Assembly: GCA_958431815.1 (NCBI GenBank)
Contig: CAUASB010000002.1
Location: 121,690-185,689, forward strand
Length of the DNA stretch: 64,000 nucleotides
Direction of reading: 5' to 3'
Source of the DNA: an uncultured Eggerthella sp.
GTDB lineage: Bacteria; Actinomycetota; Coriobacteriia; Coriobacteriales; Eggerthellaceae
Shown here: one piece after another, positions 1 to 64,000 of the stretch
Layout: each line of letters opens with the position of its first letter
Position numbering within the stretch: the stretch's first letter is position 1
Program-made: the position numbers and the translations under genes
The notes under the pieces: model-generated
Seen by the model: the letters and a program-made list of their open reading frames with translations, nothing else
The model's database searches: none
Told to the model about the DNA's origin: nothing

Positions 1-1021
1 CCTTGGCAATGTTCTCGTCCATCAAAACGGTAACGCCGTACTTCTTCACCAACGTATCGACCGCTTCAAGTGCCTGTTCTTTCTGAGAGCCAGGGAACGT
101 GAAGGAAATGTTCGCCTTGCCGTCGGTCGTAGTGTTCTGGATGATCATGTCAACCGAAACGTTGTTGCCGGCAAGAATAGAAAACAGCTGGGCTGCCATG
201 CCAACTTCGTCGGGAAGGCCACGCAGCGTGATCTTCATTTCGGACGTGTCGTGTGCGATACCGGAAATTACTGCCTGCTCCATGGAAGGAACAACCTCCT
301 CGATAAGCGTACCCTCCGCATCGGAGAAAGCGGAACGGGAATGAATTACAACATTGTACTTGCGAGCGAATTCCACCGCACGTGACTGAAGAACGCCAGC
401 GCCGCCACTGGAAAGCTCGAGCATATCGTCATAGGAAATGCGGTCGAGCTTCTTGGCGCGGGGGCATACGCGCGGGTCGGCCGTGTAAATGCCTTCTACG
501 TCAGAGTAGATTTCGCACACATCGGCGCCGATGCCGCAGGCAAGAGCCACAGCCGTGGTGTCAGAACCGCCGCGGCCGAGCGTGGTGATATCACCGTCGG
601 ACGAAATGCCCTGGAAGCCGGCGACAACCACGATAGCGCCCGTATCAAGGGCACCGCGGATGCGCTCGGCATTGATGTTTTCGATCTTCGCGCTGGAGAA
701 TGCATCGTCGGTGGTGATGCCTGCCTGCCAGCCGGTAAAGCTGATTGAGCTGTAACCCAGCGCCTGGATAGCCATTGCCAAAAGCGACATGCTTACCTGC
801 TCACCAGTGGAAAGCAACATATCCATTTCGCGTTTGGAGGGGTGGTCGTTCAACGCGGCAGCAAGACCGACCAGTTCATCGGTGGTTTTGCCCATGGCGG
901 AAACTACGGCAACAACGTCGTTGCCTTCCTGCTTCATGGCAATAAGACGCTTTGCCACGTTCTTGATTCGTTCTGGGGAGGCAACCGAAGTGCCGCCGAA
1001 CTTGGAAACTATAAGTGCCAT
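1..1021 (-). CDS. lysC: Aspartate kinase, partial (C-terminus runs off the window); ATG at 1019-1021
   Basis: Reverse-complement translation from 1021 reads MALIVSKFGGTSVASPERIKNVAKRLIAMKQEGNDVVAVVSAMG.., a typical aspartokinase N-terminus. It ends ..DTLVKKYGVTVLMDENIAK at the window edge, with no stop. Confidence 0.8.
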   Translation of the reverse strand, partial: MALIVSKFGGTSVASPERIKNVAKRLIAMKQEGNDVVAVVSAMGKTTDELVGLAAALNDHPSKREMDMLLSTGEQVSMSLLAMAIQALGYSSISFTGWQAGITTDDAFSSAKIENINAERIRGALDTGAIVVVAGFQGISSDGDITTLGRGGSDTTAVALACGIGADVCEIYSDVEGIYTADPRVCPRAKKLDRISYDDMLELSSGGAGVLQSRAVEFARKYNVVIHSRSAFSDAEGTLIEEVVPSMEQAVISGIAHDTSEMKITLRGLPDEVGMAAQLFSILAGNNVSVDMIIQNTTTDGKANISFTFPGSQKEQALEAVDTLVKKYGVTVLMDENIAK

Positions 1022-1195
1022 CGTCTTCTTTCCTCGTATGAGACAACTCACTACATCTTACCAAAAGCAACACCCTGCGCACCTTTGGGCAGGTAAACGG
1101 ATTTCCCCGCGAAACAAAGGCGAAACAATAAGAAAAGCCCACCTGCCAACGTAAGGCAAGCGGGCCAAAATAAATAACGAGGACTGCCCCATTTT

Positions 1196-1843
1196 TTATG
1201 CGTACTTCACCATAATCATACCCATCTTGTTGGCAACGGCTTCGCACTGGTCAACGCAGTCTTCCATGGCACCGAACAGGCGCGTCCATACCGTTACGCG
1301 CAAGGGGTTGTCGCATTCCTTGGTGTACAGCTCGCGGATGATGTTCAGGTACAAGGTATCCGCTTCATCTTCGATGTCGTTTACGCGCACCAGCAGGGCA
1401 TTCAGCTTGTCGGACTTCTTGCAGTTGCGGAAGTCGGCCATAGCTTCGCTTAATGCTTCGCAGGCACGAACGATGAACTTCGCAAACTTCTTGGCATCTT
1501 CGTGCATGAAGTGAATGTCGAGCATATAGAAGTTCTGGATAACTTCCTCAGTCATGTCGATGATCTCGTCAAGGCTTTCCGTCATGGCGATGATGTCTTC
1601 GCGGTCGAGCGGAGTTACGAAGTCAGGGAGCAGCGCCTCAAACACGCTATGGCATACCCCATCGGCCTCACGCTCGATGGCATGCGCACGGGGCAGCTCC
1701 TTTTCCAATTCAGCAGCCGACTCGAAATCGTGCACGATTTCCTTCAGAAGCTTGGCTTCCTTGACGCACAGCGCAGCTTGCGCCTCGAACGCGTCGTAGT
1801 AGTCGAACTTCTTTTTCTTCTTTTTCTTGCCGATTCCAGCCAT
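1196..1843 (-). CDS. DUF47/PhoU-like protein (TIGR00153 family); the ORF extends to 1888 but MAGIGKK at 1843 with an upstream GGAGG is the likelier start
   Basis: Track ORF 1196..1888. The family is inferred from the overall helical, PhoU-like sequence. No adjacent PiT transporter. Confidence 0.55.
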   Translation of the reverse strand: MAGIGKKKKKKKFDYYDAFEAQAALCVKEAKLLKEIVHDFESAAELEKELPRAHAIEREADGVCHSVFEALLPDFVTPLDREDIIAMTESLDEIIDMTEEVIQNFYMLDIHFMHEDAKKFAKFIVRACEALSEAMADFRNCKKSDKLNALLVRVNDIEDEADTLYLNIIRELYTKECDNPLRVTVWTRLFGAMEDCVDQCEAVANKMGMIMVKYA

Positions 1844-1930
1844 GACCCCTCCAAGGTCCAGTGCTGCGGAAGCCCACAGCGGTCCCATCCGCTTTTGCGT
1901 TTGCCGAACGCCAACAAGCGCAACGCAAGT

Positions 1931-2617
1931 TTAACAGTAGTAGGCGAACACACGCCTTTGCTCGTCGCCAATTGTTGTCAAAGAGTTATGTCCCGGCAGC
2001 ACCAAGGTGTCGTTGGGCAGCTGGGAAAGCTTGCGCAACGAAGCGCGCATCTGCTTGTCGCAGCCGCCTTCGAAATCGGTCCTGCCGATAGAGCCGCAGA
2101 ACAACGTATCTCCGGAAATCAGAACGTTAGCACCGTCAAGGTACTTCCCCGCATCCGATTCCAGGAACAGGCAAATTCCGCCGGGCGTATGGCCGGGCGT
2201 TGCGATAACGCGCCACACCATGTTGCCCAAACGTACCTTGTCGCCATCCTTCAGAAGGTGGTCGACCTTGCACGATTTCGTGGGCGGGAACTGCCCTGCC
2301 GGCTGGTTCTCGATAATGCGCGCATCCACCGCCGAAGCGTACACCGGAGCATTCGTCTTCGCCTTCAGCGCAGCAAGGGCGCTGGTATGGTCGGCATGAT
2401 GGTGCGTAACCACGATGGCATCGATCTTCTTACCGCCCAGTGCTTTGATGATGGCATCGGCGTTGTCGGACGGATCGACCACGAAAGTGGCCGCATCGTC
2501 TGAAATGATGTAGGTGTTGTTCTCGATAGGGCCAAGCACCAAGAAGCTGATGTCTACTGCAGCACCCGTGACTTTGTACGTGCGCCCGTCCCTTTTCACT
2601 GAAACCTTCATATGCAA
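1931..2617 (-). CDS. MBL-fold metallo-hydrolase (glyoxalase II-like)
   Basis: VTHHHADHTSA metal-binding motif in a 228-aa ORF. Confidence 0.7.
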   Translation of the reverse strand: MHMKVSVKRDGRTYKVTGAAVDISFLVLGPIENNTYIISDDAATFVVDPSDNADAIIKALGGKKIDAIVVTHHHADHTSALAALKAKTNAPVYASAVDARIIENQPAGQFPPTKSCKVDHLLKDGDKVRLGNMVWRVIATPGHTPGGICLFLESDAGKYLDGANVLISGDTLFCGSIGRTDFEGGCDKQMRASLRKLSQLPNDTLVLPGHNSLTTIGDEQRRVFAYYC

Positions 2618-2633
2618 TACCTTTCCGGTGCTG

Positions 2634-4970
2634 TTATTTGGAGGAAGTGGTTCCCGGCATCATACGACGCGCGTCGAATACACCATCGACGGTACGAAGC
2701 TTCGACAAGATGCGATCGATAACTGCCGTGTCCGAAACCTGGAACAAGAAGCGCATTTCAACCATGCCATCGCGATGTGTGTTCGTGTTAACCGAAAGCA
2801 CGTTGGCGCCATGATCGGAAAGAACCGACGCCACATCGATAAGCAGGTTCAAGCGATCGAGCGCTTCCACGAAGATCTCGACGTTGAACGAAGTGCCGCC
2901 TGAAGGGCCGTCCTCCTCCCAGAACACCTCGATAATGCGCTCGGGATGCTTCTTCAACTCTGCTGCATTCGGGCAGTCGTCGCGATGGACCGAAACGCCG
3001 CGGCCGCGGGTAACGAAGCCCACGATTTTATCGCCCGGTACTGGGTTGCAGCAACGGGAAAGACGCACCAGAACATCGTCGATGCCTCGCACCACCACGC
3101 CATTCGAAGAATGCGTTTCGTGCTTCTTGGGACGCTTCACGCTGGTGAGCATAGGCGGCATCTTACCCGTCGAAGATGCCGAGGTGCCCATCAGGGGCTT
3201 CGACGCCTCTTCGGTGCCGTTGTCCACCAAGATCTTCAGCATGCGGTTGGCAACATGCATCGGCGCTTCCTTGCCGGTGCCGATGTTCACCAGCATATCG
3301 TCGGCATCCTTGTAGCCCATGGCCTCGGACACCTCGCGCATGGCGCGCATACTCTGGGCACTGGAAATGCCGAACCCATGCTTGCGCATTTCGCGCATCA
3401 AGATGTCGCGGCCTTCCTGCAAATCGTCGGAACGGCTGATCTTGGCGAAATATGAGCGGATCTTCGAACGGGCCGAAGGCGTTTTCACGATGTTCAGCCA
3501 GTCGCGCGAAGGCGTGGCGCTTTTCTGGGTAAGGATCTCTACGCGGTCGCCCATCTGCAGCTTGTAGGACAGGGGCACGATGGAACCGTTCACCTTGGCG
3601 CCCACGCAGTGGTAACCCACTTCCGTATGGATGGCGAAGGCGAAATCAACCGGAGTGGAACCGAAGCGCAGGCTCATGGCCTTGCCCTTCGGCGTGAACA
3701 CGTAGACTTCCTTCGGATCGAGGTCGGTTTTGAGCGATTTCAAGAACTCGCGCGAATCCTTGGTTTCGTCCTGCCAATCAACCATTTCGCGCAGCCAGGC
3801 AATCTGCTTGTCGAACGCCGATTCGGCACCCTTGCCGCCCTTTTCCTTGTAGCGCCAATGCGCCGCAACGCCGTATTCGCTCATGCGGTGCATTTCCTCG
3901 GTGCGGATCTGCACTTCAAGCGGGCGGCCTGCTGGGCCGATGACCGTGGTATGCAAGCTCTGGTACATGTTGAACTTCGGCATGGCGATGTAATCTTTGA
4001 AACGCCCGGGCATCGGGTGCCACAGGCTGTGCACCGCGCCCAACGCCGAATAGCAATCCTTCACCGATGTGGTGATAATGCGCACGGCGATAAGGTCGTA
4101 GATCTCAGAAAAGCCCTTGCCCTTCTTCGACATCTTCTGATAGATGGAATACAAGTGCTTCGGGCGGCCCATGATTTGGGATTCCACGCCGATTTTGCTC
4201 ATTTCGCCGCGAAGGATGGAAATTACCTTTTGCAGGTACTCCTCGCGGTCGTGGCGTGTTTCGGCAACCATGCGGGAAACCTGCTTGAACTTGGTAGGCT
4301 CCAGGTAAAAGAACGCCAAGTCTTCCAATTCCCATTTGATGGAGCTGATGCCCAAGCGGTGCGCAATGGGAGCATAGATTTCCAGCGTTTCGCGTGCCTT
4401 GAAGATGCGGCGGTCTTCGCGCAGCGCGGAAAGCGTGCGCATGTTATGCAGGCGGTCGGCAAGCTTGATAACAATAACGCGAATGTCTTTGCTCATGGCA
4501 ATGAGCATCTTGCGGAACGTCTGCGCCTGTTCGTCGGAAAGCGTTTCAACCTCGATCTTCGTGATCTTGGTAACGCCATCGACCAAATCGGCTACCGAAT
4601 CGCCGAACAGCTCTGCCACCTGCTGCTTAGTTGCCGTGGTGTCTTCCACGGTGTCGTGCAAAAGCGCAGCGATGAGCGTTTCAACGTCCATGTGAAGGTC
4701 GGCCAAGATGATGGCAACCTCTACCGGATGGATAACGAAGGCCTCGCCCGACTTGCGCTTTTGGCCGGCATGCATCTTTTCCGCAAAGTGGAAGGCCTTT
4801 TCCAGCAAGGCCAGCTCGTCTTTGTCCAGATAGGTGGAAGCCAGCCCTTCAAGCGCCTTGAAACGCTCTTGCGGGTCGGAGCCAACCGGCGCCGAGGTGG
4901 CTGATTTGATGGTGGGGTCAACGGAAGAAGCCACCAAGCCAACTGGATGGAATTCGTTGGTGTCAGACAT
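2634..4970 (-). CDS. rel: Bifunctional (p)ppGpp synthetase/hydrolase (RelA/SpoT family)
   Basis: 778 aa with HD hydrolase region (HDTVEDT), RelA_SpoT synthetase region, TGS and ACT-like C-terminus. Confidence 0.9.
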   Translation of the reverse strand: MSDTNEFHPVGLVASSVDPTIKSATSAPVGSDPQERFKALEGLASTYLDKDELALLEKAFHFAEKMHAGQKRKSGEAFVIHPVEVAIILADLHMDVETLIAALLHDTVEDTTATKQQVAELFGDSVADLVDGVTKITKIEVETLSDEQAQTFRKMLIAMSKDIRVIVIKLADRLHNMRTLSALREDRRIFKARETLEIYAPIAHRLGISSIKWELEDLAFFYLEPTKFKQVSRMVAETRHDREEYLQKVISILRGEMSKIGVESQIMGRPKHLYSIYQKMSKKGKGFSEIYDLIAVRIITTSVKDCYSALGAVHSLWHPMPGRFKDYIAMPKFNMYQSLHTTVIGPAGRPLEVQIRTEEMHRMSEYGVAAHWRYKEKGGKGAESAFDKQIAWLREMVDWQDETKDSREFLKSLKTDLDPKEVYVFTPKGKAMSLRFGSTPVDFAFAIHTEVGYHCVGAKVNGSIVPLSYKLQMGDRVEILTQKSATPSRDWLNIVKTPSARSKIRSYFAKISRSDDLQEGRDILMREMRKHGFGISSAQSMRAMREVSEAMGYKDADDMLVNIGTGKEAPMHVANRMLKILVDNGTEEASKPLMGTSASSTGKMPPMLTSVKRPKKHETHSSNGVVVRGIDDVLVRLSRCCNPVPGDKIVGFVTRGRGVSVHRDDCPNAAELKKHPERIIEVFWEEDGPSGGTSFNVEIFVEALDRLNLLIDVASVLSDHGANVLSVNTNTHRDGMVEMRFLFQVSDTAVIDRILSKLRTVDGVFDARRMMPGTTSSK

Positions 4971-4972
4971 GG

Positions 4973-7900
4973 CTATCGTTCCTCCTGATATTCAGTGATG
5001 GGAAGCAAAGGGCGCCTGATGCGGTTTTGCAGCTCTTCAGCCGAACCGGAAAGCACCCAGTCTTTGAAGGTCGCAAACGATTCGCGCTCGTCCATGCCTT
5101 CGCGATAGCGCACGCTATCGTCCAGCTCGACCTTGCCCTTATAGTCTACGACATTGATGCTTTGTTCCTTGCCCGGAACCCCAGCGCAACCCTGAGATTT
5201 AATAAGGCCCAGCTCTTCGAACACCGAAACGCCGCAACGAACCTGTGAAGCGGTAATGGCGGCTCCCAGCAAGCGTGAAGAGCTTTTCGCTGCGCTTTCG
5301 GCATCGAGCGGGAAGAAGCCCTGGCCGTTCGCCCGCTGCAGGGCGCGAAGCCCGCGGTAGATCTGCGCCATGCCGTCATGCGTGGGAGCAGCGTCGTCTA
5401 AGATGCCCGCGTTCAACTGCGCATCGGCTCTGCCGAACAGCAAGTGAATCTGCGCCGGCTGCCCATCGCGACCCGCGCGGCCCGCCATCTGGTTGAACTC
5501 GACTTCACTGAAGGGCAAGTGGTACAGAACCACATGGCGCACGCCGGGAATGTCGACGCCTTCGCCGAACGCAGACGTTGCCACCAGAACCTGCAACCCG
5601 CCTTCGCGGAACAGCGATTCCACCCGTTCGCGTTCGGAGCGCGAAAGGCCGGCATTGTAGAAGCCGATGAGCGAGGCAATATGGGGCTCCTGCTTGCGCA
5701 GGCTTCGGGTCAGGGCAATGGTTTCCATGCGCGAGTTCACGTAGATAAGCGTTTTTTCGCCCTGAGCTACCAGGTTAACCAGGTAGCGTTCGCGCTTCTT
5801 CATGTTGCGCTGGTCGACCACGGCAAGGTTGGTACGCTCGTGTTCGTCTACCACCACGCAATCGGGCGCGATGCTGAACGACTCGCAAATGCACTGCTCT
5901 ACCTGGCTGTTCGCCGTTGCGGTAACAGCCAGAACCTGGGGCGATCCCAATGCGGCAACCGACTTGCCCAGCTGAGCATAGAACGGGCGGAACCCCGCTT
6001 TCGAAGTGCCCACATGGTGGGCTTCGTCTACCACCACAAAGCCGATTGATTCCGTTGCCGCGAAATCGGCAGCATGGAACGCCAAATATTCCGGCGTGGT
6101 AAGCACGATATCTACCTTGCGCTCGGCCAAGCCCGCCATAACTGCCGCGCGCTCTTCTGCCGTAGAAGCGCCGGTAAGCACTTCCGAGCGAATGCCGAAC
6201 GAACCAAGCGTGCGATCAAGGTGAAAGGCCTGGTCGGCAACGAGTGCGCGCAGTGGGTACACGAACAAGCTGGACTTGCCGTTGGCAAGGGCTTGCTCCA
6301 CTGCATGAATATGGAAGATGAGCGATTTGCCACGCCCCGTGCCCATAATGGCAAGCGCAGACTTGCCCGCATCGAGCACGCTAAGCGCCTGCTGCTGCGA
6401 TTCATGAAGCTGGGCTTCGCCCAAAAACGCGCCAACCAGAGCAGAGCGGAACCCCGCCGGATCGGCTTTGGCATATTGCTGCCACATAGCACGGTCGGCT
6501 TCCGAGGCAATAAGGCTTTCGTTGTCTTCGCCGGGGGTTTCGTCGTCTTCTTCGGCCACCAGGCCCGATACGAATTCCTTGTCTTCGCCTAAGCACGTTT
6601 CAAGGCATTTGCAGGGAGCCAAGGGTTTCAGCGAAGAGATTACCGCTTTCACCGAACGGCGCCCGCGCCACGTGTCTATCTGCAGCTCGAACACGGCGTC
6701 GAGCGCACACCCGCAGCCCAGCAGCCCCGAGATATCAGGGCAATGGAACATGATGCTTGCCAGGGAATTCACGCCATCGGTAAGCGTGCAGGAAAGGTGC
6801 GTTTTGTCGGCACCCACTGCTCTACCACCGGAAATAACCACGCCATGCGCCAAGAAGTGAGGGCTGGGGTTTTCCTGCCCGAACGGCGCCAGCAAATCGA
6901 GCTTGGCAACGTTTTCAAGCGTGAGCTCGGAAAGGTCGACGCTGGCATCCACCTCAATGCGCGGGATGAATTCCTCGGGCGGAAGCTTGTCCATGTAGGC
7001 GCACAAACGCTCCGAGAATTCGGGCAGCTTGCTGGCGGGAAGCGTTACGCCCACGGCAGCGTGATGGCCGCCGAAACGCGTAAGGATATCCTGGCACGAG
7101 GAAACCGCATCGAAGAGGTTCACATCGCCCACGCTGCGGCCCGACCCGTGCGCTTCGTCGCCTTCGATGGTGAACAGGATGGAAGGCACCCCGTAGCGGT
7201 TGGTAAGACGCGATGCCACGATGCCCTTCACGCCTTCGTGCCAGCCTTCGCCCGCTACCACCAAAGCGCGCTGGCCCTTGAAGGTTTTCTCTGCCTGCTC
7301 GGAGGCAACTTCGGCAAGCTCAGCTTCGATGGTACGGCGCTGGGTGTTCACGTTTTCCAGTTCGGTGGAAAGATGCGTAGCTTCGGCAAAATCGTCGCAA
7401 AGCAGCAGGTCAAGCGCAAGCTGAGCATTGCCCATACGACCTGCTGCGTTCAAACGGGGAATAATGGTGAAGCTTAAGCTGGAAGAGGAAACGGGGCTGT
7501 CGGCGGAACCCGAAGCATTCAACAGCGCCGCGATGCACGGTCGGGGGTTTTCGTTTATCATGCGCACACCCGTGCCCACCAAGGCGCGATTCTGGCTGCG
7601 CATGGGCATAAGGTCGGCCACCGTGCCAAGCGTTGCCAAGTCGATAAGCTCACGCCACAGGTTCGGCTTGCCGAAACGCGAGCCAACCGCCTGCACCACC
7701 TTCAGCGCAACACCGGCGCCGGCCAAAATGGAGCTGGGATTGCCATCGCATTTCGGATCAACCACCGGCACACCAACCGGCACCAGATCGGCTGGTTCGT
7801 GATGGTCGGTGATAACCACATCGATGCCGCGTTCTTTAAGGATTTCCACTTCGTTTTTGGCGGCAATGCCGTTGTCTACGGTAACCACCAAATTCGGGTT

Positions 7901-8332
7901 GCAGGCGGAAGCCCTGTCGATTGCCGCCTGCGAAAGACCGTAGCCCTCTTCAAAACGCAACGGGATGAACGGTGTAACGCGGGCCCCGCATTCGCGCAGG
8001 CCACGCGTCGTAAGTGTGGTGGCGGAAACGCCATCAAGGTCGAAGTCGCCGAACACCAAGATGTGCTCATCGTTCTTGATGGCGTCTTCGATGCGGTTCA
8101 CCGCCGCTTCCATGTTTTCTATTTCATAGGGGTTGGCCCAATCCCGCTCAAGCGAGGGATTAAGGAATTCCTGGGCCTTTTCAACCGTATCGAACCCGCG
8201 TGCAACCAATGTGGTTGCGATGAATTGAGGCAGGTCCAACTCGGATGCAAGGCGTGAGGCTACGACTGGATCAGCCGCAGCAAGATTGATGCGCGCACTC
8301 ATAGCAATACCTACTAACTTTTTTCTTCTCAC
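4973..8332 (-). CDS. RecJ-like ssDNA exonuclease fused to a RecQ-family helicase core
   Basis: 1119-aa single ORF. N-terminal half has DHH motifs (VFGDFDLDGVSATTL, ITDHHEP). C-terminal half has GTGRGKS Walker A, VVVDEAHHV DEAH box, AVTATA, VLVATSAFGEGVD and AGRAGRDGQPA helicase motifs. Confidence 0.75.
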   Translation of the reverse strand: MRRKKLVGIAMSARINLAAADPVVASRLASELDLPQFIATTLVARGFDTVEKAQEFLNPSLERDWANPYEIENMEAAVNRIEDAIKNDEHILVFGDFDLDGVSATTLTTRGLRECGARVTPFIPLRFEEGYGLSQAAIDRASACNPNLVVTVDNGIAAKNEVEILKERGIDVVITDHHEPADLVPVGVPVVDPKCDGNPSSILAGAGVALKVVQAVGSRFGKPNLWRELIDLATLGTVADLMPMRSQNRALVGTGVRMINENPRPCIAALLNASGSADSPVSSSSLSFTIIPRLNAAGRMGNAQLALDLLLCDDFAEATHLSTELENVNTQRRTIEAELAEVASEQAEKTFKGQRALVVAGEGWHEGVKGIVASRLTNRYGVPSILFTIEGDEAHGSGRSVGDVNLFDAVSSCQDILTRFGGHHAAVGVTLPASKLPEFSERLCAYMDKLPPEEFIPRIEVDASVDLSELTLENVAKLDLLAPFGQENPSPHFLAHGVVISGGRAVGADKTHLSCTLTDGVNSLASIMFHCPDISGLLGCGCALDAVFELQIDTWRGRRSVKAVISSLKPLAPCKCLETCLGEDKEFVSGLVAEEDDETPGEDNESLIASEADRAMWQQYAKADPAGFRSALVGAFLGEAQLHESQQQALSVLDAGKSALAIMGTGRGKSLIFHIHAVEQALANGKSSLFVYPLRALVADQAFHLDRTLGSFGIRSEVLTGASTAEERAAVMAGLAERKVDIVLTTPEYLAFHAADFAATESIGFVVVDEAHHVGTSKAGFRPFYAQLGKSVAALGSPQVLAVTATANSQVEQCICESFSIAPDCVVVDEHERTNLAVVDQRNMKKRERYLVNLVAQGEKTLIYVNSRMETIALTRSLRKQEPHIASLIGFYNAGLSRSERERVESLFREGGLQVLVATSAFGEGVDIPGVRHVVLYHLPFSEVEFNQMAGRAGRDGQPAQIHLLFGRADAQLNAGILDDAAPTHDGMAQIYRGLRALQRANGQGFFPLDAESAAKSSSRLLGAAITASQVRCGVSVFEELGLIKSQGCAGVPGKEQSINVVDYKGKVELDDSVRYREGMDERESFATFKDWVLSGSAEELQNRIRRPLLPITEYQEER

Positions 8333-8532
8333 AAGGCATTGTATAAGAAAGGCGCGCCCCCTGTGCAGGAAGCGCGCCTTTGGTGCCAGCGCGTTGACGA
8401 AAGGTTGGGCAACCAGGTTTTCGCCCCGCCTGCCCTGGGCATTTCACCACAGCAAACAGCGTTTTGCGTAGCTTTAGCGCCCATGGGGATAACGGCACAT
8501 CACGCCAGAAGGCCCCTTCGTGCCAGGGCGGG

Positions 8533-9738
8533 TTAAAAAGCAGAACGATAGATGGCGCGGGCATCTTCCAGGGTGATCTTCTTGAAGCCACCGAACTCAT
8601 CGCCCTTGTTGGCCTTGAGCGTTACCAGAAATGCTTCCACATCTTCGGGCTTCAAGCCGAATTCGCCGAGCTTGGCAGGCATGCCGATGCGAACGAAGAA
8701 CGCTTGCAGCTCGTCGATGGCAGCCGTTACCGCATCTTCCACCGCTTCGTCGGTTTCGTCGATAGGCTCGATGCCGAACACCGCATCGGCGAACGCAAGG
8801 AAGCGGGCGGGGTCTTCGCGCCACACGTAGCGCATCCAAGCCGGCATCATAACCGCAAGGCCCGCACCGTGGGTAATGGACGCGTCAAAAGCGGAAAGCT
8901 GGTGTTCCAGCGCGTGGCTTTCCCACCCGCCAGCACGCTTGGTGGGCTGGGCCGCAAGCCCACAACCAGCCAAATCGTTGTGAGCAAGGGTGCCTGCCCA
9001 CATGATGTTGGCACGCGCCTCGTAATTCGCAGGCTCGGCGATTGCCACCGGCGCTTCTTCCATAAGCGCGCGGATAAGCCCCGTGGCAATGTTGTCGGTA
9101 ACCACCGAAGACCCTGTGCCGCTGAAAAAGCGCTCGCAAATGTGCGCAATCATGTCCGTTACGCCTGCAGTCGTTTGATACGCAGGCAGCGTGAACGTCA
9201 GTTCCGGATCAAGGAAGGAAACCTGCGGGCGAATAAGATCGGAATTCACGCCGAACTTCGCATTGAATTCGTCGTTGGAAATAACACACGAACTGGAACC
9301 CTCCGAACCAGCTGCCGGAATGGTGAGCACGCACATAAGAGGCAGCGCTTCGGCGATGGGCAGCTTCTTGGCGAAGAAATCCCATACGTCGCCTTCGTAG
9401 GATGCGCCAAAGGCAATGGCTTTCGCACAGTCGATGACGCTACCGCCGCCAACAGGCAGCACCAGATCAACCTTGTTTTCGCGCGCTGCCGCAATGCCTT
9501 CGCGCACCGAGGCAACTTCCGGGTTCGGACGCACCCCGCCAAGCTCGCAGGTTTCGACGCCCGCCGCTGCAAGCGACTTCTTCACGCGGTCCAACGTGCC
9601 CAAACGCACCACCGAACCGCCACCGTATACTAACAACGCGCGCTTGTAGCCACGCTCGACGGCATAGCGCCCTACTTCATCGGTCACGCCACGGCCGAAC
9701 ACGAATTTGGTCGGGGAAAAGAACTCGAAATTGTTCAT
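8533..9738 (-). CDS. Iron-containing alcohol dehydrogenase (track ORF runs to 9783; MNNFEF start at 9738)
   Basis: GGGSVIDCAKAIA and the Fe-ADH fold signature in a roughly 400-aa product. Confidence 0.8.
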   Translation of the reverse strand: MNNFEFFSPTKFVFGRGVTDEVGRYAVERGYKRALLVYGGGSVVRLGTLDRVKKSLAAAGVETCELGGVRPNPEVASVREGIAAARENKVDLVLPVGGGSVIDCAKAIAFGASYEGDVWDFFAKKLPIAEALPLMCVLTIPAAGSEGSSSCVISNDEFNAKFGVNSDLIRPQVSFLDPELTFTLPAYQTTAGVTDMIAHICERFFSGTGSSVVTDNIATGLIRALMEEAPVAIAEPANYEARANIMWAGTLAHNDLAGCGLAAQPTKRAGGWESHALEHQLSAFDASITHGAGLAVMMPAWMRYVWREDPARFLAFADAVFGIEPIDETDEAVEDAVTAAIDELQAFFVRIGMPAKLGEFGLKPEDVEAFLVTLKANKGDEFGGFKKITLEDARAIYRSAF

Positions 9739-9870
9739 GGAAACGTCCTTTCGGATAAAAAGCGGGGCAAAATGCCTGCACACTCAATAGAGGAAAGCCT
9801 ACCGCGCACCACAGACCGCTATTGCGACGCAACGTTTACTGGCATCGGGGAGGCGGCCTGTTGCTTCACG

Positions 9871-11094
9871 CTACGGATTGGGCTTTTGCTGCGAATGCCC
9901 ACCCAGCATTTTCTTGTCGATGAACAAAACCAGATATATCAGCAAAAGCCCCAGCAGCATTACCAAGTAGAAAAGCACATACAGGGGCATATCCGCCATA
10001 CCGTCGCTGTTTTCTGTTTCGTATATTGCCGCCAAGGGAGTGTTTCCAACGATCAAGGTAACAAGGGCAACGCCCACACAAGCCGCGGTGCGCACAGCAA
10101 TCCATCGTTTGCGTACATCACCGAATTCCCTCGAAAACGGGAGGAATAGGAACAAACTCAACAGGAAAACAGACACCCAAATAGCCATGAACGCCTGCCC
10201 CGACAAAGGCCCGATGGAAAGCCCTTCGTTCGTAATCTCAAACGCCGCCGTCATATTGCCAATACAGAAGGTAAGCCAAGCATTCACCGCAATGTAGGCA
10301 AACCCGTTTCCCAATTTGTCTTCATCAACAATGTTCTCTATCTGGTTCAAGTACACCAAGAACAAGCCCAGCGCCAAGAGCAGTAAAAATGCGGCATCAA
10401 GCAAGGAATAGCCCTCTTCATGGGAATTGCCGATGCCGATAACAACCTCGCCGAACGCCAGCACGATAAGAAGGGCGCAACGCTCCACCAAATGGCTGCG
10501 ATGGCTTTTGCCGATTTGTTTTTCAAGCCTGCTGGTAAACGAGGCGAAGCCAACCAGCACTGCCACCAGGCATAACACCTGAGCCGGTACGCTGGAGAAC
10601 GCGAACGAGAACAGCACCAACGCCGCTTGCACGGCAAGAAACACCACCACACGCTTGCCGAACTTTTCCAAAGCGGGATTTTCGCCTCGGGTCAGGTACA
10701 AGCGCAAGCACCAATGCACGATAAGGTTCACATCGATTAAAATCCACGAAACGTTGTACAGGGTGAACTGTTCCCACCCAGTGCTGATGGCATAGGCCAT
10801 GTTCATAAGCAAGAACATGTTTACCACCAGGCAAGCGATATCAAGTGCGCCGCCCGTACCGAAACGATTCATAAGCGTGGTGGTTTTGTACCACACCTGC
10901 AGCATTACCACATACGTGAACACAAACGTGTAATACGAGTACCACGAAACCTCGTCTTCGGCGCCGCTGATAGAAACCGGAATGATAGTGCGCATACAGA
11001 ACACGAACACCAAATCGAAGAACAGCTCGATGAAACATGCCTTATCGAGCGTGCCGAACGATGCGTTTTTATAGCGTGAAAGATAATTGTTCAT
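9871..11094 (-). CDS. LtrA-like (low temperature requirement A) multi-pass membrane protein
   Basis: ELFFDLVFVF motif and multiple TM helices. Track ORF runs to 11154; the internal ATG at 11094 is the likelier start. Confidence 0.55.
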   Translation of the reverse strand: MNNYLSRYKNASFGTLDKACFIELFFDLVFVFCMRTIIPVSISGAEDEVSWYSYYTFVFTYVVMLQVWYKTTTLMNRFGTGGALDIACLVVNMFLLMNMAYAISTGWEQFTLYNVSWILIDVNLIVHWCLRLYLTRGENPALEKFGKRVVVFLAVQAALVLFSFAFSSVPAQVLCLVAVLVGFASFTSRLEKQIGKSHRSHLVERCALLIVLAFGEVVIGIGNSHEEGYSLLDAAFLLLLALGLFLVYLNQIENIVDEDKLGNGFAYIAVNAWLTFCIGNMTAAFEITNEGLSIGPLSGQAFMAIWVSVFLLSLFLFLPFSREFGDVRKRWIAVRTAACVGVALVTLIVGNTPLAAIYETENSDGMADMPLYVLFYLVMLLGLLLIYLVLFIDKKMLGGHSQQKPNP

Positions 11095-11178
11095 GCCCGT
11101 ATTATACGAAGCTCTGGGGCAAGCCTCTCGAATTACCGCCTGGTATTTCGCCACCTGCTTTTGTTTTGCATCGCAGCC

Positions 11179-12381
11179 CTACCGTATTTGCATAACGAAA
11201 ATCTCGAACAGGGAAACGATGATGAGGAACGCGAAGTTGTACACCTCGAAACGCGCTATGAACTTGCCGTTGTTGCCCAAGCCCGACTTCTGATACTGGC
11301 GCAGCGTGATAAGCGTGGCCAACGAAGAAATGGGCGTACCAACTGCGCCTACATTGGTGCCCAGGGCAATACCCGCCCAGTCGTTGGAAAAATGGCTGAT
11401 CAGGATAGCGCTGGGAACGTTGCTGATAACCTGGCTGCTGATAAGCGAAGTGACGAATGCACCGCACGTAGCTAACACATCGGAAAACAGTTGGGAAATA
11501 GCGGGAATCTGGGCAATGTTGCCGCCGAAAATAAAGAAGCACACGAACGTCAGCACCAGGGCGTAGTCTGTTTTAGCAAACACGCGCCGGTCCGTTATGG
11601 CAAGCACCACCACAATGGCAACCATGCCCATAAGGTACGGCACCGCATCAACCGTCATGGCAATGCACAGCGCAAACAGCACCGTATAGATGGCAACACG
11701 AGGCTTGGAAAGGCGGATGCTTTCCGGTTTCTTGTAGTGGAATTCGGCTTTCTTCACGAAGCAGCAACGCACAAGGATAAGCGCAACCGAAAGGATGAGC
11801 GGCGGCGCCATGGTGGCCACGAAATCACCGAAATCAACGCCGAACACCGAGTACAGATACAGATTGTGCGGATTGCCGAAGGGCAGCAGCATGCCACCCA
11901 AGTTCGCGGTGAGAGTGATGACGATAAATGCAAACGGAATCTCCGCTTCCCTATTCACCGATTTCAGCAGCACCACGGCCAAAGGAAGCACCGTAACCAG
12001 CGTCATATCGTTCGAAAGAACCATGGAACAGCACAGCGTTACCAACACCAATGCAATTACCAACGCCCGTGTGCTGTTCACATGTTCCACCAGGGAATGC
12101 GCCACATATTCAAGCAAACCGGAAGAATCGATGGCGGCAATAACCGCCAAGATGCTGAACAGGCAGGCAAGCGTATGCCAATTGAAGTAGCTTAGGTACT
12201 CCGCAGAAGGCGGCACGAAGAACATGGTCACCAACGCCGCCAGGGCTGAAATCACCAGCAAGGGGTTGTGCGCCAAAGCGCGTTCGGCGGCACGTTCGGC
12301 CGAGCGCGCACGCATCCCCGCAAGGTGAATGCCGTGATGCTTTACGTCCAAATCATCAATATGTTCGCTTAAAAGCTTCAT
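11179..12381 (-). CDS. ArsB/NhaD (CitMHS-like) anion permease
   Basis: 400-aa polytopic membrane protein with the internal repeat architecture typical of citrate/arsenite permeases. The ATG sits 6 nt downstream of a TAGAAT -10 box, so possibly leaderless. Confidence 0.6.
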   Translation of the reverse strand: MKLLSEHIDDLDVKHHGIHLAGMRARSAERAAERALAHNPLLVISALAALVTMFFVPPSAEYLSYFNWHTLACLFSILAVIAAIDSSGLLEYVAHSLVEHVNSTRALVIALVLVTLCCSMVLSNDMTLVTVLPLAVVLLKSVNREAEIPFAFIVITLTANLGGMLLPFGNPHNLYLYSVFGVDFGDFVATMAPPLILSVALILVRCCFVKKAEFHYKKPESIRLSKPRVAIYTVLFALCIAMTVDAVPYLMGMVAIVVVLAITDRRVFAKTDYALVLTFVCFFIFGGNIAQIPAISQLFSDVLATCGAFVTSLISSQVISNVPSAILISHFSNDWAGIALGTNVGAVGTPISSLATLITLRQYQKSGLGNNGKFIARFEVYNFAFLIIVSLFEIFVMQIR

Positions 12382-12542
12382 GGGTCCATTCTACGCCTGC
12401 ATATTCCTGAAGCGCGAATTCACTCGAAGCATTTTTGCGGCTTGATATGGCGTTATGCCCAGTTGCAGCTCAATTTGTAGCGTAGAATCCCCCTATGGCG
12501 TTTCGCCTTTCCGGGCGGCATCTTCGAAGAGAGGTGCGGCTT

Positions 12543-12620
12543 ATGGACCAAGAAACCGTGATTGTGCTTTGCGCGATATTCACCGTGATGATTGGGATCA
12601 TCGAGCTTACCCGGAAATAG
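12543..12620 (+). CDS. 25-aa hydrophobic peptide MDQETVIVLCAIFTVMIGIIELTRK (copy 1)
   Basis: Own -10 TAGAAT (12483-12488) and GAGAGGTG SD. Versus copy 2 there are 8 synonymous and 3 conservative substitutions, which argues that the plus strand is the coding strand. Confidence 0.7.
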   Translation: MDQETVIVLCAIFTVMIGIIELTRK

Positions 12621-12629
12621 GAGAACGGT

Positions 12630-12722
12630 ATTGGAGTATAAGAAGAGCCGGGCAAACCCTCTACAGTAACCCGGCTCCTTAGAACAACGATGCCGCCCGG
12701 CCTGGCGGGACGTCATCTTCTG
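12630..12722 (-). ncRNA. Putative convergent antisense sRNA over the peptide 3' UTR (copy 1)
   Basis: Minus-strand TATACT -10 (plus 12729-12734) sits 5 nt outside the conserved block. Minus-strand hairpin GAGCCGGG..CCCGGCUC (plus 12645-12677) is followed by UUCUUAUACU. Confidence 0.45.
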
Positions 12723-12825
12723 CTTGCAAGTATAGCAGAGGCGCTCCATCGAATAGGGCCCTACGCCAAATGAAGGATAGGATAAGAACGACAAACGCCT
12801 TCCAACCGTTCGCCGCAAAGAAGCC

Positions 12826-13161
12826 CTACGCGTAAAGCACCGTATACAACAGCAACGCAAAAACGAAAGCGGAAACACACTTGGTGAAAGTGATTAAGTC
12901 CCGATTCGTTTCACGGTTATGGCTATCGGCATACCAATTGCCAACAACGCGCGACTTGGCATCGCTCACCGTACTTCCCATCAGGTATTTGGCAAGCTGA
13001 AACAGCCCAAATACCACCAAGCCAAGAATCAAAAGAAATCCCACCGCAACCGTCCCCTTCCGTAGTGTGTTTATGCATTGTTTGGACAATGCACACCATA
13101 CGGAATTGAAACGCTTTCGGTGTACAAGAAAGTTCCCAGTTGCTTCGAATAACCTTTGCAC
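12826..13161 (-). CDS. Small hypothetical two-TM membrane protein (true start probably downstream of 13161)
   Basis: Two hydrophobic helices (VAVGFLLILGLVVFGLFQLA and CVSAFVFALLLYTVLYA). The N-terminal 25 codons overlap a perfect palindrome. Confidence 0.4.
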   Translation of the reverse strand: MQRLFEATGNFLVHRKRFNSVWCALSKQCINTLRKGTVAVGFLLILGLVVFGLFQLAKYLMGSTVSDAKSRVVGNWYADSHNRETNRDLITFTKCVSAFVFALLLYTVLYA

Positions 13162-13303
13162 TTAGCGCATCGGTTGATTCATTAGCGGCAGGAAGCGTCA
13201 GCAGCTAAACGCTGAGCCTCAATACGATGCCGAACTCTGCAGCCGCTTCACCATCTTGAACTGCTGTAAATTATTCGGAGACTCAGCCTCAAGGCAGCTG
13301 CGC

Positions 13304-14125
13304 TCAAAGCTTCAGCGCATGCTTCGGGCACGCATCAACGCAGCTCAGGCACAGGATGCATTCGGTGCCCCGTTCACGGTTTCGCGCGTTGTTGGTCATA
13401 TCCACATCCATAGGACACGCACGCTTGCAAGCGCCGCACTTAACGCAAAGGCTGTGATCGCATTTGATCCTTAGAAGCGAAACGTGTGCGGCAGGCTTCA
13501 TGAGTAGGCCCACAGGGCAAAGATACTTGCAGAACGCCCGATTATCCCAAAGCGCGAAGGCAAGCGAAATGCCCACCATGTAGTACAGAACATTTCCGAT
13601 AACGAAGGCCGCAAAAAGCGTTTGCTCCCTGTTTTCGGCAAACAACAAAATCAGCGCGGCTATTGCTATCGAAGCAGCAAGGAAAACGAACCTCATCCAT
13701 TCCCATTTCGGACGCTTCTTCTGCCTTGCTTTGAACGGCAGAAGGTCCAGCACCATTGCTGTCCAGCAGGCGTACCCGCAAAAACCACGGCCGAACAGTA
13801 CCGGCCCGGCAATCTTCGCAACAAGGTAGTGAATGGTTGGCCCCGAAAACACGCCCAGGGCAAGGTAACACCAAAAACCTTCTATCTGCATGTTTTCGCC
13901 TTCGTAGAGGCCAAGAAAGCCAAGCAGGTAAAGGCCCACGGCGAATTGGACGAAACGCCGCGCATGCTTCCACTTTGCCGAATACAGCGCAAGACCAACA
14001 GCGATGCAAGTACCGATGTAGCTGAAGTTGAACAGATAGAAGATATTGCCAAGGCCCAGCCACAAGCCAACAGCAACAGCCTCAAAAATCAGCCAGATTA
14101 AGAGCGGAATGCGATATTGAGCCAT
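13304..14125 (-). CDS. Membrane polyferredoxin-like 4Fe-4S protein (NapH/MauN-like family)
   Basis: Several TM helices plus two C-terminal CxxCxxCxxxCP clusters. ATG at 14123-14125 with a GAAAGG SD; the track ORF begins at a TTG at 14185. Confidence 0.6.
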   Translation of the reverse strand: MAQYRIPLLIWLIFEAVAVGLWLGLGNIFYLFNFSYIGTCIAVGLALYSAKWKHARRFVQFAVGLYLLGFLGLYEGENMQIEGFWCYLALGVFSGPTIHYLVAKIAGPVLFGRGFCGYACWTAMVLDLLPFKARQKKRPKWEWMRFVFLAASIAIAALILLFAENREQTLFAAFVIGNVLYYMVGISLAFALWDNRAFCKYLCPVGLLMKPAAHVSLLRIKCDHSLCVKCGACKRACPMDVDMTNNARNRERGTECILCLSCVDACPKHALKL

Positions 14126-14268
14126 GAAGATCCCGCCTTTCCATGCACTCGACGCATTTTTGCGGTCTGATATGGGGTTATGCAAACAATCATATCAGCA
14201 GATAGGATAGAATCCACCTATGGCGTTTCGCCTTTCCGGGCGGCATCTTCGAAAAGGAGGTGCATGCG

Positions 14269-14346
14269 ATGGACCAAGAAACCGTAATTGCGCTCTGCGC
14301 GATTTTTACCGTTGTTATTGGAATCGTCGAACTAACCCGGAAATAA
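14269..14346 (+). CDS. 25-aa hydrophobic peptide MDQETVIALCAIFTVVIGIVELTRK (copy 2)
   Basis: AGGAGG SD 7 nt upstream and TAGAAT -10 at 14208-14213. Paralog of 12543..12620. Confidence 0.7.
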   Translation: MDQETVIALCAIFTVVIGIVELTRK

Positions 14347-14367
14347 GGAGAACGGTGTCGGAACATA

Positions 14368-14450
14368 AAGCGAGCCAGGCTCACCCTAGAAAAGTAACCT
14401 GGCTCCTTTAAGCAACGATGCCGCCCGGCCTGGCGGGACGTCATCTTCTG
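14368..14450 (-). ncRNA. Putative convergent antisense sRNA (copy 2)
   Basis: Minus-strand extended -10 TGATATAAT (plus 14457-14462). Hairpin 14372-14405 carries a compensatory G:C to A:U change relative to copy 1. Confidence 0.45.
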
Positions 14451-14546
14451 CTGAAGATTATATCAGAAGAAAACCTACCTATAAAACGTGCGCTGCGGCT
14501 TCGTGGCATGGCTTTGCTTCATGTTTAAACGTCAGCTGACTAACGG

Positions 14547-15431
14547 CTATTCCTCTGGGAACAGCTCGTCTAGAATCTCTTGCGTCGGCATCTTAGCGCC
14601 ATACCAAATCTCCTCGCCGCTCGCAGCTTGCTCGATCATCATGCCAATGCCGCCAATAACCTTGCAGCCCTTCGCCTTAGCATCTTTGAGAATCTGGGTC
14701 GTGCGCGGATGATAGACGGTATCGGCCACAACCATGCCCTCTTTAATCAGCTCGGCAGGCACAGAAGTCTGGCCGGCGCTATCCCCCATACCAACAGGAG
14801 TGGCGTTGATAAGGATGTCAGACTCAGCAATGGCCTCCTTCATTTCTTCCTTGTTCTCAAACGCATGAAGAATCATCTCGGCACCCGTCTTTTCCTGAAC
14901 ACGAGGAAGAAGGATGGTCGAACGCATATAAGAAGGACCACCTTCACGCGCAAACACATGTACCCTCTTGGCGCCATCCAGCGCAGCCTGAACAAGAACC
15001 GCAGAACCCGCGCCACCAGGGCCGACCACCGTGATGGTTTTATCCTCTATTTTCTCGCCATGGTTGCGAATGTTCTGCATCATGCCCGTGCCGTCGGTAT
15101 TATGGCCGATAATCCTGCCGTCCTCTTCCTTCTTTAAAACATTTACGGCGCCCATAAGCTCTGCGCTGTCGGAAAGCCCATCAAGCAAAGGGATAATCGC
15201 CTGCTTGCACGGCATGGTAACGTTGCTCCCGTCCCAGCCATCCATGCGCTTCATAGCAGCAATGATGCTGGGCAGATCGTCCCGTTGCACATCGAACACG
15301 ACGTAAACCGAGTCGACTCCCAGCTTTTCGAAGGAAAGGTTGTGAGTAGCCGGCGACATCGAATGACGAATCGGGCTGCCCAACAGGCTAATAAGGTGAG
15401 TGTGTCCGCTGATTTTGGTTTTCTCTGACAT
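14547..15431 (-). CDS. aroE: Shikimate dehydrogenase
   Basis: SLLGSPIRHSMSP and the NADP-binding GPGGAGSA motif. Confidence 0.85.
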   Translation of the reverse strand: MSEKTKISGHTHLISLLGSPIRHSMSPATHNLSFEKLGVDSVYVVFDVQRDDLPSIIAAMKRMDGWDGSNVTMPCKQAIIPLLDGLSDSAELMGAVNVLKKEEDGRIIGHNTDGTGMMQNIRNHGEKIEDKTITVVGPGGAGSAVLVQAALDGAKRVHVFAREGGPSYMRSTILLPRVQEKTGAEMILHAFENKEEMKEAIAESDILINATPVGMGDSAGQTSVPAELIKEGMVVADTVYHPRTTQILKDAKAKGCKVIGGIGMMIEQAASGEEIWYGAKMPTQEILDELFPEE

Positions 15432-15491
15432 AATTACTCCCTCTTTCCCCTCTGCGCCTTGCTTAAGCTAAGGCACAGAAACTCGCTTTAT

Positions 15492-16259
15492 CTATGCAAA
15501 CACCTCGTGCAATCCATCCATGATGCGAATAGCCTGCTTCACCTGGACCTGACCAGGCGCAGAGGCTTCTTCCAACGAGCAGAACGTAAGCGCGGAACCG
15601 AAAAGTTCGCCTGCAAGACGAGTGATGCTTCCCTCGCGGCCCATTGCCATGGTCAGCAAAGGTTTGTCGCTATGAATGCGAGACACTTCCTCAGTTGCGG
15701 CCAAAAGCTTCAGTGCGTCTTGGGCACCATGCGCCATAGTTGCGATTTTGGGAATATCGGCGCCCAGATCAACCATATGAGTAAGGAGGTTTACCATCCA
15801 TTCAACGGAAGGCGTTCCTGCGAAGTTGTGATAAGAAACCACCGTTTTGACGTTGTGCTCTTTTGCGCACGCAACAAGCTCAAGAACAGCTGCATCGCCG
15901 ATCCAGGTTTCGATATCAACAAGATCTACCGCTTCGGCTTCGATAATCGACTTGTTAAGCGCGCCGTATTCTTTCACCGGGATGGTAAGACGACCGCCCT
16001 GACTCGTTGAACGGAACGTGAAAAGAAGGGGGCTATTGGGAAGCGCCTTGCCAATTTCCATGGAATGCTCTGCCATCTTTTGCGGATCGTGCACATCTGC
16101 CGCAAAATCACCACGCCACTCGAAGCACTCAACGCCAGAGGCGATGCCCTTTTCGATTAGCTCAATGTTTTCAGCAACGTGAGCGCCCATAAGAGAAATA
16201 ATCGTTTTTGGGCGGCCTTCACCAAGTTTTACCCCTTTAATATCAAGCGCCTGAACCAT
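15492..16259 (-). CDS. aroD: 3-dehydroquinate dehydratase type I (start at MVQALD; the track ORF extends to 16439)
   Basis: Type I DHQase fold over about 255 aa, including the Schiff-base-lysine region. Confidence 0.8.
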   Translation of the reverse strand: MVQALDIKGVKLGEGRPKTIISLMGAHVAENIELIEKGIASGVECFEWRGDFAADVHDPQKMAEHSMEIGKALPNSPLLFTFRSTSQGGRLTIPVKEYGALNKSIIEAEAVDLVDIETWIGDAAVLELVACAKEHNVKTVVSYHNFAGTPSVEWMVNLLTHMVDLGADIPKIATMAHGAQDALKLLAATEEVSRIHSDKPLLTMAMGREGSITRLAGELFGSALTFCSLEEASAPGQVQVKQAIRIMDGLHEVFA

Positions 16260-16475
16260 ATTTCCTCCCAAAACCAAAGCCCTACGGCTTAAAGATTTTC
16301 CTATCAGCAATTCGTATACTAACGTTTTATTGACCAGCGGATTAGATGGTTTAGGCATCCGCTTCATTGCTTTTGAGGAATGATTCCTGAGTTTGCGCAG
16401 ATTCGACCGTCGCTCAATTTGGCGCTTCGCAAAAGGCAAAGAAATCCATCCGTTCTTGGAGGGTGTTCGGCGCTC

Positions 16476-16828
16476 TTAAAAAAGACAGCTTTCGATGATG
16501 CCCCTACCCCTTAGCTGCTCAATCCACTCTTTTGGTATCGCACCGTATCCATATTTGATGCCCGCCAAGCCACCGGCCACGCAAGCAGTGGTGTCGGTAT
16601 CGGAGCCCAGGTTAACAGCAAGAAGCACACAATCCTTGTAACTGTCCGTCTTTTCTAAGCACCAAAAGGCAGCGCCCAACGTATCCAGCACGTACCCGCC
16701 GGCTGGTCGTGCGAGCCATGGCCGACCATTTCCGTTGCATGAAATGAGCCTCGACCCATGAACTCGTAAGGAACGCCGAGCGCGTCACCAACCGCAGCCC
16801 CGTAAACCGCATCTTTCAAAGTAGCCAT
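16476..16828 (-). pseudogene. ADP-ribosylglycohydrolase remnant
   Basis: N-terminal 48 aa MATLKDAVYGAAVGDALGVPYEF..GHGSHDQPAGTCW, then stop. C-terminal about 70 aa ..VLDTLGAAFWCLEKTDSYKDCVLLAVNLGSDTDTTACVAGGLAGIKYGYGAIPKEW. The two frames overlap at about 16686-16700, consistent with an out-of-frame deletion of roughly 170 aa. Confidence 0.75.
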
Positions 16829-17151
16829 GATTCCTCTTTTTGTTTCTTTCCTCTTCTTTCGTTACGGACTTTGAAATAGGCGGGTTCGCCATCTTCTTCG
16901 TCCAGTCCCTCGTCTAGCTCGGGAAAACCTCTTTTCGACGTTGCCAATGAAGCTAACGTCAAGAAAGCATTTCCCTTCGCTCGGAAGGCGTCCGATAGCG
17001 GCGATTTTATGGAAATCGAAGAATTATTTACCGTTCAAAAAGACGGAACCATTAGGAGAATCAGAAGATGGGAAGCTTCCTTCATCTGTGAGCTAGCCTA
17101 GAAAAACCCCTTCTAGACTTATATCAAACCAACGGGCAAGCGGCAGAGCAG

Positions 17152-17712
17152 GTTTGATTACCAGTCAGTTCGACACTGCTCCAAAACTGTGAAGGCGGTT
17201 TGAACCATCGGCGCTAGGTTTGATTACCAGTCAGTTCGACACTGCTCCAAAACTAGCAACGGGAAGGCGGAAGGAGCTTTCCGTTTGATTACCAGTCAGT
17301 TCGACACTGCTCCAAAACTCGAATGCAGCTTCTAAATCCCAGTAGCCTGTTTGATTACCAGTCAGTTCGACACTGCTCCAAAACGACACCGATTCAATCC
17401 ATTTTATCGGCAGGTTTGATTACCAGTCAGTTCGACACTGCTCCAAAACCGAATGGCATAGCCGAATTTCATAAAGTAGTTTGATTACCAGTCAGTTCGA
17501 CACTGCTCCAAAACTCATGCCGTTTGACAGATTAAAGCCGTCGCGTTTGATTACCAGTCAGTTCGACACTGCTCCAAAACGCTTCTGCATACGTCTTTGC
17601 TCGTAGGCAAGTTTGATTACCAGTCAGTTCGACACTGCTCCAAAACGCCGAGAGGATCCCGTTCGCGCCGATCGACGTTTGATTACCAGTCAGTTCGACA
17701 CTGCTCCAAAAC
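17152..17712 (-). CRISPR. CRISPR array: 9 identical 36-nt repeats (plus strand GTTTGATTACCAGTCAGTTCGACACTGCTCCAAAAC) and 8 spacers of 29-30 nt
   Basis: Repeats start at 17152, 17218, 17283, 17349, 17414, 17479, 17545, 17611 and 17677. The crRNA-sense repeat (minus strand) is GTTTTGGAGCAGTGTCGAACTGACTGGTAATCAAAC, typical for type II-A. The leader is next to csn2. Confidence 0.95.
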
Positions 17713-17767
17713 CGTTGGGGCAAAATCCCTTCTGCATAGGGACGGCCAAACTAGACTGGCAAACTTA
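17713..17767 (-). promoter_or_regulatory. CRISPR leader and promoter region (minus-strand TTGATA overlapping the csn2 stop)
   Basis: Position between the csn2 stop and the first repeat. Confidence 0.4.
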
Positions 17768-18448
17768 TCAATATTCAAGAAAGTCCAGGTCAATTACTTG
17801 TTTTCTCTCATACTGATAAGATTCAGCATCGTGCTTATTTTCCAGCATAAGCACCTTGGTTTTCGTATAAAAAATGTGCTCGTAAAGCCTTTTTAGCTCG
17901 TTTTTCGTCAAAAAAGTTTTGAGATTCACAAACAACAAGACCTTACTACACTTTGCGTCAAGAGCTAAAGAAAGAAACGATATCAGGCTATCAATGAGCT
18001 TTTCTTCGGGCATCGCATCGACCCCGAAACCCAGCATTTTCAAGCACTTGGGCAAATTCCATTCTATTCCAAAAGCATAGTCAGCAGATAGTCCACCGCT
18101 CAGTTCCATCAACCTGGAAGCAAAAACTTGCTCTACCTTTTCAAGGCCCATCCTCGTATCTTCATCGTCGATAAGGTCCTTTTCGATACGCTTAACGACC
18201 TCACCCAAAAGAGATCGATCATCCCACGGCAGATTGAAAACATCAGGGACAAAAAGGAAAGAACCTTTCGGCGATACTTCTTCCTCATTTTCCCAGAGAG
18301 AATATGCCTCTTTGGCATATCTCCCCTCTTGGGAAACGAGAGAACCCACTAATCTAGAAAACAAAGCCTGGTTTTCAACCTGAAAAACAGAAGGGAAACC
18401 AGAATCAATCTCTAGAGCCTGTTCTAGCCCTTCAAATACGAGCTTCAT
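17768..18448 (-). CDS. csn2: Csn2 (short form, type II-A)
   Basis: 226 aa. KVLLFVNLKTFLTKNELKRLYEHIFYTKTKVLMLE resembles the Streptococcus pyogenes Csn2 C-terminal region. Sits downstream of cas2. Confidence 0.8.
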   Translation of the reverse strand: MKLVFEGLEQALEIDSGFPSVFQVENQALFSRLVGSLVSQEGRYAKEAYSLWENEEEVSPKGSFLFVPDVFNLPWDDRSLLGEVVKRIEKDLIDDEDTRMGLEKVEQVFASRLMELSGGLSADYAFGIEWNLPKCLKMLGFGVDAMPEEKLIDSLISFLSLALDAKCSKVLLFVNLKTFLTKNELKRLYEHIFYTKTKVLMLENKHDAESYQYERKQVIDLDFLEY

Positions 18449-18780
18449 AGGATCAGTAATTCTTCCATAGTGTCAACCTCGTCATATGCAGGGCGACTTC
18501 CCGTGATGAACTCCATAGTGGCATATGCTGCTTCGGAAACCTTCAAAACTTGAACAAGACCAGCAGGAGGTTTGTTCTTCCTCAATCTTCCTATAGCCGC
18601 ACCCGCCGCACCTTCATTAACCACGAGCTTTGCGTAAACGGATTCCTGCAGTTGAAGGTACCCATCCTTCAACAAGAACTTACGAAAAAGCCGATAATCT
18701 TTTCGCTGCTTAGCAGTTTTTACCGGCAAATCGAAAAATACCATTAACCTCATGTAGCGAATCCGATCTGAACCACTCAT
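18445..18780 (-). CDS. cas2: Cas2
   Basis: 111 aa; MRLMVFFDLPVKTAKQRKDYRLFRKFLLKDGYLQLQESVY. Confidence 0.85.
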   Translation of the reverse strand: MSGSDRIRYMRLMVFFDLPVKTAKQRKDYRLFRKFLLKDGYLQLQESVYAKLVVNEGAAGAAIGRLRKNKPPAGLVQVLKVSEAAYATMEFITGSRPAYDEVDTMEELLIL

Positions 18781-19655
18781 GCGACCTCAAAAGGCTCGAT
18801 TTCGCTCAAGGAGAGCTTTCTTCCAAGGGCGCTTAAACAATCTTGGACGTACAGGGAAATCACCGAGCTCAAACGGTAAGAGCCACCACGATAAGGAATT
18901 GCGGTATTCAGCATATCAACCAATAACCGCCTGATGCTCTTAGAAAACTCACCCTCGACATTGTCGTAAACCAATTTGTCGACAATGGGGCGAAACGGCT
19001 CCATAAGGTCACAGCTTAAATTGTATTGATTGTATTCGTTTCTGTGGCAGATGCCGATTTGGGTCAAATAGCCCCTTGCCACAATCTCCCTGTTAACCGA
19101 AGAAAGCAAGATTGAGTATCCGTAATTGAGTGCGGCATTCGTTGGAGTGTCTTGCTCTCGAGAGAATTCATTGCCAAACAAGGCTTGGAAATAAATCCGG
19201 GCCGCATGGGCTTCCCTTTGGGTTGGGTCACCCGAGCGAACCTCGGGAACGAGCTCCCGCAAACGAGCGCCCCACCCTTCTTCGGCACGAGCTTCGAGCA
19301 CGGCTGCTTGATGGGTAATTTTGTCCTGAACCACGCGCTGCCATACCCGTTTCTTGATTGGCTCACCCCATTCAAGCTGTTCACCAATCCTTTTGCTAGT
19401 GTTGTGCGCACCATATAAAGGCAAATACTGACCAATCGGATTTCGCTTCTCATCGGAAATCACAAGCGGCACCTTCTTCTTCGCAAGCTCCGATAAAAGG
19501 TAGGCGCTTATAAACGCCTGGTTGGTCTGCAAAACCACCGAGGAAAGATCGTCAAGATGAACCTTTGCGGTATCGTCTTCCTTCCGGATAACCATATACC
19601 CGCCCTTATAGGTGCACTTGCAGGGGCTCTCGATTATGACGTTTCTAAAGCCCAA
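18777..19655 (-). CDS. cas1: Cas1 (type II)
   Basis: 292 aa; N-terminus MGFRNVIIESPCKCTYKGGYMVIRKED is collinear with the Streptococcus pyogenes Cas1 N-terminus. Confidence 0.85.
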   Translation of the reverse strand: MGFRNVIIESPCKCTYKGGYMVIRKEDDTAKVHLDDLSSVVLQTNQAFISAYLLSELAKKKVPLVISDEKRNPIGQYLPLYGAHNTSKRIGEQLEWGEPIKKRVWQRVVQDKITHQAAVLEARAEEGWGARLRELVPEVRSGDPTQREAHAARIYFQALFGNEFSREQDTPTNAALNYGYSILLSSVNREIVARGYLTQIGICHRNEYNQYNLSCDLMEPFRPIVDKLVYDNVEGEFSKSIRRLLVDMLNTAIPYRGGSYRLSSVISLYVQDCLSALGRKLSLSEIEPFEVA

Positions 19656-22600
19656 TTCGAGTCCGTCTCTCGAACATACCCGTTACGGACTGATCAACGA
19701 TTACAAAATCGACCTCCGGATCAGAGATAAGCTTTGAATAATTCGGCTGCAGTGCCCCAGCGAACTTGCTCCCGCCGACCATCGAAAGATCAACTTTGTT
19801 CATCACGGCATTGATCGAAGAGATTAGAGACCTTACGGCGCTTATTTTAGAAACAGAGTCAACGCTAGCAAAAGCCTCCTTAACATCGTCGATATGAAGA
19901 ATATCGTAGTGCTTTACTCCAATCAGCTTGCCTTGCTTTGATATTGAGAGGAATACCGCTTCAGCAGACCCAACCCTCTCATTTAGAGGAGCACTCTCAT
20001 CGAGCATGTTAGACAGGCATTTAACCTCATCTTGCGAAAAGGAGAGTTGGCGAGCATTTCTCATCTCGCTCTTTCCGGTAACTGAAAATCTATCCCCATC
20101 AATCTCAATCAGTTGCTTCTTGAGGATCTTCGCCCTTTCGATGCGAACAAACTTGAGCTTCTCGGCTTCAGCAAGCTCCATCGCATAGCGCTCTAAGGCG
20201 CTCTTATCCCCCTCTATTTGAGACGCCAACCATACAGGGACTTCTGCAAAACGGAACACCCGTTTATCCTTCTTGTCTCGTGCTTCATATACGAAGAAGT
20301 AGGCAAACTGCTGGCTTGAGAAACCACCGTATTTCTTCGGATCAAGACCCTTCTTCAAAGGAAGGGCAAGCTTCGGGCCCATTTTTGGATCTCGCGGAGA
20401 ATAAATCGTCGCCTTCCAGAATGTTCCCGTATCCTCAACAGGCATACGAGAGATATAGCACTGCCTACAATTCAGCGCTTTGCGAATACCCTCAACCTCA
20501 GCTTCGGCATCCCAAGCATCCTTGAATATCTCGCCCGTTTCCTTATCGAAGCCCGAGCTCATAAAGCTGTTCACGATAAAGCCGCTCGTGCCTGGCGCAT
20601 GATGGTCGCGATTGAACAACTTCGACTGTTGACGAACATATTTTTCCATCGCACGAGTCATGGCGATGGGATTCTCGTATACCTTCGGATGGCGCATCTG
20701 AATAAACAGGCCCATGCGACACGCCAAATAAGCATCGTGCGCATGATGGAAATCGTTCGCCTCACGGCACTTTACGAAACCAGCAGCCTCACGCAAATCA
20801 TGAGACATGCTCGCCTTCACAGGAACGATTTGCGTTTCAGGGTAGCGAACAGAAAGCAATGACCCGGCAAGCTTAACGCTTTGGCTGGTTTCTACTAGCT
20901 GACGAGCAACAAAACCTTTCATCGCCTTTTCATCAATACGGTCGCGCAACAAATTGCGATGTTTCTTCGGGCCGATTAGCTTCGCGTCAAGAAGCGCATT
21001 CCAATACGGCTTCATCTTGTGACGAATTCCCTGAGGGAGAAGCATTGCATCGGTTTTGCTTTGGTTGAATTCTCTTAGCACCAAAGCCTTATTTTCCAAG
21101 CTATCGTCTTTGATGTACGAACGGGGGATGATGTGGTCCACCTCGTAATCGCCGCTTGATAACCTATTGATGTCGATAGGCTCACCGGAATACAGGCATT
21201 TGCCGCATTGCATGAAATACAATGTCAACCTCTCATCGAGTTCTACAGGCGAAATGCCTTTCAGCTCCCCTAAGGTTTCATTCCCTCCCTTGCAATACTC
21301 TGGATATTCTTTTTTGAATACCGTCAGCGCCTCTTTCAGCGCATCGTAGCGACGCTTGGTTCTTTTCCCTCGCTTATCCAGTTCATCATCACGAGTAACC
21401 TCGATAAATACGTTTTTAGGATCTTTGCCGGCAATCTTAGCAATCTCGTCCACAATGCGGATGGTTTGGTTCAAGTTCCTGCGGATAGCGGGAGAGCCAG
21501 GCAGTTCGTTCACTTCAAGGGATTTTCCCTTTTTGCCGAAGTAATTCTGGTTGAATTCATCGATCTTCTTTTGGAAGCCCAGATCTTCATCGCGAAGGAT
21601 TTCCATCATCACCATGGTGCGACCCTTGCTGCCTGCATTTGGATCACCTTCACGGAGCACATCCATGATAGAACGGGGTCCACAATCAGTATCTACCTTG
21701 ATACCGGTCAGGAACCTCTGGGAGAGTCTGCCCCACCCAGTGAAACGCTTACGGCAAATCTTCCTGATCTGCTCGTTATTCAAGCGACCATTCCCTTTGG
21801 GGCCATAGGTTTCCTCGAGCTTTTCCTTAAGGATCTTCCTATCCTCGAACAACGTATTCCACAGGATAATCTGCTCAATCATTGGGTAATCGGCAGGGTC
21901 AATTACATCAACGTCGAAGATATCCTTTCGGAAGAAGAAATACGATGAGAGCTTCGACTCGTAGCCGCTTTCACCTTGGCCGCCACGAACATGAACGTTC
22001 ATATGACCAAGCTCACGCTCAAGAAAGTTCGCGACGTCTTTGTACTTAATGGTCTTCTTTTTCTTGAACAGCTCTTCGATAATGGCTTCCCTATCGGCAG
22101 CATCGAATCGGTATTCCCTATCACCATCCATGCTCCACTTAGAACCATTGAGTTCATTGAGCACGCAGTACTCTTCGTATAGCAAAGAACACTTCGGCAG
22201 CACGTCTTCGCCTTGAAGGTATGAGCACATGCCCGTCATGCGCGTGATAAATGCTTCGGCACTTTTGCCCTTGTCGATAACCTCGTCCCAATTCCATGGG
22301 GTAATAGCAACACCTTCCATGCCAGGCTTGCGCGCAGACCAAGCAAAACGATTCTGGCCATGCTTATCTTTACGCGCATTCTTGCTGGTAAGCGGGCCAA
22401 CATAGTAGGGAATACGGAACGATACAAGAGATTTGATTTTGCTCGCGTTTTCCACAAGGAAAGGATAGTGCTTGCCCTGGTTTTCGATAATGGCACTCAG
22501 CTCTTCGAGATGCAGCTGATAGTAAATACTCCCATTGTCGCTGGTCTTCAGCCTACGCAAGAACCGTTGCTCTCCAAAATCAGCCATCATACGCTGGTAG

Positions 22601-23857
22601 CGCGGATCTTCTTCTGCCGCACTTCCCGCAAACAGCTTTTTCACTGCTTTTTCGAAGTCCTCGTACGCCATCTTGGAAGTGCCTAAGTTGTACTTTGTGT
22701 AGCCCTTAGCTTTTGAAGCGTTGTAGATGTTCAGCACACGCCCATCTGCATCACGGTAGAATTCGCCTCTGAAAAAAGAATCGTATTCGCTTGGAACGTA
22801 TTCGCGAACAAGCGCCTTGAGCGTTTTAAGGTCTTCGGCGTACTTGCAGTATTTAGCAACCATATTCGACGAAATGGTTTCGCCCGGCGCATACGACAAA
22901 AGCCCCTACAGCACATAAGCCGAGTACACCCCGCAAAGCGCGTTGAACAGTTCTGCCCCCCTCATCGGGAATCGCTTCGCGCAAAGCATCTACCGCTTCA
23001 TCGTTAGAAAGGTAGATGGAGGTTTGCTCTGCCGTCATTTCGCCAAACACATTCTTGAACTCGGCTTTCAAGCCAACCATGGCTCCCGCCAAAGCATCGT
23101 TGCATGCTTTGCTTTCCTTCGCGCCGTCGTTCATAGCAACTCCAATAAGAGACGCAATTCGCTTCTTTTTATCGGAATTGGCAGTGTGCTCTTCCTCAAG
23201 AATCGAAAGGATCTTTTTCGGCCTTTCATCTTGTGCGCCAGGATCAAATTCGTAACCAAGCTCGGCACACCAATCCGCCAACGCCGACCACAACGACCTC
23301 AGCGCATCAAGGGGCTGAGCATTCTTAGCACTCAGGTTCGTGCTTTCCTGGCGAAGGAAATTGCCACGATGCTTCACGATGTTATGCGCCGCCAGATAGA
23401 TAAGACGGATATCGGCCTTTTCATTCGTTTCCATAAGCCACTTACGAAGGTGGTAAATGGTAGGAAATTTCTTGTAGTAATCCGCTTCCGCGAAATCCGA
23501 ATCATTGAACAAGGGATGACCGTATTCACGATGATCCTCTTCCCTGTCTTCCTTCAGCAACCGCGCCTGACGAAGCCTGATAAAGAATTCAGGATCGACC
23601 TTCGAAACCTCTTCATCGAAGAGGCCTTGCAGTAAATCCAGGCGCCAACGACGACGAACATACCGCCTGCGCTGCCCACGGGGAATCCGAGCAGAAGCAG
23701 CTGTTTCTGCTGTATCGAACAATCGACTGCCCCACGTAGGCTGCTTCTTGAAATGGAGCAATTGCCCATCTTCATCGGTTACTGCCCAGCCGACCGACCC
23801 AGTGCCCATGTCCAGGCCGATATTGTATTCACCTTTGTAGTTCCTTAAATTAGCCAC
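19645..23857 (-). pseudogene. cas9: cas9 (type II-A) disrupted by a -1 frameshift and an in-frame TAG
   Basis: N-terminal frame (to 22853) has RuvC-I IGLDMGTGSVGWAV and is collinear with SpCas9 up to ..IPDEGG. C-terminal frame (19645..22905) has the HNH motif DYEVDHIIPRS and RuvC-III NDFHHAHDAYL. GTG start at 23857. Confidence 0.8.
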
Positions 23858-23892
23858 TTGAATCCCCCTTGCGGTGTGTTACAGTGAGCTTG

Positions 23893-24030
23893 TCCCGATG
23901 ATTACCAGTCAGGACGACACTGCGAGTCAAAATACGGCCTAGCCAAAAATGTCTCTCTTATGAGTGACGTCCCGTAGGGGACAAATCTTTTGACTTGATA
24001 AAGAGCCTCATTGGAGGCTCTTTTTTTGTT
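23893..24030 (+). ncRNA. tracrRNA, divergent from cas9
   Basis: Anti-repeat 23898-23934 (GATGATTACCAGTCAGGACGACACTGCGAGTCAAAA) is complementary to the crRNA repeat with bulges. Downstream are GUCCCGUAGGGGAC and a terminator AGAGCCUCAUUGGAGGCUCUUUUUUU (24002-24028). Upstream is TTGAAT-16-TACAGT. Confidence 0.7.
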
Positions 24031-24312
24031 TCTCATATACTAACTCGCCTGTTGCGCAATGCGCCTTAGCTGTGAGCTAAGGCAGGCCAATGCAAATGCC
24101 TTTCCGCTGAACGGTTTTCCAATTCCAATGAATCAGCCCATTAATCTGCGGTTTTGCAAGTTTGAAGTCAGCGTATTCCTTTGTTACGTTTTATGTGTCC
24201 AAGAAAGTACCCACGCAGAAACTTGATATGTGCTAATGCACTCTGTCAGACTTTCTTCACCCGCATCCCAACAAAAGCAATCCGACCAGAAGCAGCATCC
24301 CCATACCATCTT

Positions 24313-24352
24313 TACGAAAAGAAAAAGGCTGTCCGCGAAAGCGGACAGCCTT
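24313..24352 (-). terminator. Intrinsic terminator after pth
   Basis: Hairpin GGCTGTCCGC-gaaa-GCGGACAGCC followed by a U-tract on the minus strand. Confidence 0.6.
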
Positions 24353-24357
24353 TGCTG

Positions 24358-24936
24358 TTAATGCTGGTTGAACACGTCCTGCGTTCGGGCCAGACCCTTT
24401 TCCAGGAGCGACTCCACCGCTTCTGCGGCCCTTTGGCAGGCTTGGTCGAAGTCTTCCTTGGCCTCCTTCTTCGGGGTCCCAAGCACGAAGTCGACCACGC
24501 TCATCCTTCCGGGCGGGCGGCCGATGCCCGTGCGTACGCGCAGGAAATCGCGCGAGCCGCACTTCTCGATGATGGACTTCAGGCCGTTGTGGCCCGCATG
24601 CCCGCCGCCCTTCTTCACCTTCACGGTGCCAGGGTCGATATCAAGCTCGTCGTGCACCACGATAAGCTCTTCAACCGGGCAATCGTATTCACGGCACAGC
24701 TTCGAAGCAGGCCCGCCGGAAAGGTTCATGTAACTTTGGGGCTTCGCCAAAATCACCTTTTCAACGTCGCCATTGCCATGGCGCATCTTACCTTCGCCCA
24801 CCAGCGCGCCGCAGGTGTTCTTCCAATACGTAACGCCCCACTCGTTTGCCAGGATATCGATTACCTCGAACCCGGCATTGTGACGCGTGTGCGCGTATTC
24901 TTCCCCTGGGTTACCCAGGCCAACAACTACACGCAT
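24358..24936 (-). CDS. pth: Peptidyl-tRNA hydrolase
   Basis: MRVVVGLGNPGEEYAHTRHNAGF. Confidence 0.9.
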   Translation of the reverse strand: MRVVVGLGNPGEEYAHTRHNAGFEVIDILANEWGVTYWKNTCGALVGEGKMRHGNGDVEKVILAKPQSYMNLSGGPASKLCREYDCPVEELIVVHDELDIDPGTVKVKKGGGHAGHNGLKSIIEKCGSRDFLRVRTGIGRPPGRMSVVDFVLGTPKKEAKEDFDQACQRAAEAVESLLEKGLARTQDVFNQH

Positions 24937-24939
24937 GCC

Positions 24940-25911
24940 TTACAGAGCGAACTCGGGGTCGAACAGTGCAGCAACCGACTTGTTGTCGTATACATTGTTG
25001 ATGGCGCTTGCCAGAAGCGGAGCAACGGAAATAACGTTGATCTTGCCCGTCTGCTTTTCAGCAGGAACCGCAACGGTGTTGCATACTACCAGCTCGTCGA
25101 TCTGGGAATTCTCGATACGCTCGTAAGCCGGACCGCTGAAGATAGGATGCGTTGCGCACACATATACCTTTTCAGCGCCCTTTTCCTTCAGGGTTGCAAC
25201 CGCAGCGCACAAGGTGCCTGCCGTGTCGATCATGTCGTCGTTTACGATGCAGATCTTGCCCTTAACATCGCCGATAAGCGCCGTGATCTCGGCCTTGTTG
25301 TGACCCGGGCGGCCCTTGTGCATGATGGCCAGGTCGGAATGAAGCATGTCGGAAAGCTTCTTGGCTGCCTTTGCACGACCAACGTCGGGGCTTACCACAC
25401 ACAGCTTTTCAGTGTCGATATTCTTCTTGCGGAAGTAATCGGCGAAGATGGGCAGCGCCGTAAGGTGATCAACCGGGGTGTCGAAGAAGCCCTGGATCTG
25501 GCCCTGGTGCAAATCGATGGTGATGGTGCGGTCGATGCCGGCAGCCGTCATGAGGTTGGCAACCAGCTTTGCTGTAATAGGCTCACGAGCTGCAGCCTTG
25601 CGATCCTGACGAGCATAGCCATAGCACGGAACAACGGCGTTGATAGTGCGGGCAGAAGCACGCTTAGCAGCATCGGCCATGATCAGCAGTTCCATAACCG
25701 CTTCGTTAACATTGGGCGTAGAGGTGGACTGCACGATGAACACATCAGCGCCGCGAACGCTTTCCAGGTAACGTGCGTAGATTTCGCCGTTCGAGAACTT
25801 CTCGAGCTTCACGTTACCGAGCGAAGTGCCCAGCGCCGTAGCGATATCCTCTGCCAGTTTAGGGCAGGTTGACCCGGCGAAAATCGCCATGGTCTTGGTC
25901 ATGTTGCTCAT
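24940..25911 (-). CDS. prs: Ribose-phosphate pyrophosphokinase (start MSNMTKTMAIFAGS; the track ORF extends to 25935)
   Basis: PRPP synthetase motifs DLHxxQIQGFF and the PRPP-binding loop. Confidence 0.85.
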   Translation of the reverse strand: MSNMTKTMAIFAGSTCPKLAEDIATALGTSLGNVKLEKFSNGEIYARYLESVRGADVFIVQSTSTPNVNEAVMELLIMADAAKRASARTINAVVPCYGYARQDRKAAAREPITAKLVANLMTAAGIDRTITIDLHQGQIQGFFDTPVDHLTALPIFADYFRKKNIDTEKLCVVSPDVGRAKAAKKLSDMLHSDLAIMHKGRPGHNKAEITALIGDVKGKICIVNDDMIDTAGTLCAAVATLKEKGAEKVYVCATHPIFSGPAYERIENSQIDELVVCNTVAVPAEKQTGKINVISVAPLLASAINNVYDNKSVAALFDPEFAL

Positions 25912-27290
25912 TAGTTCTTCTTCCTCTCGTTCCAATGCTCGATTTCCGTCTGACGGGCACGACCCAAGCCAAGGGCCCCCGCTGAAACGTCTTTAGTGAT
26001 AACAGAACCGGCACCGATAAGGGAGTTCTCCCCCAGCGTTACCGGAGCAACCATCATTACGTCGCTGCCCACAAAGCAGTTGTCGCCAATGGTGGTGGGC
26101 CATTTCTTTTCGCCATCGTAGTTGCAGGTAATGCTGCCAGCACCGATGTTGACGCCTTCGCCCATGGTGGTGTCGCCGATATAGCTCAGGTGCGGCACCT
26201 TGCTGCCCTTACCGATGGTGGATTTCTTGATTTCTACATGCGTGCCTGCTTTAGAGCCGTCGCACATATGCGTGCCGGGGCGCAGGTACGCGCGCGGACC
26301 ACAAGTTACGTCGGCGTCGAGCACGGTTTCGATGGCAACGGTTTCCTCTACCGTGCAGCCCGTGCCAACCGTGGTGTCGGTAAGGCGGGAATTGGGACCG
26401 ATAACACTGCCCGTGGCAATAGAGGTGTTGCCCATGAGGAAGGTCATGGGAAGGATCTCGGCATCAGCTTCGATGGTTACATCGGGACCGATCCACGTGG
26501 TGGCAGGGTCCATGATGGCAACGCCGTTGTCCATATGCATGCCGTTGATGCGCTGCTGCAGCACCTTGGTGGCCTCTGCCAGCTGACGGCGGGAATTGAC
26601 GCCCAGGCACTCGGATGCGTCTTCAGCCTTCAGGCCAAGAACGCGCTTGCCCTGATTGCGGGCAATGCCCAAAACGTCGGTAAGGTAGTACTCGCCCTGC
26701 GCGTTATCGGTGGAAACTTCTTCCAACGCGGCAAACAGGGTTTCGATATCGAAGCAGTAGAAACCGGAATTGCATTCGGTAACCGCAGCCTGCTCGGGCG
26801 TGCAGTCCTTCTGCTCGACGATTTCCTGAACATCGCCCGCAGCATCGCGAATGATGCGACCATAGCCAGTGGGATCTTCCGCTTCCATGGTAAGCACAAC
26901 CACAGCAGCGTTTGCCTCTTCGCGCGTGCGAACAAGCTCGGCGATGGTTTCAGCGCGAACCAGGGGCGAATCGCCCGTAAGAACCACAAGGGAACCCGTA
27001 CGGCCTTCAAGCGCTTTGCGCGCAGCCAATACAGCATGGGCCGTTCCCAACTGTTCTTCCTGAACAACCGTGGTTACGTCGGTCAGGAGCGGCTCAACCT
27101 GCTCGCGTCCATGGCCGACAACGCCAACAACGGAATCGATGCCTGCAGCATGTGCGGCATCGACGACCCAACGAACAAGGGGCTTGCCGAAGATTTCGTG
27201 AGCCACCTTGGGTTTAGATGATTTCATGCGGGTACCTGCACCCGCAGCAAGAATAAGAGCTGATGCTTCCATGGACGCCTTTCTGCTCAA
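25911..27290 (-). CDS. glmU: Bifunctional GlcNAc-1-P uridyltransferase / glucosamine-1-P acetyltransferase
   Basis: N-terminal LILAAGAGTRMKS nucleotidyltransferase motif plus C-terminal left-handed beta-helix hexapeptide repeats. Confidence 0.9.
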   Translation of the reverse strand: MSRKASMEASALILAAGAGTRMKSSKPKVAHEIFGKPLVRWVVDAAHAAGIDSVVGVVGHGREQVEPLLTDVTTVVQEEQLGTAHAVLAARKALEGRTGSLVVLTGDSPLVRAETIAELVRTREEANAAVVVLTMEAEDPTGYGRIIRDAAGDVQEIVEQKDCTPEQAAVTECNSGFYCFDIETLFAALEEVSTDNAQGEYYLTDVLGIARNQGKRVLGLKAEDASECLGVNSRRQLAEATKVLQQRINGMHMDNGVAIMDPATTWIGPDVTIEADAEILPMTFLMGNTSIATGSVIGPNSRLTDTTVGTGCTVEETVAIETVLDADVTCGPRAYLRPGTHMCDGSKAGTHVEIKKSTIGKGSKVPHLSYIGDTTMGEGVNIGAGSITCNYDGEKKWPTTIGDNCFVGSDVMMVAPVTLGENSLIGAGSVITKDVSAGALGLGRARQTEIEHWNERKKN

Positions 27291-27329
27291 TTGCCTAATG
27301 CGTCCTCAGTATAGCAAAGCCAGCCAATG

Positions 27330-28247
27330 CTATCGCTGTTCCGCCATAACCAGCCCAGAACAAAGGGCGTCAAGCAACACAATTGCGTAATGTTGTGCGG
27401 AACGGTCTTCGCCGGCATCTTCCCAACCCTCTTCAGGCAGGCGAACGGCAATGCGGCGCTGATGGCCCTTCGTTGCCATGAAGGCCTGACCAATGCGGTC
27501 GGGCAGGCTTTCCTCGTCGACGAAATCTACCGTGGGAACCGTGGAAGAAGGCTTTTCGTCGCCAACAAGAATCTGCACGAAATACATGCTCTCATCGGGA
27601 GCAACCAGCAGCGAATCGGCGCTGGTAACCTTCGAGGCCGGCGTGGTGGCAAGCGCCAGGTTCGACATACGGGCAGCAACGGAACGCGTGAACTCGGAAG
27701 TGCCGAACAGGCAGATGAGGTTCGATTCCAGAACCTGGGCGGCGCGGGCAAAGCCCAAGCGCGGTACCGGGCTGAAGGAATCCTTGCCCTTCCACGAATG
27801 CTGCAAGTGCATCAGGGCACGGAACGTGAAAGCGCCGGCAATGCCGTCGTTGGGCAGGCCCATGTTCACCTGGAAACGGCGCAGAGCGTCTTCGGTGTGC
27901 ACGCCGAAAATGCCATCGCATACACCGCAGGCAAAGCCCAAAGCCGAAAGGGCTTCTTGCAGCGTGCGCACATCGGCACCGTGGAAAAACGGAACGCGCA
28001 AAAACAGGTTGCGGTCGCCCAGCTCGAACGATGCATCGACGAGCTTCGTCCAAACGGATTCGTCCACTTCTTCGCGCACTTCGATATCGCACGCATGGCA
28101 CAGCGCGGCAACGGCAGCCACCGTTGCGTCATCGAAGGTGCCCGTTACTTGATTTTCAGAAAGGTATCCAGCTTTTACGAGCCTGCGCTGCACGTCTTCA
28201 ACGGCAGCACCGGTGTCGTTTTTCTTAATGGGATTCATATGCTTCAC
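27330..28247 (-). CDS. Hypothetical protein with two putative peptidoglycan-binding (PG_binding_1-like) domains
   Basis: Repeated GxxDGxFG..T..A.. pattern; 305 aa. Confidence 0.45.
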   Translation of the reverse strand: MKHMNPIKKNDTGAAVEDVQRRLVKAGYLSENQVTGTFDDATVAAVAALCHACDIEVREEVDESVWTKLVDASFELGDRNLFLRVPFFHGADVRTLQEALSALGFACGVCDGIFGVHTEDALRRFQVNMGLPNDGIAGAFTFRALMHLQHSWKGKDSFSPVPRLGFARAAQVLESNLICLFGTSEFTRSVAARMSNLALATTPASKVTSADSLLVAPDESMYFVQILVGDEKPSSTVPTVDFVDEESLPDRIGQAFMATKGHQRRIAVRLPEEGWEDAGEDRSAQHYAIVLLDALCSGLVMAEQR

Positions 28248-29404
28248 TACTTAAGTCGGTCAACGAACCAATCTGCCATCGACACCAAAAGGTCGCGCAT
28301 CTTCGATTCGGGCAGGATCTTCGCAAGGCGCTCTTCAGCGTTGGCGGTAAGCTTTTCCGCATAAGCACGGGCATAATCGATGCTGCCTGCTTCGCGCATG
28401 ATGGAAACTGCTTCCTCCAAAACCGCCGGATCCGTTTCCTTCGAGGAAAGAATCTCTACCAAGCGGTCCCGCTTCGGGGTGTTCTGCAGCGCGTGAACCA
28501 CCACAAGCGTGCGCTTGCCTTCGGTGATGTCACTGCGATAGTCTTTTTCTTTTGCTTCCTTGGTACCAACCAGGTTAAGCAGGTCGTCCTGAATCTGGAA
28601 TGCAAGGCCGGTATCCAAACCGTAGGCGCGAAGACCTTCGATCTGCTCTTCAGTGCCGCCGCCAACCATGGCGCCAACAGCCAGAGGTACCGCGCCGGAA
28701 TAATGGGCGGTTTTGTGCGTTGCCATAACCAGATAGTCTTCAGGCGTGATGTCATAGCGGCCATCACGTGCCCAACCGATGTCGAGCGCCTGGCCTTCCA
28801 CCGTGCTCTGCGCCATGGAAACCAGCTCTATTGCAACACGAACTTTCATGGAATCGGAAAGCAGCGGATCGCGCATAACGATACCGTTGACGATGGAAAG
28901 CGCCAAGTCGCCAGCATTGATGGCCAAACCTTCGCCCTGGGTAAGGTGCATGCAGGGCTCGCCGCGGCGCAGGCTTGCCTCGTCGGCAATGTCGTCATGG
29001 ATAAGGGCGGCTGTATGGAAATGCTCAATTGCCGCCGATGCGGAAAACGCCTGGCGGATATCGCCTCCCACAGCCGCACACGCCGCCACGCAGATAAGCG
29101 GACGATGGCGCTTGCCGCCGTTTTCGCTGTACTTGGTAAGCGGAGTGTACAGGTACTTGTCCATATCGGGATGGCTACCCGTAGGAATGAACGTATTGAT
29201 GATGGTTCCGACTTTGCCCGCATAGCGGTTCAAGTACGACTCGAACAGAGCAGGAGAGCCTGGCTCGACAGAAGCGTCTTCTGTTTTGCAGTAAGCCTCG
29301 AAATCCTCAATGTCTTTCACAATTTGGGGATCCTGCATGTAAGGTGCGATGTCAGTCATCTTCAACGCTTTCCGCTTGACGCTTTCTATGCAACGCCTTG
29401 GCAC
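28247..29404 (-). CDS. Polyprenyl diphosphate synthase
   Basis: FARM motif LIHDDIADE and second motif QIQDDLLN. Confidence 0.8.
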   Translation of the reverse strand: MPRRCIESVKRKALKMTDIAPYMQDPQIVKDIEDFEAYCKTEDASVEPGSPALFESYLNRYAGKVGTIINTFIPTGSHPDMDKYLYTPLTKYSENGGKRHRPLICVAACAAVGGDIRQAFSASAAIEHFHTAALIHDDIADEASLRRGEPCMHLTQGEGLAINAGDLALSIVNGIVMRDPLLSDSMKVRVAIELVSMAQSTVEGQALDIGWARDGRYDITPEDYLVMATHKTAHYSGAVPLAVGAMVGGGTEEQIEGLRAYGLDTGLAFQIQDDLLNLVGTKEAKEKDYRSDITEGKRTLVVVHALQNTPKRDRLVEILSSKETDPAVLEEAVSIMREAGSIDYARAYAEKLTANAEERLAKILPESKMRDLLVSMADWFVDRLK

Positions 29405-29429
29405 AAGCCAAGGACAAGTAATTCAGAAC

Positions 29430-29514
29430 TGGTAGGAGCGGTGGGACTCGAACCCACAAACCCGAAGGTGGCGGATTTTAAGTCCGCTGTGTATGCCAAT
29501 TCCACCACGCTCCC
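29430..29514 (-). tRNA. tRNA-Leu (anticodon UAA)
   Basis: Cloverleaf: anticodon loop CUUAAAA, long variable arm, T-arm GGTTCGAGTCC, encoded CCA. Confidence 0.75.
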
Positions 29515-29632
29515 ATGGTACCCCTAAGGGCAAGCGCTACCATCATAGCAAAAATAACCCCCAACGCACGGTTGAGGGTTGTTCACCAGAAAAGTCTTTT
29601 CAAAGGGCGCATGCCCATGTTACCGTTTTGTG

Positions 29633-30586
29633 CTATATCCCCTGCTCATAGGCATCAAGAATCAGCCCCTGCAAAATGTCGGATTCGCTGACCGTGAAGC
29701 TTTTGCACCCGGCAGCTGTTAAAACCTCCAGCAAAATGCCCAAACCGGCAACAATCACCGAAGCGCGCTCGGGCTGTAAACCAACCACCTGCTTGCGCTC
29801 GGCCAAAGGCAACGCACGAAGACGATCGTAGAGCTCCTGCAGGGTTTCAAGCGAAACAGTAGAGCCATCAACCTCAGAAGAGTCGTACACCTTCATCTTC
29901 TTGTGCATGGAAACCACACTGGTTGCGGTACCGGCAACGGCAACGATGCGATCGATGGCAATGCCGCTGTTGCGCGCACCTTCGAAATAGGGGGCAAATT
30001 GCTCACGTGCCCAAGCCCGGGCAGCAGCGCATTCCTCTTCCGAAGGCGGATCGGAAACGTAAAAGCGCTCGGTTACGCGACGACACCCAATGTTAAAGGA
30101 ATGGGAACGGGCAGGCTCCTTACCGCCAACGCCCATCACCACTTCCGTGGAACCGCCGCCGATGTCGGCAACCAGAAGGTTTTCCCCTTCGTAGCCGCGG
30201 GCAGCGCCGCGAAACGAAAGCGCTGCTTCCCTGTTGCCCTCGATAACCGAAAGCTCCACGCCCAACTCGCGCAGCTTTCCCACCAACTCCGCCGAATTGC
30301 TTGCATCGCGCGAAGCGCTGGTTGCCACCGCAACGATGGGGATGGTGGGATGTTCGTCGGTTTTATAGCCGTTGACGATATCGATGTACTCGCCGATTTT
30401 CACCACCACACGTTCGATGGCGTCTTCCTGCAAAATGCCGGTTTTATCCACGCCGACACCAAGGTTGGTGATAGCGCAACGGCGCTCCAGTTCAACCAGT
30501 GCGCCGTTTCGAACCTCTGCCAACAACAATCGGCACGTAACCGTGCCGATGTCGAAAGCTGCAATACGTTGTGCCTTAGTGGCCAT
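29633..30586 (-). CDS. Ppx/GppA family exopolyphosphatase
   Basis: MATKAQRIAAFDIGTVTCRLLLAEV N-terminus and the Ppx/GppA family fold. Confidence 0.8.
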   Translation of the reverse strand: MATKAQRIAAFDIGTVTCRLLLAEVRNGALVELERRCAITNLGVGVDKTGILQEDAIERVVVKIGEYIDIVNGYKTDEHPTIPIVAVATSASRDASNSAELVGKLRELGVELSVIEGNREAALSFRGAARGYEGENLLVADIGGGSTEVVMGVGGKEPARSHSFNIGCRRVTERFYVSDPPSEEECAAARAWAREQFAPYFEGARNSGIAIDRIVAVAGTATSVVSMHKKMKVYDSSEVDGSTVSLETLQELYDRLRALPLAERKQVVGLQPERASVIVAGLGILLEVLTAAGCKSFTVSESDILQGLILDAYEQGI

Positions 30587-31736
30587 AGCCGAAAATCACA
30601 TCCAATATGCCTGAATACCACGTGTCAGGGGCAGCTACGCTTCCTGCAGGAATGGAATACACACGACTATTGGAACGGGTACTGTCGGTTGAAGAGGTAA
30701 CCCCCTCGACCGAAACAACATGCTCTCCGGGACGTATCCACCCAAGCTCGGAACGAGCATAATCTTCAATGCCCGCATCGGTATTCAGGTAATCTACCTG
30801 GTTTTGCATCTGCGTGTTGTATTCCTGCAGCGCATCGTATTCAGCCTGAAGCTGCTGCAGCTGACGCGTTTCGTTGTAATAGTTCTGACACGAGGGGTAC
30901 AGCATCACCACAGCAAAGGCAACGGCAACGAAAGCAACAACAGTGCGCGTCGCCCAAGCGGAAAGCGATCCGTTGAACGGCAGCGCAAAGGGCAGCGAAA
31001 AGCCCTTGCTGCGCTTCTTGTCGCCTTCGGCCATGGCACGTACCGACTTGCGCTGGCTTGCGCCCATGCGCATGTCGTACACCGCGGCACGGCTGCCTCG
31101 CTCTTGCTCCTCCATGCGGGCGCGGGCACGTTCGCGTGCGCCGATGGTGCGATCGAATTCCCTGTCGGCCTTAGCGGTGCGGAAACGCTTGCGAATTTCG
31201 TTCGAGAGGCTTTCGCTTTGCTTGCGCTGAGCTTGGCGGCGCGATGCCTGCTCTTCTTCGCCTTCCGGCACATCGTCGAAACGGCGGCGGCTGGAGGTTT
31301 GCTCTGCCTGGGAGCGTCTGGCTCGATAGGGGGCATCGCTTTGCGCGGCATATCCACGACGCGCCTGCGCACGTGCATCAGAATAGCGCCTTTCACCTGC
31401 AGAAACAGATGAAGTATACCCTCTTCCTGCTCGCGGAGCATCGCTGCGATAAGTGCGAGCGGAACGACTAGAGGGACTCTGCTCCTGAAGGGAACCATGC
31501 AGGTACGCATAGTTTTCTTCCGCAAAACGGGAAGCAGAGGCGCTGCGATAAGCGCGAGCGCTGGAAACGCGTGGCGTATTCGACCGAGGAGCATGCTGCG
31601 GTGCGCCTTCCTGGCGCTCTTTGCTGTGGGCAGCATAAGCCCTGCGGGAAGCCGATGAGGGCGCAACAGTACGCGGCAAAGAACCCTCGCAGGCTTTTAC
31701 CTCGTCGAACGAAAGAATGTTCGCTTGTTGCGTCAC
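30576..31736 (-). CDS. FtsB/DivIC-like septum formation initiator
   Basis: C-terminal TM plus coiled coil (QLQQLQAEYDALQEYNTQMQNQVDYL). The long N-terminal region is Arg/Ser/Tyr-rich and low-complexity. Confidence 0.55.
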   Translation of the reverse strand: MTQQANILSFDEVKACEGSLPRTVAPSSASRRAYAAHSKERQEGAPQHAPRSNTPRVSSARAYRSASASRFAEENYAYLHGSLQEQSPSSRSARTYRSDAPRAGRGYTSSVSAGERRYSDARAQARRGYAAQSDAPYRARRSQAEQTSSRRRFDDVPEGEEEQASRRQAQRKQSESLSNEIRKRFRTAKADREFDRTIGARERARARMEEQERGSRAAVYDMRMGASQRKSVRAMAEGDKKRSKGFSLPFALPFNGSLSAWATRTVVAFVAVAFAVVMLYPSCQNYYNETRQLQQLQAEYDALQEYNTQMQNQVDYLNTDAGIEDYARSELGWIRPGEHVVSVEGVTSSTDSTRSNSRVYSIPAGSVAAPDTWYSGILDVIFGYGH

Positions 31737-31961
31737 GAAAAGAAGACCCCTTTAAGCATCGTAGTGTGATTGAGTAGTGCGAGTAATGCTTTGAAGCTCA
31801 ACCACTATACCACAGCAAAATGCTTCAAAAGGAGGGTTGATTAAAAGAAAGAAAGGCTGCATAATGCAGCCTTTCCCGTAACCGTTGCGCAACAGGAAAA
31901 TCCCAGTTCAGCAACGAAAATGAAACTATAGAGGTCCCTATTTGGAAACCTTGTGGAAAGC

Positions 31962-32762
31962 CTATTCCTCTTCCTCGAGTGCAGCGGCGATTTCCTCGGT
32001 GATATCCATGGTGTGATATACGTTCTGAAGGTCTTCGAGCTCTTCCAGGCGGTCGACCAGGCGCATAACCTTCTTTGCATCGGCAACGGTTACCTGGGTA
32101 GGCGTGGTGGGCTCCATGATGAACTCAGCGCCCTTAACCTCGATGCCCTGCTCTTCCAGGCCCTTCTTAACCGTCATAAGATCGGAAGGAGCGGTGTAAA
32201 CGATCCACTCGTCGCCGGCATCTTCGTAGTCGGAGCCGCCTGCTTCGGCAACCGCCATCATGAATTCATCTTCGTCAACGGCGTTTTCCTTGTCGGCTAC
32301 CTTCTTCTGGTCAGACTTGATAACCTTCTCTACCAGAATCTGGCCCTTCTTCTCGAACTGGAAGGCAACAGAACCGGAGGTGCCCAGGTTGCCGCCGTGA
32401 TGGTTGAAGGCAGCGCGAACATCGGCAGCGGTGCGGTTGCGGTTGTCGGTCAGAGCGTCGCAGTAGATGGCAACGCCGCAGGGGCCGTAGCCCTCGTATA
32501 CAACCGTTTCGTAGTTGGCGGCATCTTTGCCAGAGCCAAATGCCTTGTCGATAGCGGTCTTGATCTTGTCCTTAGGCAGAGAGTAGCTCTTCGCCTTGTC
32601 GATAGCAGCTGCCAGGGAAGCGTTGTTTTCAGGGTTCGGGTCGCCGCCTTCCTTAGCCGCAACAGTGATGTTACGGGAAAGCTTGGAGAACAGTGCGGAG
32701 CGCTTAGCGTCCTGAGCTGCCTTGCGATGCTTGGTGGTTGCCCATTTAGAATGCCCTGACAT
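31962..32762 (-). CDS. YebC/PmpR family transcriptional regulator
   Basis: MSGHSKWATTKHRKAAQDAKR. Confidence 0.9.
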   Translation of the reverse strand: MSGHSKWATTKHRKAAQDAKRSALFSKLSRNITVAAKEGGDPNPENNASLAAAIDKAKSYSLPKDKIKTAIDKAFGSGKDAANYETVVYEGYGPCGVAIYCDALTDNRNRTAADVRAAFNHHGGNLGTSGSVAFQFEKKGQILVEKVIKSDQKKVADKENAVDEDEFMMAVAEAGGSDYEDAGDEWIVYTAPSDLMTVKKGLEEQGIEVKGAEFIMEPTTPTQVTVADAKKVMRLVDRLEELEDLQNVYHTMDITEEIAAALEEEE

Positions 32763-32776
32763 ATGTATACCTTTCC

Positions 32777-33772
32777 GTGGGTGATAATCCGACCCGATAT
32801 TTTAGCACACTTGCCAAAATGGTGCTTGACAAGCCAAATCGCCCTGCTCCTTTTCAACGTATAATCGAAGAATCCGACCCCCGAATGCAAAGGAATCCCA
32901 TGGCCCTCATCGAACTTGAAACCTTGGAAGATGCACGCCTTCAGGTGTTTTCCCGCATGACCGATTCCGAGCTGCGCGACCCAAAGCAGCTGGTTGGCTT
33001 GCGCCTTGCGTGCGGAACCGAGATATCGGACGAGGGGCTGTTCATTGCTGAGTCGCGCAACGTGATCGACCGGGCCATGGATGCAGGGCTTACTCCCTTC
33101 GCCTTGCTTACCGATAGGCGCTGGGCCGAACCGAGCGCGGAGCTTTTCGAGCGCATCGAATGCGCCAGCCCCGACACTCCCCTCTTCGTGGGCACGCGCC
33201 AACAAGTGCAGCAGCTTACCGGCTACGAACGCACGCGCGGGCCTTTGGCGGCGTTTCACCGCCCCGCCCTTCCGAGCGTGGAGAGCCTGTTGGCAGGCGC
33301 AACGCGCGTTGCCATCCTGGAAGACGTGACGAACTTCACCAACATCGGGGCCATCTTCCGCAGCGCGGCCGCACTGGGCATGGATGCCGTGCTGGTTACC
33401 CCCGGTTGCCACGACCCGTTCTACCGTCGCGCTAACCGCGTTTCCATGGGCACGGTGTTCCAGGTGCCCTGGACGCGCATCGGCGCCGAACGCGATTGGG
33501 CAGCTGAAGGCGTTCCGCTGCTGAACAAGCTCGGCTTCACCGTTGCCGCGCTGGCGCTGGAAGACGATTCCGTAACCCTGCAAAACCCTCTAATCTCACA
33601 AGCGGAAAAGCTTGCCTTGGTATTGGGCACCGAAGGCGACGGCCTGGCACCCGCAACCATCGCCAATTGCAACTACACCGTGAAAATCCCCATGGCACAC
33701 CATGTCGATTCCCTCAACGTTGCCGCAGCCAGCGCCGTAGCCTTCTGGGAAGTGCGTGGACAGTACCTGTAA
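32777..33772 (+). CDS. TrmH/SpoU family RNA 2'-O-methyltransferase (true start possibly near 32885)
   Basis: SpoU motifs ..NIGAIFRSAAALGMDAV.. and LVLGTEGDGL. Confidence 0.75.
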   Translation: MGDNPTRYFSTLAKMVLDKPNRPAPFQRIIEESDPRMQRNPMALIELETLEDARLQVFSRMTDSELRDPKQLVGLRLACGTEISDEGLFIAESRNVIDRAMDAGLTPFALLTDRRWAEPSAELFERIECASPDTPLFVGTRQQVQQLTGYERTRGPLAAFHRPALPSVESLLAGATRVAILEDVTNFTNIGAIFRSAAALGMDAVLVTPGCHDPFYRRANRVSMGTVFQVPWTRIGAERDWAAEGVPLLNKLGFTVAALALEDDSVTLQNPLISQAEKLALVLGTEGDGLAPATIANCNYTVKIPMAHHVDSLNVAAASAVAFWEVRGQYL

Positions 33773-33921
33773 AAGCAGGGTATAAAACGAGAGGACGGGT
33801 AAATCCCGTCCTCTCGTTTTCTGTTTTTGCGGCAGGATCTACCGAATACCGCAGTATCCACTGGGCGCCGAATCGCAAAACCGCACTCTGCAGCAACCTC
33901 TTCCCGCAGAGTGCCTTGAAC

Positions 33922-34815
33922 CTATACCCAGTGCTCGCGCATATAAGCCCACTTCTTGTCGCGCTCCGCTTCGATTTGGGCAATATCCTCATCGGTAAGC
34001 GCTTTGAATCGACCTTGGTGCTTCAAATAATCGTGCACTGAAGTGAATTCCTTCGGGTTGCGGTTCAACCTGAACGCGCCGTCCTCGTATTCCGCCAAAT
34101 ACCACAGGCCGCAATCGACGATATCCTTCGCCACCTCGATCGTCTCGTCGACGCCGCAGCCCCATCCGGTTGGGCACGGGGCAATAACGTGGATGTACTT
34201 GGTGCCCTTGATGCTGGCGGCTTTTTCCACCTTGCGGATGAAATCGTTCAGATAGCCGACCGATGCCGTGGCCGCATAGGGAATGCCGTGAGCCGCCACG
34301 ATTTCGAACATGTTCTTCTTCTGTGTAAGGCAGCCACGCGTGGTGCCTGCTACCGGCGTGGTGGTGGTTTTGGCGCCGAACGGGGTAAGCGAGCTTTTCT
34401 GGATGCCCGTGTTCATGTACGCCTCGTTGTCGTAGCAGATGTAAATCACGTTGTCGTTGCGGTCGATGGTGCCGGAAAGCGCCTGCAAGCCGATGTCCGC
34501 CGTGCCGCCATCGCCTGCGAAACCGACAACCGTGTATTCGCTTGGATCTTTGCCTTGCGCTTTCAAGCCAACCTCGATACCGGAAATAACCGATGAGGTT
34601 GCCGCGAACGGCGTGATCATCGCATTGTTCGAAAAGCTCAGCTGAGGGAAGTTGAAGCCGGTTGCGCTCATGCAGCCAGCCGGAAGCGCCGCAACCGCGT
34701 TAGGACCCAGCACTTTCAAGGCATGGCGCACAACCAGCGAACCACCGCAGCCGGCGCATGCCTTATGCCCGAAGAAGAATTCGTCGTCGGTAATGTTCTT
34801 TGCATTGATAGCCAT
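33922..34815 (-). CDS. 2-oxoacid:ferredoxin oxidoreductase, beta (TPP-binding) subunit
   Basis: GDGG TPP motif and PorB-like sequence. Confidence 0.8.
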   Translation of the reverse strand: MAINAKNITDDEFFFGHKACAGCGGSLVVRHALKVLGPNAVAALPAGCMSATGFNFPQLSFSNNAMITPFAATSSVISGIEVGLKAQGKDPSEYTVVGFAGDGGTADIGLQALSGTIDRNDNVIYICYDNEAYMNTGIQKSSLTPFGAKTTTTPVAGTTRGCLTQKKNMFEIVAAHGIPYAATASVGYLNDFIRKVEKAASIKGTKYIHVIAPCPTGWGCGVDETIEVAKDIVDCGLWYLAEYEDGAFRLNRNPKEFTSVHDYLKHQGRFKALTDEDIAQIEAERDKKWAYMREHWV

Positions 34816-36022
34816 TACGCAACCCCTTCCTTGCCCAGCTCATCGGCGGGAGAGTCGACGCCAAGAAACGACACGCGTGGGCCGGAGTATTCCCCGACGG
34901 CAAGCTTTGCCAGGCATCGATACATTCCGTTCATCTGAGCAACGGAGATGTCGTCGCCGCCCAAACCTCCAACGAAGTTGAGCGCCGGCACCAAGATGCC
35001 TGCTTGCTGCAAGGCGGAATTCACATTGGTGAACACCGTGCCCTCTGCGCCGAAAGACACGTCTTTCTCCAAAACGGCAATCGCTTTCGCGCCTTCAAGT
35101 GCCTGTGCAATCTGTTTATAGGGCATGGGACGCACATAGCGAATGCGCAGCATGCCCGCCTTCACGCCCTGGGCACGAAGAGTGTCGACCGTGCTACGAG
35201 CCAGCCCGGCGATCGAGCCCAACGTTACCAACACGATATCGGCATCGTCGCATTGGTACGCTTCGACCATCCCCGGATACGATCGACCCATAATTTCAGC
35301 GAAGCGAGCCTCGACCTTTTCCACCACATCGACGGCATCTTCCATATCGTGATGGGCGTAATACTTGAAGTAGCGGTTGTATTCGGGCCCCGCCGAATAC
35401 CCGATGTTCACCGGGTTTTCGAAGTCGAAACGGTTCGTGGTTTTATACGGAGGCAGGAAGGCATCCGCTTGTTCCGCATCGGGAATATCAACCATTTCAT
35501 AGGTGTGGGTAAGGGCGAAACCATCGATGTTCACCATGAAAGGCGTCATGACGGCAGGATCCTCGGCAATCGCATAGGCCATCAGGGCCATATCGAGCGC
35601 TTCCTGGTTGGTGTCGGCATACGCCTGGATCCAGCCATGGTCGAGCAGGGCAAGCGAATCGCGCTGGTCGCCGTAAATGTTCCACGGAAGGGCCGTGGCG
35701 CGGTTTGCGTTCATCATCACAATGGGAAAGCGCCCGCCTGCCGCATAGGTAAGGCATTCGGCCATGTAGAGCAAGCCCTGACTGGACGTTGCCGTGAAGG
35801 TTCGCGCGCCCGTTGCCGCAGCGCCGATGCACGCAGAAAGCGCGGTATGCTCCGATTCAACATGCATGTACTCGGCATGAAGCCTTCCCGCTTCCACCAT
35901 TTCGCTCAGGCGCTCCACAACAACCGTCTGCGGTGTGATGGGATAAGCGGAAATCACCTGAGGGCGGGCAAGGCGAACGCCTTCGGCAAACGCCTCGTCG
36001 CCTGATAGGAACTTCTTCATCA
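34815..36022 (-). CDS. 2-oxoacid:ferredoxin oxidoreductase, alpha subunit (start MKKFLSGDE; track ORF runs to 36164)
   Basis: PorA-like, YPITPQT. Confidence 0.8.
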
Positions 36023-36526
36023 GCGCTGCCCCTTTCCTTCTTCGCTTTCCTGCGCAGCTTCGGCTGCCAACTTCGCCGCTTCTTCTTTGCGCGCCTGGCC
36101 TTCGGGCACCATGGTTATCGCACCCGCCGCACATGCGCGGGCGCAAATGCCGCAGCCCTTGCAAAAGTCCAGGTCAAGAGCAACCGATGTGTCGGTGCGA
36201 TTCGCCGGACACGCCGCGCGGTCGTTGTCGGTCTTGAATACCGCACCATCAGGGCAGTACATATAGCATTTCAGGCAGCCTGTGCACTTCGATGGGTCGA
36301 ACACGGGACGCTCGTTGCGCCACCCGGCGTTTTTCACCGTAAGATAGCCCGCAGCAAAACACGTACTGCGCGCGTATTCACGCGGGTCCAGGTCGCCAGA
36401 TTGCAAAATGGGAATGCGTGCAGGACGGCGCCCCGCATATCCCTGGCGCAATTCGTTGCTGCTTTGCGCCCCAGGTGCACCATATCCTGCGGGAACAAGA
36501 TTCGTATTTGACGAGCTCACGTTCAA
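36020..36526 (-). CDS. 2-oxoacid:ferredoxin oxidoreductase, delta (2x[4Fe-4S]) subunit
   Basis: CTGCLKCYMYCP and CKGCGICARACA. Confidence 0.75.
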   Translation of the reverse strand: MNVSSSNTNLVPAGYGAPGAQSSNELRQGYAGRRPARIPILQSGDLDPREYARSTCFAAGYLTVKNAGWRNERPVFDPSKCTGCLKCYMYCPDGAVFKTDNDRAACPANRTDTSVALDLDFCKGCGICARACAAGAITMVPEGQARKEEAAKLAAEAAQESEEGKGQR

Positions 36527-37116
36527 TTCCTCTCAAGCACCTTGTCAAACGCTTCGGGTACACCGATGATGTGTGCAGCTGCCTCTCCCCTTGTGAAGGA
36601 AGAGAACTCTGCAAGCACCGCTTCGATGATCGCGATGTTCTTGTCGTGCAGCTTTGCAGGCATGTACTCGCGGACGGAACGTTCGATGTTTTCCTTGGAA
36701 ACGGCATCGTCAAGCGCGGTAATCGCCCCCAAGAACACCGTGTTGGGAATGGGTCTGCCAAGGATTTCCTGCGAAATGCCGTCTGCATCGATTGAAATGA
36801 TGCGCGGATCTTTGAAATCTTGCAGGCTGTTCGCCAGAACCACACCGCCGGGCTTCAACTCCGATTCCCAGCCTTCGCCAATCAGCGTGTCATCGAGATA
36901 CACCACGTAATCGGCTTTGACAATAGCACTGCGGTCGCCTATTGGCTTGGTGTCTATCTTGGTAAAAGCCCTCATCGGGGCGCCGCGTCGTTCGGGCCCG
37001 AACGATGGGAACGCCAACGCGTAGCAACCTTCGGGAAATGCACCGGCCGCCCCCAGAAGGCGCGCCGCCGTGAATGCCCCCTGGCCGCCGCGGCCGTGCC
37101 ACAGTATCTCTTTCAC
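36523..37116 (-). CDS. 2-oxoacid:ferredoxin oxidoreductase, gamma subunit
   Basis: MKEILWHGRGGQGAFTAARLLG. Confidence 0.8.
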   Translation of the reverse strand: MKEILWHGRGGQGAFTAARLLGAAGAFPEGCYALAFPSFGPERRGAPMRAFTKIDTKPIGDRSAIVKADYVVYLDDTLIGEGWESELKPGGVVLANSLQDFKDPRIISIDADGISQEILGRPIPNTVFLGAITALDDAVSKENIERSVREYMPAKLHDKNIAIIEAVLAEFSSFTRGEAAAHIIGVPEAFDKVLERN

Positions 37117-37237
37117 GCTTTGTCCTTGTCTCTAATCGCAACAGCACAGCTTCTTGCGCTCTGCACCATAATGTCAAGAACAGACAGGCAAAGCCAGGCA
37201 TACTGCCCGGCTTTGCCCCTGCTGCTTTCAGTTTCGC

Positions 37238-38581
37238 TTATTTGTTGCTATCGCGCTCGTCGATGAAGCGGGATGCCTTATGTTCAGACGATACGCCGAG
37301 TTTATCCGTATCGTACACAATCACCTTAGCGGGACGAACGCCAGTATGGGCCTTCAGCGCCGCCTCAACGCGCTTGGCAACTTCATCGAACGATTCGTCA
37401 CTACCCGCTGCGCGCTCAACGGAAACCTCATAGCGCGTGGAGTAGTTCTCATCGTACACGCGAATCAGGTATTCGCCCGTTACGCCCGGTTCGGCACGAA
37501 CCACATACTCAACATCGCTCGGGAACACGTTTACCGCACCGACGATGAACATTTCGTCTTTGCGACCCGTAACGTGGATGCGCGCATGGGTGCGGCCGCA
37601 TTCGCACTTTTCGGTGGAAACGTATCCGATGTCGCCAGAACGGAAGCGGATCATCGGGCGGGCCTTCTTGCACAGCGTGGTGTAGGTAAGCTCGCCGGTG
37701 CTGCCAGGCTCCAGGACCTCGCCGGTGTTCGGGTCGACCGTTTCAACCAGGATCTGGTCTTCAACGATGTGCAGGCCGTCCTTCACTTCGCACATTGCCG
37801 CACAGGCGCCGTAGATGTCGGAAAGGCCGAAGAAGTCGCGTACGTCTGCGCCCCACAGATCCTCGATTGCCTCGCGGGTCGATTTGATGGAACCGCCCGG
37901 CTCACCGGCAACGATGATGGTCTTGATGTTGAAGTCGTTCTTAGGATCAAGGCCCTTTTCCTTGATCTTCTGGCCAAGCGTCCAAGCGTAAGAAGGAGAA
38001 GTCCAGATAACCGTGGGCTGATACTGCTTCAAAACGAAGATCAGACGATCGGAGGGAACGGCGCCCACCCAGATGGCCAAAGCGCCAAGGCGCTGAGCAC
38101 CGATAACGTCAGGACCGCCAACGTACAGCGCGAAGTTCAAACCGTGCACATAACGATCGTTGGGGCGCATGCCGGCCTGCCAGAACAGACGGGCCTCGGT
38201 GTCCTGCCACAAGTCAAAGTCTTCCTGAGTGAAAGGGCTTACCGTGGGAACACCCGTGGAACCGGAAGAGGTAGCCATGAAAATCACGTCCTCTTCGGGA
38301 ACCGAGCACATCTCGCCGAAGAAAGAACCGACATGCTGCGTTTGACGTTCGGTCTTCTTGTCGCAGAAGGGGAACTTCGCAAGATCGGCAAGCGTGTGCA
38401 GGTCGCTGGGCTTCACGCCCGCTTCGTCGAATGCGCGTTTGTACCATACGGTGTTGTCGTATGCGTACTGGAGCATCGTCTTCAGGCGGCCAAGCTGCAG
38501 CTTCTCGATCTCGGGACGCGGCATGCACTCAATCTCTGGGTCGTAGTATTTCTGGTCGTAGGGGATGTTCTTTTTCGCCAT
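37238..38581 (-). CDS. paaK: Phenylacetate-CoA ligase family (aryl-acid/F390-synthetase-like adenylating enzyme)
   Basis: 447 aa with a PaaK-like N-terminus and AMP-binding motifs. Confidence 0.75.
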   Translation of the reverse strand: MAKKNIPYDQKYYDPEIECMPRPEIEKLQLGRLKTMLQYAYDNTVWYKRAFDEAGVKPSDLHTLADLAKFPFCDKKTERQTQHVGSFFGEMCSVPEEDVIFMATSSGSTGVPTVSPFTQEDFDLWQDTEARLFWQAGMRPNDRYVHGLNFALYVGGPDVIGAQRLGALAIWVGAVPSDRLIFVLKQYQPTVIWTSPSYAWTLGQKIKEKGLDPKNDFNIKTIIVAGEPGGSIKSTREAIEDLWGADVRDFFGLSDIYGACAAMCEVKDGLHIVEDQILVETVDPNTGEVLEPGSTGELTYTTLCKKARPMIRFRSGDIGYVSTEKCECGRTHARIHVTGRKDEMFIVGAVNVFPSDVEYVVRAEPGVTGEYLIRVYDENYSTRYEVSVERAAGSDESFDEVAKRVEAALKAHTGVRPAKVIVYDTDKLGVSSEHKASRFIDERDSNK

Positions 38582-38920
38582 TGCTTGTTACTGCTCCTTG
38601 ATTGGTGCTTTCTTCCTGTTTCAACGTAGTGCACTGTTTGCAGCCTTTGCTGACTGCGGTGCATTATGAAACCACCGAGCAGAATATCCCGCAACCCTCT
38701 AGGCTATTGGGGGTTTATATGTTTGGGTATAGATATAGTTGATACCGAATAACACCAGGTAAACAGTACTTTTTGAAGAAGATACCCTCTCGAAGAGGAC
38801 AAATTGCCACATTTGAAATGCACTCGAAACACTGTAGAAGGCCTTCTTGCCCTCCCCATGCCCGGCAGAACCTTCCCCAAACCTTGCGCCGACCCAAGCA
38901 TCAAAGCCGGCACTCCCGCG

Positions 38921-38981
38921 AAAAACAAAAGGAGCCCTCATGCGAAGGCTCCTTCTGGATAGCAAAATGGGGACTGTCCCC
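38921..38981 (-). terminator. Tandem hairpins downstream of hisE
   Basis: GGAGCC-ctcatgcgaa-GGCTCC and GGGGAC-t-GTCCCC, each flanked by U-tracts. Confidence 0.55.
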
Positions 38982-38987
38982 TTTTTG

Positions 38988-39422
38988 TTATTTTTCTACA
39001 TGGTTGCCGCGGTTTACGTGCTCGGGCTTCAGGAGTACCACCCCACCGCGTTCGGCGATTTCCTCCTTGGTCATGCGTGTGTTCAGCTCGGCGGCAAATT
39101 CATCCAAGCCGATGCCGCACCGTTCAAGCAGCACCATAAGGTGGTACACCACATCGGCAGCCTCGTAGCGAAGATGGTTTACCTGGGCATCGTCGCCCTC
39201 GTTGTACACCACGTCTTTCGCGGCAAGCGTTGTCTCGTGCGCCTCTTCGGCAACCTTCTTCAGCAACGTGTCGATATCCCCCGTAAGCAAGCGATGGGTA
39301 TAGCTCTCATCGCCCGCATTGCGACGCTCGTGAATAGTGCGAGCGAGCGATTCAAGCGAAGCACCAATTTGGCTTTGCGGGGGCGTGCGATCGTCGGAAA
39401 GATACGTTTTGGTGTTGGGCAT
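38988..39422 (-). CDS. hisE: Phosphoribosyl-ATP pyrophosphohydrolase-like (HisE/MazG fold)
   Basis: ESYTHRLL..EEAHE..A......EAADVVYHLMVLL. Confidence 0.6.
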   Translation of the reverse strand: MPNTKTYLSDDRTPPQSQIGASLESLARTIHERRNAGDESYTHRLLTGDIDTLLKKVAEEAHETTLAAKDVVYNEGDDAQVNHLRYEAADVVYHLMVLLERCGIGLDEFAAELNTRMTKEEIAERGGVVLLKPEHVNRGNHVEK

Positions 39423-39497
39423 GGTACATTCCCTTTCATGTGTTGTGCGGGTTTCAGGATAGCACGCTAAACGGTGCCAGGGCGAAGCGGAGCTCCG

Positions 39498-41624
39498 TTA
39501 CTGGCCGCACAGCGCCTTCCTGAACAGCTTTGCGAAGGCTTCGCAGCCATCATCGGTCAGATGCTGGCCGTCGTCGACCAAGTATTCGCTATGGCCTTCG
39601 CTTTCACCGTACCAATCGATGATCCCGACATTGCTGTTTTGATCAGCGTAGTCGCGCAGAATCTGATTGTTCGCATCCTGCAAGGGATAGGGGCAACGAA
39701 TGGTAACGAAGTACATCGGCTTGCCGCCAACCGCGTCGATCATCTTCTGGACAATCGACTTGTCACGGATAAGACTGTTGCCGCCCAATTCGACGATAAC
39801 GGCACTGCCGTTCCAACCCTCGCTTACCGCATCGCGGTACACGTCGGGTCCTACGGAAAGCTGGCGGCTTACCTTTGCGTCCAACCATGCATCGGGCAGG
39901 TACTTCTTTATCTGCGCAGAGGCACCGTCCCCCACCGAGTCGCCGATTATCAGCACGTCGGCATTGCAGGTTCCCTTTTCCGCATCGTAAGTCCATGCGC
40001 TTGCGTTCAGGTTATCGGGCACCTTTTCTGCCTGCGGGCTCAACGCACCAGATTGTCCCTCTGTTCCAGACTGAGCAGCAGCTTCGGACGAATCGGATTC
40101 TTGTTGGCTTTCCTGACCAGACGACGCGCTTTGGGCAAGCTCAGGGCGCAGCTCTTGGGCACGTGCCTGCGATATCGCCTGCCAATCAAGGGGCAATACG
40201 ATCAGCAGAAAAACCAGCACCGTGCTTACCACCGTGGCAACGTTTGCGGCACGGGTGTCGGAAAGGGAGCGTACAAGTGCAATGCAGCGCGCAGGGATGG
40301 TTTCCTTTTTGCTTTGCCGTATTGCCTGGCCAGACGCCTGCGAACGTGAGACAGGACGCCCCTCCCCCGCCTTTGCCGCTGCACACTTTTTCGGGGCTTT
40401 TCGCGTAAAGGGCTGTTCGACGAACCGATAGAACACCTCGGAAAGAAGAAGGATCACCACGAAGCCCAAAGCCCATTCCCACCACTCAAGCGGCGTGGTG
40501 CGCGTTGCCGGATTCATCACCGTAAGAATAGGGTAATGGATCAGGTAAATCGAAAACGAGCGGCCGCCCAAATACACCAACGGCTTGCATGAGAGGATCT
40601 TCGAAACGATGCACCCCGGCTGTTGCACCGTCAGCACCAGCAAACAGCACATAACGGCAACCGCAAGATACCCGCCACGGTACAGCCACGCATCCTGACC
40701 GTTGGCAAAAACAAAACCAACAACCAAAAGAATCAGGCACACTGCCGAGATGACATTCGCCTTGGCAACGGCGGCTTGCTTGTTGCCGCCCAAGATGAAA
40801 TGCTCCAAGGAATCGAACGCAATGGCCAGAAAAGCGCCCGACAGAAGCTCGGCTGCACGAGCATCGGTGCCGTAATACACACGCGCCGTGTCGGCGTTGG
40901 GGTCGAACAGAAGCGCCATCGCAAGCGTCGAGGCCGCCATCAGCGCACCAACGCCTGCCAACAGTCCCTTCCGTGTTCTGAACAGGCATGTCAGCAGCAT
41001 CAAAAGAATGGGCCACAGCACGTAGAACTGCATTGTAACGCCCGTGAACCACAGATGGGTCAGGGGTGACGGTAGGCCTGCAGCTGCAAAATAGGAAACG
41101 TTGCGGAATATGTACGACCAATTGCTGAAGAACAGCACCGAGGGTAAGGCATCCGCCTGCACCTTCGGAAGCAATGCCGGGCTCATCGCGAAGATCAAGA
41201 TTGCCGCGAAGGCAATGGCAACGATGATAGGTGGAAGCAAACGGCGAACACGCTTCTTAAGATAGTCCGCATACGAGAACTCGCCCGTTCTGTCCAAGCC
41301 CCGCAAAATACTTCTGGTAATGAAGTATCCCGTCAGCACGAAGAACAGGGTTACGCCTAAAAAACCACCCTCTAACGCGGACGGCCTCATATGGAACAAG
41401 ACCACACCGATAATCGCTACGGCTCGCAACCCGTCGAGTGCTTTAATCCTCCCCTTGTCTTTTTTCTGACGGGGCTTTTGACGTTTTGCGGCAGGAGCTT
41501 GTGCCCTTGGCCGCTGTGTTGGGCGATGGCTGGACTGTTGCACTGACATACTTTCAACGAATAAAAGGCTTACCATTTTTCCTGATAAACCGCTGTTTTG
41601 CTTTTTATCACATTGTATAGACAA
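39498..41624 (-). CDS. Acyltransferase-3 membrane domain fused to SGNH hydrolase (OatA-like O-acetyltransferase)
   Basis: 708 aa: N-terminal multi-TM acyltransferase_3, C-terminal SGNH/GDSL-like domain (LIIGDSVG). Confidence 0.7.
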   Translation of the reverse strand: MSIQCDKKQNSGLSGKMVSLLFVESMSVQQSSHRPTQRPRAQAPAAKRQKPRQKKDKGRIKALDGLRAVAIIGVVLFHMRPSALEGGFLGVTLFFVLTGYFITRSILRGLDRTGEFSYADYLKKRVRRLLPPIIVAIAFAAILIFAMSPALLPKVQADALPSVLFFSNWSYIFRNVSYFAAAGLPSPLTHLWFTGVTMQFYVLWPILLMLLTCLFRTRKGLLAGVGALMAASTLAMALLFDPNADTARVYYGTDARAAELLSGAFLAIAFDSLEHFILGGNKQAAVAKANVISAVCLILLVVGFVFANGQDAWLYRGGYLAVAVMCCLLVLTVQQPGCIVSKILSCKPLVYLGGRSFSIYLIHYPILTVMNPATRTTPLEWWEWALGFVVILLLSEVFYRFVEQPFTRKAPKKCAAAKAGEGRPVSRSQASGQAIRQSKKETIPARCIALVRSLSDTRAANVATVVSTVLVFLLIVLPLDWQAISQARAQELRPELAQSASSGQESQQESDSSEAAAQSGTEGQSGALSPQAEKVPDNLNASAWTYDAEKGTCNADVLIIGDSVGDGASAQIKKYLPDAWLDAKVSRQLSVGPDVYRDAVSEGWNGSAVIVELGGNSLIRDKSIVQKMIDAVGGKPMYFVTIRCPYPLQDANNQILRDYADQNSNVGIIDWYGESEGHSEYLVDDGQHLTDDGCEAFAKLFRKALCGQ

Positions 41625-41689
41625 GAAAACCCATCAAACAACCCCATATGCTCAAACGGGCGTTACCAAACGGTGAACTTTCTTGCCCC

Positions 41690-41730
41690 GAAACGCAAAA
41701 AAGCGCGCTCCCCGAAGGGAACGCGCTTTA
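41690..41730 (-). terminator. Intrinsic terminator after rpoC
   Basis: Minus-strand hairpin AAGCGCGTTCCC-ttcg-GGGAGCGCGCTT followed by UUUUUUGCGUUU. Confidence 0.7.
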
Positions 41731-41749
41731 AGTAAATCAGCTGTGAAGC

Positions 41750-44700
41750 CTACTCTTCGTCAGACTTCTTTTCCTGATCGGCGTCCGTGGTGTGCAGACC
41801 CAGATCGTTGGAACCCAGAAGGGCATCAAGCTCTTCAAGGTTGCGCTGGTAAGAGCGCGGAGGCAGAGCCTCACCCAGCATGTCCTCGCCTTCAGTGTTG
41901 AAGGTTGCGGGCTGGTCGCCACCGATGAGCACGGTGTCGTCAGGAGAGAACACCATGTCAAGAAGCTGGCTCATGTCGTCACGCGATGCAGACAAGTCAT
42001 CTTCGATCACATGGGACAGGCCGTGCTTTTCCAGGCCTTCCTTCAGCTCTTCGATAGCCTTGGTGCCAATGCCCTCGATGCGCAGCAGGTCGTCTTCGGT
42101 GTGACCCACCAGGTCGGCCACCGTTTCGATGCCAGCCTCGGAGAACTTGTTAGCCCAACGCTGCGAAACGCCCAGGTCGTCGTAGATGTACAGACGAGCA
42201 TCTTCATCGGAGAGCTTGCTGCCGCGGTAACCCGACGTGATGGAAGCAAAGTAGCTTGCATAGTCGGAACCGGAGCCAAGGTAGCCATCGCCATCAAGCG
42301 ACCAATCCTGCGGCTGAGGCAAAAGCTCTTCAATTTCGCGAAGCGCCTCAGGGGCGGAATCGGGCAGACGGTCGGAGTCAACCTTGTCAACCGGAACGCC
42401 ACGGTAGGTAAGGCCCACGTCGTGATAACGCTTAAGGCCGGTACCAGCCGGAATAGGCTTACCGATGATAACGTTTTCCTTCAGGCCCTGCAGGGTATCG
42501 ACCTTGCCCTCGATTGCAGCATCGGTAAGAACCTTGGTGGTTTCCTGGAACGATGCAGCGGACAGGAACGAATCGGTTGCCAGCGAAGCCTTGGTGATGC
42601 CCAGCAGCAAAGGCTGACCCACCGGAGGATTCTTGCCTTCCAGAACCAGAGCGTTAGCCGTGTCCTCGAACTCGAAGCGGTTGACCTGACGGCCCGGCAG
42701 GTAGTCGGAATCGCCAGGATCAAGGACAGCAACCTTACGCAGCATCTGACGGGCAATAACCTCGATGTGCTTGTCGTTGATGTCTACGCCCTGGGACACG
42801 TACACGTCCTGAACCTGAGCAACGATGTAGCGAAGCGTGGTGTTCGGGTCGGTAAGGCGAAGCAGGTCGTGGGGGTTTACGGAGCCCTTGGTGAGCTGCT
42901 GGCCAACCTCTACCTCACACCCGTCGGTAACGCCCGGCAAGAGCGTTGCACGAGCAGATACCACGTACTCGCGGATGTTGCCTTCCTGATCGTGAACGGT
43001 CAGGGTCTTGTTCTGCTTGTCGGCAGTTACCTGCAAGGTACCGGAGATTTCCGCAAGAACAGCCTGGCCCTTAGGCTTGCGAGCCTCGAAAAGCTCGGTA
43101 ACACGAGGCAGACCGTGCGTAATGTCTTCACCTGCAACACCGCCGGCGTGGAAGGTACGCATCGTAAGCTGCGTACCAGGCTCGCCAATGGACTGAGCCG
43201 CGATAATGCCGACTGCCGTGCCGATGTTGACCGGACGAGCGGTGGCAAGGTCCCAACCGTAGCACTTCTGGCAAACGCCGTGCTCTGCATGGCAGGTCAT
43301 AACCGTGCGGATGTTGATGGTGTCGATACCGGCAGCATCCATCGCAGCAACCTGATCCATCGAGCTGATGAAGTCGCCAGCTGCAACGATCGTGTTGCCC
43401 TCGGCGTCCTGAACGTCTTCCAGAACGCAGCGGCCTACCAGGTTCTCGTCGAGCTCGCCCTTGTCGTTGTGGATCGGGTAGGGAACGCCATCGGACGTAC
43501 CGCAGTCGATCTCGCGAACGATAACGTCCTGAGCAACGTCAACCAGACGACGGGTAAGGTAACCGGAGTCAGCGGTACGCAGTGCAGTGTCGGCCATGCC
43601 CTTTCGAGTGCCGTGCGTGGAAATGAAGTATTCCAGAACGGAAAGGCCCTCACGGAAGTTCGACTTAACCGGAATATCGATCGTGCCGCCCTTGGTGTCT
43701 GCCATCAGGCCACGCATACCAGCAAGCTGACGAATCTGCTTGATGTTACCTCGAGCACCGGAGTCGGCCATCATGAAGATCGGGTTGAACTTGTCGAAGT
43801 TGGCTGCCATGGCATCGCCGACTTCTTCGTTCGCCTCGGTCCAGATGTCGACTACCTGCTTGTGACGCTCTTCAGCGCTCATCAGGCCCATCTCGTAGTC
43901 TTCCTCGATGGCGGCAACCTTGTTGTCGGCATCGGCCAGGATCTCGCCCTTGGCAGGAGGTACCGTTGCGTCGTAAACGGAAACGGTGATGCCTGCGATA
44001 GTGGCGTAATGGAAGCCGGTGTCCTTCAAGCCGTCAAGGATAGGCTCAACCTCGGAAAGGGTGTAGCGGTTGCAAACATCCTCTACGATGCGGCCGATTT
44101 CCTTCTTGTTCATCTGGTAGTTCAGGAACGGGTAATCGTCCGGGAACACGTTGTTGAAGATGATGCGGCCAATGGTGGTCTGCAGGCGCGTGCCGGCCTT
44201 GTGCTCTTCGAAGGTGCCGAACGAGGTTGCAACCTGGGTGTCCTTGGTAAGGCGAACCCAGATCTTGGCCTGCAGGTCAACTTCAGCGCGAGCATCGTAG
44301 GCGTTGCGTGCGTCAGCAAAATCGATGAAGGCACGACCCTCGCCGGGGAAGCCATCGCGGGCAGCGGTGAGGTAGTACATGCCGATGATCATATCCTGAG
44401 TAGGAACGGTCAGCGGACGGCCATGAGCAGGCGACTTGATGTTGTTCGCGGACAGCATCAGCACGCGAGCCTCGGCCTGAGCCTCGGCGCCCAGCGGCAG
44501 ATGGACTGCCATCTGGTCACCGTCGAAGTCAGCGTTGAATGCGGTGCATACCAACGGGTGCAGCTTGATTGCCTTGCCTTCTACCAGTACCGGCTCGAAT
44601 GCCTGAATGCCCAAGCGGTGCAGCGTAGGTGCGCGGTTCAGCAGCACAGGATGCTCGACGATAACCTCTTCCAGAACGTCCCATACATAGCTTGCGCCAC

Positions 44701-46141
44701 GGTCTACCGCACGCTTTGCCGCCTTGATGTTAGCAGCATACTCGAGCTCTACCAGGCGCTTCATTACGAAGGGCTTGAACAGTTCGAGTGCCATCTGCTG
44801 AGGCAGGCCGCACTGATGCAGCTTCAGGCTAGGACCGACGACGATTACGGAACGGCCGGAGTAGTCAACGCGCTTGCCCAGCAGGTTCTGACGGAAGCGG
44901 CCCTGCTTGCCCTTCAGCATGTCGGAGAGCGACTTCAGCGGACGGTTGCCAGGACCCGTTACCGGACGGCCGCGACGACCGTTGTCGAACAGGGAGTCAA
45001 CGGCTTCCTGAAGCATACGCTTCTCGTTGTTGACGATGATCTCAGGAGCACCCAGGTCGAGCAGACGCTTCAAGCGGTTGTTACGGTTGATGACGCGACG
45101 ATACAGATCGTTCAGGTCGGACGTTGCGAAACGGCCGCCGTCGAGCTGAACCATAGGACGAAGATCCGGCGGGATAACCGGGATTACATCCAGGATCATG
45201 TCGGAAGGCTTGTTGGAGGAATGAAGGAAGGAGTCCACAACCTTCAGACGCTTAATAGCCTTGGTGCGCTTCTGGCCCTTGCCCGTGGCAACGGTTTCGG
45301 TGAGCTCTTCAGCCGTAGCAGCCAGATCGATGCTGTCCAGCAGGTCGCGGATAGCCTCAGCACCCATGCCACCCTTGAAGTAGTCGGAGTAGTTCAGGCG
45401 CATCTCACGATACAGAGCCTCGTCGGATACGAGCTGCTTGGGCTCGATCTTCAGGAAGGCCTCCAGAGCCTCGGAACGCAGGGTCTTGCGCTCGTTGAAC
45501 TCCTCGTAGATGTCGGCGATCTCTTCTTCAACCTCTTCGGGCGTCATGCGCTCGTCTTCGTCGATGTCGTCGACGAATTCGTCCTCTTCGGGAACGTAGT
45601 CAACGGACAGACGGCGCGTAGCCTCGATAAGGCGATCGCGCTCGGCGTCCAATTCTTCCAAGTCTGCGGAAAGCTCGTCACGCAGCTCTTCTACGTCCTC
45701 GTCGCGTGCTTCCTTGTCAACCTCGGTGATGATGGAAGATGCGAAGTAGAGAACCTTCTCAAGCTCCTTCGGCGGAATGTCGAGCAGGTAGCCCAGACGC
45801 GAAGGGGAACCCTTGAAATACCAGATATGGCTTACCGGAGCAGCGAGCTCGATGTGGCCCATGCGCTCACGGCGAACCTTGGAGCGCGTAACCTCAACAC
45901 CGCAGCGTTCGCAGACGATGCCCTTGAAGCGAATGCGCTTGTACTTACCGCAGGCGCACTCCCAGTCCTTCGTGGGGCCGAAGATCTTCTCGCAGAACAA
46001 GCCGTCCTTTTCGGGCTTGAGCGTACGGTAGTTAATGGTTTCGGGCTTCTTTACTTCGCCGCGAGACCAACCACGAATATCTTCAGCGCTTGCAAGAGAG
46101 ATGCGGATGGCGTCGAAATTGTTAACGTCAAATTCGCTCAT
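41750..46141 (-). CDS. rpoC: DNA-directed RNA polymerase subunit beta'
   Basis: 1463 aa with NADFDGD and a zinc-binding N-terminus. Confidence 0.95.
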
Positions 46142-49657
<3,516 letters not shown>

Positions 49658-49956
49658 GAGTCATTTCCTCCTTCGTTGCAACCGGTTGTTTTGCAAAAAG
49701 ACACAATTTAATAAAATACTTCGAACACTATGCACCGTCAAGGAAAAATTTCTTCAAGTATGTTTTACCTATGAAGTTTTGAAAACTTTTTGCAGATTCG
49801 GTCCGACAAAAGCAGAACAGGTCAACGGACATGATATGGCGCCCTGGCTGGAACGAACGTTGCGACAACCCCTGGCGAGCGCTCAAAAAATAGCCGTCCG
49901 AAAATGACAGCACCCGCCCCTCCCGCCTTCTTACTCGCATGCATCCAAGCACGCAT

Positions 49957-49992
49957 AAAAAAAAAGAACCGCCTGAAGGCGGTTCTTTTTCT
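49957..49992. terminator. Bidirectional intrinsic terminator (A9-GAACCGCC-tgaag-GGCGGTTC-T5)
   Basis: Perfect 8-bp GC stem flanked by A- and T-tracts. Terminates the DUF1292 gene on the minus strand. Confidence 0.7.
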
Positions 49993-50004
49993 CTTTAAGC
50001 AGCA

Positions 50005-50325
50005 TTACTGGAAATCGTAAAGATCCTTCGTTGCCACCTTGAAGTCCTCGTATACCTCGGCGGCGATGGCATCGTCTAAAACAAGCTCGAAGGCAGCAGG
50101 TTGACCCTCTTCGTCGAGCTCGGTAACTTCCAGAATGGTTACCTCACCCGAGCCGCCGGCCTCTTCCCCATCGCCGATGGCGTAGAAGAAACCGTAGCGA
50201 CGGCCCTCGTGAATGATGAGCCCCAAGAACTCAAGGTTCACCGTGTCGCCCGATTCGTCTTGGAACGTGAAAACGGTGCCCTCTTCAACGGGCGGGGCGA
50301 AGTTGGGTGCGCTTCCTTCTCTCAT
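50005..50325 (-). CDS. DUF1292 family protein
   Basis: Acidic 106-aa protein; the DUF1292 assignment is by overall resemblance. Confidence 0.6.
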   Translation of the reverse strand: MREGSAPNFAPPVEEGTVFTFQDESGDTVNLEFLGLIIHEGRRYGFFYAIGDGEEAGGSGEVTILEVTELDEEGQPAAFELVLDDAIAAEVYEDFKVATKDLYDFQ

Positions 50326-53111
50326 TATTTCTTCCTCCTGTAACGGATCGGCTCGGAATTGCTAGCCTTCTTGGCTTTCTTCTTCTTGGCGTTGGCCTTC
50401 TTCGCTTCCTCGCCAGCAGGCGCATCAGCGGAGGCGGCAACCGCAACGGGCTGCTCGGCTACTGCACCGGCAGGCAGAACCGGAGTGGAAGCAAAGGTGA
50501 AGCGGGTGATGTCGGTGCCGTACTTCTTAACCAGCTTGGCATTCTTTTCCTCGCGCGACTTCCACATGGCGAACAGAGGCGTAGCCACTGCGATGGAAGA
50601 GTACGAACCAGCGATAAGGCCAACCGACATGGCGAAGGCGAAGTCCTTCAACGTTTCACCACCGAACAGCAGCATGCCCAGAACCGGAACAAACGAAGTG
50701 AGCGTGGTGTTGACCGAGCGGATGAACACCTGGTTCAGCGAATGGTTCGCCATCGACATGAAGGTGCACTTGACGTCGGAGTCCTTCATGTTGTCGTTGA
50801 TGCGGTGGAACACTACCACGGTGTCGTAGAGCGAGTAGCCCAAAATGGTGAGCAACGCCGCCACCGTATTAGGCGTAACCTCGCGTCCGACCAAGGCATA
50901 AACGCCCACCACGATGATGAGGTCGTGGAGCAGGGCCACAACCGCCATGATGCCCATCTTGTACTCGAAGCGAATAGCAATGTAGGCAATGATCAACAGC
51001 AGTGAAACCACGAATGCGATGAGCGACGACCGAATAACGCTCTGACCCCAGTCAGGTCCAACCGTATTCACCTCGTAGCTGTTGGTGCTCAGGTTCAGCT
51101 CGCTTGCCACCTTGGTTGCCGTAGCGGCAGCAGTTTCAGCCGAAGTGGTGGTAGTGCGTACCAGGAAGCCCTCGGAGCCATCGGAGTTGGTGGTCTGAAC
51201 AACCGCGTCGGGCTCGCCGGCGTCAGCGAAGGCAGCGCGCATATCCTCGATGGACGTATCGCCCGTGCCGTGGAAGGTGATCGAGGTGCCGCCCACGAAT
51301 TCGATGCCGAACTGCAGGCCCTTGGCGCCCACAACCACAAACGACAGGACAACCAGCACCGCAGAAAGCGTGAGGAACACCTTGCGAACGCCCAGGAAGT
51401 TGATGTCGCGTTTGATGAAGCGGCCCTTCAACTCGTCGATCGTCTTATGGGCGATGGACTTCTTTTCCTCGGCCGCCTCAGCAGAAGGATGGGCAACCGT
51501 GCCCGTCTGCTCGGCGCGCAAGTCGGCGTACACCGGTGCGGCTTCCTGGCAATCGCGGATGCCCCAGAAGCCGGGGTGCTTGGCAATGACATGCGGAGCA
51601 AGCAGGCGAATAAGCGGAGCCTTCAGCAACAGCATCATCACGATGTCGCAGGCAATGCCCAGGGCAAGCGTAAGGCCGAAGCCCTTAACGCTTGCCGAAG
51701 CCAGGAAGAACAGGGTAAGGGCCGAAACCAGCGAAACCAAGTCGGCGTCGATGGAGGTTTCGATGCCGTGGCGAACACCGGTGATGGAAGCCGCGCGGAC
51801 GCTTCTGCCCATGCGGATTTCCTCGCGGAAGCGTTCCAATACCAGAATGGAAGAGTCGGCTGCCATGCCGATGGTAAGCACGATGCCGGCGATGCCCGCC
51901 AAAGAAAGCGAGAACAAACCGAACGCCGAAAGCGTTGCCAAGAGACCCAAGTACAAAACGGCGAACACGCCCATAGCAGCTGCCGTGAGCAGGCCCAGGC
52001 CACGGTAGAAGCACAGCAGGTACAGCATAACCAGCGCAAGGCCCAGGATTGCTACGATCAGGCCGCTAGTAAGCGCATCCTGACCAAGCGTAGGTCCTAC
52101 GACCTGGCTCTGCTCGTACTGGAAGCTAACCGGCAAGGAACCGCTTTCCAGCACCGTCTGCAGCGACTGCGCTTCCTCAAGCGTGTAGTTGCCGGTAATG
52201 GAAACCTGACCGCCGGTGATCTCAGACTGAACCGCCGGCGCAGACTGAATCTGGCCGTCGAGGATGATAACGATCTGGCCGTTCGTGGGAGCCAGGTCGC
52301 GCGTTGCATCGGCGAAGGCCTGCGTGCCGGCGGAATCGAGCGAAATGTTCACGGCGTAGTACTGGCTGGTCTCGGATGCCTTGTCAACCGTGACACGGGT
52401 GATGTTCTCACCCGTGATAAGGGGCGTATAGGTACCCGGATCCACGCTGCGGTAGGTGGTTTTACCCGTCTTGAAGGAATTGCCGAAGTCGTCCTTCACC
52501 GTGCTCTGCTGCATGTACGTGCCGTTTTTGATGGCCGCCTGGTCGTCGGAGTCGGTAAACGAATCGGCACGGGCGAATTCCAGCTTGCCCGTCTTGCCAA
52601 TGGTGGAAAGTGCCTTTTCCGGGTCGGAAAGGCCGGGGATCTGAACCAGGATCTGGTCGTTGCCCTGAACCTGCACCGTTGCCTCGGATGCGCCCAAGGC
52701 GTTAACGCGCGACTCGATGATGGCGCGGGACTTCTCCATGTCTTCCTTGGTGATGTCCTGGCCATCAGTGCTCTGCGCGGAAAGAACTACCGAAAGGCCG
52801 CCCTGAATGTCGAGGCCCTGGTTGATCTTCTCGTTCGGAGGCGTGAACATGAACACCGAGCCAATCACCAAAAGCGTGGCAACGATAAGCAACCACACGT
52901 TGCGGCGATTCTTGTTGCCGCCCGTGCGCTTGTTGCGCTCTTTCTGGCGCTTGGCGTTCTTCTTCTCTGCTTCCTTAGCGCGGGTCTTGCGGCGCTTTTC
53001 GCGCTCCTTTGCCCGTTTCTTCTCCTCGGCGGTGAGCTTCTTCTTTTCCTGAGAAGTTGCCGTGGCTTCTTTTTCCTCGTCCAATGCTTCTTCCTTGGGT
53101 TGGTCGGCCAT
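50325..53111 (-). CDS. secDF: Protein translocase SecDF (fused), with Lys/Glu-rich N-terminal extension
   Basis: 928 aa, 12 TM, SecD and SecF periplasmic domains. Confidence 0.8.
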   Translation of the reverse strand: MADQPKEEALDEEKEATATSQEKKKLTAEEKKRAKEREKRRKTRAKEAEKKNAKRQKERNKRTGGNKNRRNVWLLIVATLLVIGSVFMFTPPNEKINQGLDIQGGLSVVLSAQSTDGQDITKEDMEKSRAIIESRVNALGASEATVQVQGNDQILVQIPGLSDPEKALSTIGKTGKLEFARADSFTDSDDQAAIKNGTYMQQSTVKDDFGNSFKTGKTTYRSVDPGTYTPLITGENITRVTVDKASETSQYYAVNISLDSAGTQAFADATRDLAPTNGQIVIILDGQIQSAPAVQSEITGGQVSITGNYTLEEAQSLQTVLESGSLPVSFQYEQSQVVGPTLGQDALTSGLIVAILGLALVMLYLLCFYRGLGLLTAAAMGVFAVLYLGLLATLSAFGLFSLSLAGIAGIVLTIGMAADSSILVLERFREEIRMGRSVRAASITGVRHGIETSIDADLVSLVSALTLFFLASASVKGFGLTLALGIACDIVMMLLLKAPLIRLLAPHVIAKHPGFWGIRDCQEAAPVYADLRAEQTGTVAHPSAEAAEEKKSIAHKTIDELKGRFIKRDINFLGVRKVFLTLSAVLVVLSFVVVGAKGLQFGIEFVGGTSITFHGTGDTSIEDMRAAFADAGEPDAVVQTTNSDGSEGFLVRTTTTSAETAAATATKVASELNLSTNSYEVNTVGPDWGQSVIRSSLIAFVVSLLLIIAYIAIRFEYKMGIMAVVALLHDLIIVVGVYALVGREVTPNTVAALLTILGYSLYDTVVVFHRINDNMKDSDVKCTFMSMANHSLNQVFIRSVNTTLTSFVPVLGMLLFGGETLKDFAFAMSVGLIAGSYSSIAVATPLFAMWKSREEKNAKLVKKYGTDITRFTFASTPVLPAGAVAEQPVAVAASADAPAGEEAKKANAKKKKAKKASNSEPIRYRRKK

Positions 53112-53310
53112 AGTATTCCTTCTGATTACCTACTGAACAGCACGTTAACGTGCATGTGCGTATCGGAACTATGATAGCGGCGCACACGTTAACCTGATGT
53201 TATTTCTTCAAATTAGCTACTTTACTGCACAAAAGCACACGCCGAAAGGGAAACGGCGCGCGTTGCGCAACCTGCCGCAAGGAAACGCAACAGCCCCGTT
53301 TTCCGCCCAG

Positions 53311-53343
53311 CAAGCAAAAACCGCCCCTTTCGAGGCGGTTTCG
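53311..53343 (-). terminator. Intrinsic terminator after tgt
   Basis: AACCGCC-tcgaaagg-GGCGGTT followed by UUUUGCUUG. Confidence 0.6.
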
Positions 53344-53354
53344 ACAAAGCCTAT

Positions 53355-55267
<1,913 letters not shown>

Positions 55268-55283
55268 TCAGGTGCTAGTATAG

Positions 55284-57011
55284 GTGACGCTGGAAGGAGC
55301 ATACGACGAACCTATGAAATTACTACTTCACGCCTGCTGCGGGCCCTGTTCCTTGGAACCGGTGCGAATACTCGCTGAAGCAGGTCACGACATAACCATC
55401 GCCTACCTCAATTCCAACATTGCGGCCGCATCCGAATACGAGCACCGCCTGCAAACGCTGCTTACCTGGGCGCAAAGCCAGAACATTCCGGTGATCGAAG
55501 GCCCTTACGAGCCGCACGCCTGGCAAGAAGCTGTGCGCCGCGCGTGGGACGGCACGCAGGAAAACCGGCACGACCGCTGCCGTGCCTGCTACCGCATCAG
55601 GCTTGAAGAGCTTGCCCGCTATGCCCACGAGCACGGGTTCGAGGGAATCGGCACCACCCTTACCGTAAGCCCTTACCAATATATAGACACTATCGCCGAA
55701 GAGTTGGAACGCGCCGCTGCGCCTTACGAAGGGCTTGTGCCCGTGTTCCAGGATTTCCGCGAGTTCTACCCTCAAGCAACCATTCGCAGCCGCGAACTTG
55801 GCATGTACCGCCAAAACTACTGCGGCTGCGCCTATTCCGATGCCGAGGCTGCCGCCGAACGCGCCGAGCGCAAGGCCGCGCGAAAGGCCGCCAAGGCGAA
55901 AGAGAAACGAGAAAAACTGATGAACATGCGCACCGACGATTTCGACTACGACTTGCCCGAAGAGCTCATCGCCCAAGAGCCGGCAGCTGAACGCGATGGC
56001 TGCCGCATGCTGGTGATGAAGCGCAACAACGGCGCCTTGCACGATGAGATCTTCCGCGACATTATCAACCACCTGAACCCAGGCGATCTGATCGTCGCAA
56101 ACGAGACGCGCGTTATGCCCGCCCGCCTCTTGGGCACCAAGCGCAACACCGGCGGCCAGGCCGAGGTGTTCTTGCTGCGCGAGCGCTTCGACGTTGAGCC
56201 CAAGCGCGACTCCTCTGCCATTTGGGAGGTGTTGGTACGCCCCGGCAAGCGCCTGAAACCCGGTACCGGCGCCCTAGTCGACTTCACCGACAAAGAAGGC
56301 ACCGTGGTGCTTTCCGCCGAAATCATCGACTGGGTGGAAAACGCCGAAAAGGGCGAACGCCTGGCGCGCCTTACCACGCCCCTGCCCTCGCTTGACGAAG
56401 CGCTGCACCGTGCAGGCCACACGCCCCTGCCGCCCTACATCAAGAACTACGCCGGCGATGAAGAGCTGTACCAAACGGTGTTCTCCCGCGAAGAGCGCAG
56501 CGCCGCTGCGCCCACGGCGGGCTTGCACTTCACACCCGAGTTGATCGAGCGCATCAAGGCTAAGGGCGTCGATTGGGAAACGGTCCATTTGGAAGTGGGC
56601 CTCGACACATTCCGCATTGTTGACGAGGAATTCCCGAAAGACCACCAGATTCACACCGAGCGCTATACCGTGCCCGAGAAAACGGTAGAGGCCATCAAAC
56701 GCACCAAGGCAAACGGCGGGCGTGTTATCGCCGTGGGCACTACCAGCGTACGCAGCCTGGAATCGGCTTGGGACGCTGAAGCGGGCGAGGTGTTGCCGCG
56801 TAATCGCGAGGCAACCAGCCTGTTCATCTTGCCAGGGTACGAGTTCCACGTGGTAGATGCACTGATCACCAACTTCCATGTGCCGCGCTCCACCCTGATG
56901 ATGCTGGTAAGCGCGTTCTCGAACCGCGACAACATCATGAAGGCCTACCGCCACGCCATCAAGCACAAGTACCGCATGCTTTCCTTTGGCGATGCGATGT
57001 TCATCGAGTAG
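55284..57011 (+). CDS. queA: QueH-like (DUF208) epoxyqueuosine reductase fused in-frame to QueA (tRNA ribosyltransferase-isomerase)
   Basis: Residues 1-200 are Cys-rich DUF208 (HACCGPCS..CxxC). From about residue 213, MRTDDFDYDLPEELIAQEP is a QueA N-terminus. No stop between the two. Confidence 0.7.
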   Translation: MTLEGAYDEPMKLLLHACCGPCSLEPVRILAEAGHDITIAYLNSNIAAASEYEHRLQTLLTWAQSQNIPVIEGPYEPHAWQEAVRRAWDGTQENRHDRCRACYRIRLEELARYAHEHGFEGIGTTLTVSPYQYIDTIAEELERAAAPYEGLVPVFQDFREFYPQATIRSRELGMYRQNYCGCAYSDAEAAAERAERKAARKAAKAKEKREKLMNMRTDDFDYDLPEELIAQEPAAERDGCRMLVMKRNNGALHDEIFRDIINHLNPGDLIVANETRVMPARLLGTKRNTGGQAEVFLLRERFDVEPKRDSSAIWEVLVRPGKRLKPGTGALVDFTDKEGTVVLSAEIIDWVENAEKGERLARLTTPLPSLDEALHRAGHTPLPPYIKNYAGDEELYQTVFSREERSAAAPTAGLHFTPELIERIKAKGVDWETVHLEVGLDTFRIVDEEFPKDHQIHTERYTVPEKTVEAIKRTKANGGRVIAVGTTSVRSLESAWDAEAGEVLPRNREATSLFILPGYEFHVVDALITNFHVPRSTLMMLVSAFSNRDNIMKAYRHAIKHKYRMLSFGDAMFIE

Positions 57012-57203
57012 TTCCGTCATCCTACAAACGACAGAACCGGCCAACGTTGCGTGGAGCCCCAACGGCACGGCTGGCGCTCCAAGGTTCGCTCACGTGCACC
57101 CGCACGCTACGCTTGCCTCTCCCGCCATCTGCACTTGTTGGGGCTCCACTCGCTGACTTACTACGCCAACCTGGGACTTGTCCCTTTACTGAACGGACTC
57201 TAC

Positions 57204-58142
57204 ATGGAAAGTGAAATGAAAATCGCCGTCTTGATCGACGCCGAGAACATCTCCAGCAAATATGCCAGCATCATCCTTCAGGAAGCTTCCAGCTTGGGCA
57301 ACCTGATTTACAAGCGCATCTACGGCAATTGGACCACCACAGCGCTTAACTCGTGGAAAAAGGAGCTGCTCGACAACGCCATTCAACCTATTCAGCAGTA
57401 CAGCAACACGGTGGGCAAGAATTCCTCCGACTCGGCGTTGATCATCGATGCCATGGACCTTCTGTACCAAAAACACCTCGATGCCTTCTGCATCGTTTCC
57501 TCCGACAGCGATTTCACTCGTCTGGCTTCGCGTCTGCGCGAATCGGAGATGTTCGTGCTGGGCATGGGCGAGCAGAAAACGCCCCGCGCCTTCATCAGCG
57601 CCTGCAACAAGTTCGTCTACCTCGACCTGCTGCATAAGGCCAATGCCGATGCCGCCAACGGGAAAAAGGCAAAGGGGCGCAGCAAGAAAAAACCCGCAGA
57701 TCAGTCCAACAGCACCAAGGCGCTGTCCGCTGACACCACCGCAACCAAGGCAAACAGCAAGCGTGCTGTTCCCACGCACGTTAGCGAAGAGAAACTGCAT
57801 CAGCGCCCCGCCCACATCGAGCAAAAGCACAACGCCAAGCAAGAGCATGATGCCCATGAGCCCGAAGCAGCCGATGACGACTTCAACGGGTTGGACATCA
57901 TCACCGTTGAAAACGCCCTCCGCGAAATCGCTGAAGAGTTCAGTGGAGACGACGGCTGGATGCTCTCATCGAGCCTGGGCGCACGCCTGGCACGCCGCCT
58001 GCCCGATTTCGACACCCGCAACTTCGGCTTCAAGAAGTTCGTTCCCTTCATCGAATCGCTCGGCTTCTTCGAAAGCAAAAGCGTGAAGGAATCGGAGAAC
58101 TCCGGCGTGAAAACCATCTATTTCCGCCTTATCGAAGAGTAG
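57204..58142 (+). CDS. NYN-domain (LabA-like) protein with C-terminal OST-HTH/LOTUS domain
   Basis: KIAVLIDAENIS..SSDSDFTRLASRLRE NYN core; a Lys-rich linker; OST-HTH-like C-terminus. Confidence 0.65.
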   Translation: MESEMKIAVLIDAENISSKYASIILQEASSLGNLIYKRIYGNWTTTALNSWKKELLDNAIQPIQQYSNTVGKNSSDSALIIDAMDLLYQKHLDAFCIVSSDSDFTRLASRLRESEMFVLGMGEQKTPRAFISACNKFVYLDLLHKANADAANGKKAKGRSKKKPADQSNSTKALSADTTATKANSKRAVPTHVSEEKLHQRPAHIEQKHNAKQEHDAHEPEAADDDFNGLDIITVENALREIAEEFSGDDGWMLSSSLGARLARRLPDFDTRNFGFKKFVPFIESLGFFESKSVKESENSGVKTIYFRLIEE

Positions 58143-58145
58143 GCG

Positions 58146-59843
58146 CTACCGAACCGCTTCATCGGCAGCACGCACTGCCTGCTCAAGAGCCGAAACAGCA
58201 GGATCGATCGCCTCGAGCTCGATACCCCCGTAGCTCACCAAGAAGCGCCGCAGCGGACCCTGTTCTGCTGCGGCGCTTCCGTAGTAGAACGAGGAAAGCG
58301 GGACAATGTGCACGCCCGCCTCTTCCGCAGCATCAACGAGTCGCGTCTCCCAACGCAGGGGGGCATCCCCTTCCCTAGCCGCCGCAGGTACTGCTTCAGC
58401 ATCATCGAAACGGTACCTGCGTGCTGGGCCAGATGCCCGTCGAGGCATGTCCGAACCGCCGAGCTCATTTGCCCTGCCCGTATCTATCCCCAACAGGAAA
58501 TGGATGCCCGCGTCCTGTTCTTCAATGCATATCCGCTCTGCAAACGCACTTTGCTGCAGTGCCGCAATAAGCTCATCGCGCACCGTGCGGTAATGGGTGC
58601 GCAAACGGTTCACATGGCGCTCGTAATCGCCGCTTTCTATGAAGCGAGCCAGGGCAAGCTGATCGATAGCGCTTACCGTGCAAGAATAAAATCCCAGTTC
58701 ACGCTTGAATTGCTCCGCAAGCAAAGGCGGCAGCACCATATAGCCGACACGAAATGCCGGACCAAGGCTTTTCGTGAACGTATTGGTGTAAATCACCTTC
58801 CCGGAAGCATCGATGCTGCGAAGCGCAGGAATCGGCCGCCCTGTTAAACGGAATTCGCAGTCGTAATCGTCCTCTATCACGTAGCGGTCCCCCACAGCAG
58901 AAGCCCACCCCAAAAGCTCATAGCGCCTGCTGATAGAGGTTACGATGCCGGTCGGGAACTGATGCGAGGGCATCAGATGCAGGACATCGACTTTCGACGC
59001 GTTGACCGACGCCATACTGACGCCCTGCGCATCGAGCGGAATATGCGAAAGGGGAACATCGTTCGCCTCGTAAATGCGCGTGAGGCGCACATACCCCGGG
59101 TCTTCGACACCGTAGCGAAGCGTTCGGCCCAAAAGCTGCACCAGCAAGTTGTACAGAACCTGCGAGCCAGCTCCCACCACAATGCACTCAGGGTCAACCT
59201 CCATGCCGCGAAACCCTCTCAAATGGGCGGCAATGGCCTCGCGCAGGCGCCGTGTTCCAGCGAACCCCGTTTCCCCCACCAAAGCATGCTCCGACTCGCG
59301 CGTCAGCGCATCACGCACTGACTTCGCCCAAGCGGAATAGGGGAACAAGCCCAGCGGAACCGAAGCGCCCGTGAAGTCGGCGACGGAAACCGAAGGGGCT
59401 TCGACTTCGCCCCGTGCACGCGACAGTGCTCCTCCTGCGCTTGCGGAGGTGTCATCATGCTGCCCGGCCAAAGCAAGCGATGCATATGCCTGGGCAAGAC
59501 CCTCTTCGGGTACCAACTCCCCGGCATCACTCGTTTCAGCGGGCGGTGGGACCGTGTTTCGCTTTCGACGTACCGGATGGTCGGGGGCAATCCCCTCCGT
59601 CCTTAAATCGCAGGCATAGTAGCCGCGTCGTGGTTCCGCACGAAGGTACCCTTCCGCAACCAACTGAGAGTAAGCGCCTTCAACGGTTATCAAACTCACA
59701 CCCAAATGACGCGCAAAGCTTCGCTTCGAAGGGAGCTTTTCACCAGGCGCGATGGCCCCGCTTTCGATATCGGCGCGTATGCACTGGTAAAGATACTCGT
59801 AGAGGCTTGTTTCCCCGCGGTTCGCAAACGAATAGGTGAGCAT
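58146..59843 (-). CDS. pdxR: MocR-type GntR/aminotransferase-domain regulator, probably PdxR
   Basis: N-terminal GntR wHTH ([29 protein letters not shown]), a long linker, and an AAT class-I domain. Divergent from pdxS. Confidence 0.7.
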
Positions 59844-59905
59844 CGCGCTCCCCTTCCTCTTCTCATTCTTCAAACATCTGGTCTTATGCAATCTGGATAT
59901 ATACT

Positions 59906-59936
59906 GGTTATATCATTATTACCATTATTGGTTATA
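59906..59936. promoter_or_regulatory. Candidate PdxR operator: direct repeat TGGTTATA-n15-TGGTTATA in the pdxR-pdxS intergenic region
   Basis: Two identical 8-mers 23 bp apart, followed by a GGCGCC-ctccc-GGCGCC hairpin (59996-60017) just before the pdxS SD. Confidence 0.35.
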
Positions 59937-60035
59937 CAAACAATGCCACAAGGCTTTTACTGTGTATCCATTAACCAAGTGCATAAGCGCAACGAAAAGG
60001 CGCCCTCCCGGCGCCCCATAACCAAGGAGTTCACA

Positions 60036-60926
60036 ATGGCAGAAGCAAACACCCCTGAAGAGCAGGTAAAGCTCAACCGTCAACTGGCACAGATGCTCAA
60101 GGGCGGCGTGATCATGGACGTAACCACGCCAGAGCAGGCACGCATCGCCGAGGAAACTGGCGCCTGCGCCGTTATGGCACTCGAGCGCATTCCTGCCGAC
60201 ATCCGCGCTGCTGGCGGCGTTTCCCGCATGAGCGACCCCAAGATGATCAAGGGCATTCAGGAGGCAGTATCCATTCCCGTTATGGCAAAGTGCCGCATCG
60301 GCCACTTCGTTGAGGCCCAGATCCTCGAGGCTATCGAAATCGACTACATCGACGAATCCGAGGTTCTTTCCCCCGCTGACGACACCTACCACATCGACAA
60401 GACCAAGTTCTCCGTACCCTTCGTTTGCGGCGCACGCGACCTGGGCGAAGCACTCCGCCGCATCGCTGAAGGCGCAACCATGATCCGCACCAAGGGCGAG
60501 CCCGGCACCGGCGACGTTATCCAAGCAGTACGCCACATGCGCAAGATGAACAACCAGATCCGCCATGTGGTTTCCCTGCGCGAAGACGAGCTGTTCGAAG
60601 AGGCAAAGCAGCTGGCCGTTCCCGTTGAGCTGGTTAAGTACGTTCACGACAACGGCAAGCTCCCCGTCGTGAACTTCGCAGCCGGCGGCGTGGCAACTCC
60701 TGCCGATGCCGCACTGATGATGCAGCTTGGCGCTGAAGGCGTGTTCGTAGGCTCCGGCATCTTCAAGTCGGGCAACCCCGCTAAGCGCGCCCAAGCAATC
60801 GTGAAGGCCGTTACCAACTACACCGATGCAAAGCTCATCGCAGAGCTTTCCGAAGACTTGGGCGAGGCAATGGTTGGCATCAACGCCGATGAAATCGAGC
60901 TCATCATGGAAGAGCGCGGTCGCTAA
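60036..60926 (+). CDS. pdxS: Pyridoxal 5'-phosphate synthase lyase subunit
   Basis: [43 protein letters not shown]; AAGGAG SD. Confidence 0.9.
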
Positions 60927-61528
60927 TGACGGTTGCTATTCTGGCCCTTCAGGGAGCCTTCATCGAGCACAAGAAGAAGCTTGAAGCGCTGGGAGCGGAA
61001 TGCTTCGAAATTCGTCAGGCATCCGACCTGGAGCGTCCGTTCGACAGGCTGGTTCTGCCTGGCGGCGAAAGCACCACGCAGGCGAAGCTCCTTCGCGAAT
61101 TGGGGCTGCTTGAACCGCTGCGCAAGCGTATCGAGGAAGGCATGCCGGTGCTGGCAACATGCGCCGGCCTTATCCTGCTAGCCGAAACGGTAGATGGCAC
61201 GGGGGACTTGAACAACCTCGACCCTGCTGCCGCAGAAAAACGCCTGCAGGTTAAAGGCTTCGGCACGTTGCCTATCACGGTACGTCGCAATGCCTACGGT
61301 CGTCAGCTGGGCAGTTTTCATGCCTTCGGCACATTCGGCAAACTCGAGAACGTGCCCATGACGTTCATTCGCGCCCCCTTCATCACCGAGGTACGTGATG
61401 GATGCAAGGTGCTGGCAACGTGCGAAGGCAACATCGTAGCCGTGCAGTACGGCAAGCAGCTGGGCATGGCATTCCATCCTGAGCTTGACGACGACAATCG
61501 CATCCACGAGCTGTTCCTTTCCCTGTAA
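60926..61528 (+). CDS. pdxT: PLP synthase glutaminase subunit
   Basis: [15 protein letters not shown]; class I glutamine amidotransferase. Confidence 0.9.
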   Translation: MTVAILALQGAFIEHKKKLEALGAECFEIRQASDLERPFDRLVLPGGESTTQAKLLRELGLLEPLRKRIEEGMPVLATCAGLILLAETVDGTGDLNNLDPAAAEKRLQVKGFGTLPITVRRNAYGRQLGSFHAFGTFGKLENVPMTFIRAPFITEVRDGCKVLATCEGNIVAVQYGKQLGMAFHPELDDDNRIHELFLSL

Positions 61529-61573
61529 GGAACAGCCTCCTGCATAAAGCCGCAAGGCCCCGCTAAAACAGCA

Positions 61574-61616
61574 AAGCCTCCCTTTTCTGTTGTCGGAAAA
61601 GGGAGGCTTTCTTATG
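61574..61616 (+). terminator. Intrinsic terminator after pdxT
   Basis: GCCTCCCTTTTC..GAAAAGGGAGGC followed by TTTCTTAT. Confidence 0.6.
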
Positions 61617-61814
61617 TGCCCAGATGTCGAACGAGACGCAGCACCGTACAAAGTAAGAGGCCAAACAGGGTTTTGTCCTCAGCTCATAACATGTGCCAGA
61701 GCATTCAGAACAGGCAGCCCCGTCTTACTCTTGCCCCATAGGACAAGCATCCTCCTCACATGACCACCCTCGTATCTTGCGTGCCAAATAGCCAATCCCG
61801 CGCGCCTACGGTGC

Positions 61815-61857
61815 AATAAAAAAGCGGTGCAGCCATCAAACCGACGACCGCACCGCC
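61815..61857 (-). terminator. Intrinsic terminator after the feo-associated gene
   Basis: Minus-strand GCGGTGC..GCACCGC followed by UUUUUUAUU. Confidence 0.5.
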
Positions 61858-61878
61858 CATCGAAGCAGAATCGAAATG

Positions 61879-62097
61879 CTACGAATGCTTTTCCTTGTCA
61901 GCATTCTTCATAGCCCTGTCGATGTCTTTCACCATATCTTCTGCGCAAGGGCATTTGTCAGGGTTATGGGCACTGCAGCCTCCGCACTCATCGCACGAAA
62001 TGTGCTTGCCTTGCTTGTGCGCACGTACCCAACTGGCAATAATCGCGCCAACGATTACCACCAATACGGCTAACACCGCAAACGTGCCAAGATTCAT
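61879..62097 (-). CDS. FeoB-associated Cys-rich small membrane protein
   Basis: One TM followed by CDECGGCSAHNPDKCPC; immediately downstream of feoB. Confidence 0.6.
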   Translation of the reverse strand: MNLGTFAVLAVLVVIVGAIIASWVRAHKQGKHISCDECGGCSAHNPDKCPCAEDMVKDIDRAMKNADKEKHS

Positions 62098-62206
62098 CGA
62101 AGCCCACCTCTTTTCCTTAGGCTCCCCTTAGGAAGCCGCAATGAAAGTCGCAGGCCTGCGAACGTATCGACAAGCCTGCGACAAAACGCTTTAACGCATC
62201 CGCCCT

Positions 62207-64000
62207 TTACGCTTCGTCAACCGAGCGAACAGCAGCTTTGCCCTGCCACTTGTTGGGGCGGAACAGCAGCCACAGGAAGGCGATGAAGAAGGCGATCGCA
62301 ACAACGGTGAACACGTTGAAGGTTACCTCGCCCAAGGCCAAGCCAGCGAACTGGTAGATCCACAGGGACACAACCCAAGCAATACCGCACTGATAGCCAA
62401 TCGCTGCGAAGAACCACTTGATGTTGTTCATCTCGCGTTTGATGGCGCCCATAGCCGCAAAGCAGGGAGCGCACAGCAGGTTGAATGCCAGGAAGGCATA
62501 ACCGGATGCGTAGGTGAAGGCCGCCTGAACGTTTGCGTACCAGCCGGCATCGCCGTCGTACAGAATGCCGAAGGTGGAAACAACGTTTTCCTTCGCAATA
62601 AGGCCGGTAATGGTTGCTGAAGCAGCCTGCCAATCGCCGAAGCCCTGAGGCGAGAAGATCCAGCAGATAGCGCTACCGATAACAGCCAAGATCGAATCAT
62701 TCTGATCCTCAACCGCCTGGAATACGCCGTCGACGAATCCATAGGAGGAAATGAACCAGATAAGGATTGCCGCTACCAAGATGATCGTGCCGGCCTTCTT
62801 GATGAACGACCAAGCGCGTTCCCACATGCTGCGAAGAACCGCGCCGATGGTGGGCAGATGGTAAGCCGGGAGCTCCATAACGAACGGAGCAGGGTCGCCT
62901 GCGAAGAAGCGCGTCTTCTTCAAGATAACGCCCGAGCACAGAATCGCAATGATGCCCAGGAAGTAGGCGCTCGGGGCAACCCACCATTCGCCACCGAATA
63001 CCGCGCCGGCGAACAGGGCGATAATCGGGAGCTTAGCACCACAAGGAATGAACGTCGTGGTCATTACCGTCATGCGACGGTCGTTCTGGTTCTCGATGGT
63101 GCGCGAAGACATGATGCCAGGAACACCGCAACCGGTGCCGATGAGAATCGGCACGAACGATTTGCCGGAAAGGCCGAAACGGCGGAACACACGGTCCAAA
63201 ATGAAGGCGATACGCGCCATGTAGCCGCACGACTCAAGGAAGCCCAGCAGCAAGAACAGTACGAGCATCTGGGGAACGAAGCCGAGTACTGCACCAACAC
63301 CAGCGATGATGCCGTCAAGAATCAAAGCCTTCAGCCAATCGGCACAACCGATGGAATCCAAGCCCTGTTCAACCAGCGGAGGAATGCCAGGAACCCACAT
63401 GCCGTACTGGGTCGGGTCGGGCTCTGAGCCTTCCAGTTCCTCGGCGTACTTGTCCGCGTCCACTTCCTGTTCAGCGCCATCCGCGTCAACATACGTTGCC
63501 GTAATGCCGGCATCGGCCGCTTCTTCGGAGAAGTCGTCTGATTCAGGGTCAAGGCCAGCTTCGATCGCAGCACCCTCGAATGCGGCGATGGCTTGCTGAT
63601 CACCCTGGTAAGGAGCCAGGGTATCGAGCGCTTCCTGGTACGAGTCCGCATCGACTTCAGTGGTCTCGTTTTCGCCGGTTTCGTCGTCATAGGAATCGAA
63701 CGAAGCAGTCAGGCCTGCAGCTGCAGCATCTTCAACGAACGTATCGGACTTGGGATCAAGACCGGCATCTTCCGCAGCCTCTTCAAAGGCATCGACGCTG
63801 CTCTTCGCATCGTCGTATTCCGATGTTGCCTCGTCGTACTGCTCCTGGCCAGGGCCGAAGAACCAACCGTCGCCGAACACGCCATCGTTGGCCCAGTCAG
63901 TGGCAACACTGCCGACAGTGGAAACGGAAATGTAGTACACAAGGAACATGACCAGCACGAAAATCGGCAACGCCAAGATTCGGTTGGTAACCACGCGGTC
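62207..64000 (-). CDS. feoB: Ferrous iron transporter FeoB, partial (N-terminal G-domain lies off the window)
   Basis: FeoB membrane-domain motifs, with an acidic internal repeat insertion of about 200 aa. The frame is still open at the window edge. Confidence 0.75.
   Translation of the reverse strand, partial: DRVVTNRILALPIFVLVMFLVYYISVSTVGSVATDWANDGVFGDGWFFGPGQEQYDEATSEYDDAKSSVDAFEEAAEDAGLDPKSDTFVEDAAAAGLTASFDSYDDETGENETTEVDADSYQEALDTLAPYQGDQQAIAAFEGAAIEAGLDPESDDFSEEAADAGITATYVDADGAEQEVDADKYAEELEGSEPDPTQYGMWVPGIPPLVEQGLDSIGCADWLKALILDGIIAGVGAVLGFVPQMLVLFLLLGFLESCGYMARIAFILDRVFRRFGLSGKSFVPILIGTGCGVPGIMSSRTIENQNDRRMTVMTTTFIPCGAKLPIIALFAGAVFGGEWWVAPSAYFLGIIAILCSGVILKKTRFFAGDPAPFVMELPAYHLPTIGAVLRSMWERAWSFIKKAGTIILVAAILIWFISSYGFVDGVFQAVEDQNDSILAVIGSAICWIFSPQGFGDWQAASATITGLIAKENVVSTFGILYDGDAGWYANVQAAFTYASGYAFLAFNLLCAPCFAAMGAIKREMNNIKWFFAAIGYQCGIAWVVSLWIYQFAGLALGEVTFNVFTVVAIAFFIAFLWLLFRPNKWQGKAAVRSVDEA

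Follow-up and report, generated by a model that had tools for sequence, protein, structure and literature searches.

Small hydrophobic peptides controlled by antisense RNAs are not of necessity toxic. The antisense RNAs SR4, SR5 and SR6 bind the 3' ends of toxin mRNAs and recruit RNase III, and fst/RNAII stabilises a plasmid. In 1997, Franch et al. reportedly described hok/sok-type toxin mRNAs as closed by 5'/3' pairing, with the SD occluded. Both hok/sok and the aapA1/IsoA1 system of Helicobacter pylori have such a 5'/3'-closed toxin mRNA with an occluded SD (eLife 2019, PMC6733600). In the bsrG/SR4-type families of Bacillus subtilis the antisense RNA overlaps the ORF, and in the Gram-positive systems fst/RNAII (par of pAD1) and sprA1/SprA1as the overlap of the two RNAs involves their 3' ends and leaves out the ORF (T1TAdb paper). 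Type I toxin families have so far seemed confined to particular phyla, in essence Proteobacteria and Firmicutes (Coray et al. 2017, PMC5367252). [quoted passage not shown]

Here we analysed a window of 64,000 nucleotides from an uncultured Eggerthella sp. (contig CAUASB010000002.1), in which an earlier note had described a duplicated, type I TA-like module. At the level of sequence this interpretation is supported by a conserved peptide frame, a covarying helix, a minus-strand promoter and terminator, a varied genomic context and a plasmid homologue. Together with RNA folding models, these features make it likely that each of the two copies is an autonomous type I TA-like module, and the module is probably a new type I TA family. 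A family in gut Coriobacteriia would extend the type I class to a new phylum.

The duplicated unit and its peptide frame

A repeat search of the window revealed two direct copies, at 12418-12739 and 14143-14467, as five collinear blocks with a spacing of 1725-1728. Core blocks of 29 and 35 nt had exactly two occurrences in the window compared to 0 expected, and alignment with MAFFT gave 86% mean column identity between the copies. The duplication itself is therefore real, but since the blocks span these intervals the repeat unit is ~320 bp and not the ~305 bp first given. The features of both copies are listed in Table 1. The upstream block was found in the window-type lineage only, and the 22 nt that follow it are unrelated between the copies. 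A LexA/SOS box was considered for this block and rejected, as by eye it holds a half-site-like TCGAAG alone and no palindrome.

Table 1. Features of the two module copies, with positions in the window
Feature	Position	Strand	Basis or remark
Copy 1, upstream block kept in both copies	12418-12458	none	88% identical to 14143-14183
Copy 1, -10 box TAGAAT of the peptide mRNA promoter	12483-12488	+	read in sequence
Copy 1, predicted peptide (toxin) mRNA, ~230 nt	12495-12724	+	ends inferred
Copy 1, long-distance helix, 5' arm (AUGGCGUUUCGCC ... CCGGGCGGCAUC)	12495-12522	+	inverted repeat I1, covariation
Copy 1, anti-SD GCAUCUU paired with SD region GAGGUGC, local hairpin	12518-12537	+	MFE and constrained folds
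Copy 1, ORF, 25 aa plus stop, MDQETVIVLCAIFTVMIGIIELTRK	12543-12620	+	ORF list, codon comparison, start/SD/length conservation
Copy 1, predicted antisense (antitoxin) RNA, ~86 nt, 5' stem-loop and terminator	12637-12722	-	ends inferred
Copy 1, antisense terminator hairpin GAGCCGGG/CCCGGCUC	12645-12677	-	covariation (helix 3); U-rich tail 12636-12644
Copy 1, long-distance helix, 3' arm (GAUGCCGCCCGG ... GGCGGGACGUCAU)	12689-12716	+	inverted repeat, covariation
Copy 1, antisense promoter, extended -10 TGCTATACT	12729-12737	-	sequence reading, lineage conservation
Copy 2, upstream conserved block	14143-14183	none	repeat search, MAFFT
Copy 2, -10 box TAGAAT of the peptide mRNA promoter	14208-14213	+	read in sequence
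Copy 2, predicted peptide (toxin) mRNA, with 5' arm, SD and 3' arm	14220-14452	+	predicted
Copy 2, long-distance helix arms	14220-14247 with 14417-14444	+	inverted repeat I2
Copy 2, ORF, 25 aa plus stop, MDQETVIALCAIFTVVIGIVELTRK	14269-14346	+	ORF list, codon comparison
Copy 2, predicted antisense (antitoxin) RNA, ~88 nt	14363-14450	-	predicted
Copy 2, antisense terminator hairpin GAGCCAGG/CCUGGCUC	14372-14405	-	folding, covariation
Copy 2, antisense promoter TTTATA-17-TGATATAAT	14457-14485	-	10/12 matches, TG present

Recounting the differences between the two ORFs gave the same figures as before, namely 11 codons, of which 8 are synonymous and 3 conservative. Nei-Gojobori analysis of the pair yielded Sd 8.5, Nd 3.5, pS 0.56 and pN 0.07. 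Family-wide, the variable columns were distributed 7/5/20 over the three codon positions, the pooled pN/pS of the peptide frame was 0.23 and 13 of 22 residues were invariant. By these comparisons the peptide frame is under purifying selection, with synonymous drift, which is the opposite of the pattern that the earlier note had named as speaking against it, nucleotide blocks kept without the frame. Its argument that the antisense frame reveals selection on the plus strand did not survive, as apparent conservation is seen too in the antisense frame with the same third positions as the sense frame (pN/pS 0.31 vs 0.23 for the sense frame); pN/pS alone is therefore a weak discriminator. Several frames are open across the 75-nt G+C-rich ORF stretch, so openness did not discriminate. 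Between its stops the antisense frame covers 22-121 codons, and its start is not conserved. What singles out the plus-strand ORF in the alignments is its conserved ATG, SD and length: the ATG, the GGAGG 6-9 nt before it and the length of 25-28 aa are retained without exception, also in the plasmid copy described below. No upstream ORF is conserved, the in-frame extension of copy 1 being out of frame in copy 2.

Residues 6-20 of the peptide have a GRAVY of 2.8-3.2, the N-terminus is polar and the C-terminus charged. At 25-28 aa and with this hydropathy, the ORF falls within the <60 aa of type I toxins and is predicted to encode a hydrophobic, membrane-spanning peptide. When six family peptides were compared with Pfam and NCBIfam at E <= 10, only chance matches to unrelated hydrophobic families appeared, far below cut-off, and none of the known type I toxin families (Hok_Gef, Fst, Ldr, Ibs, TisB, ShoB, holin-like toxins and others) gave a profile match. 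The literature search found no described family for the peptide either, in agreement with the earlier reading. The peptide is essentially invisible to annotation: with the 41-aa extended ORF as protein query, 2 related entries were found among 5.8 billion database proteins.

The long-distance helix and the predicted convergent antisense RNA

Each copy has its own plus-strand -10 box and SD, as first reported, the SD being GAGAGG in copy 1 and GGAGG (14256-14260) in copy 2. Across lineages, a -10-like hexamer lies at equal distance from the 5' helix, mostly as TAnnnT and in one group as a CATnnT-type sequence. The complementary 12-mers noted in the 5' and 3' UTRs are present and form part of 28-nt arms. 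The predicted mRNA of copy 1 folded with its 5' and 3' ends paired (MFE -93.8 kcal/mol, z -4.2), and that of copy 2 gave an MFE of -97.1 kcal/mol (z -5.4). A 21-bp helix joining the two mRNA ends is kept across lineages, 96-97% paired and with double changes. For the long helix and the hairpin together, 28 pairs were 96% paired compared to 31-46% in slid controls, double changes occurred at 11 pairs, and the score was reached by 0 of 500 shuffles. In the same analysis, 43 G·U cells were possible in plus-strand RNA only. Covariation thus supports the proposed 5'/3' fold-back as a plus-strand-specific helix. No canonical terminator was seen for the plus-strand mRNA, whose 3' end is therefore uncertain. 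A local anti-SD hairpin was predicted in all lineages, with an SD unpaired probability of 0.01-0.43 and an opening cost of 7-14 kcal/mol. The covarying 5'-3' helix and the predicted SD occlusion point to a presumed toxin mRNA that is folded to restrain translation.

The minus-strand -10 that had been noted as pointing into the 3' block is TATACT at 12734-12729 in copy 1, with TGC before it, and the extended -10 TGATATAAT at 14465-14457 in copy 2. All lineages retain it as TAnnnT, and most also have a TTGCGC-like -35 at a spacing of 17 nt. About 85 nt past this convergent promoter lies the covarying hairpin, whose compensatory change between the copies is real (GAGCCGGG/CCCGGCTC vs GAGCCAGG/CCTGGCTC). 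The U-rich tail after it is on the minus strand only: over the ten positions following the hairpin, the T count is 4-7 for the minus strand compared to 0-3 for the plus strand in 12/12 lineages. The antisense RNA has a predicted consensus fold of two stem-loops and would span the 3' UTR together with the long helix's 3' arm, without overlapping the ORF; in both window copies, about 16-20 nt separate the stop codon from the end of the terminator tail, which lies downstream of it. Promoter, terminator and a length of ~85 nt together predict an opposite-strand antisense RNA with extended complementarity to the mRNA.

Rfam gave nothing at gathering score in the whole window and no match to the known antitoxin RNAs (Sok, RNAII/par, RatA, SR4-type, Sib, IstR, OhsC, Rdl, SprA1as and others). 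A minus-strand promoter followed by a terminator is attenuator-like, and in the window a minus-strand gene directly follows each of the two copies on its left (gene starts 12381 and about 14128), as would be expected if a cis-regulatory RNA (leader, riboswitch or attenuator) ran from this promoter into the leftward genes and the small ORF were incidental. In other lineages (L006, L009), however, the left gene is on the other strand or unrelated, and the G·U pairs put the long helix in the plus-strand RNA. The selected peptide frame, with its conserved SD and ATG, also argues against this possibility, as does Rfam, which even at E <= 10 returned a chance snoRNA match only for 12300-14600. Because contexts vary and the G·U pairs are plus-strand specific, we dropped the leader/riboswitch explanation, which is already largely refuted and has very little probability left.

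Distribution and genomic context

The homologue search suggested earlier was run as peptide-word scans of genomes and metagenomes, and returned 39 homologous modules, 32 of them distinct, from Eggerthellaceae and Atopobiaceae genomes and from gut metagenomes. One of them, L006 (3930-4210), lies near 8.6 kb on NZ_WAJR01000030.1 of Ellagibacter isourolithinifaciens DSM 104140. Both the genome and the metagenome scan needed an exact peptide word, LCAIFTV[MV]I or CAIFTV[VM]I, and the genome scan also took MDQETVI[VA]; the spread of the family is therefore underestimated, and the divergent plasmid type, for example, would escape. The plasmid type is a divergent copy on two 3.8-kb cryptic Eggerthella lenta plasmids, which the chromosomal DNA profile matched over its full length (E = 3.7e-25) and which retains the closing helix. 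One of these plasmids is NZ_CP089332.1 of E. lenta APC055-529-1D, with the module at 2365-2615. With the window module itself as query, blastn gave no match in plasmids and phages. Phages gave no match by tblastn and viral contigs no relative in the peptide scan. The gapped DNA pattern GGGCRGC-N(150-180)-ATGCYGCCC was too loose as a search; it found 120 loci in viral contigs, none of them a module by the nhmmer profile, the best score being a partial match at E = 0.012.

Several copies per genome, one of them on small plasmids, would also be seen with an antisense element for plasmid copy-number control, or with a spreading non-coding repeat or miniature mobile element, and in L001 the 1.7 kb between the copies was apparently deleted by recombination between them. 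However, the plasmid module lies ~1.4 kb from rep, outside the rep leader, and we dropped copy-number control because the module is not beside rep. The repeat search of the window revealed no terminal inverted repeats or target duplications, the conservation over promoter, SD, ORF and terminator is gene-like, and the phage and viral collections yielded no copy. We consider an element of either kind highly improbable.

A further alternative is that the peptide is a non-toxic small membrane protein without a role in addiction or growth arrest, for instance a stress peptide or a subunit with accessory or regulatory function, whose synthesis would be tuned through mRNA structure and a cis-antisense RNA. 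Any small membrane protein under tight regulation would fit the coding and RNA evidence just as well, and in the window each copy adjoins a gene for a membrane protein (CitMHS and a Fer4 membrane protein). The stop codon is lost in one lineage (L001/L010), which tolerates the resulting read-through ORF and has mismatches in the long helix; the module can therefore decay without obvious harm, which also speaks against the type I TA reading. In contrast, checkable MAG genomes have at least two module copies each, at scattered sites, and the neighbour genes are unrelated from locus to locus and across lineages; there is therefore no conserved partner gene. The copy on a cryptic plasmid with little beyond rep and HTH genes also argues against such a protein, and a closed mRNA with an occluded SD and a convergent antisense RNA matches the architecture reported for type I toxins (T1TAdb paper). 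On balance, this alternative appears unlikely, at perhaps one chance in several.

Linkage of type I TA systems to CRISPR arrays has been described in C. difficile (PMC5961336). We rejected such linkage here: the array in the window is 2.7 kb off, with aroE and aroD between, and, judged by their genes alone, the listed neighbourhoods in other lineages are unrelated.

Proposed regulation and comparison with known systems

As a type I TA-like module, each copy would use its plus-strand promoter to make a ~230-nt mRNA whose product, a membrane peptide of 25 aa with one helix, is the presumed toxin. Covariation shows pairing of the first 28 nt of this mRNA with the last 28 nt, which closes the molecule, and the closing helix may protect both ends. 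The SD would be held in the local hairpin, whose predicted anti-SD sits just 3' of the 5' arm in all lineages. From the convergent promoter immediately past the mRNA 3' end, a ~85-nt antisense RNA would be made that terminates at the hairpin and U tail ~20 nt before reaching the stop codon. Its complementarity to the 3' UTR, 3' arm included, would therefore be complete, and by construction it would repeat the mRNA's own 5'-arm sequence. The antisense RNA and the 5' arm may compete for pairing to the 3' arm. The ~85-bp duplex with the antisense RNA would be a substrate for RNase III, for which SR4, SR5 and SR6 offer a precedent, and the mRNA would lose the closing helix that protects it. Once free, the 5' arm (GGGCGGCA) could fold onto the SD-AUG spacer and lengthen the anti-SD hairpin, so that translation would be shut more tightly. 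Were the antisense RNA lost, for example with its carrier plasmid, the closed, stable mRNA would permit some translation, and the peptide would then insert into the membrane and arrest growth.

Masking the 3' arm in silico raised the mean opening energy of the ribosome site from 10.1 to 14.8 kcal/mol. The rise exceeded 1 kcal in 12 of 15 lineages, compared to 0/15 when the hairpin was masked and 2/15 for an equal CDS stretch. In this thermodynamic model (mean +4.7 kcal/mol), an antisense RNA bound to the 3' arm could close off the ribosome site more tightly. Against the proposed action, occlusion of the SD is predicted for either state, at 7-14 kcal/mol to open, which leaves peptide synthesis unexplained, and in constrained folds the SD hairpin of the window copies is itself identical in both states.

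More tentatively, and with the odds somewhat against the full picture, this could be the first type I TA family of Actinomycetota, in which the antitoxin RNA mimics the 5' end of the toxin mRNA and out-competes it for the 3' arm, exposing the mRNA to decay and re-locking the ribosome-binding site from ~170 nt away. Such regulatory logic would not have been described before, and on the E. lenta plasmids of 3.8 kb the module would serve for addiction. As a stabilising element native to these cryptic plasmids, it could aid the building of vectors for genetically difficult, drug-metabolising gut bacteria.

Among the known systems, bsrG/SR4, bsrE/SR5, yonT/SR6 and txpA/RatA of B. subtilis have no sequence similarity to the module and gave no Rfam or Pfam match, although the behaviour predicted for the module when its 3' arm is masked corresponds to theirs. 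In these systems, from Bacillota and with peptides of 38-59 aa, ORF and antisense RNA overlap, in the bsrG/SR4 type at the 3' part of the ORF. In contrast, the predicted antisense RNA of the window module, from Actinomycetota and with peptides of 25-28 aa, stops before the stop codon, and its target is one arm of the mRNA 5'-3' helix. [quoted passage not shown] Their functional pairing, however, takes place outside the overlap, at the 5' translation initiation region, whereas the overlap of the window module holds a conserved functional element, the 3' arm.

The module resembles hok/sok (plasmid R1) and aapA1/IsoA1 in its predicted closed toxin mRNA with an occluded SD, and the family, like hok/sok, occurs on plasmids and chromosomes in several copies. 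Both of these differ from our proposal, in which the antisense RNA covers the 3' arm: their antisense RNA lies within the mRNA and targets its 5' region, and 3' trimming is what activates the mRNA. The antisense RNA of hok/sok is directed to the 5' leader or the translation initiation region of mok, a frame that overlaps, whereas the antisense promoter of the window module lies at the 3' end and the module has neither a mok-like leader ORF nor a Hok-type peptide. The proposed architecture would thus join a hok-like closed mRNA to a 3' antisense RNA of the Bacillus kind, directed against the closing helix, which makes the combination a clean, testable case of translation controlled remotely.

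The duplicated module and its distribution

A repeat search of the window confirmed the duplicated ~305-bp module reported in the earlier note and extended its unit to ~320 bp. The two copies share five collinear blocks at a spacing of 1725-1728, and their mean identity in a MAFFT alignment is 86%. The two best-conserved blocks show full identity across 35-40 nt, and the 64 kb contain exactly two occurrences of each, versus an expectation of 0. Each copy holds a plus-strand -10 box (TAGAAT), an SD, a GC-rich hairpin and, close to both ends, mutually complementary 28-nt arms, which account for the 5'/3' complementarity previously claimed.

Features of the window and of the related loci
Feature	Position	Strand	Remark
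Copy 1 unit	12418-12739		direct repeat, ~320 bp
Copy 2 unit	14143-14467		direct repeat, ~320 bp
Upstream block, copy 1	12418-12458		41 nt
Upstream block, copy 2	14143-14183		41 nt
ORF, copy 1	12543-12620	plus	25 aa
ORF, copy 2	14269-14346	plus	25 aa
Extended -10, copy 1		minus	TGCTATACT, directly past 3' arm
Extended -10, copy 2		minus	TGATATAAT, directly past 3' arm
ORF between copies	12826-13161	minus	111 aa, without Pfam match
Fer4 membrane protein gene	13304-14128		between copies
Type II-A CRISPR-Cas locus	17152-23857		2.7 kb right of copy 2
CRISPR array	17152-17721		9 repeats of GTTTGATTACCAGTCAGTTCGACACTGCTCCAAAAC
csn2	17768-18448		
cas2	18445-18780		
cas1	18777-19655		
cas9 part	19645-22899		REC to PI domains
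cas9 part	22853-23857		bridge helix
tRNA gene	29433-29514	minus	anticodon UAA (Leu type)
Module in L001	3921-4221		identical to L010
Module in L036 (NZ_CP089332.1)	2365-2615		plasmid p529-1D_1, no annotated feature there

The two copies are 88% conserved in the 41-nt block before the putative toxin promoter, although the 22 nt between this block and the -10 box are unrelated. The block includes TATGGCGTT, which nearly repeats the 5' end of the mRNA, is seen only in the window-type lineage (also loci L001 and L002) and could be the promoter of the leftward gene or a regulator site. Locus L001, from a related genome, has a single chimeric module between the CitMHS transporter gene and aroE and lacks the 1.7 kb with the 111-aa ORF and the Fer4 gene, a pattern resembling recombination between the direct repeats. 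In L001 the stop codon of the ORF is lost, giving 70 aa (protein P0002 with 23 member sequences), and A·C mismatches occur in the long helix. Elsewhere in the window, two overlapping ORFs make up cas9, a split that points to a pseudogene, a frameshift or an error of assembly. The tRNA gene has a long variable arm, and no other Rfam match in the window reaches gathering score.

Scanning one genome per species with a peptide pattern identified nine loci, in Eggerthellaceae MAGs, Ellagibacter isourolithinifaciens DSM 104140 and a Paratractidigestivibacter (Atopobiaceae) MAG. One of the nine (L007, CAVBAM010000297.1) lies on a 2.6-kb contig binned as a Candidatus Methanomethylophilaceae archaeon; the gene downstream of its module is syntenic with Eggerthellaceae locus L004, and mis-binning of the contig is more probable than a true archaeal copy. 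A metagenome scan yielded 26 further loci, from human gut where record names state the source, and no module was found in phage or viral collections. With a DNA profile, 39 instances (32 distinct) were collected from ~8 lineages. The module is a family, not a local oddity. Neighbouring genes vary by lineage and lie on either strand, and MAGs carry two copies at separate sites, so the module is autonomous.

A weak tblastn match led to a divergent module on a pair of Eggerthella lenta plasmids of 3.8 kb (NZ_CP089332.1 and NZ_CP089339.1), termed cryptic and multicopy in the paper reporting them (PMC8778435). This module encodes MDAQTVIAVCELLLVVVALIDLVGRRDE, has all RNA features in place and is matched along its full length by the chromosomal DNA profile (E = 3.7e-25). 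The rest of p529-1D_1 codes for a replication protein, two HTH regulators and two hypothetical proteins. The position of the module on the plasmid and its gene-like conservation contradict the alternatives of an RNA controlling copy number and of a mobile repeat.

The peptide ORF and the predicted structure of its mRNA

Among 14 representatives, the variable columns number 7, 5 and 20 at the first, second and third codon positions, and, for all the synonymous substitutions, the core ALCAIFTV never varies; after it comes the nearly invariant VIGIV (I17 and I19 invariant). Between the window copies, the codon differences are 8 synonymous and 3 conservative, as first described (pS 0.56, pN 0.07). 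Pooled pN/pS is 0.23 in the plus frame, but the antisense frame sharing third positions is likewise low (0.31), so this ratio alone is not decisive and the earlier antisense-frame argument for plus-strand selection is weak. The plus frame stands out by its start, SD and length: in all chromosomal lineages examined, the ORF encodes 25-27 aa and begins at an ATG preceded at 6-9 nt by GGAGG, and the plasmid copy, read directly, has GGAG before ATG and 28 aa. In contrast, neither a start nor an SD is conserved in the antisense frame, which ranges from 22 to 121 codons. These features support selection on the peptide and indicate that the small ORF is translated. The peptide has a polar N-terminus, ~16 hydrophobic residues (GRAVY ~3) and a charged C-terminus. 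That it is a regulated membrane peptide without toxicity seems to us unlikely.

The 5' and 3' ends of the mRNA pair in predicted folds of copy 1 (z = -4.2), copy 2 (z = -5.4) and the plasmid copy (z = -3.9). RNAalifold on the 14 representatives recovered a two-part closing helix joining these ends (columns 2-13 with 262-274 and 18-26 with 250-258) and the 3' UTR hairpin. Across 28 pairs, counted in the same alignment that gave the structure, 96% of cells are paired versus 31-46% with the partner slid by 1-3 columns, and both-sided changes affect 11 pairs versus 1-4 in the slid controls. The covariation score was reached by 0/500 shuffles. In the closing helix, two columns are U·G in 14/14 sequences, and G·U cells total 43. 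A minus-strand transcript would have A·C mismatches in their place, which assigns the helix to the mRNA. Such strand-specific G·U pairs, the coding signature and the variable contexts contradict the view that the module is a leader for flanking genes. The predicted folds of all lineages place the SD inside a local hairpin with a pyrimidine-rich anti-SD directly after the 5' arm.

A predicted convergent antisense gene and a proposed mechanism

The minus-strand -10 box noted just outside the 3' block is present in both copies, and every lineage has a TAnnnT hexamer at this position, directly past the 3' arm (TATACT, TATAAT, TATAGT, TATCAT, TATTAT, TAGAAT, TAATAT, TAAAAT or TATAAC). In most lineages, a TTGCGC-like -35 lies exactly 17 nt upstream, with a spacer of non-conserved sequence. 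About 85 nt downstream is the covarying hairpin, followed within 10 nt by 4-7 T on the minus strand and 0-3 on the plus strand (12/12 lineages), in agreement with the hairpin and U-rich tail proposed before. The predicted antisense RNA comprises a 5' stem-loop using minus-strand-specific G·U pairs and a terminator. It would be complementary to the entire 3' UTR, including the 3' arm, stopping before the stop codon, and would therefore carry the 5'-arm sequence of the mRNA.

We propose that the 5' arm and the antisense RNA compete for pairing with the 3' arm. Antisense binding was mimicked in a thermodynamic model by forbidding the 3' arm to pair, and the modelled mean cost of opening the ribosome site (-14 to +3) rose from 10.1 to 14.8 kcal/mol. 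A rise of >1 kcal was obtained in 12/15 lineages, compared to 0/15 with the hairpin masked and 2/15 with an equal length of CDS masked. In most lineages, the freed GGGCGGCA is predicted to pair with the SD-AUG spacer, extending the anti-SD hairpin from ~6 bp to ~14 bp. Three points weaken this model: the predicted folds keep the SD closed with or without antisense pairing, the SD hairpin of the window copies is the same in the two states, and no canonical terminator defines the 3' end of the mRNA. The long antisense-mRNA duplex would be expected to be an RNase III substrate, as for SR4, and loss of the closing helix would expose the mRNA to exonucleases. SR4 acts at the 3' end of bsrG mRNA, where its binding recruits RNase III and also conceals the RBS through a structural change (PMC5848175).

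Collectively, the comparative evidence shows a putative small membrane peptide under selection, an mRNA predicted to be closed end to end with an occluded SD, and a conserved convergent antisense gene apparently aimed at the closing helix.

Comparison with known type I systems

As far as sequence analysis reaches, the interpretation in the earlier note is supported. As a candidate new type I toxin-antitoxin family of Coriobacteriia, the module, which occurs on chromosomes and small E. lenta plasmids, is well supported. In line with the claim that no described family has this peptide, the module had no match in Rfam, including its antitoxin RNA families, and its peptides none in Pfam or NCBIfam. 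Among 5.8 billion proteins, the only two related entries are artefactually extended ORFs. Each type I toxin family is confined to a single phylum according to Coray et al. (PMC5367252), and the T1TAdb paper, which reports 24 families, assigns the architectures that it describes to Gram-negative or Bacillus/Staphylococcus/Enterococcus-type Gram-positive hosts. In the literature, we found no description of a type I toxin-antitoxin in Actinobacteria, Eggerthella or Coriobacteriia. The module has a 3' convergent antisense RNA in common with the Bacillus families, a closed mRNA with hok and aapA1, and an antisense RNA without ORF overlap with fst and sprA1, and the modelled antisense action parallels that of SR4/bsrG at the mRNA 3' end. 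It nevertheless belongs to none of these systems, since profile matches fail and the position of its antisense RNA relative to the ORF or 5' leader differs.

Follow-up and report, generated by a model that had tools for sequence, protein, structure and literature searches.

A probable recent cas9 pseudogene in a complete type II-A CRISPR-Cas locus of an uncultured human-gut Eggerthellaceae

The stretch of DNA analysed here (64 kb, hereafter the window) carries a complete type II-A CRISPR-Cas locus of an uncultured human-gut Eggerthellaceae, comprising tracrRNA, cas9, cas1, cas2, csn2, leader and array. Its cas9 gene is, with high probability, a real and recent pseudogene, interrupted by a single-nucleotide frameshift and by a nonsense codon in the restored frame. 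The initial annotation of this DNA had proposed real, recent pseudogenisation and not a programmed event, and this is supported by intact alleles in near-identical strains and by a further strain that carries the frameshift only. The case is an ordinary one, that of a recently dead defence gene.

The cas genes lie on the minus strand in the order cas9-cas1-cas2-csn2, as identified with Pfam, an operon of the type II-A layout of which csn2 is the subtype signature. Intact copies were found of cas1 (18777..19655; Pfam Cas_Cas1, E = 7.5e-28), cas2 (18445..18780; Pfam CRISPR_Cas2) and csn2 (17768..18448; Pfam Cas_Csn2, E = 1.2e-17), in agreement with the initial annotation, and those of cas2 and csn2 are the same as in conspecific loci. 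The copy in conspecific contig L015 matches cas1 in length and in amino-acid sequence, and cas1 is free of internal stops; its DNA is the same in eight of the ten conspecific loci (nothing differs in 17713-19644), and L014 and L016 show a single synonymous difference at 18855. No base of the leader and tracrRNA region differs from intact-cas9 strains. The CRISPR array (17152..17712, minus strand), the leader side of which adjoins csn2, consists of nine exact copies of the 36-nt repeat GTTTTGGAGCAGTGTCGAACTGACTGGTAATCAAAC, the number of perfect repeats reported previously, and eight spacers of 29-30 nt. Such repeats, spacers of ~30 nt and a position beside the operon are those of a type II-A array. 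Intact-cas9 strains also have spacers 5 and 7, at the trailer end of their arrays, and spacers 1-4 are unique.

A candidate tracrRNA, also listed as intact in the initial annotation, was identified on the plus strand (23898..24030), divergent from cas9. It is made up of an anti-repeat (~23899-23932), a small hairpin (23969-23982) and a terminator hairpin (24000-24023; terminator scan), followed by a T run. The candidate is predicted to be complementary to the repeat, as expected of a type II-A tracrRNA, with the repeat:anti-repeat duplex having a predicted energy of -46.8 kcal/mol versus -16.3 +/- 3.1 for shuffles. An Rfam scan of the locus gave no match to a tracrRNA family and a single sub-threshold chance match. 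The locus resembles the type II-A loci of S. pyogenes and S. thermophilus in having the same order (tracrRNA divergent from cas9, then cas1, cas2, csn2, leader and array), 36-nt repeats starting GTTTTGGAGC and spacers of ~30 nt. It differs from those of Streptococcus in its actinobacterial host and in its interrupted cas9. Wherever the upstream flank of a fetched locus was read (L013, L025 and the conspecific loci), the locus follows pth and prs at the same place on the chromosome.

The cas9 pseudogene as a whole spans 19645..23857 (minus strand) and would encode 1403 aa once one G is removed and the TAG is read as Gln. This repaired translation differs from that of an intact allele (P0121) only by Q317* and S794N. 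Pfam domains across the gene are Cas9-BH, Cas9_REC, HNH_4, Cas9_RuvC and Cas9_PI, and the repaired protein aligns full-length to solved Cas9 structures. Those of SpCas9 were matched at E ~1e-164, with alignment over residues 10-1274 (reference chain 8tzz_A, tag offset 18, for phmmer alignment). The protein is similar in size to SpCas9 (1403 versus 1368 aa) and shares its bridge helix, REC, HNH, RuvC and PI regions; it has diverged from SpCas9, with roughly a third of residues identical as estimated by eye in one aligned block. Members of the same clade include Cas9 of Coriobacterium glomerans PW2 (62% identity) and of Eggerthellaceae MAGs ('Eggerthella sp. CAG:209', UMGS1632 and HGM04342; 82-91% identity). 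The C. glomerans and Eggerthellaceae MAG orthologues are intact single ORFs, unlike the copy in the window.

Two reading frames (both minus strand) bear complementary sets of Cas9 domains. The N-terminal frame (22853..23857; 334 codons) has a GTG start with a strong AAGGGGGA Shine-Dalgarno sequence upstream, and consists of authentic residues 1-300, covering RuvC-I, the bridge helix and the beginning of the REC lobe, and of an out-of-frame tail of 34 residues ending at TAA. The C-terminal frame (19645..22899) contains the remainder of REC, RuvC-II/III, HNH and the PAM-interacting domain. It extends for 1084 codons from a TTG (22899-22897), the point at which the initial annotation had correctly placed the resumption of the long ORF, with an alternative ATG at 22863; gene callers begin the C-terminal piece of conspecific contig L012 at the equivalent ATG, giving 1072 aa. 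The three-segment RuvC nuclease is represented by N-terminal IGLDMGTGSVGWA, with the catalytic Asp motif, aligned on SpCas9 IGLDIGTNSVGWA, and by Cas9_RuvC in the C-terminal ORF (E = 7.6e-16), and the HNH domain inserted in it by HNH_4 (E = 7.1e-19). Cas9-BH, the Arg-rich bridge helix, was found in the N-terminal ORF, and Cas9_REC (E = 1.4e-111) and Cas9_PI (E = 1.6e-40) in the C-terminal ORF. No single uninterrupted frame holds all of these domains, since the frame shifts after codon 300 and codon 317 is TAG. Judged from its sequence, this is a Cas9 gene by descent and not a functional member of the family.

The first lesion (22956..22961, minus strand) is a run of six G (CCCCCC on the plus strand), longer by one nucleotide than the G5 of intact alleles, which shifts the frame after Gly300. 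The second (22906..22908, minus strand) is a TAG (CTA on the plus strand) at codon 317 of the restored frame, which arose from the Gln codon CAG when C became T at 22908; read in the shifted frame, this substitution turns an Ala of the junk tail into Val. Both had been described at these positions in the initial annotation, and the frame does read ..AIPDEGG before leaving the Cas9 frame. Its account of the restored stretch also holds: this reads AELFNALCGVYSAYVL*GLLSYAPGETISS with TAG as the 17th codon, and AELFNALCGVYSAYVL aligns on SpCas9 ADLFLAAKNLSDAILL (phmmer). That SpCas9 has Ser at the position of the TAG is correct (Ser303, phmmer), but the gene's own Cas9 family has an invariant Gln there, the 12 other sequences of a 13-sequence alignment all encoding it as CAG or CAA. 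The suggested repair, the addition of one G, fails, as the resulting G7 frame has 50 stops. The frame is restored either by G5 (one G removed, ..DEGAELF..) or by G8 (two added, giving the ..DEGGAELF.. of the initial annotation). Because every intact relative has the shorter run and DEGAELF, the lesion is a 1-nt insertion and not a deletion, and the informative state in reads would be G5 and not the G7 that had been named as refuting it. A private missense change was also identified at 21476 (minus strand; AGC to AAC, Ser794Asn) in the motif GSPAIRRSLNQ; Ser794 is invariant across the 11 intact alleles of the cluster and all other relatives retrieved.

Comparison with conspecific genomes, which the initial annotation had called for, was carried out base by base with ten contigs from nine human-gut metagenome samples. 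In nine near-identical contigs (eight samples), the two sites read G5 and CAG (Gln) and Cas9 is intact at 1403 aa. The intact allele P0121 is encoded by eight contigs read, L014-L019 among them, and P0001 is a one-residue variant of it; both are of exactly the repaired length and carry DEGAELF...VLQGLL. L012, from the ninth sample (SRR10816085), has G6 without the TAG. The extra G is thus confined to the window and L012, and the T at 22908 and the A at 21476 to the window, with C at 22908 in all ten contigs, L012 included. As in a unitary pseudogene, the lesions are absent from conspecific intact alleles (G5 in nine contigs, CAG in ten). Over 7.6 kb, the three cas9 positions (G6, 22908 and 21476) are the sole differences between L019 and the window, and over 16.1 kb L015 differs at the same three and at two others. 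Eleven other sequences aligned across the G-run site are all single-frame, and the run is interrupted in sister lineages (GGGCGC or GGGGCT). Neither product of the window's two cas9 ORFs (N-terminal, 334 aa; C-terminal, 1072 aa) returned a record on exact look-up; nor did a look-up of the 1119-aa product of 4973-8332, sought in order to widen the baseline comparison. The G5/G6 junction was not found in a scan of JGI metagenomes.

When 29 other genes of the window were set against conspecific contigs, 28 proved unchanged in length and free of internal stops, and the 29th was not locatable by its ends. The excess of differences in cas9 is a weak one: three of the five that separate the window from L015 fall in cas9, which makes up 26% of the 16.1 kb (binomial p ~0.11). 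Singleton substitutions number 1-2 in broken alleles and 0-3 in intact alleles, a pattern in which the signal of relaxed constraint is absent; as broken alleles have no more singletons than intact ones, decay beyond the lesions themselves is not demonstrable. An argument for purifying selection, drawn from the synonymous-only differences among the contigs coding for P0121, was rejected as circular, these contigs having been retrieved by exact protein identity.

Loss of cas9 may have been selected and not neutral, as an escape from self-targeting autoimmunity or as a means of keeping a targeted prophage or plasmid, and this we regard as doubtful. It is reportedly a known pattern for cas genes to be inactivated where a genome carries self-targeting spacers, and within this group at least four independent cas9 knock-outs have left the rest of each locus intact, with a codon-233 nonsense allele present in at least three samples. 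However, with up to 6 mismatches allowed, no spacer matched any part of the 64-kb window beyond the array. Likewise, the eight spacers gave no exact matches in IMG/VR, and the array had no match among GenBank phages and only chance-level matches among plasmids (E = 0.5). In addition, cas9 accounts for 69% of the cas coding sequence (from coordinates), so a first lesion landing in it needs no special cause; four first lesions in cas9 would be expected by chance at 0.69^4, ~0.23. The locus is comparable to degenerate CRISPR-Cas loci (e.g. Stern et al. 2010) in that the nuclease gene is disabled by point lesions, recently and in a strain-specific manner, with array and neighbours persisting. It is unlike the self-targeting genomes of Stern et al. 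2010 in that no self-targeting spacer was found in the 64-kb window.

It is quite improbable that one or both lesions are artefacts of sequencing or assembly in an intact cas9, that is, a homopolymer miscall or a base-call or strain-mixture error at 22908. The G6 does sit in a homopolymer, an intergenic T8/T9/T10 run at 49965 also differs in length from relatives, and the TAG and Ser794Asn calls come from the window's own sequence only among all records compared. On the other hand, G6 recurs in L012, which comes from a different run and was assembled separately, the T run is the one further 1-nt indel in ~45 kb compared with short-read metagenome contigs of the species, and none of the 28 other evaluable genes is damaged. 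The G6 is accordingly unlikely to be an assembly artefact, and the frameshift is enough by itself to inactivate cas9, should the TAG prove erroneous.

As a mildly curious aside, cas9 has been knocked out independently four times in related lineages, each time within codons 196-300.

A further possibility is that Cas9 is split and not dead, with residues 1-300 and a piece re-initiated at TTG 22899 or ATG 22863 assembling on the guide RNA. A natural two-piece Cas9, if real, would explain both the clustering of knock-outs in codons 196-300 and the otherwise perfect loci. Both lesions lie in the equivalent of SpCas9 REC2 (~residues 286-303), a region where deletions are tolerated with ~50% activity retained (PMC8476515) and where engineered splits in loops give functional Cas9, the fragments of which auto-assemble on sgRNA (PMC6709367). 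Moreover, the stop of the N-terminal piece (22853) overlaps ATG 22863, which permits translational coupling, and the TAG falls in a stretch used by neither piece. The likeness to engineered split Cas9 (rapamycin-inducible, sgRNA-assembled and ΔREC2) extends to a break in the REC2 equivalent, a region that tolerates engineered splits and deletions, but the window's gene has a frameshift, a junk tail, ~30 residues lost and no evident second initiation signal. Specifically, ATG 22863 is not preceded by a good Shine-Dalgarno sequence, residues 301-331 are lost (the start of the second REC1 segment included), and the C-terminal piece has its private change at an otherwise invariant Ser. The nonsense allele of L026 has an additional 12-bp deletion, and the clustering statistic is post hoc, based on few events, some of which were found by a route biased to N-terminal breaks. 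The arrays of related strains speak for the pseudogene and against a working split protein. Those with intact cas9 have different leader ends although only 0-6 substitutions per 6.6 kb separate the strains, whereas three equally close strains that share the codon-233 nonsense allele have identical leader spacers, with none newly gained. A split but active Cas9 is considered very improbable.

Least credible of all, to the point of being nearly dismissed, is the idea that one or both lesions are bypassed by design, whether through programmed +1 frameshifting at GGG-G, through recoding or suppression of TAG, or through phase variation of the G tract as a switch toggling immunity. GGG GGC permits +1-frame re-pairing of P-site tRNA-Gly and the population holds both G5 and G6, but the two-frame arrangement occurs in no relative, the TAG descends from an ordinary CAG codon, a suppressor tRNA was not found in the window, and the TAG lies after the shift site, such that slipping back cannot rescue cas9. 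Programmed recoding is ruled out because TAG is a normal stop here, ending 13 of the 33 long ORFs in the window (cas9 among them), and because relatives, those of the sister lineage included, do not conserve the G run; neither a conserved slippery site, two-frame layout or stop, nor a TAG set apart from ordinary terminators, was found. Phase-variable homopolymers are usually at least 7 nt and vary in length back and forth in close strains; this tract is 5-6 nt, with two lengths only (G5 in nine contigs, G6 in two).

For the pseudogene, the order of events was probably intact, then frameshift, then nonsense. One G inserted in the G5 run takes translation out of the Cas9 frame after residue 300, and a stop follows 34 codons later. 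The frameshift is placed first because another sample (L012) carries G6 alone; as the window and L012 share no other marker, G6 may have two separate origins, and it is only parsimony that favours this order. TAG and Ser794Asn would then have accumulated in an already dead gene, and with TAG present in the correct frame a slip back to G5 can no longer restore cas9. Full-length Cas9 is presumably not made. Maturation of crRNAs, which depends on tracrRNA, needs Cas9 as well. Since type II-A interference, crRNA maturation and spacer acquisition all need Cas9, the whole locus is probably functionally silent, and the array would be frozen although cas1, cas2, csn2, tracrRNA and repeats are still perfect. 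The view in the initial annotation that only the effector is being lost thus stands insofar as the other parts look intact, but is understated, as in type II-A systems Cas9 is required for spacer acquisition too (Wei et al. 2015, PMC4335292).

A search of the literature on natural cas9 pseudogenes found nothing directly relevant. No concept is changed by this case, since decay of cas genes is well known. For annotation, the locus should be described as a cas9 pseudogene with a non-functional type II-A system and not as an active defence. It offers a dated snapshot of the death of a CRISPR system, in which a single-base insertion was probably followed by a nonsense codon that blocks reversion, with the other components identical to the working copies of sister strains. 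The alleles now available comprise intact copies, one with the frameshift alone, one that adds the nonsense codon and, in relatives, three more independent knock-outs; for natural gut populations, such a set could be used to test whether growth of the array is arrested after loss of cas9.

The CRISPR-Cas locus of the window is a canonical type II-A system. Downstream of cas9 on the minus strand are cas1 (19655-18777), cas2 (18780-18445) and csn2 (18448-17768), each identified by Pfam, and a CRISPR array (17712-17152) of nine exact 36-nt repeats and eight spacers of 29-30 nt. A tracrRNA candidate was identified upstream of cas9 on the opposite (plus) strand, with an anti-repeat at 23899-23932 and a hairpin and terminator with a T run at 24000-24030. 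The repeat:anti-repeat duplex is calculated at -46.8 kcal/mol, against -16.3 +/- 3.1 for shuffles; an Rfam scan of the locus returned no matching family.

cas9 itself is divided between two minus-strand ORFs. The N-terminal ORF (GTG 23857 to TAA 22853), starting five bases past AAGGGGGA, contains the Cas9 bridge helix (Pfam) and translates as MANLRNYKGEYNIGLDMGTGSVGWA...AIPDEGG followed by 33 unrelated residues. The C-terminal ORF (TTG 22899 to TAG 19645, 1084 codons) possesses the Cas9_REC, HNH_4, Cas9_RuvC and Cas9_PI domains, and the second minus-strand frame reads AELFNALCGVYSAYVL, a TAG stop and then GLLSYAPGETISSNMVAKY... The initial annotation had described two inactivating lesions, a G run at 22956-22961 (plus-strand CCCCCC) and an in-frame TAG at 22906-22908 (plus-strand CTA); the sequence and a scripted check, which also covered the TTG codon (22899-22897), agree with both positions. 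Its proposed repair by one added G fails, as the resulting seven-G frame has 50 stops. Codons at the run are GAG GGG GGC in the N-terminal frame and AGG GGG GCA in the C-terminal frame, and the working states are five Gs (one removed, ..DEGAELF..) or eight (two added, ..DEGGAELF..), both of which restore a 1403-codon frame where the TAG, at codon 317, is the sole internal stop. The frameshift alone is predicted to disable cas9, TAG or not. The TAG arose by a C-to-T change at position four of what was ancestrally CTGCAG, a palindrome of the PstI type (window 22905-22910, minus-strand CTGTAG).

The repaired protein (one G removed, TAG read as Gln) matches solved Cas9 structures nearly end to end (E about 1e-164 for the SpCas9 chains). 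In an alignment to 8tzz_A (numbering shifted by 18 relative to SpCas9), AELFNALCGVYSAYVL stands opposite ADLFLAAKNLSDAILL, the frameshift falls at SpCas9 residues ~286/287, the TAG at Ser303, a serine as initially proposed, and ATG 22863, the nearest Met codon downstream, at Met321. REC2 occupies approximately residues 167/180 to 297/307 of SpCas9 (PMC8476515), and with these limits the alignment puts both lesions where the REC2 equivalent ends. At E <= 1e-20 the repaired protein has 4505 relatives, the top one being P0001 (1403 aa, about 100% identical); the one with a name is Coriobacterium glomerans Cas9 (62%). Among species-representative genomes, matches came only from Eggerthellaceae and Coriobacteriales metagenome-assembled genomes (top 91%), which makes the host an uncultured member of the Eggerthellaceae from the human gut; two record names include 'human gut metagenome'.

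P0001 and P0121, intact alleles differing by one residue, both carry ..AIPDEGAELFNALCGVYSAYVLQGLLSYAPG.., that is, five Gs and a Gln where the window has the TAG. At 22727 it is the P0001 lineage that has the derived state, since all other relatives share the window's Ile. The indel is an insertion, from five Gs to six. Base-by-base DNA comparison outside the array, covering ten contigs of the same species (L001-L003, L012, L014-L019; nine samples), found the extra G in the window and L012 (Logan assembly of SRR10816085) only, and T at 22908 (TAG, not CAG) and A at 21476 (AAC, not AGC; Ser794Asn) in the window only. These three are the sole differences from L019 over 7.6 kb, and L015 adds just two upstream sites over 16.1 kb, 31691 (missense in a DivIC-domain gene) and 29258 (synonymous). 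The DivIC-domain gene also has a 6-bp in-frame indel (TTGCCT; window 30923, L001 and L002 2930-2935), carried by L001 and L002 (388 aa) and missing in the window, L014, L015 and L016 (386 aa). None of the ten contigs differs from the window in cas2, csn2, the leader or the tracrRNA region, bar one base in L017 (23968, within the tracrRNA candidate), and cas1 has a single synonymous difference, at 18855, in L014 and L016 only. Exact repeats, Pfam matches and this comparison uphold the initial description of nine perfect repeats, intact cas1, cas2 and csn2, and a tracrRNA candidate. The most parsimonious order of alleles would be intact (P0121), then six Gs (L012), then six Gs with TAG and S794N (window); six Gs is the sole marker common to the window and L012, so two independent insertions are possible.

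An assembly artefact would account for the TAG and S794N being private to the window, and as a look-up of its own two cas9 products in the records found neither, both calls are those of the assembly alone. Against an artefact, the six-G run recurs in the separately assembled L012, and about 45 kb of the window compared with metagenome contigs contains one other single-base indel, in a T8/T9/T10 run at 49965. Furthermore, 28 of 29 other genes compared have the same length and zero internal stops, the 29th being unevaluated owing to a SNP in its anchor sequence. The T run (minus strand, ~49957-49966) is upstream of rpoB and has nine Ts in the window, eight in L022 and L023 and ten in L024. Antisense to rpoB (49657-46142) and rpoC (46141-41750) is a 2238-codon stop-free ORF (41792-48508, plus strand), which was rejected as a real gene: the 2636 codons of rpoB and rpoC include no TTA or CTA and one TCA (20 such codons in 1085 for the cas9 C-terminal ORF), leaving the codon-aligned antisense frame stop-free as a codon-usage artefact.

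Three more independent cas9 knock-outs, each in an otherwise intact and syntenic locus, were found among fragments of the P0001 90%-identity cluster and two truncated homology-search hits. In L013 (9386-9440) a run of five As has become four, shifting the frame at codon 231. A CGA to TGA change at codon 233 occurs in at least three samples (L020 6673-6700, L021 1515-1545, L026 1210-1240), with a 12-bp in-frame deletion on top in L026. In L025 (about 5860), from a species about 85% identical, a stop replaces Trp196. Counting codon 300 of the window, the primary lesions number four; they occupy a span of 105 codons out of about 1400, and every one lies in the REC2 equivalent. The chance of so small a span for four uniform events is about 0.002 by our own post hoc arithmetic, with only 15 of the 73 P0001 cluster members covered by the listing and with L025 and L026 drawn from top-scoring hits, which biases toward breaks near an end. 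Singleton substitutions number 1-2 in broken and 0-3 in intact alleles; there being no excess in broken alleles, all these inactivations appear recent. As cas9 makes up 69% of cas coding length, first hits in it require no special selection. In L020, prs (ribose-phosphate pyrophosphokinase; 3936-4916) is called as pieces of 142 and 171 aa rather than 323 aa, either a second broken gene in that contig or an assembly error.

The window array (17152-17712) was compared with those of L001, L014, L015, L016, L020, L021 and L026. Only its spacers 5 and 7 are shared with strains that have intact cas9, at the trailer end in L014 and L015, while spacers 1-4, adjoining the leader, are unique; spacer gain in the window lineage therefore went on beyond its split from these strains. 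Intact strains (0-6 substitutions per 6.6 kb apart) have 14-25 spacers to the window's eight, with common trailer spacers and 1 to 20 new leader-end spacers each. Leader spacers 1-5 are identical in L020, L021 and L026, which share the codon-233 allele and differ only by loss of one internal spacer. These patterns fit an arrest of spacer gain after cas9 loss but are suggestive only, because the latter three are also sequence-identical. Targets of the window spacers were not found in the window itself, IMG/VR, GenBank phages or plasmids, and autoimmunity is a hypothetical cause of the cas9 loss. The L025 array (11374-12661) has an internal three-spacer duplication (8-10 repeated as 11-13). In the interval from the array to the DHquinase gene (window about 16260-17150; L001 18144-18317), conspecific contigs have only a 57-aa ADP-ribosylglycohydrolase fragment, probably another gene remnant, where the gene of sister lineage L013 encodes 252 aa (15643-16401).

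REC2 deletions retain about half of activity (PMC8476515), and engineered splits in REC2 loops function, with pieces able to assemble unaided on the guide (PMC6709367), so a tolerated natural split Cas9 formed by the two ORF products is conceivable. It is nevertheless unlikely, as ATG 22863 has no convincing ribosome-binding site, the split form would lack about 30 residues, broken alleles carry secondary changes (S794N in the window, L141P and R495C in L013, the 12-bp deletion in L026) and nonsense-allele arrays are static at the leader end. Bypass by programmed frameshifting or TAG recoding is rejected: in a 13-sequence DNA alignment 11 of 11 other sequences are single-frame, sister lineages have GGGCGC or GGGGCT at the run, 12 of 12 others have CAG or CAA at the TAG, TAG terminates 13 of 33 long ORFs (cas9 among them), the window's only tRNA is tRNA-Leu(taa), and slippage or reversion to five Gs would give no rescue with the TAG downstream of the shift site. 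With near-identical intact alleles (P0001/P0121), recoding rejected and an artefact unlikely for the six-G run, the earlier reading of real, recent pseudogenisation is supported; judged from sequence, we regard a recent cas9 pseudogene within an otherwise pristine type II-A locus as a real finding.

Cas9 is required for tracrRNA/RNase III crRNA maturation and for interference. It is also essential to type II-A spacer acquisition, for which its nuclease activity is not needed (Wei et al. 2015, PMC4335292). A cas9 null is therefore predicted to silence the whole locus, and the window locus is expected to be silent throughout. Its cas9 pseudogene adds one more case to a well-known class of events, and the intermediate allele, together with the clustering of knock-outs in one region, is the sole feature that might reward more work.
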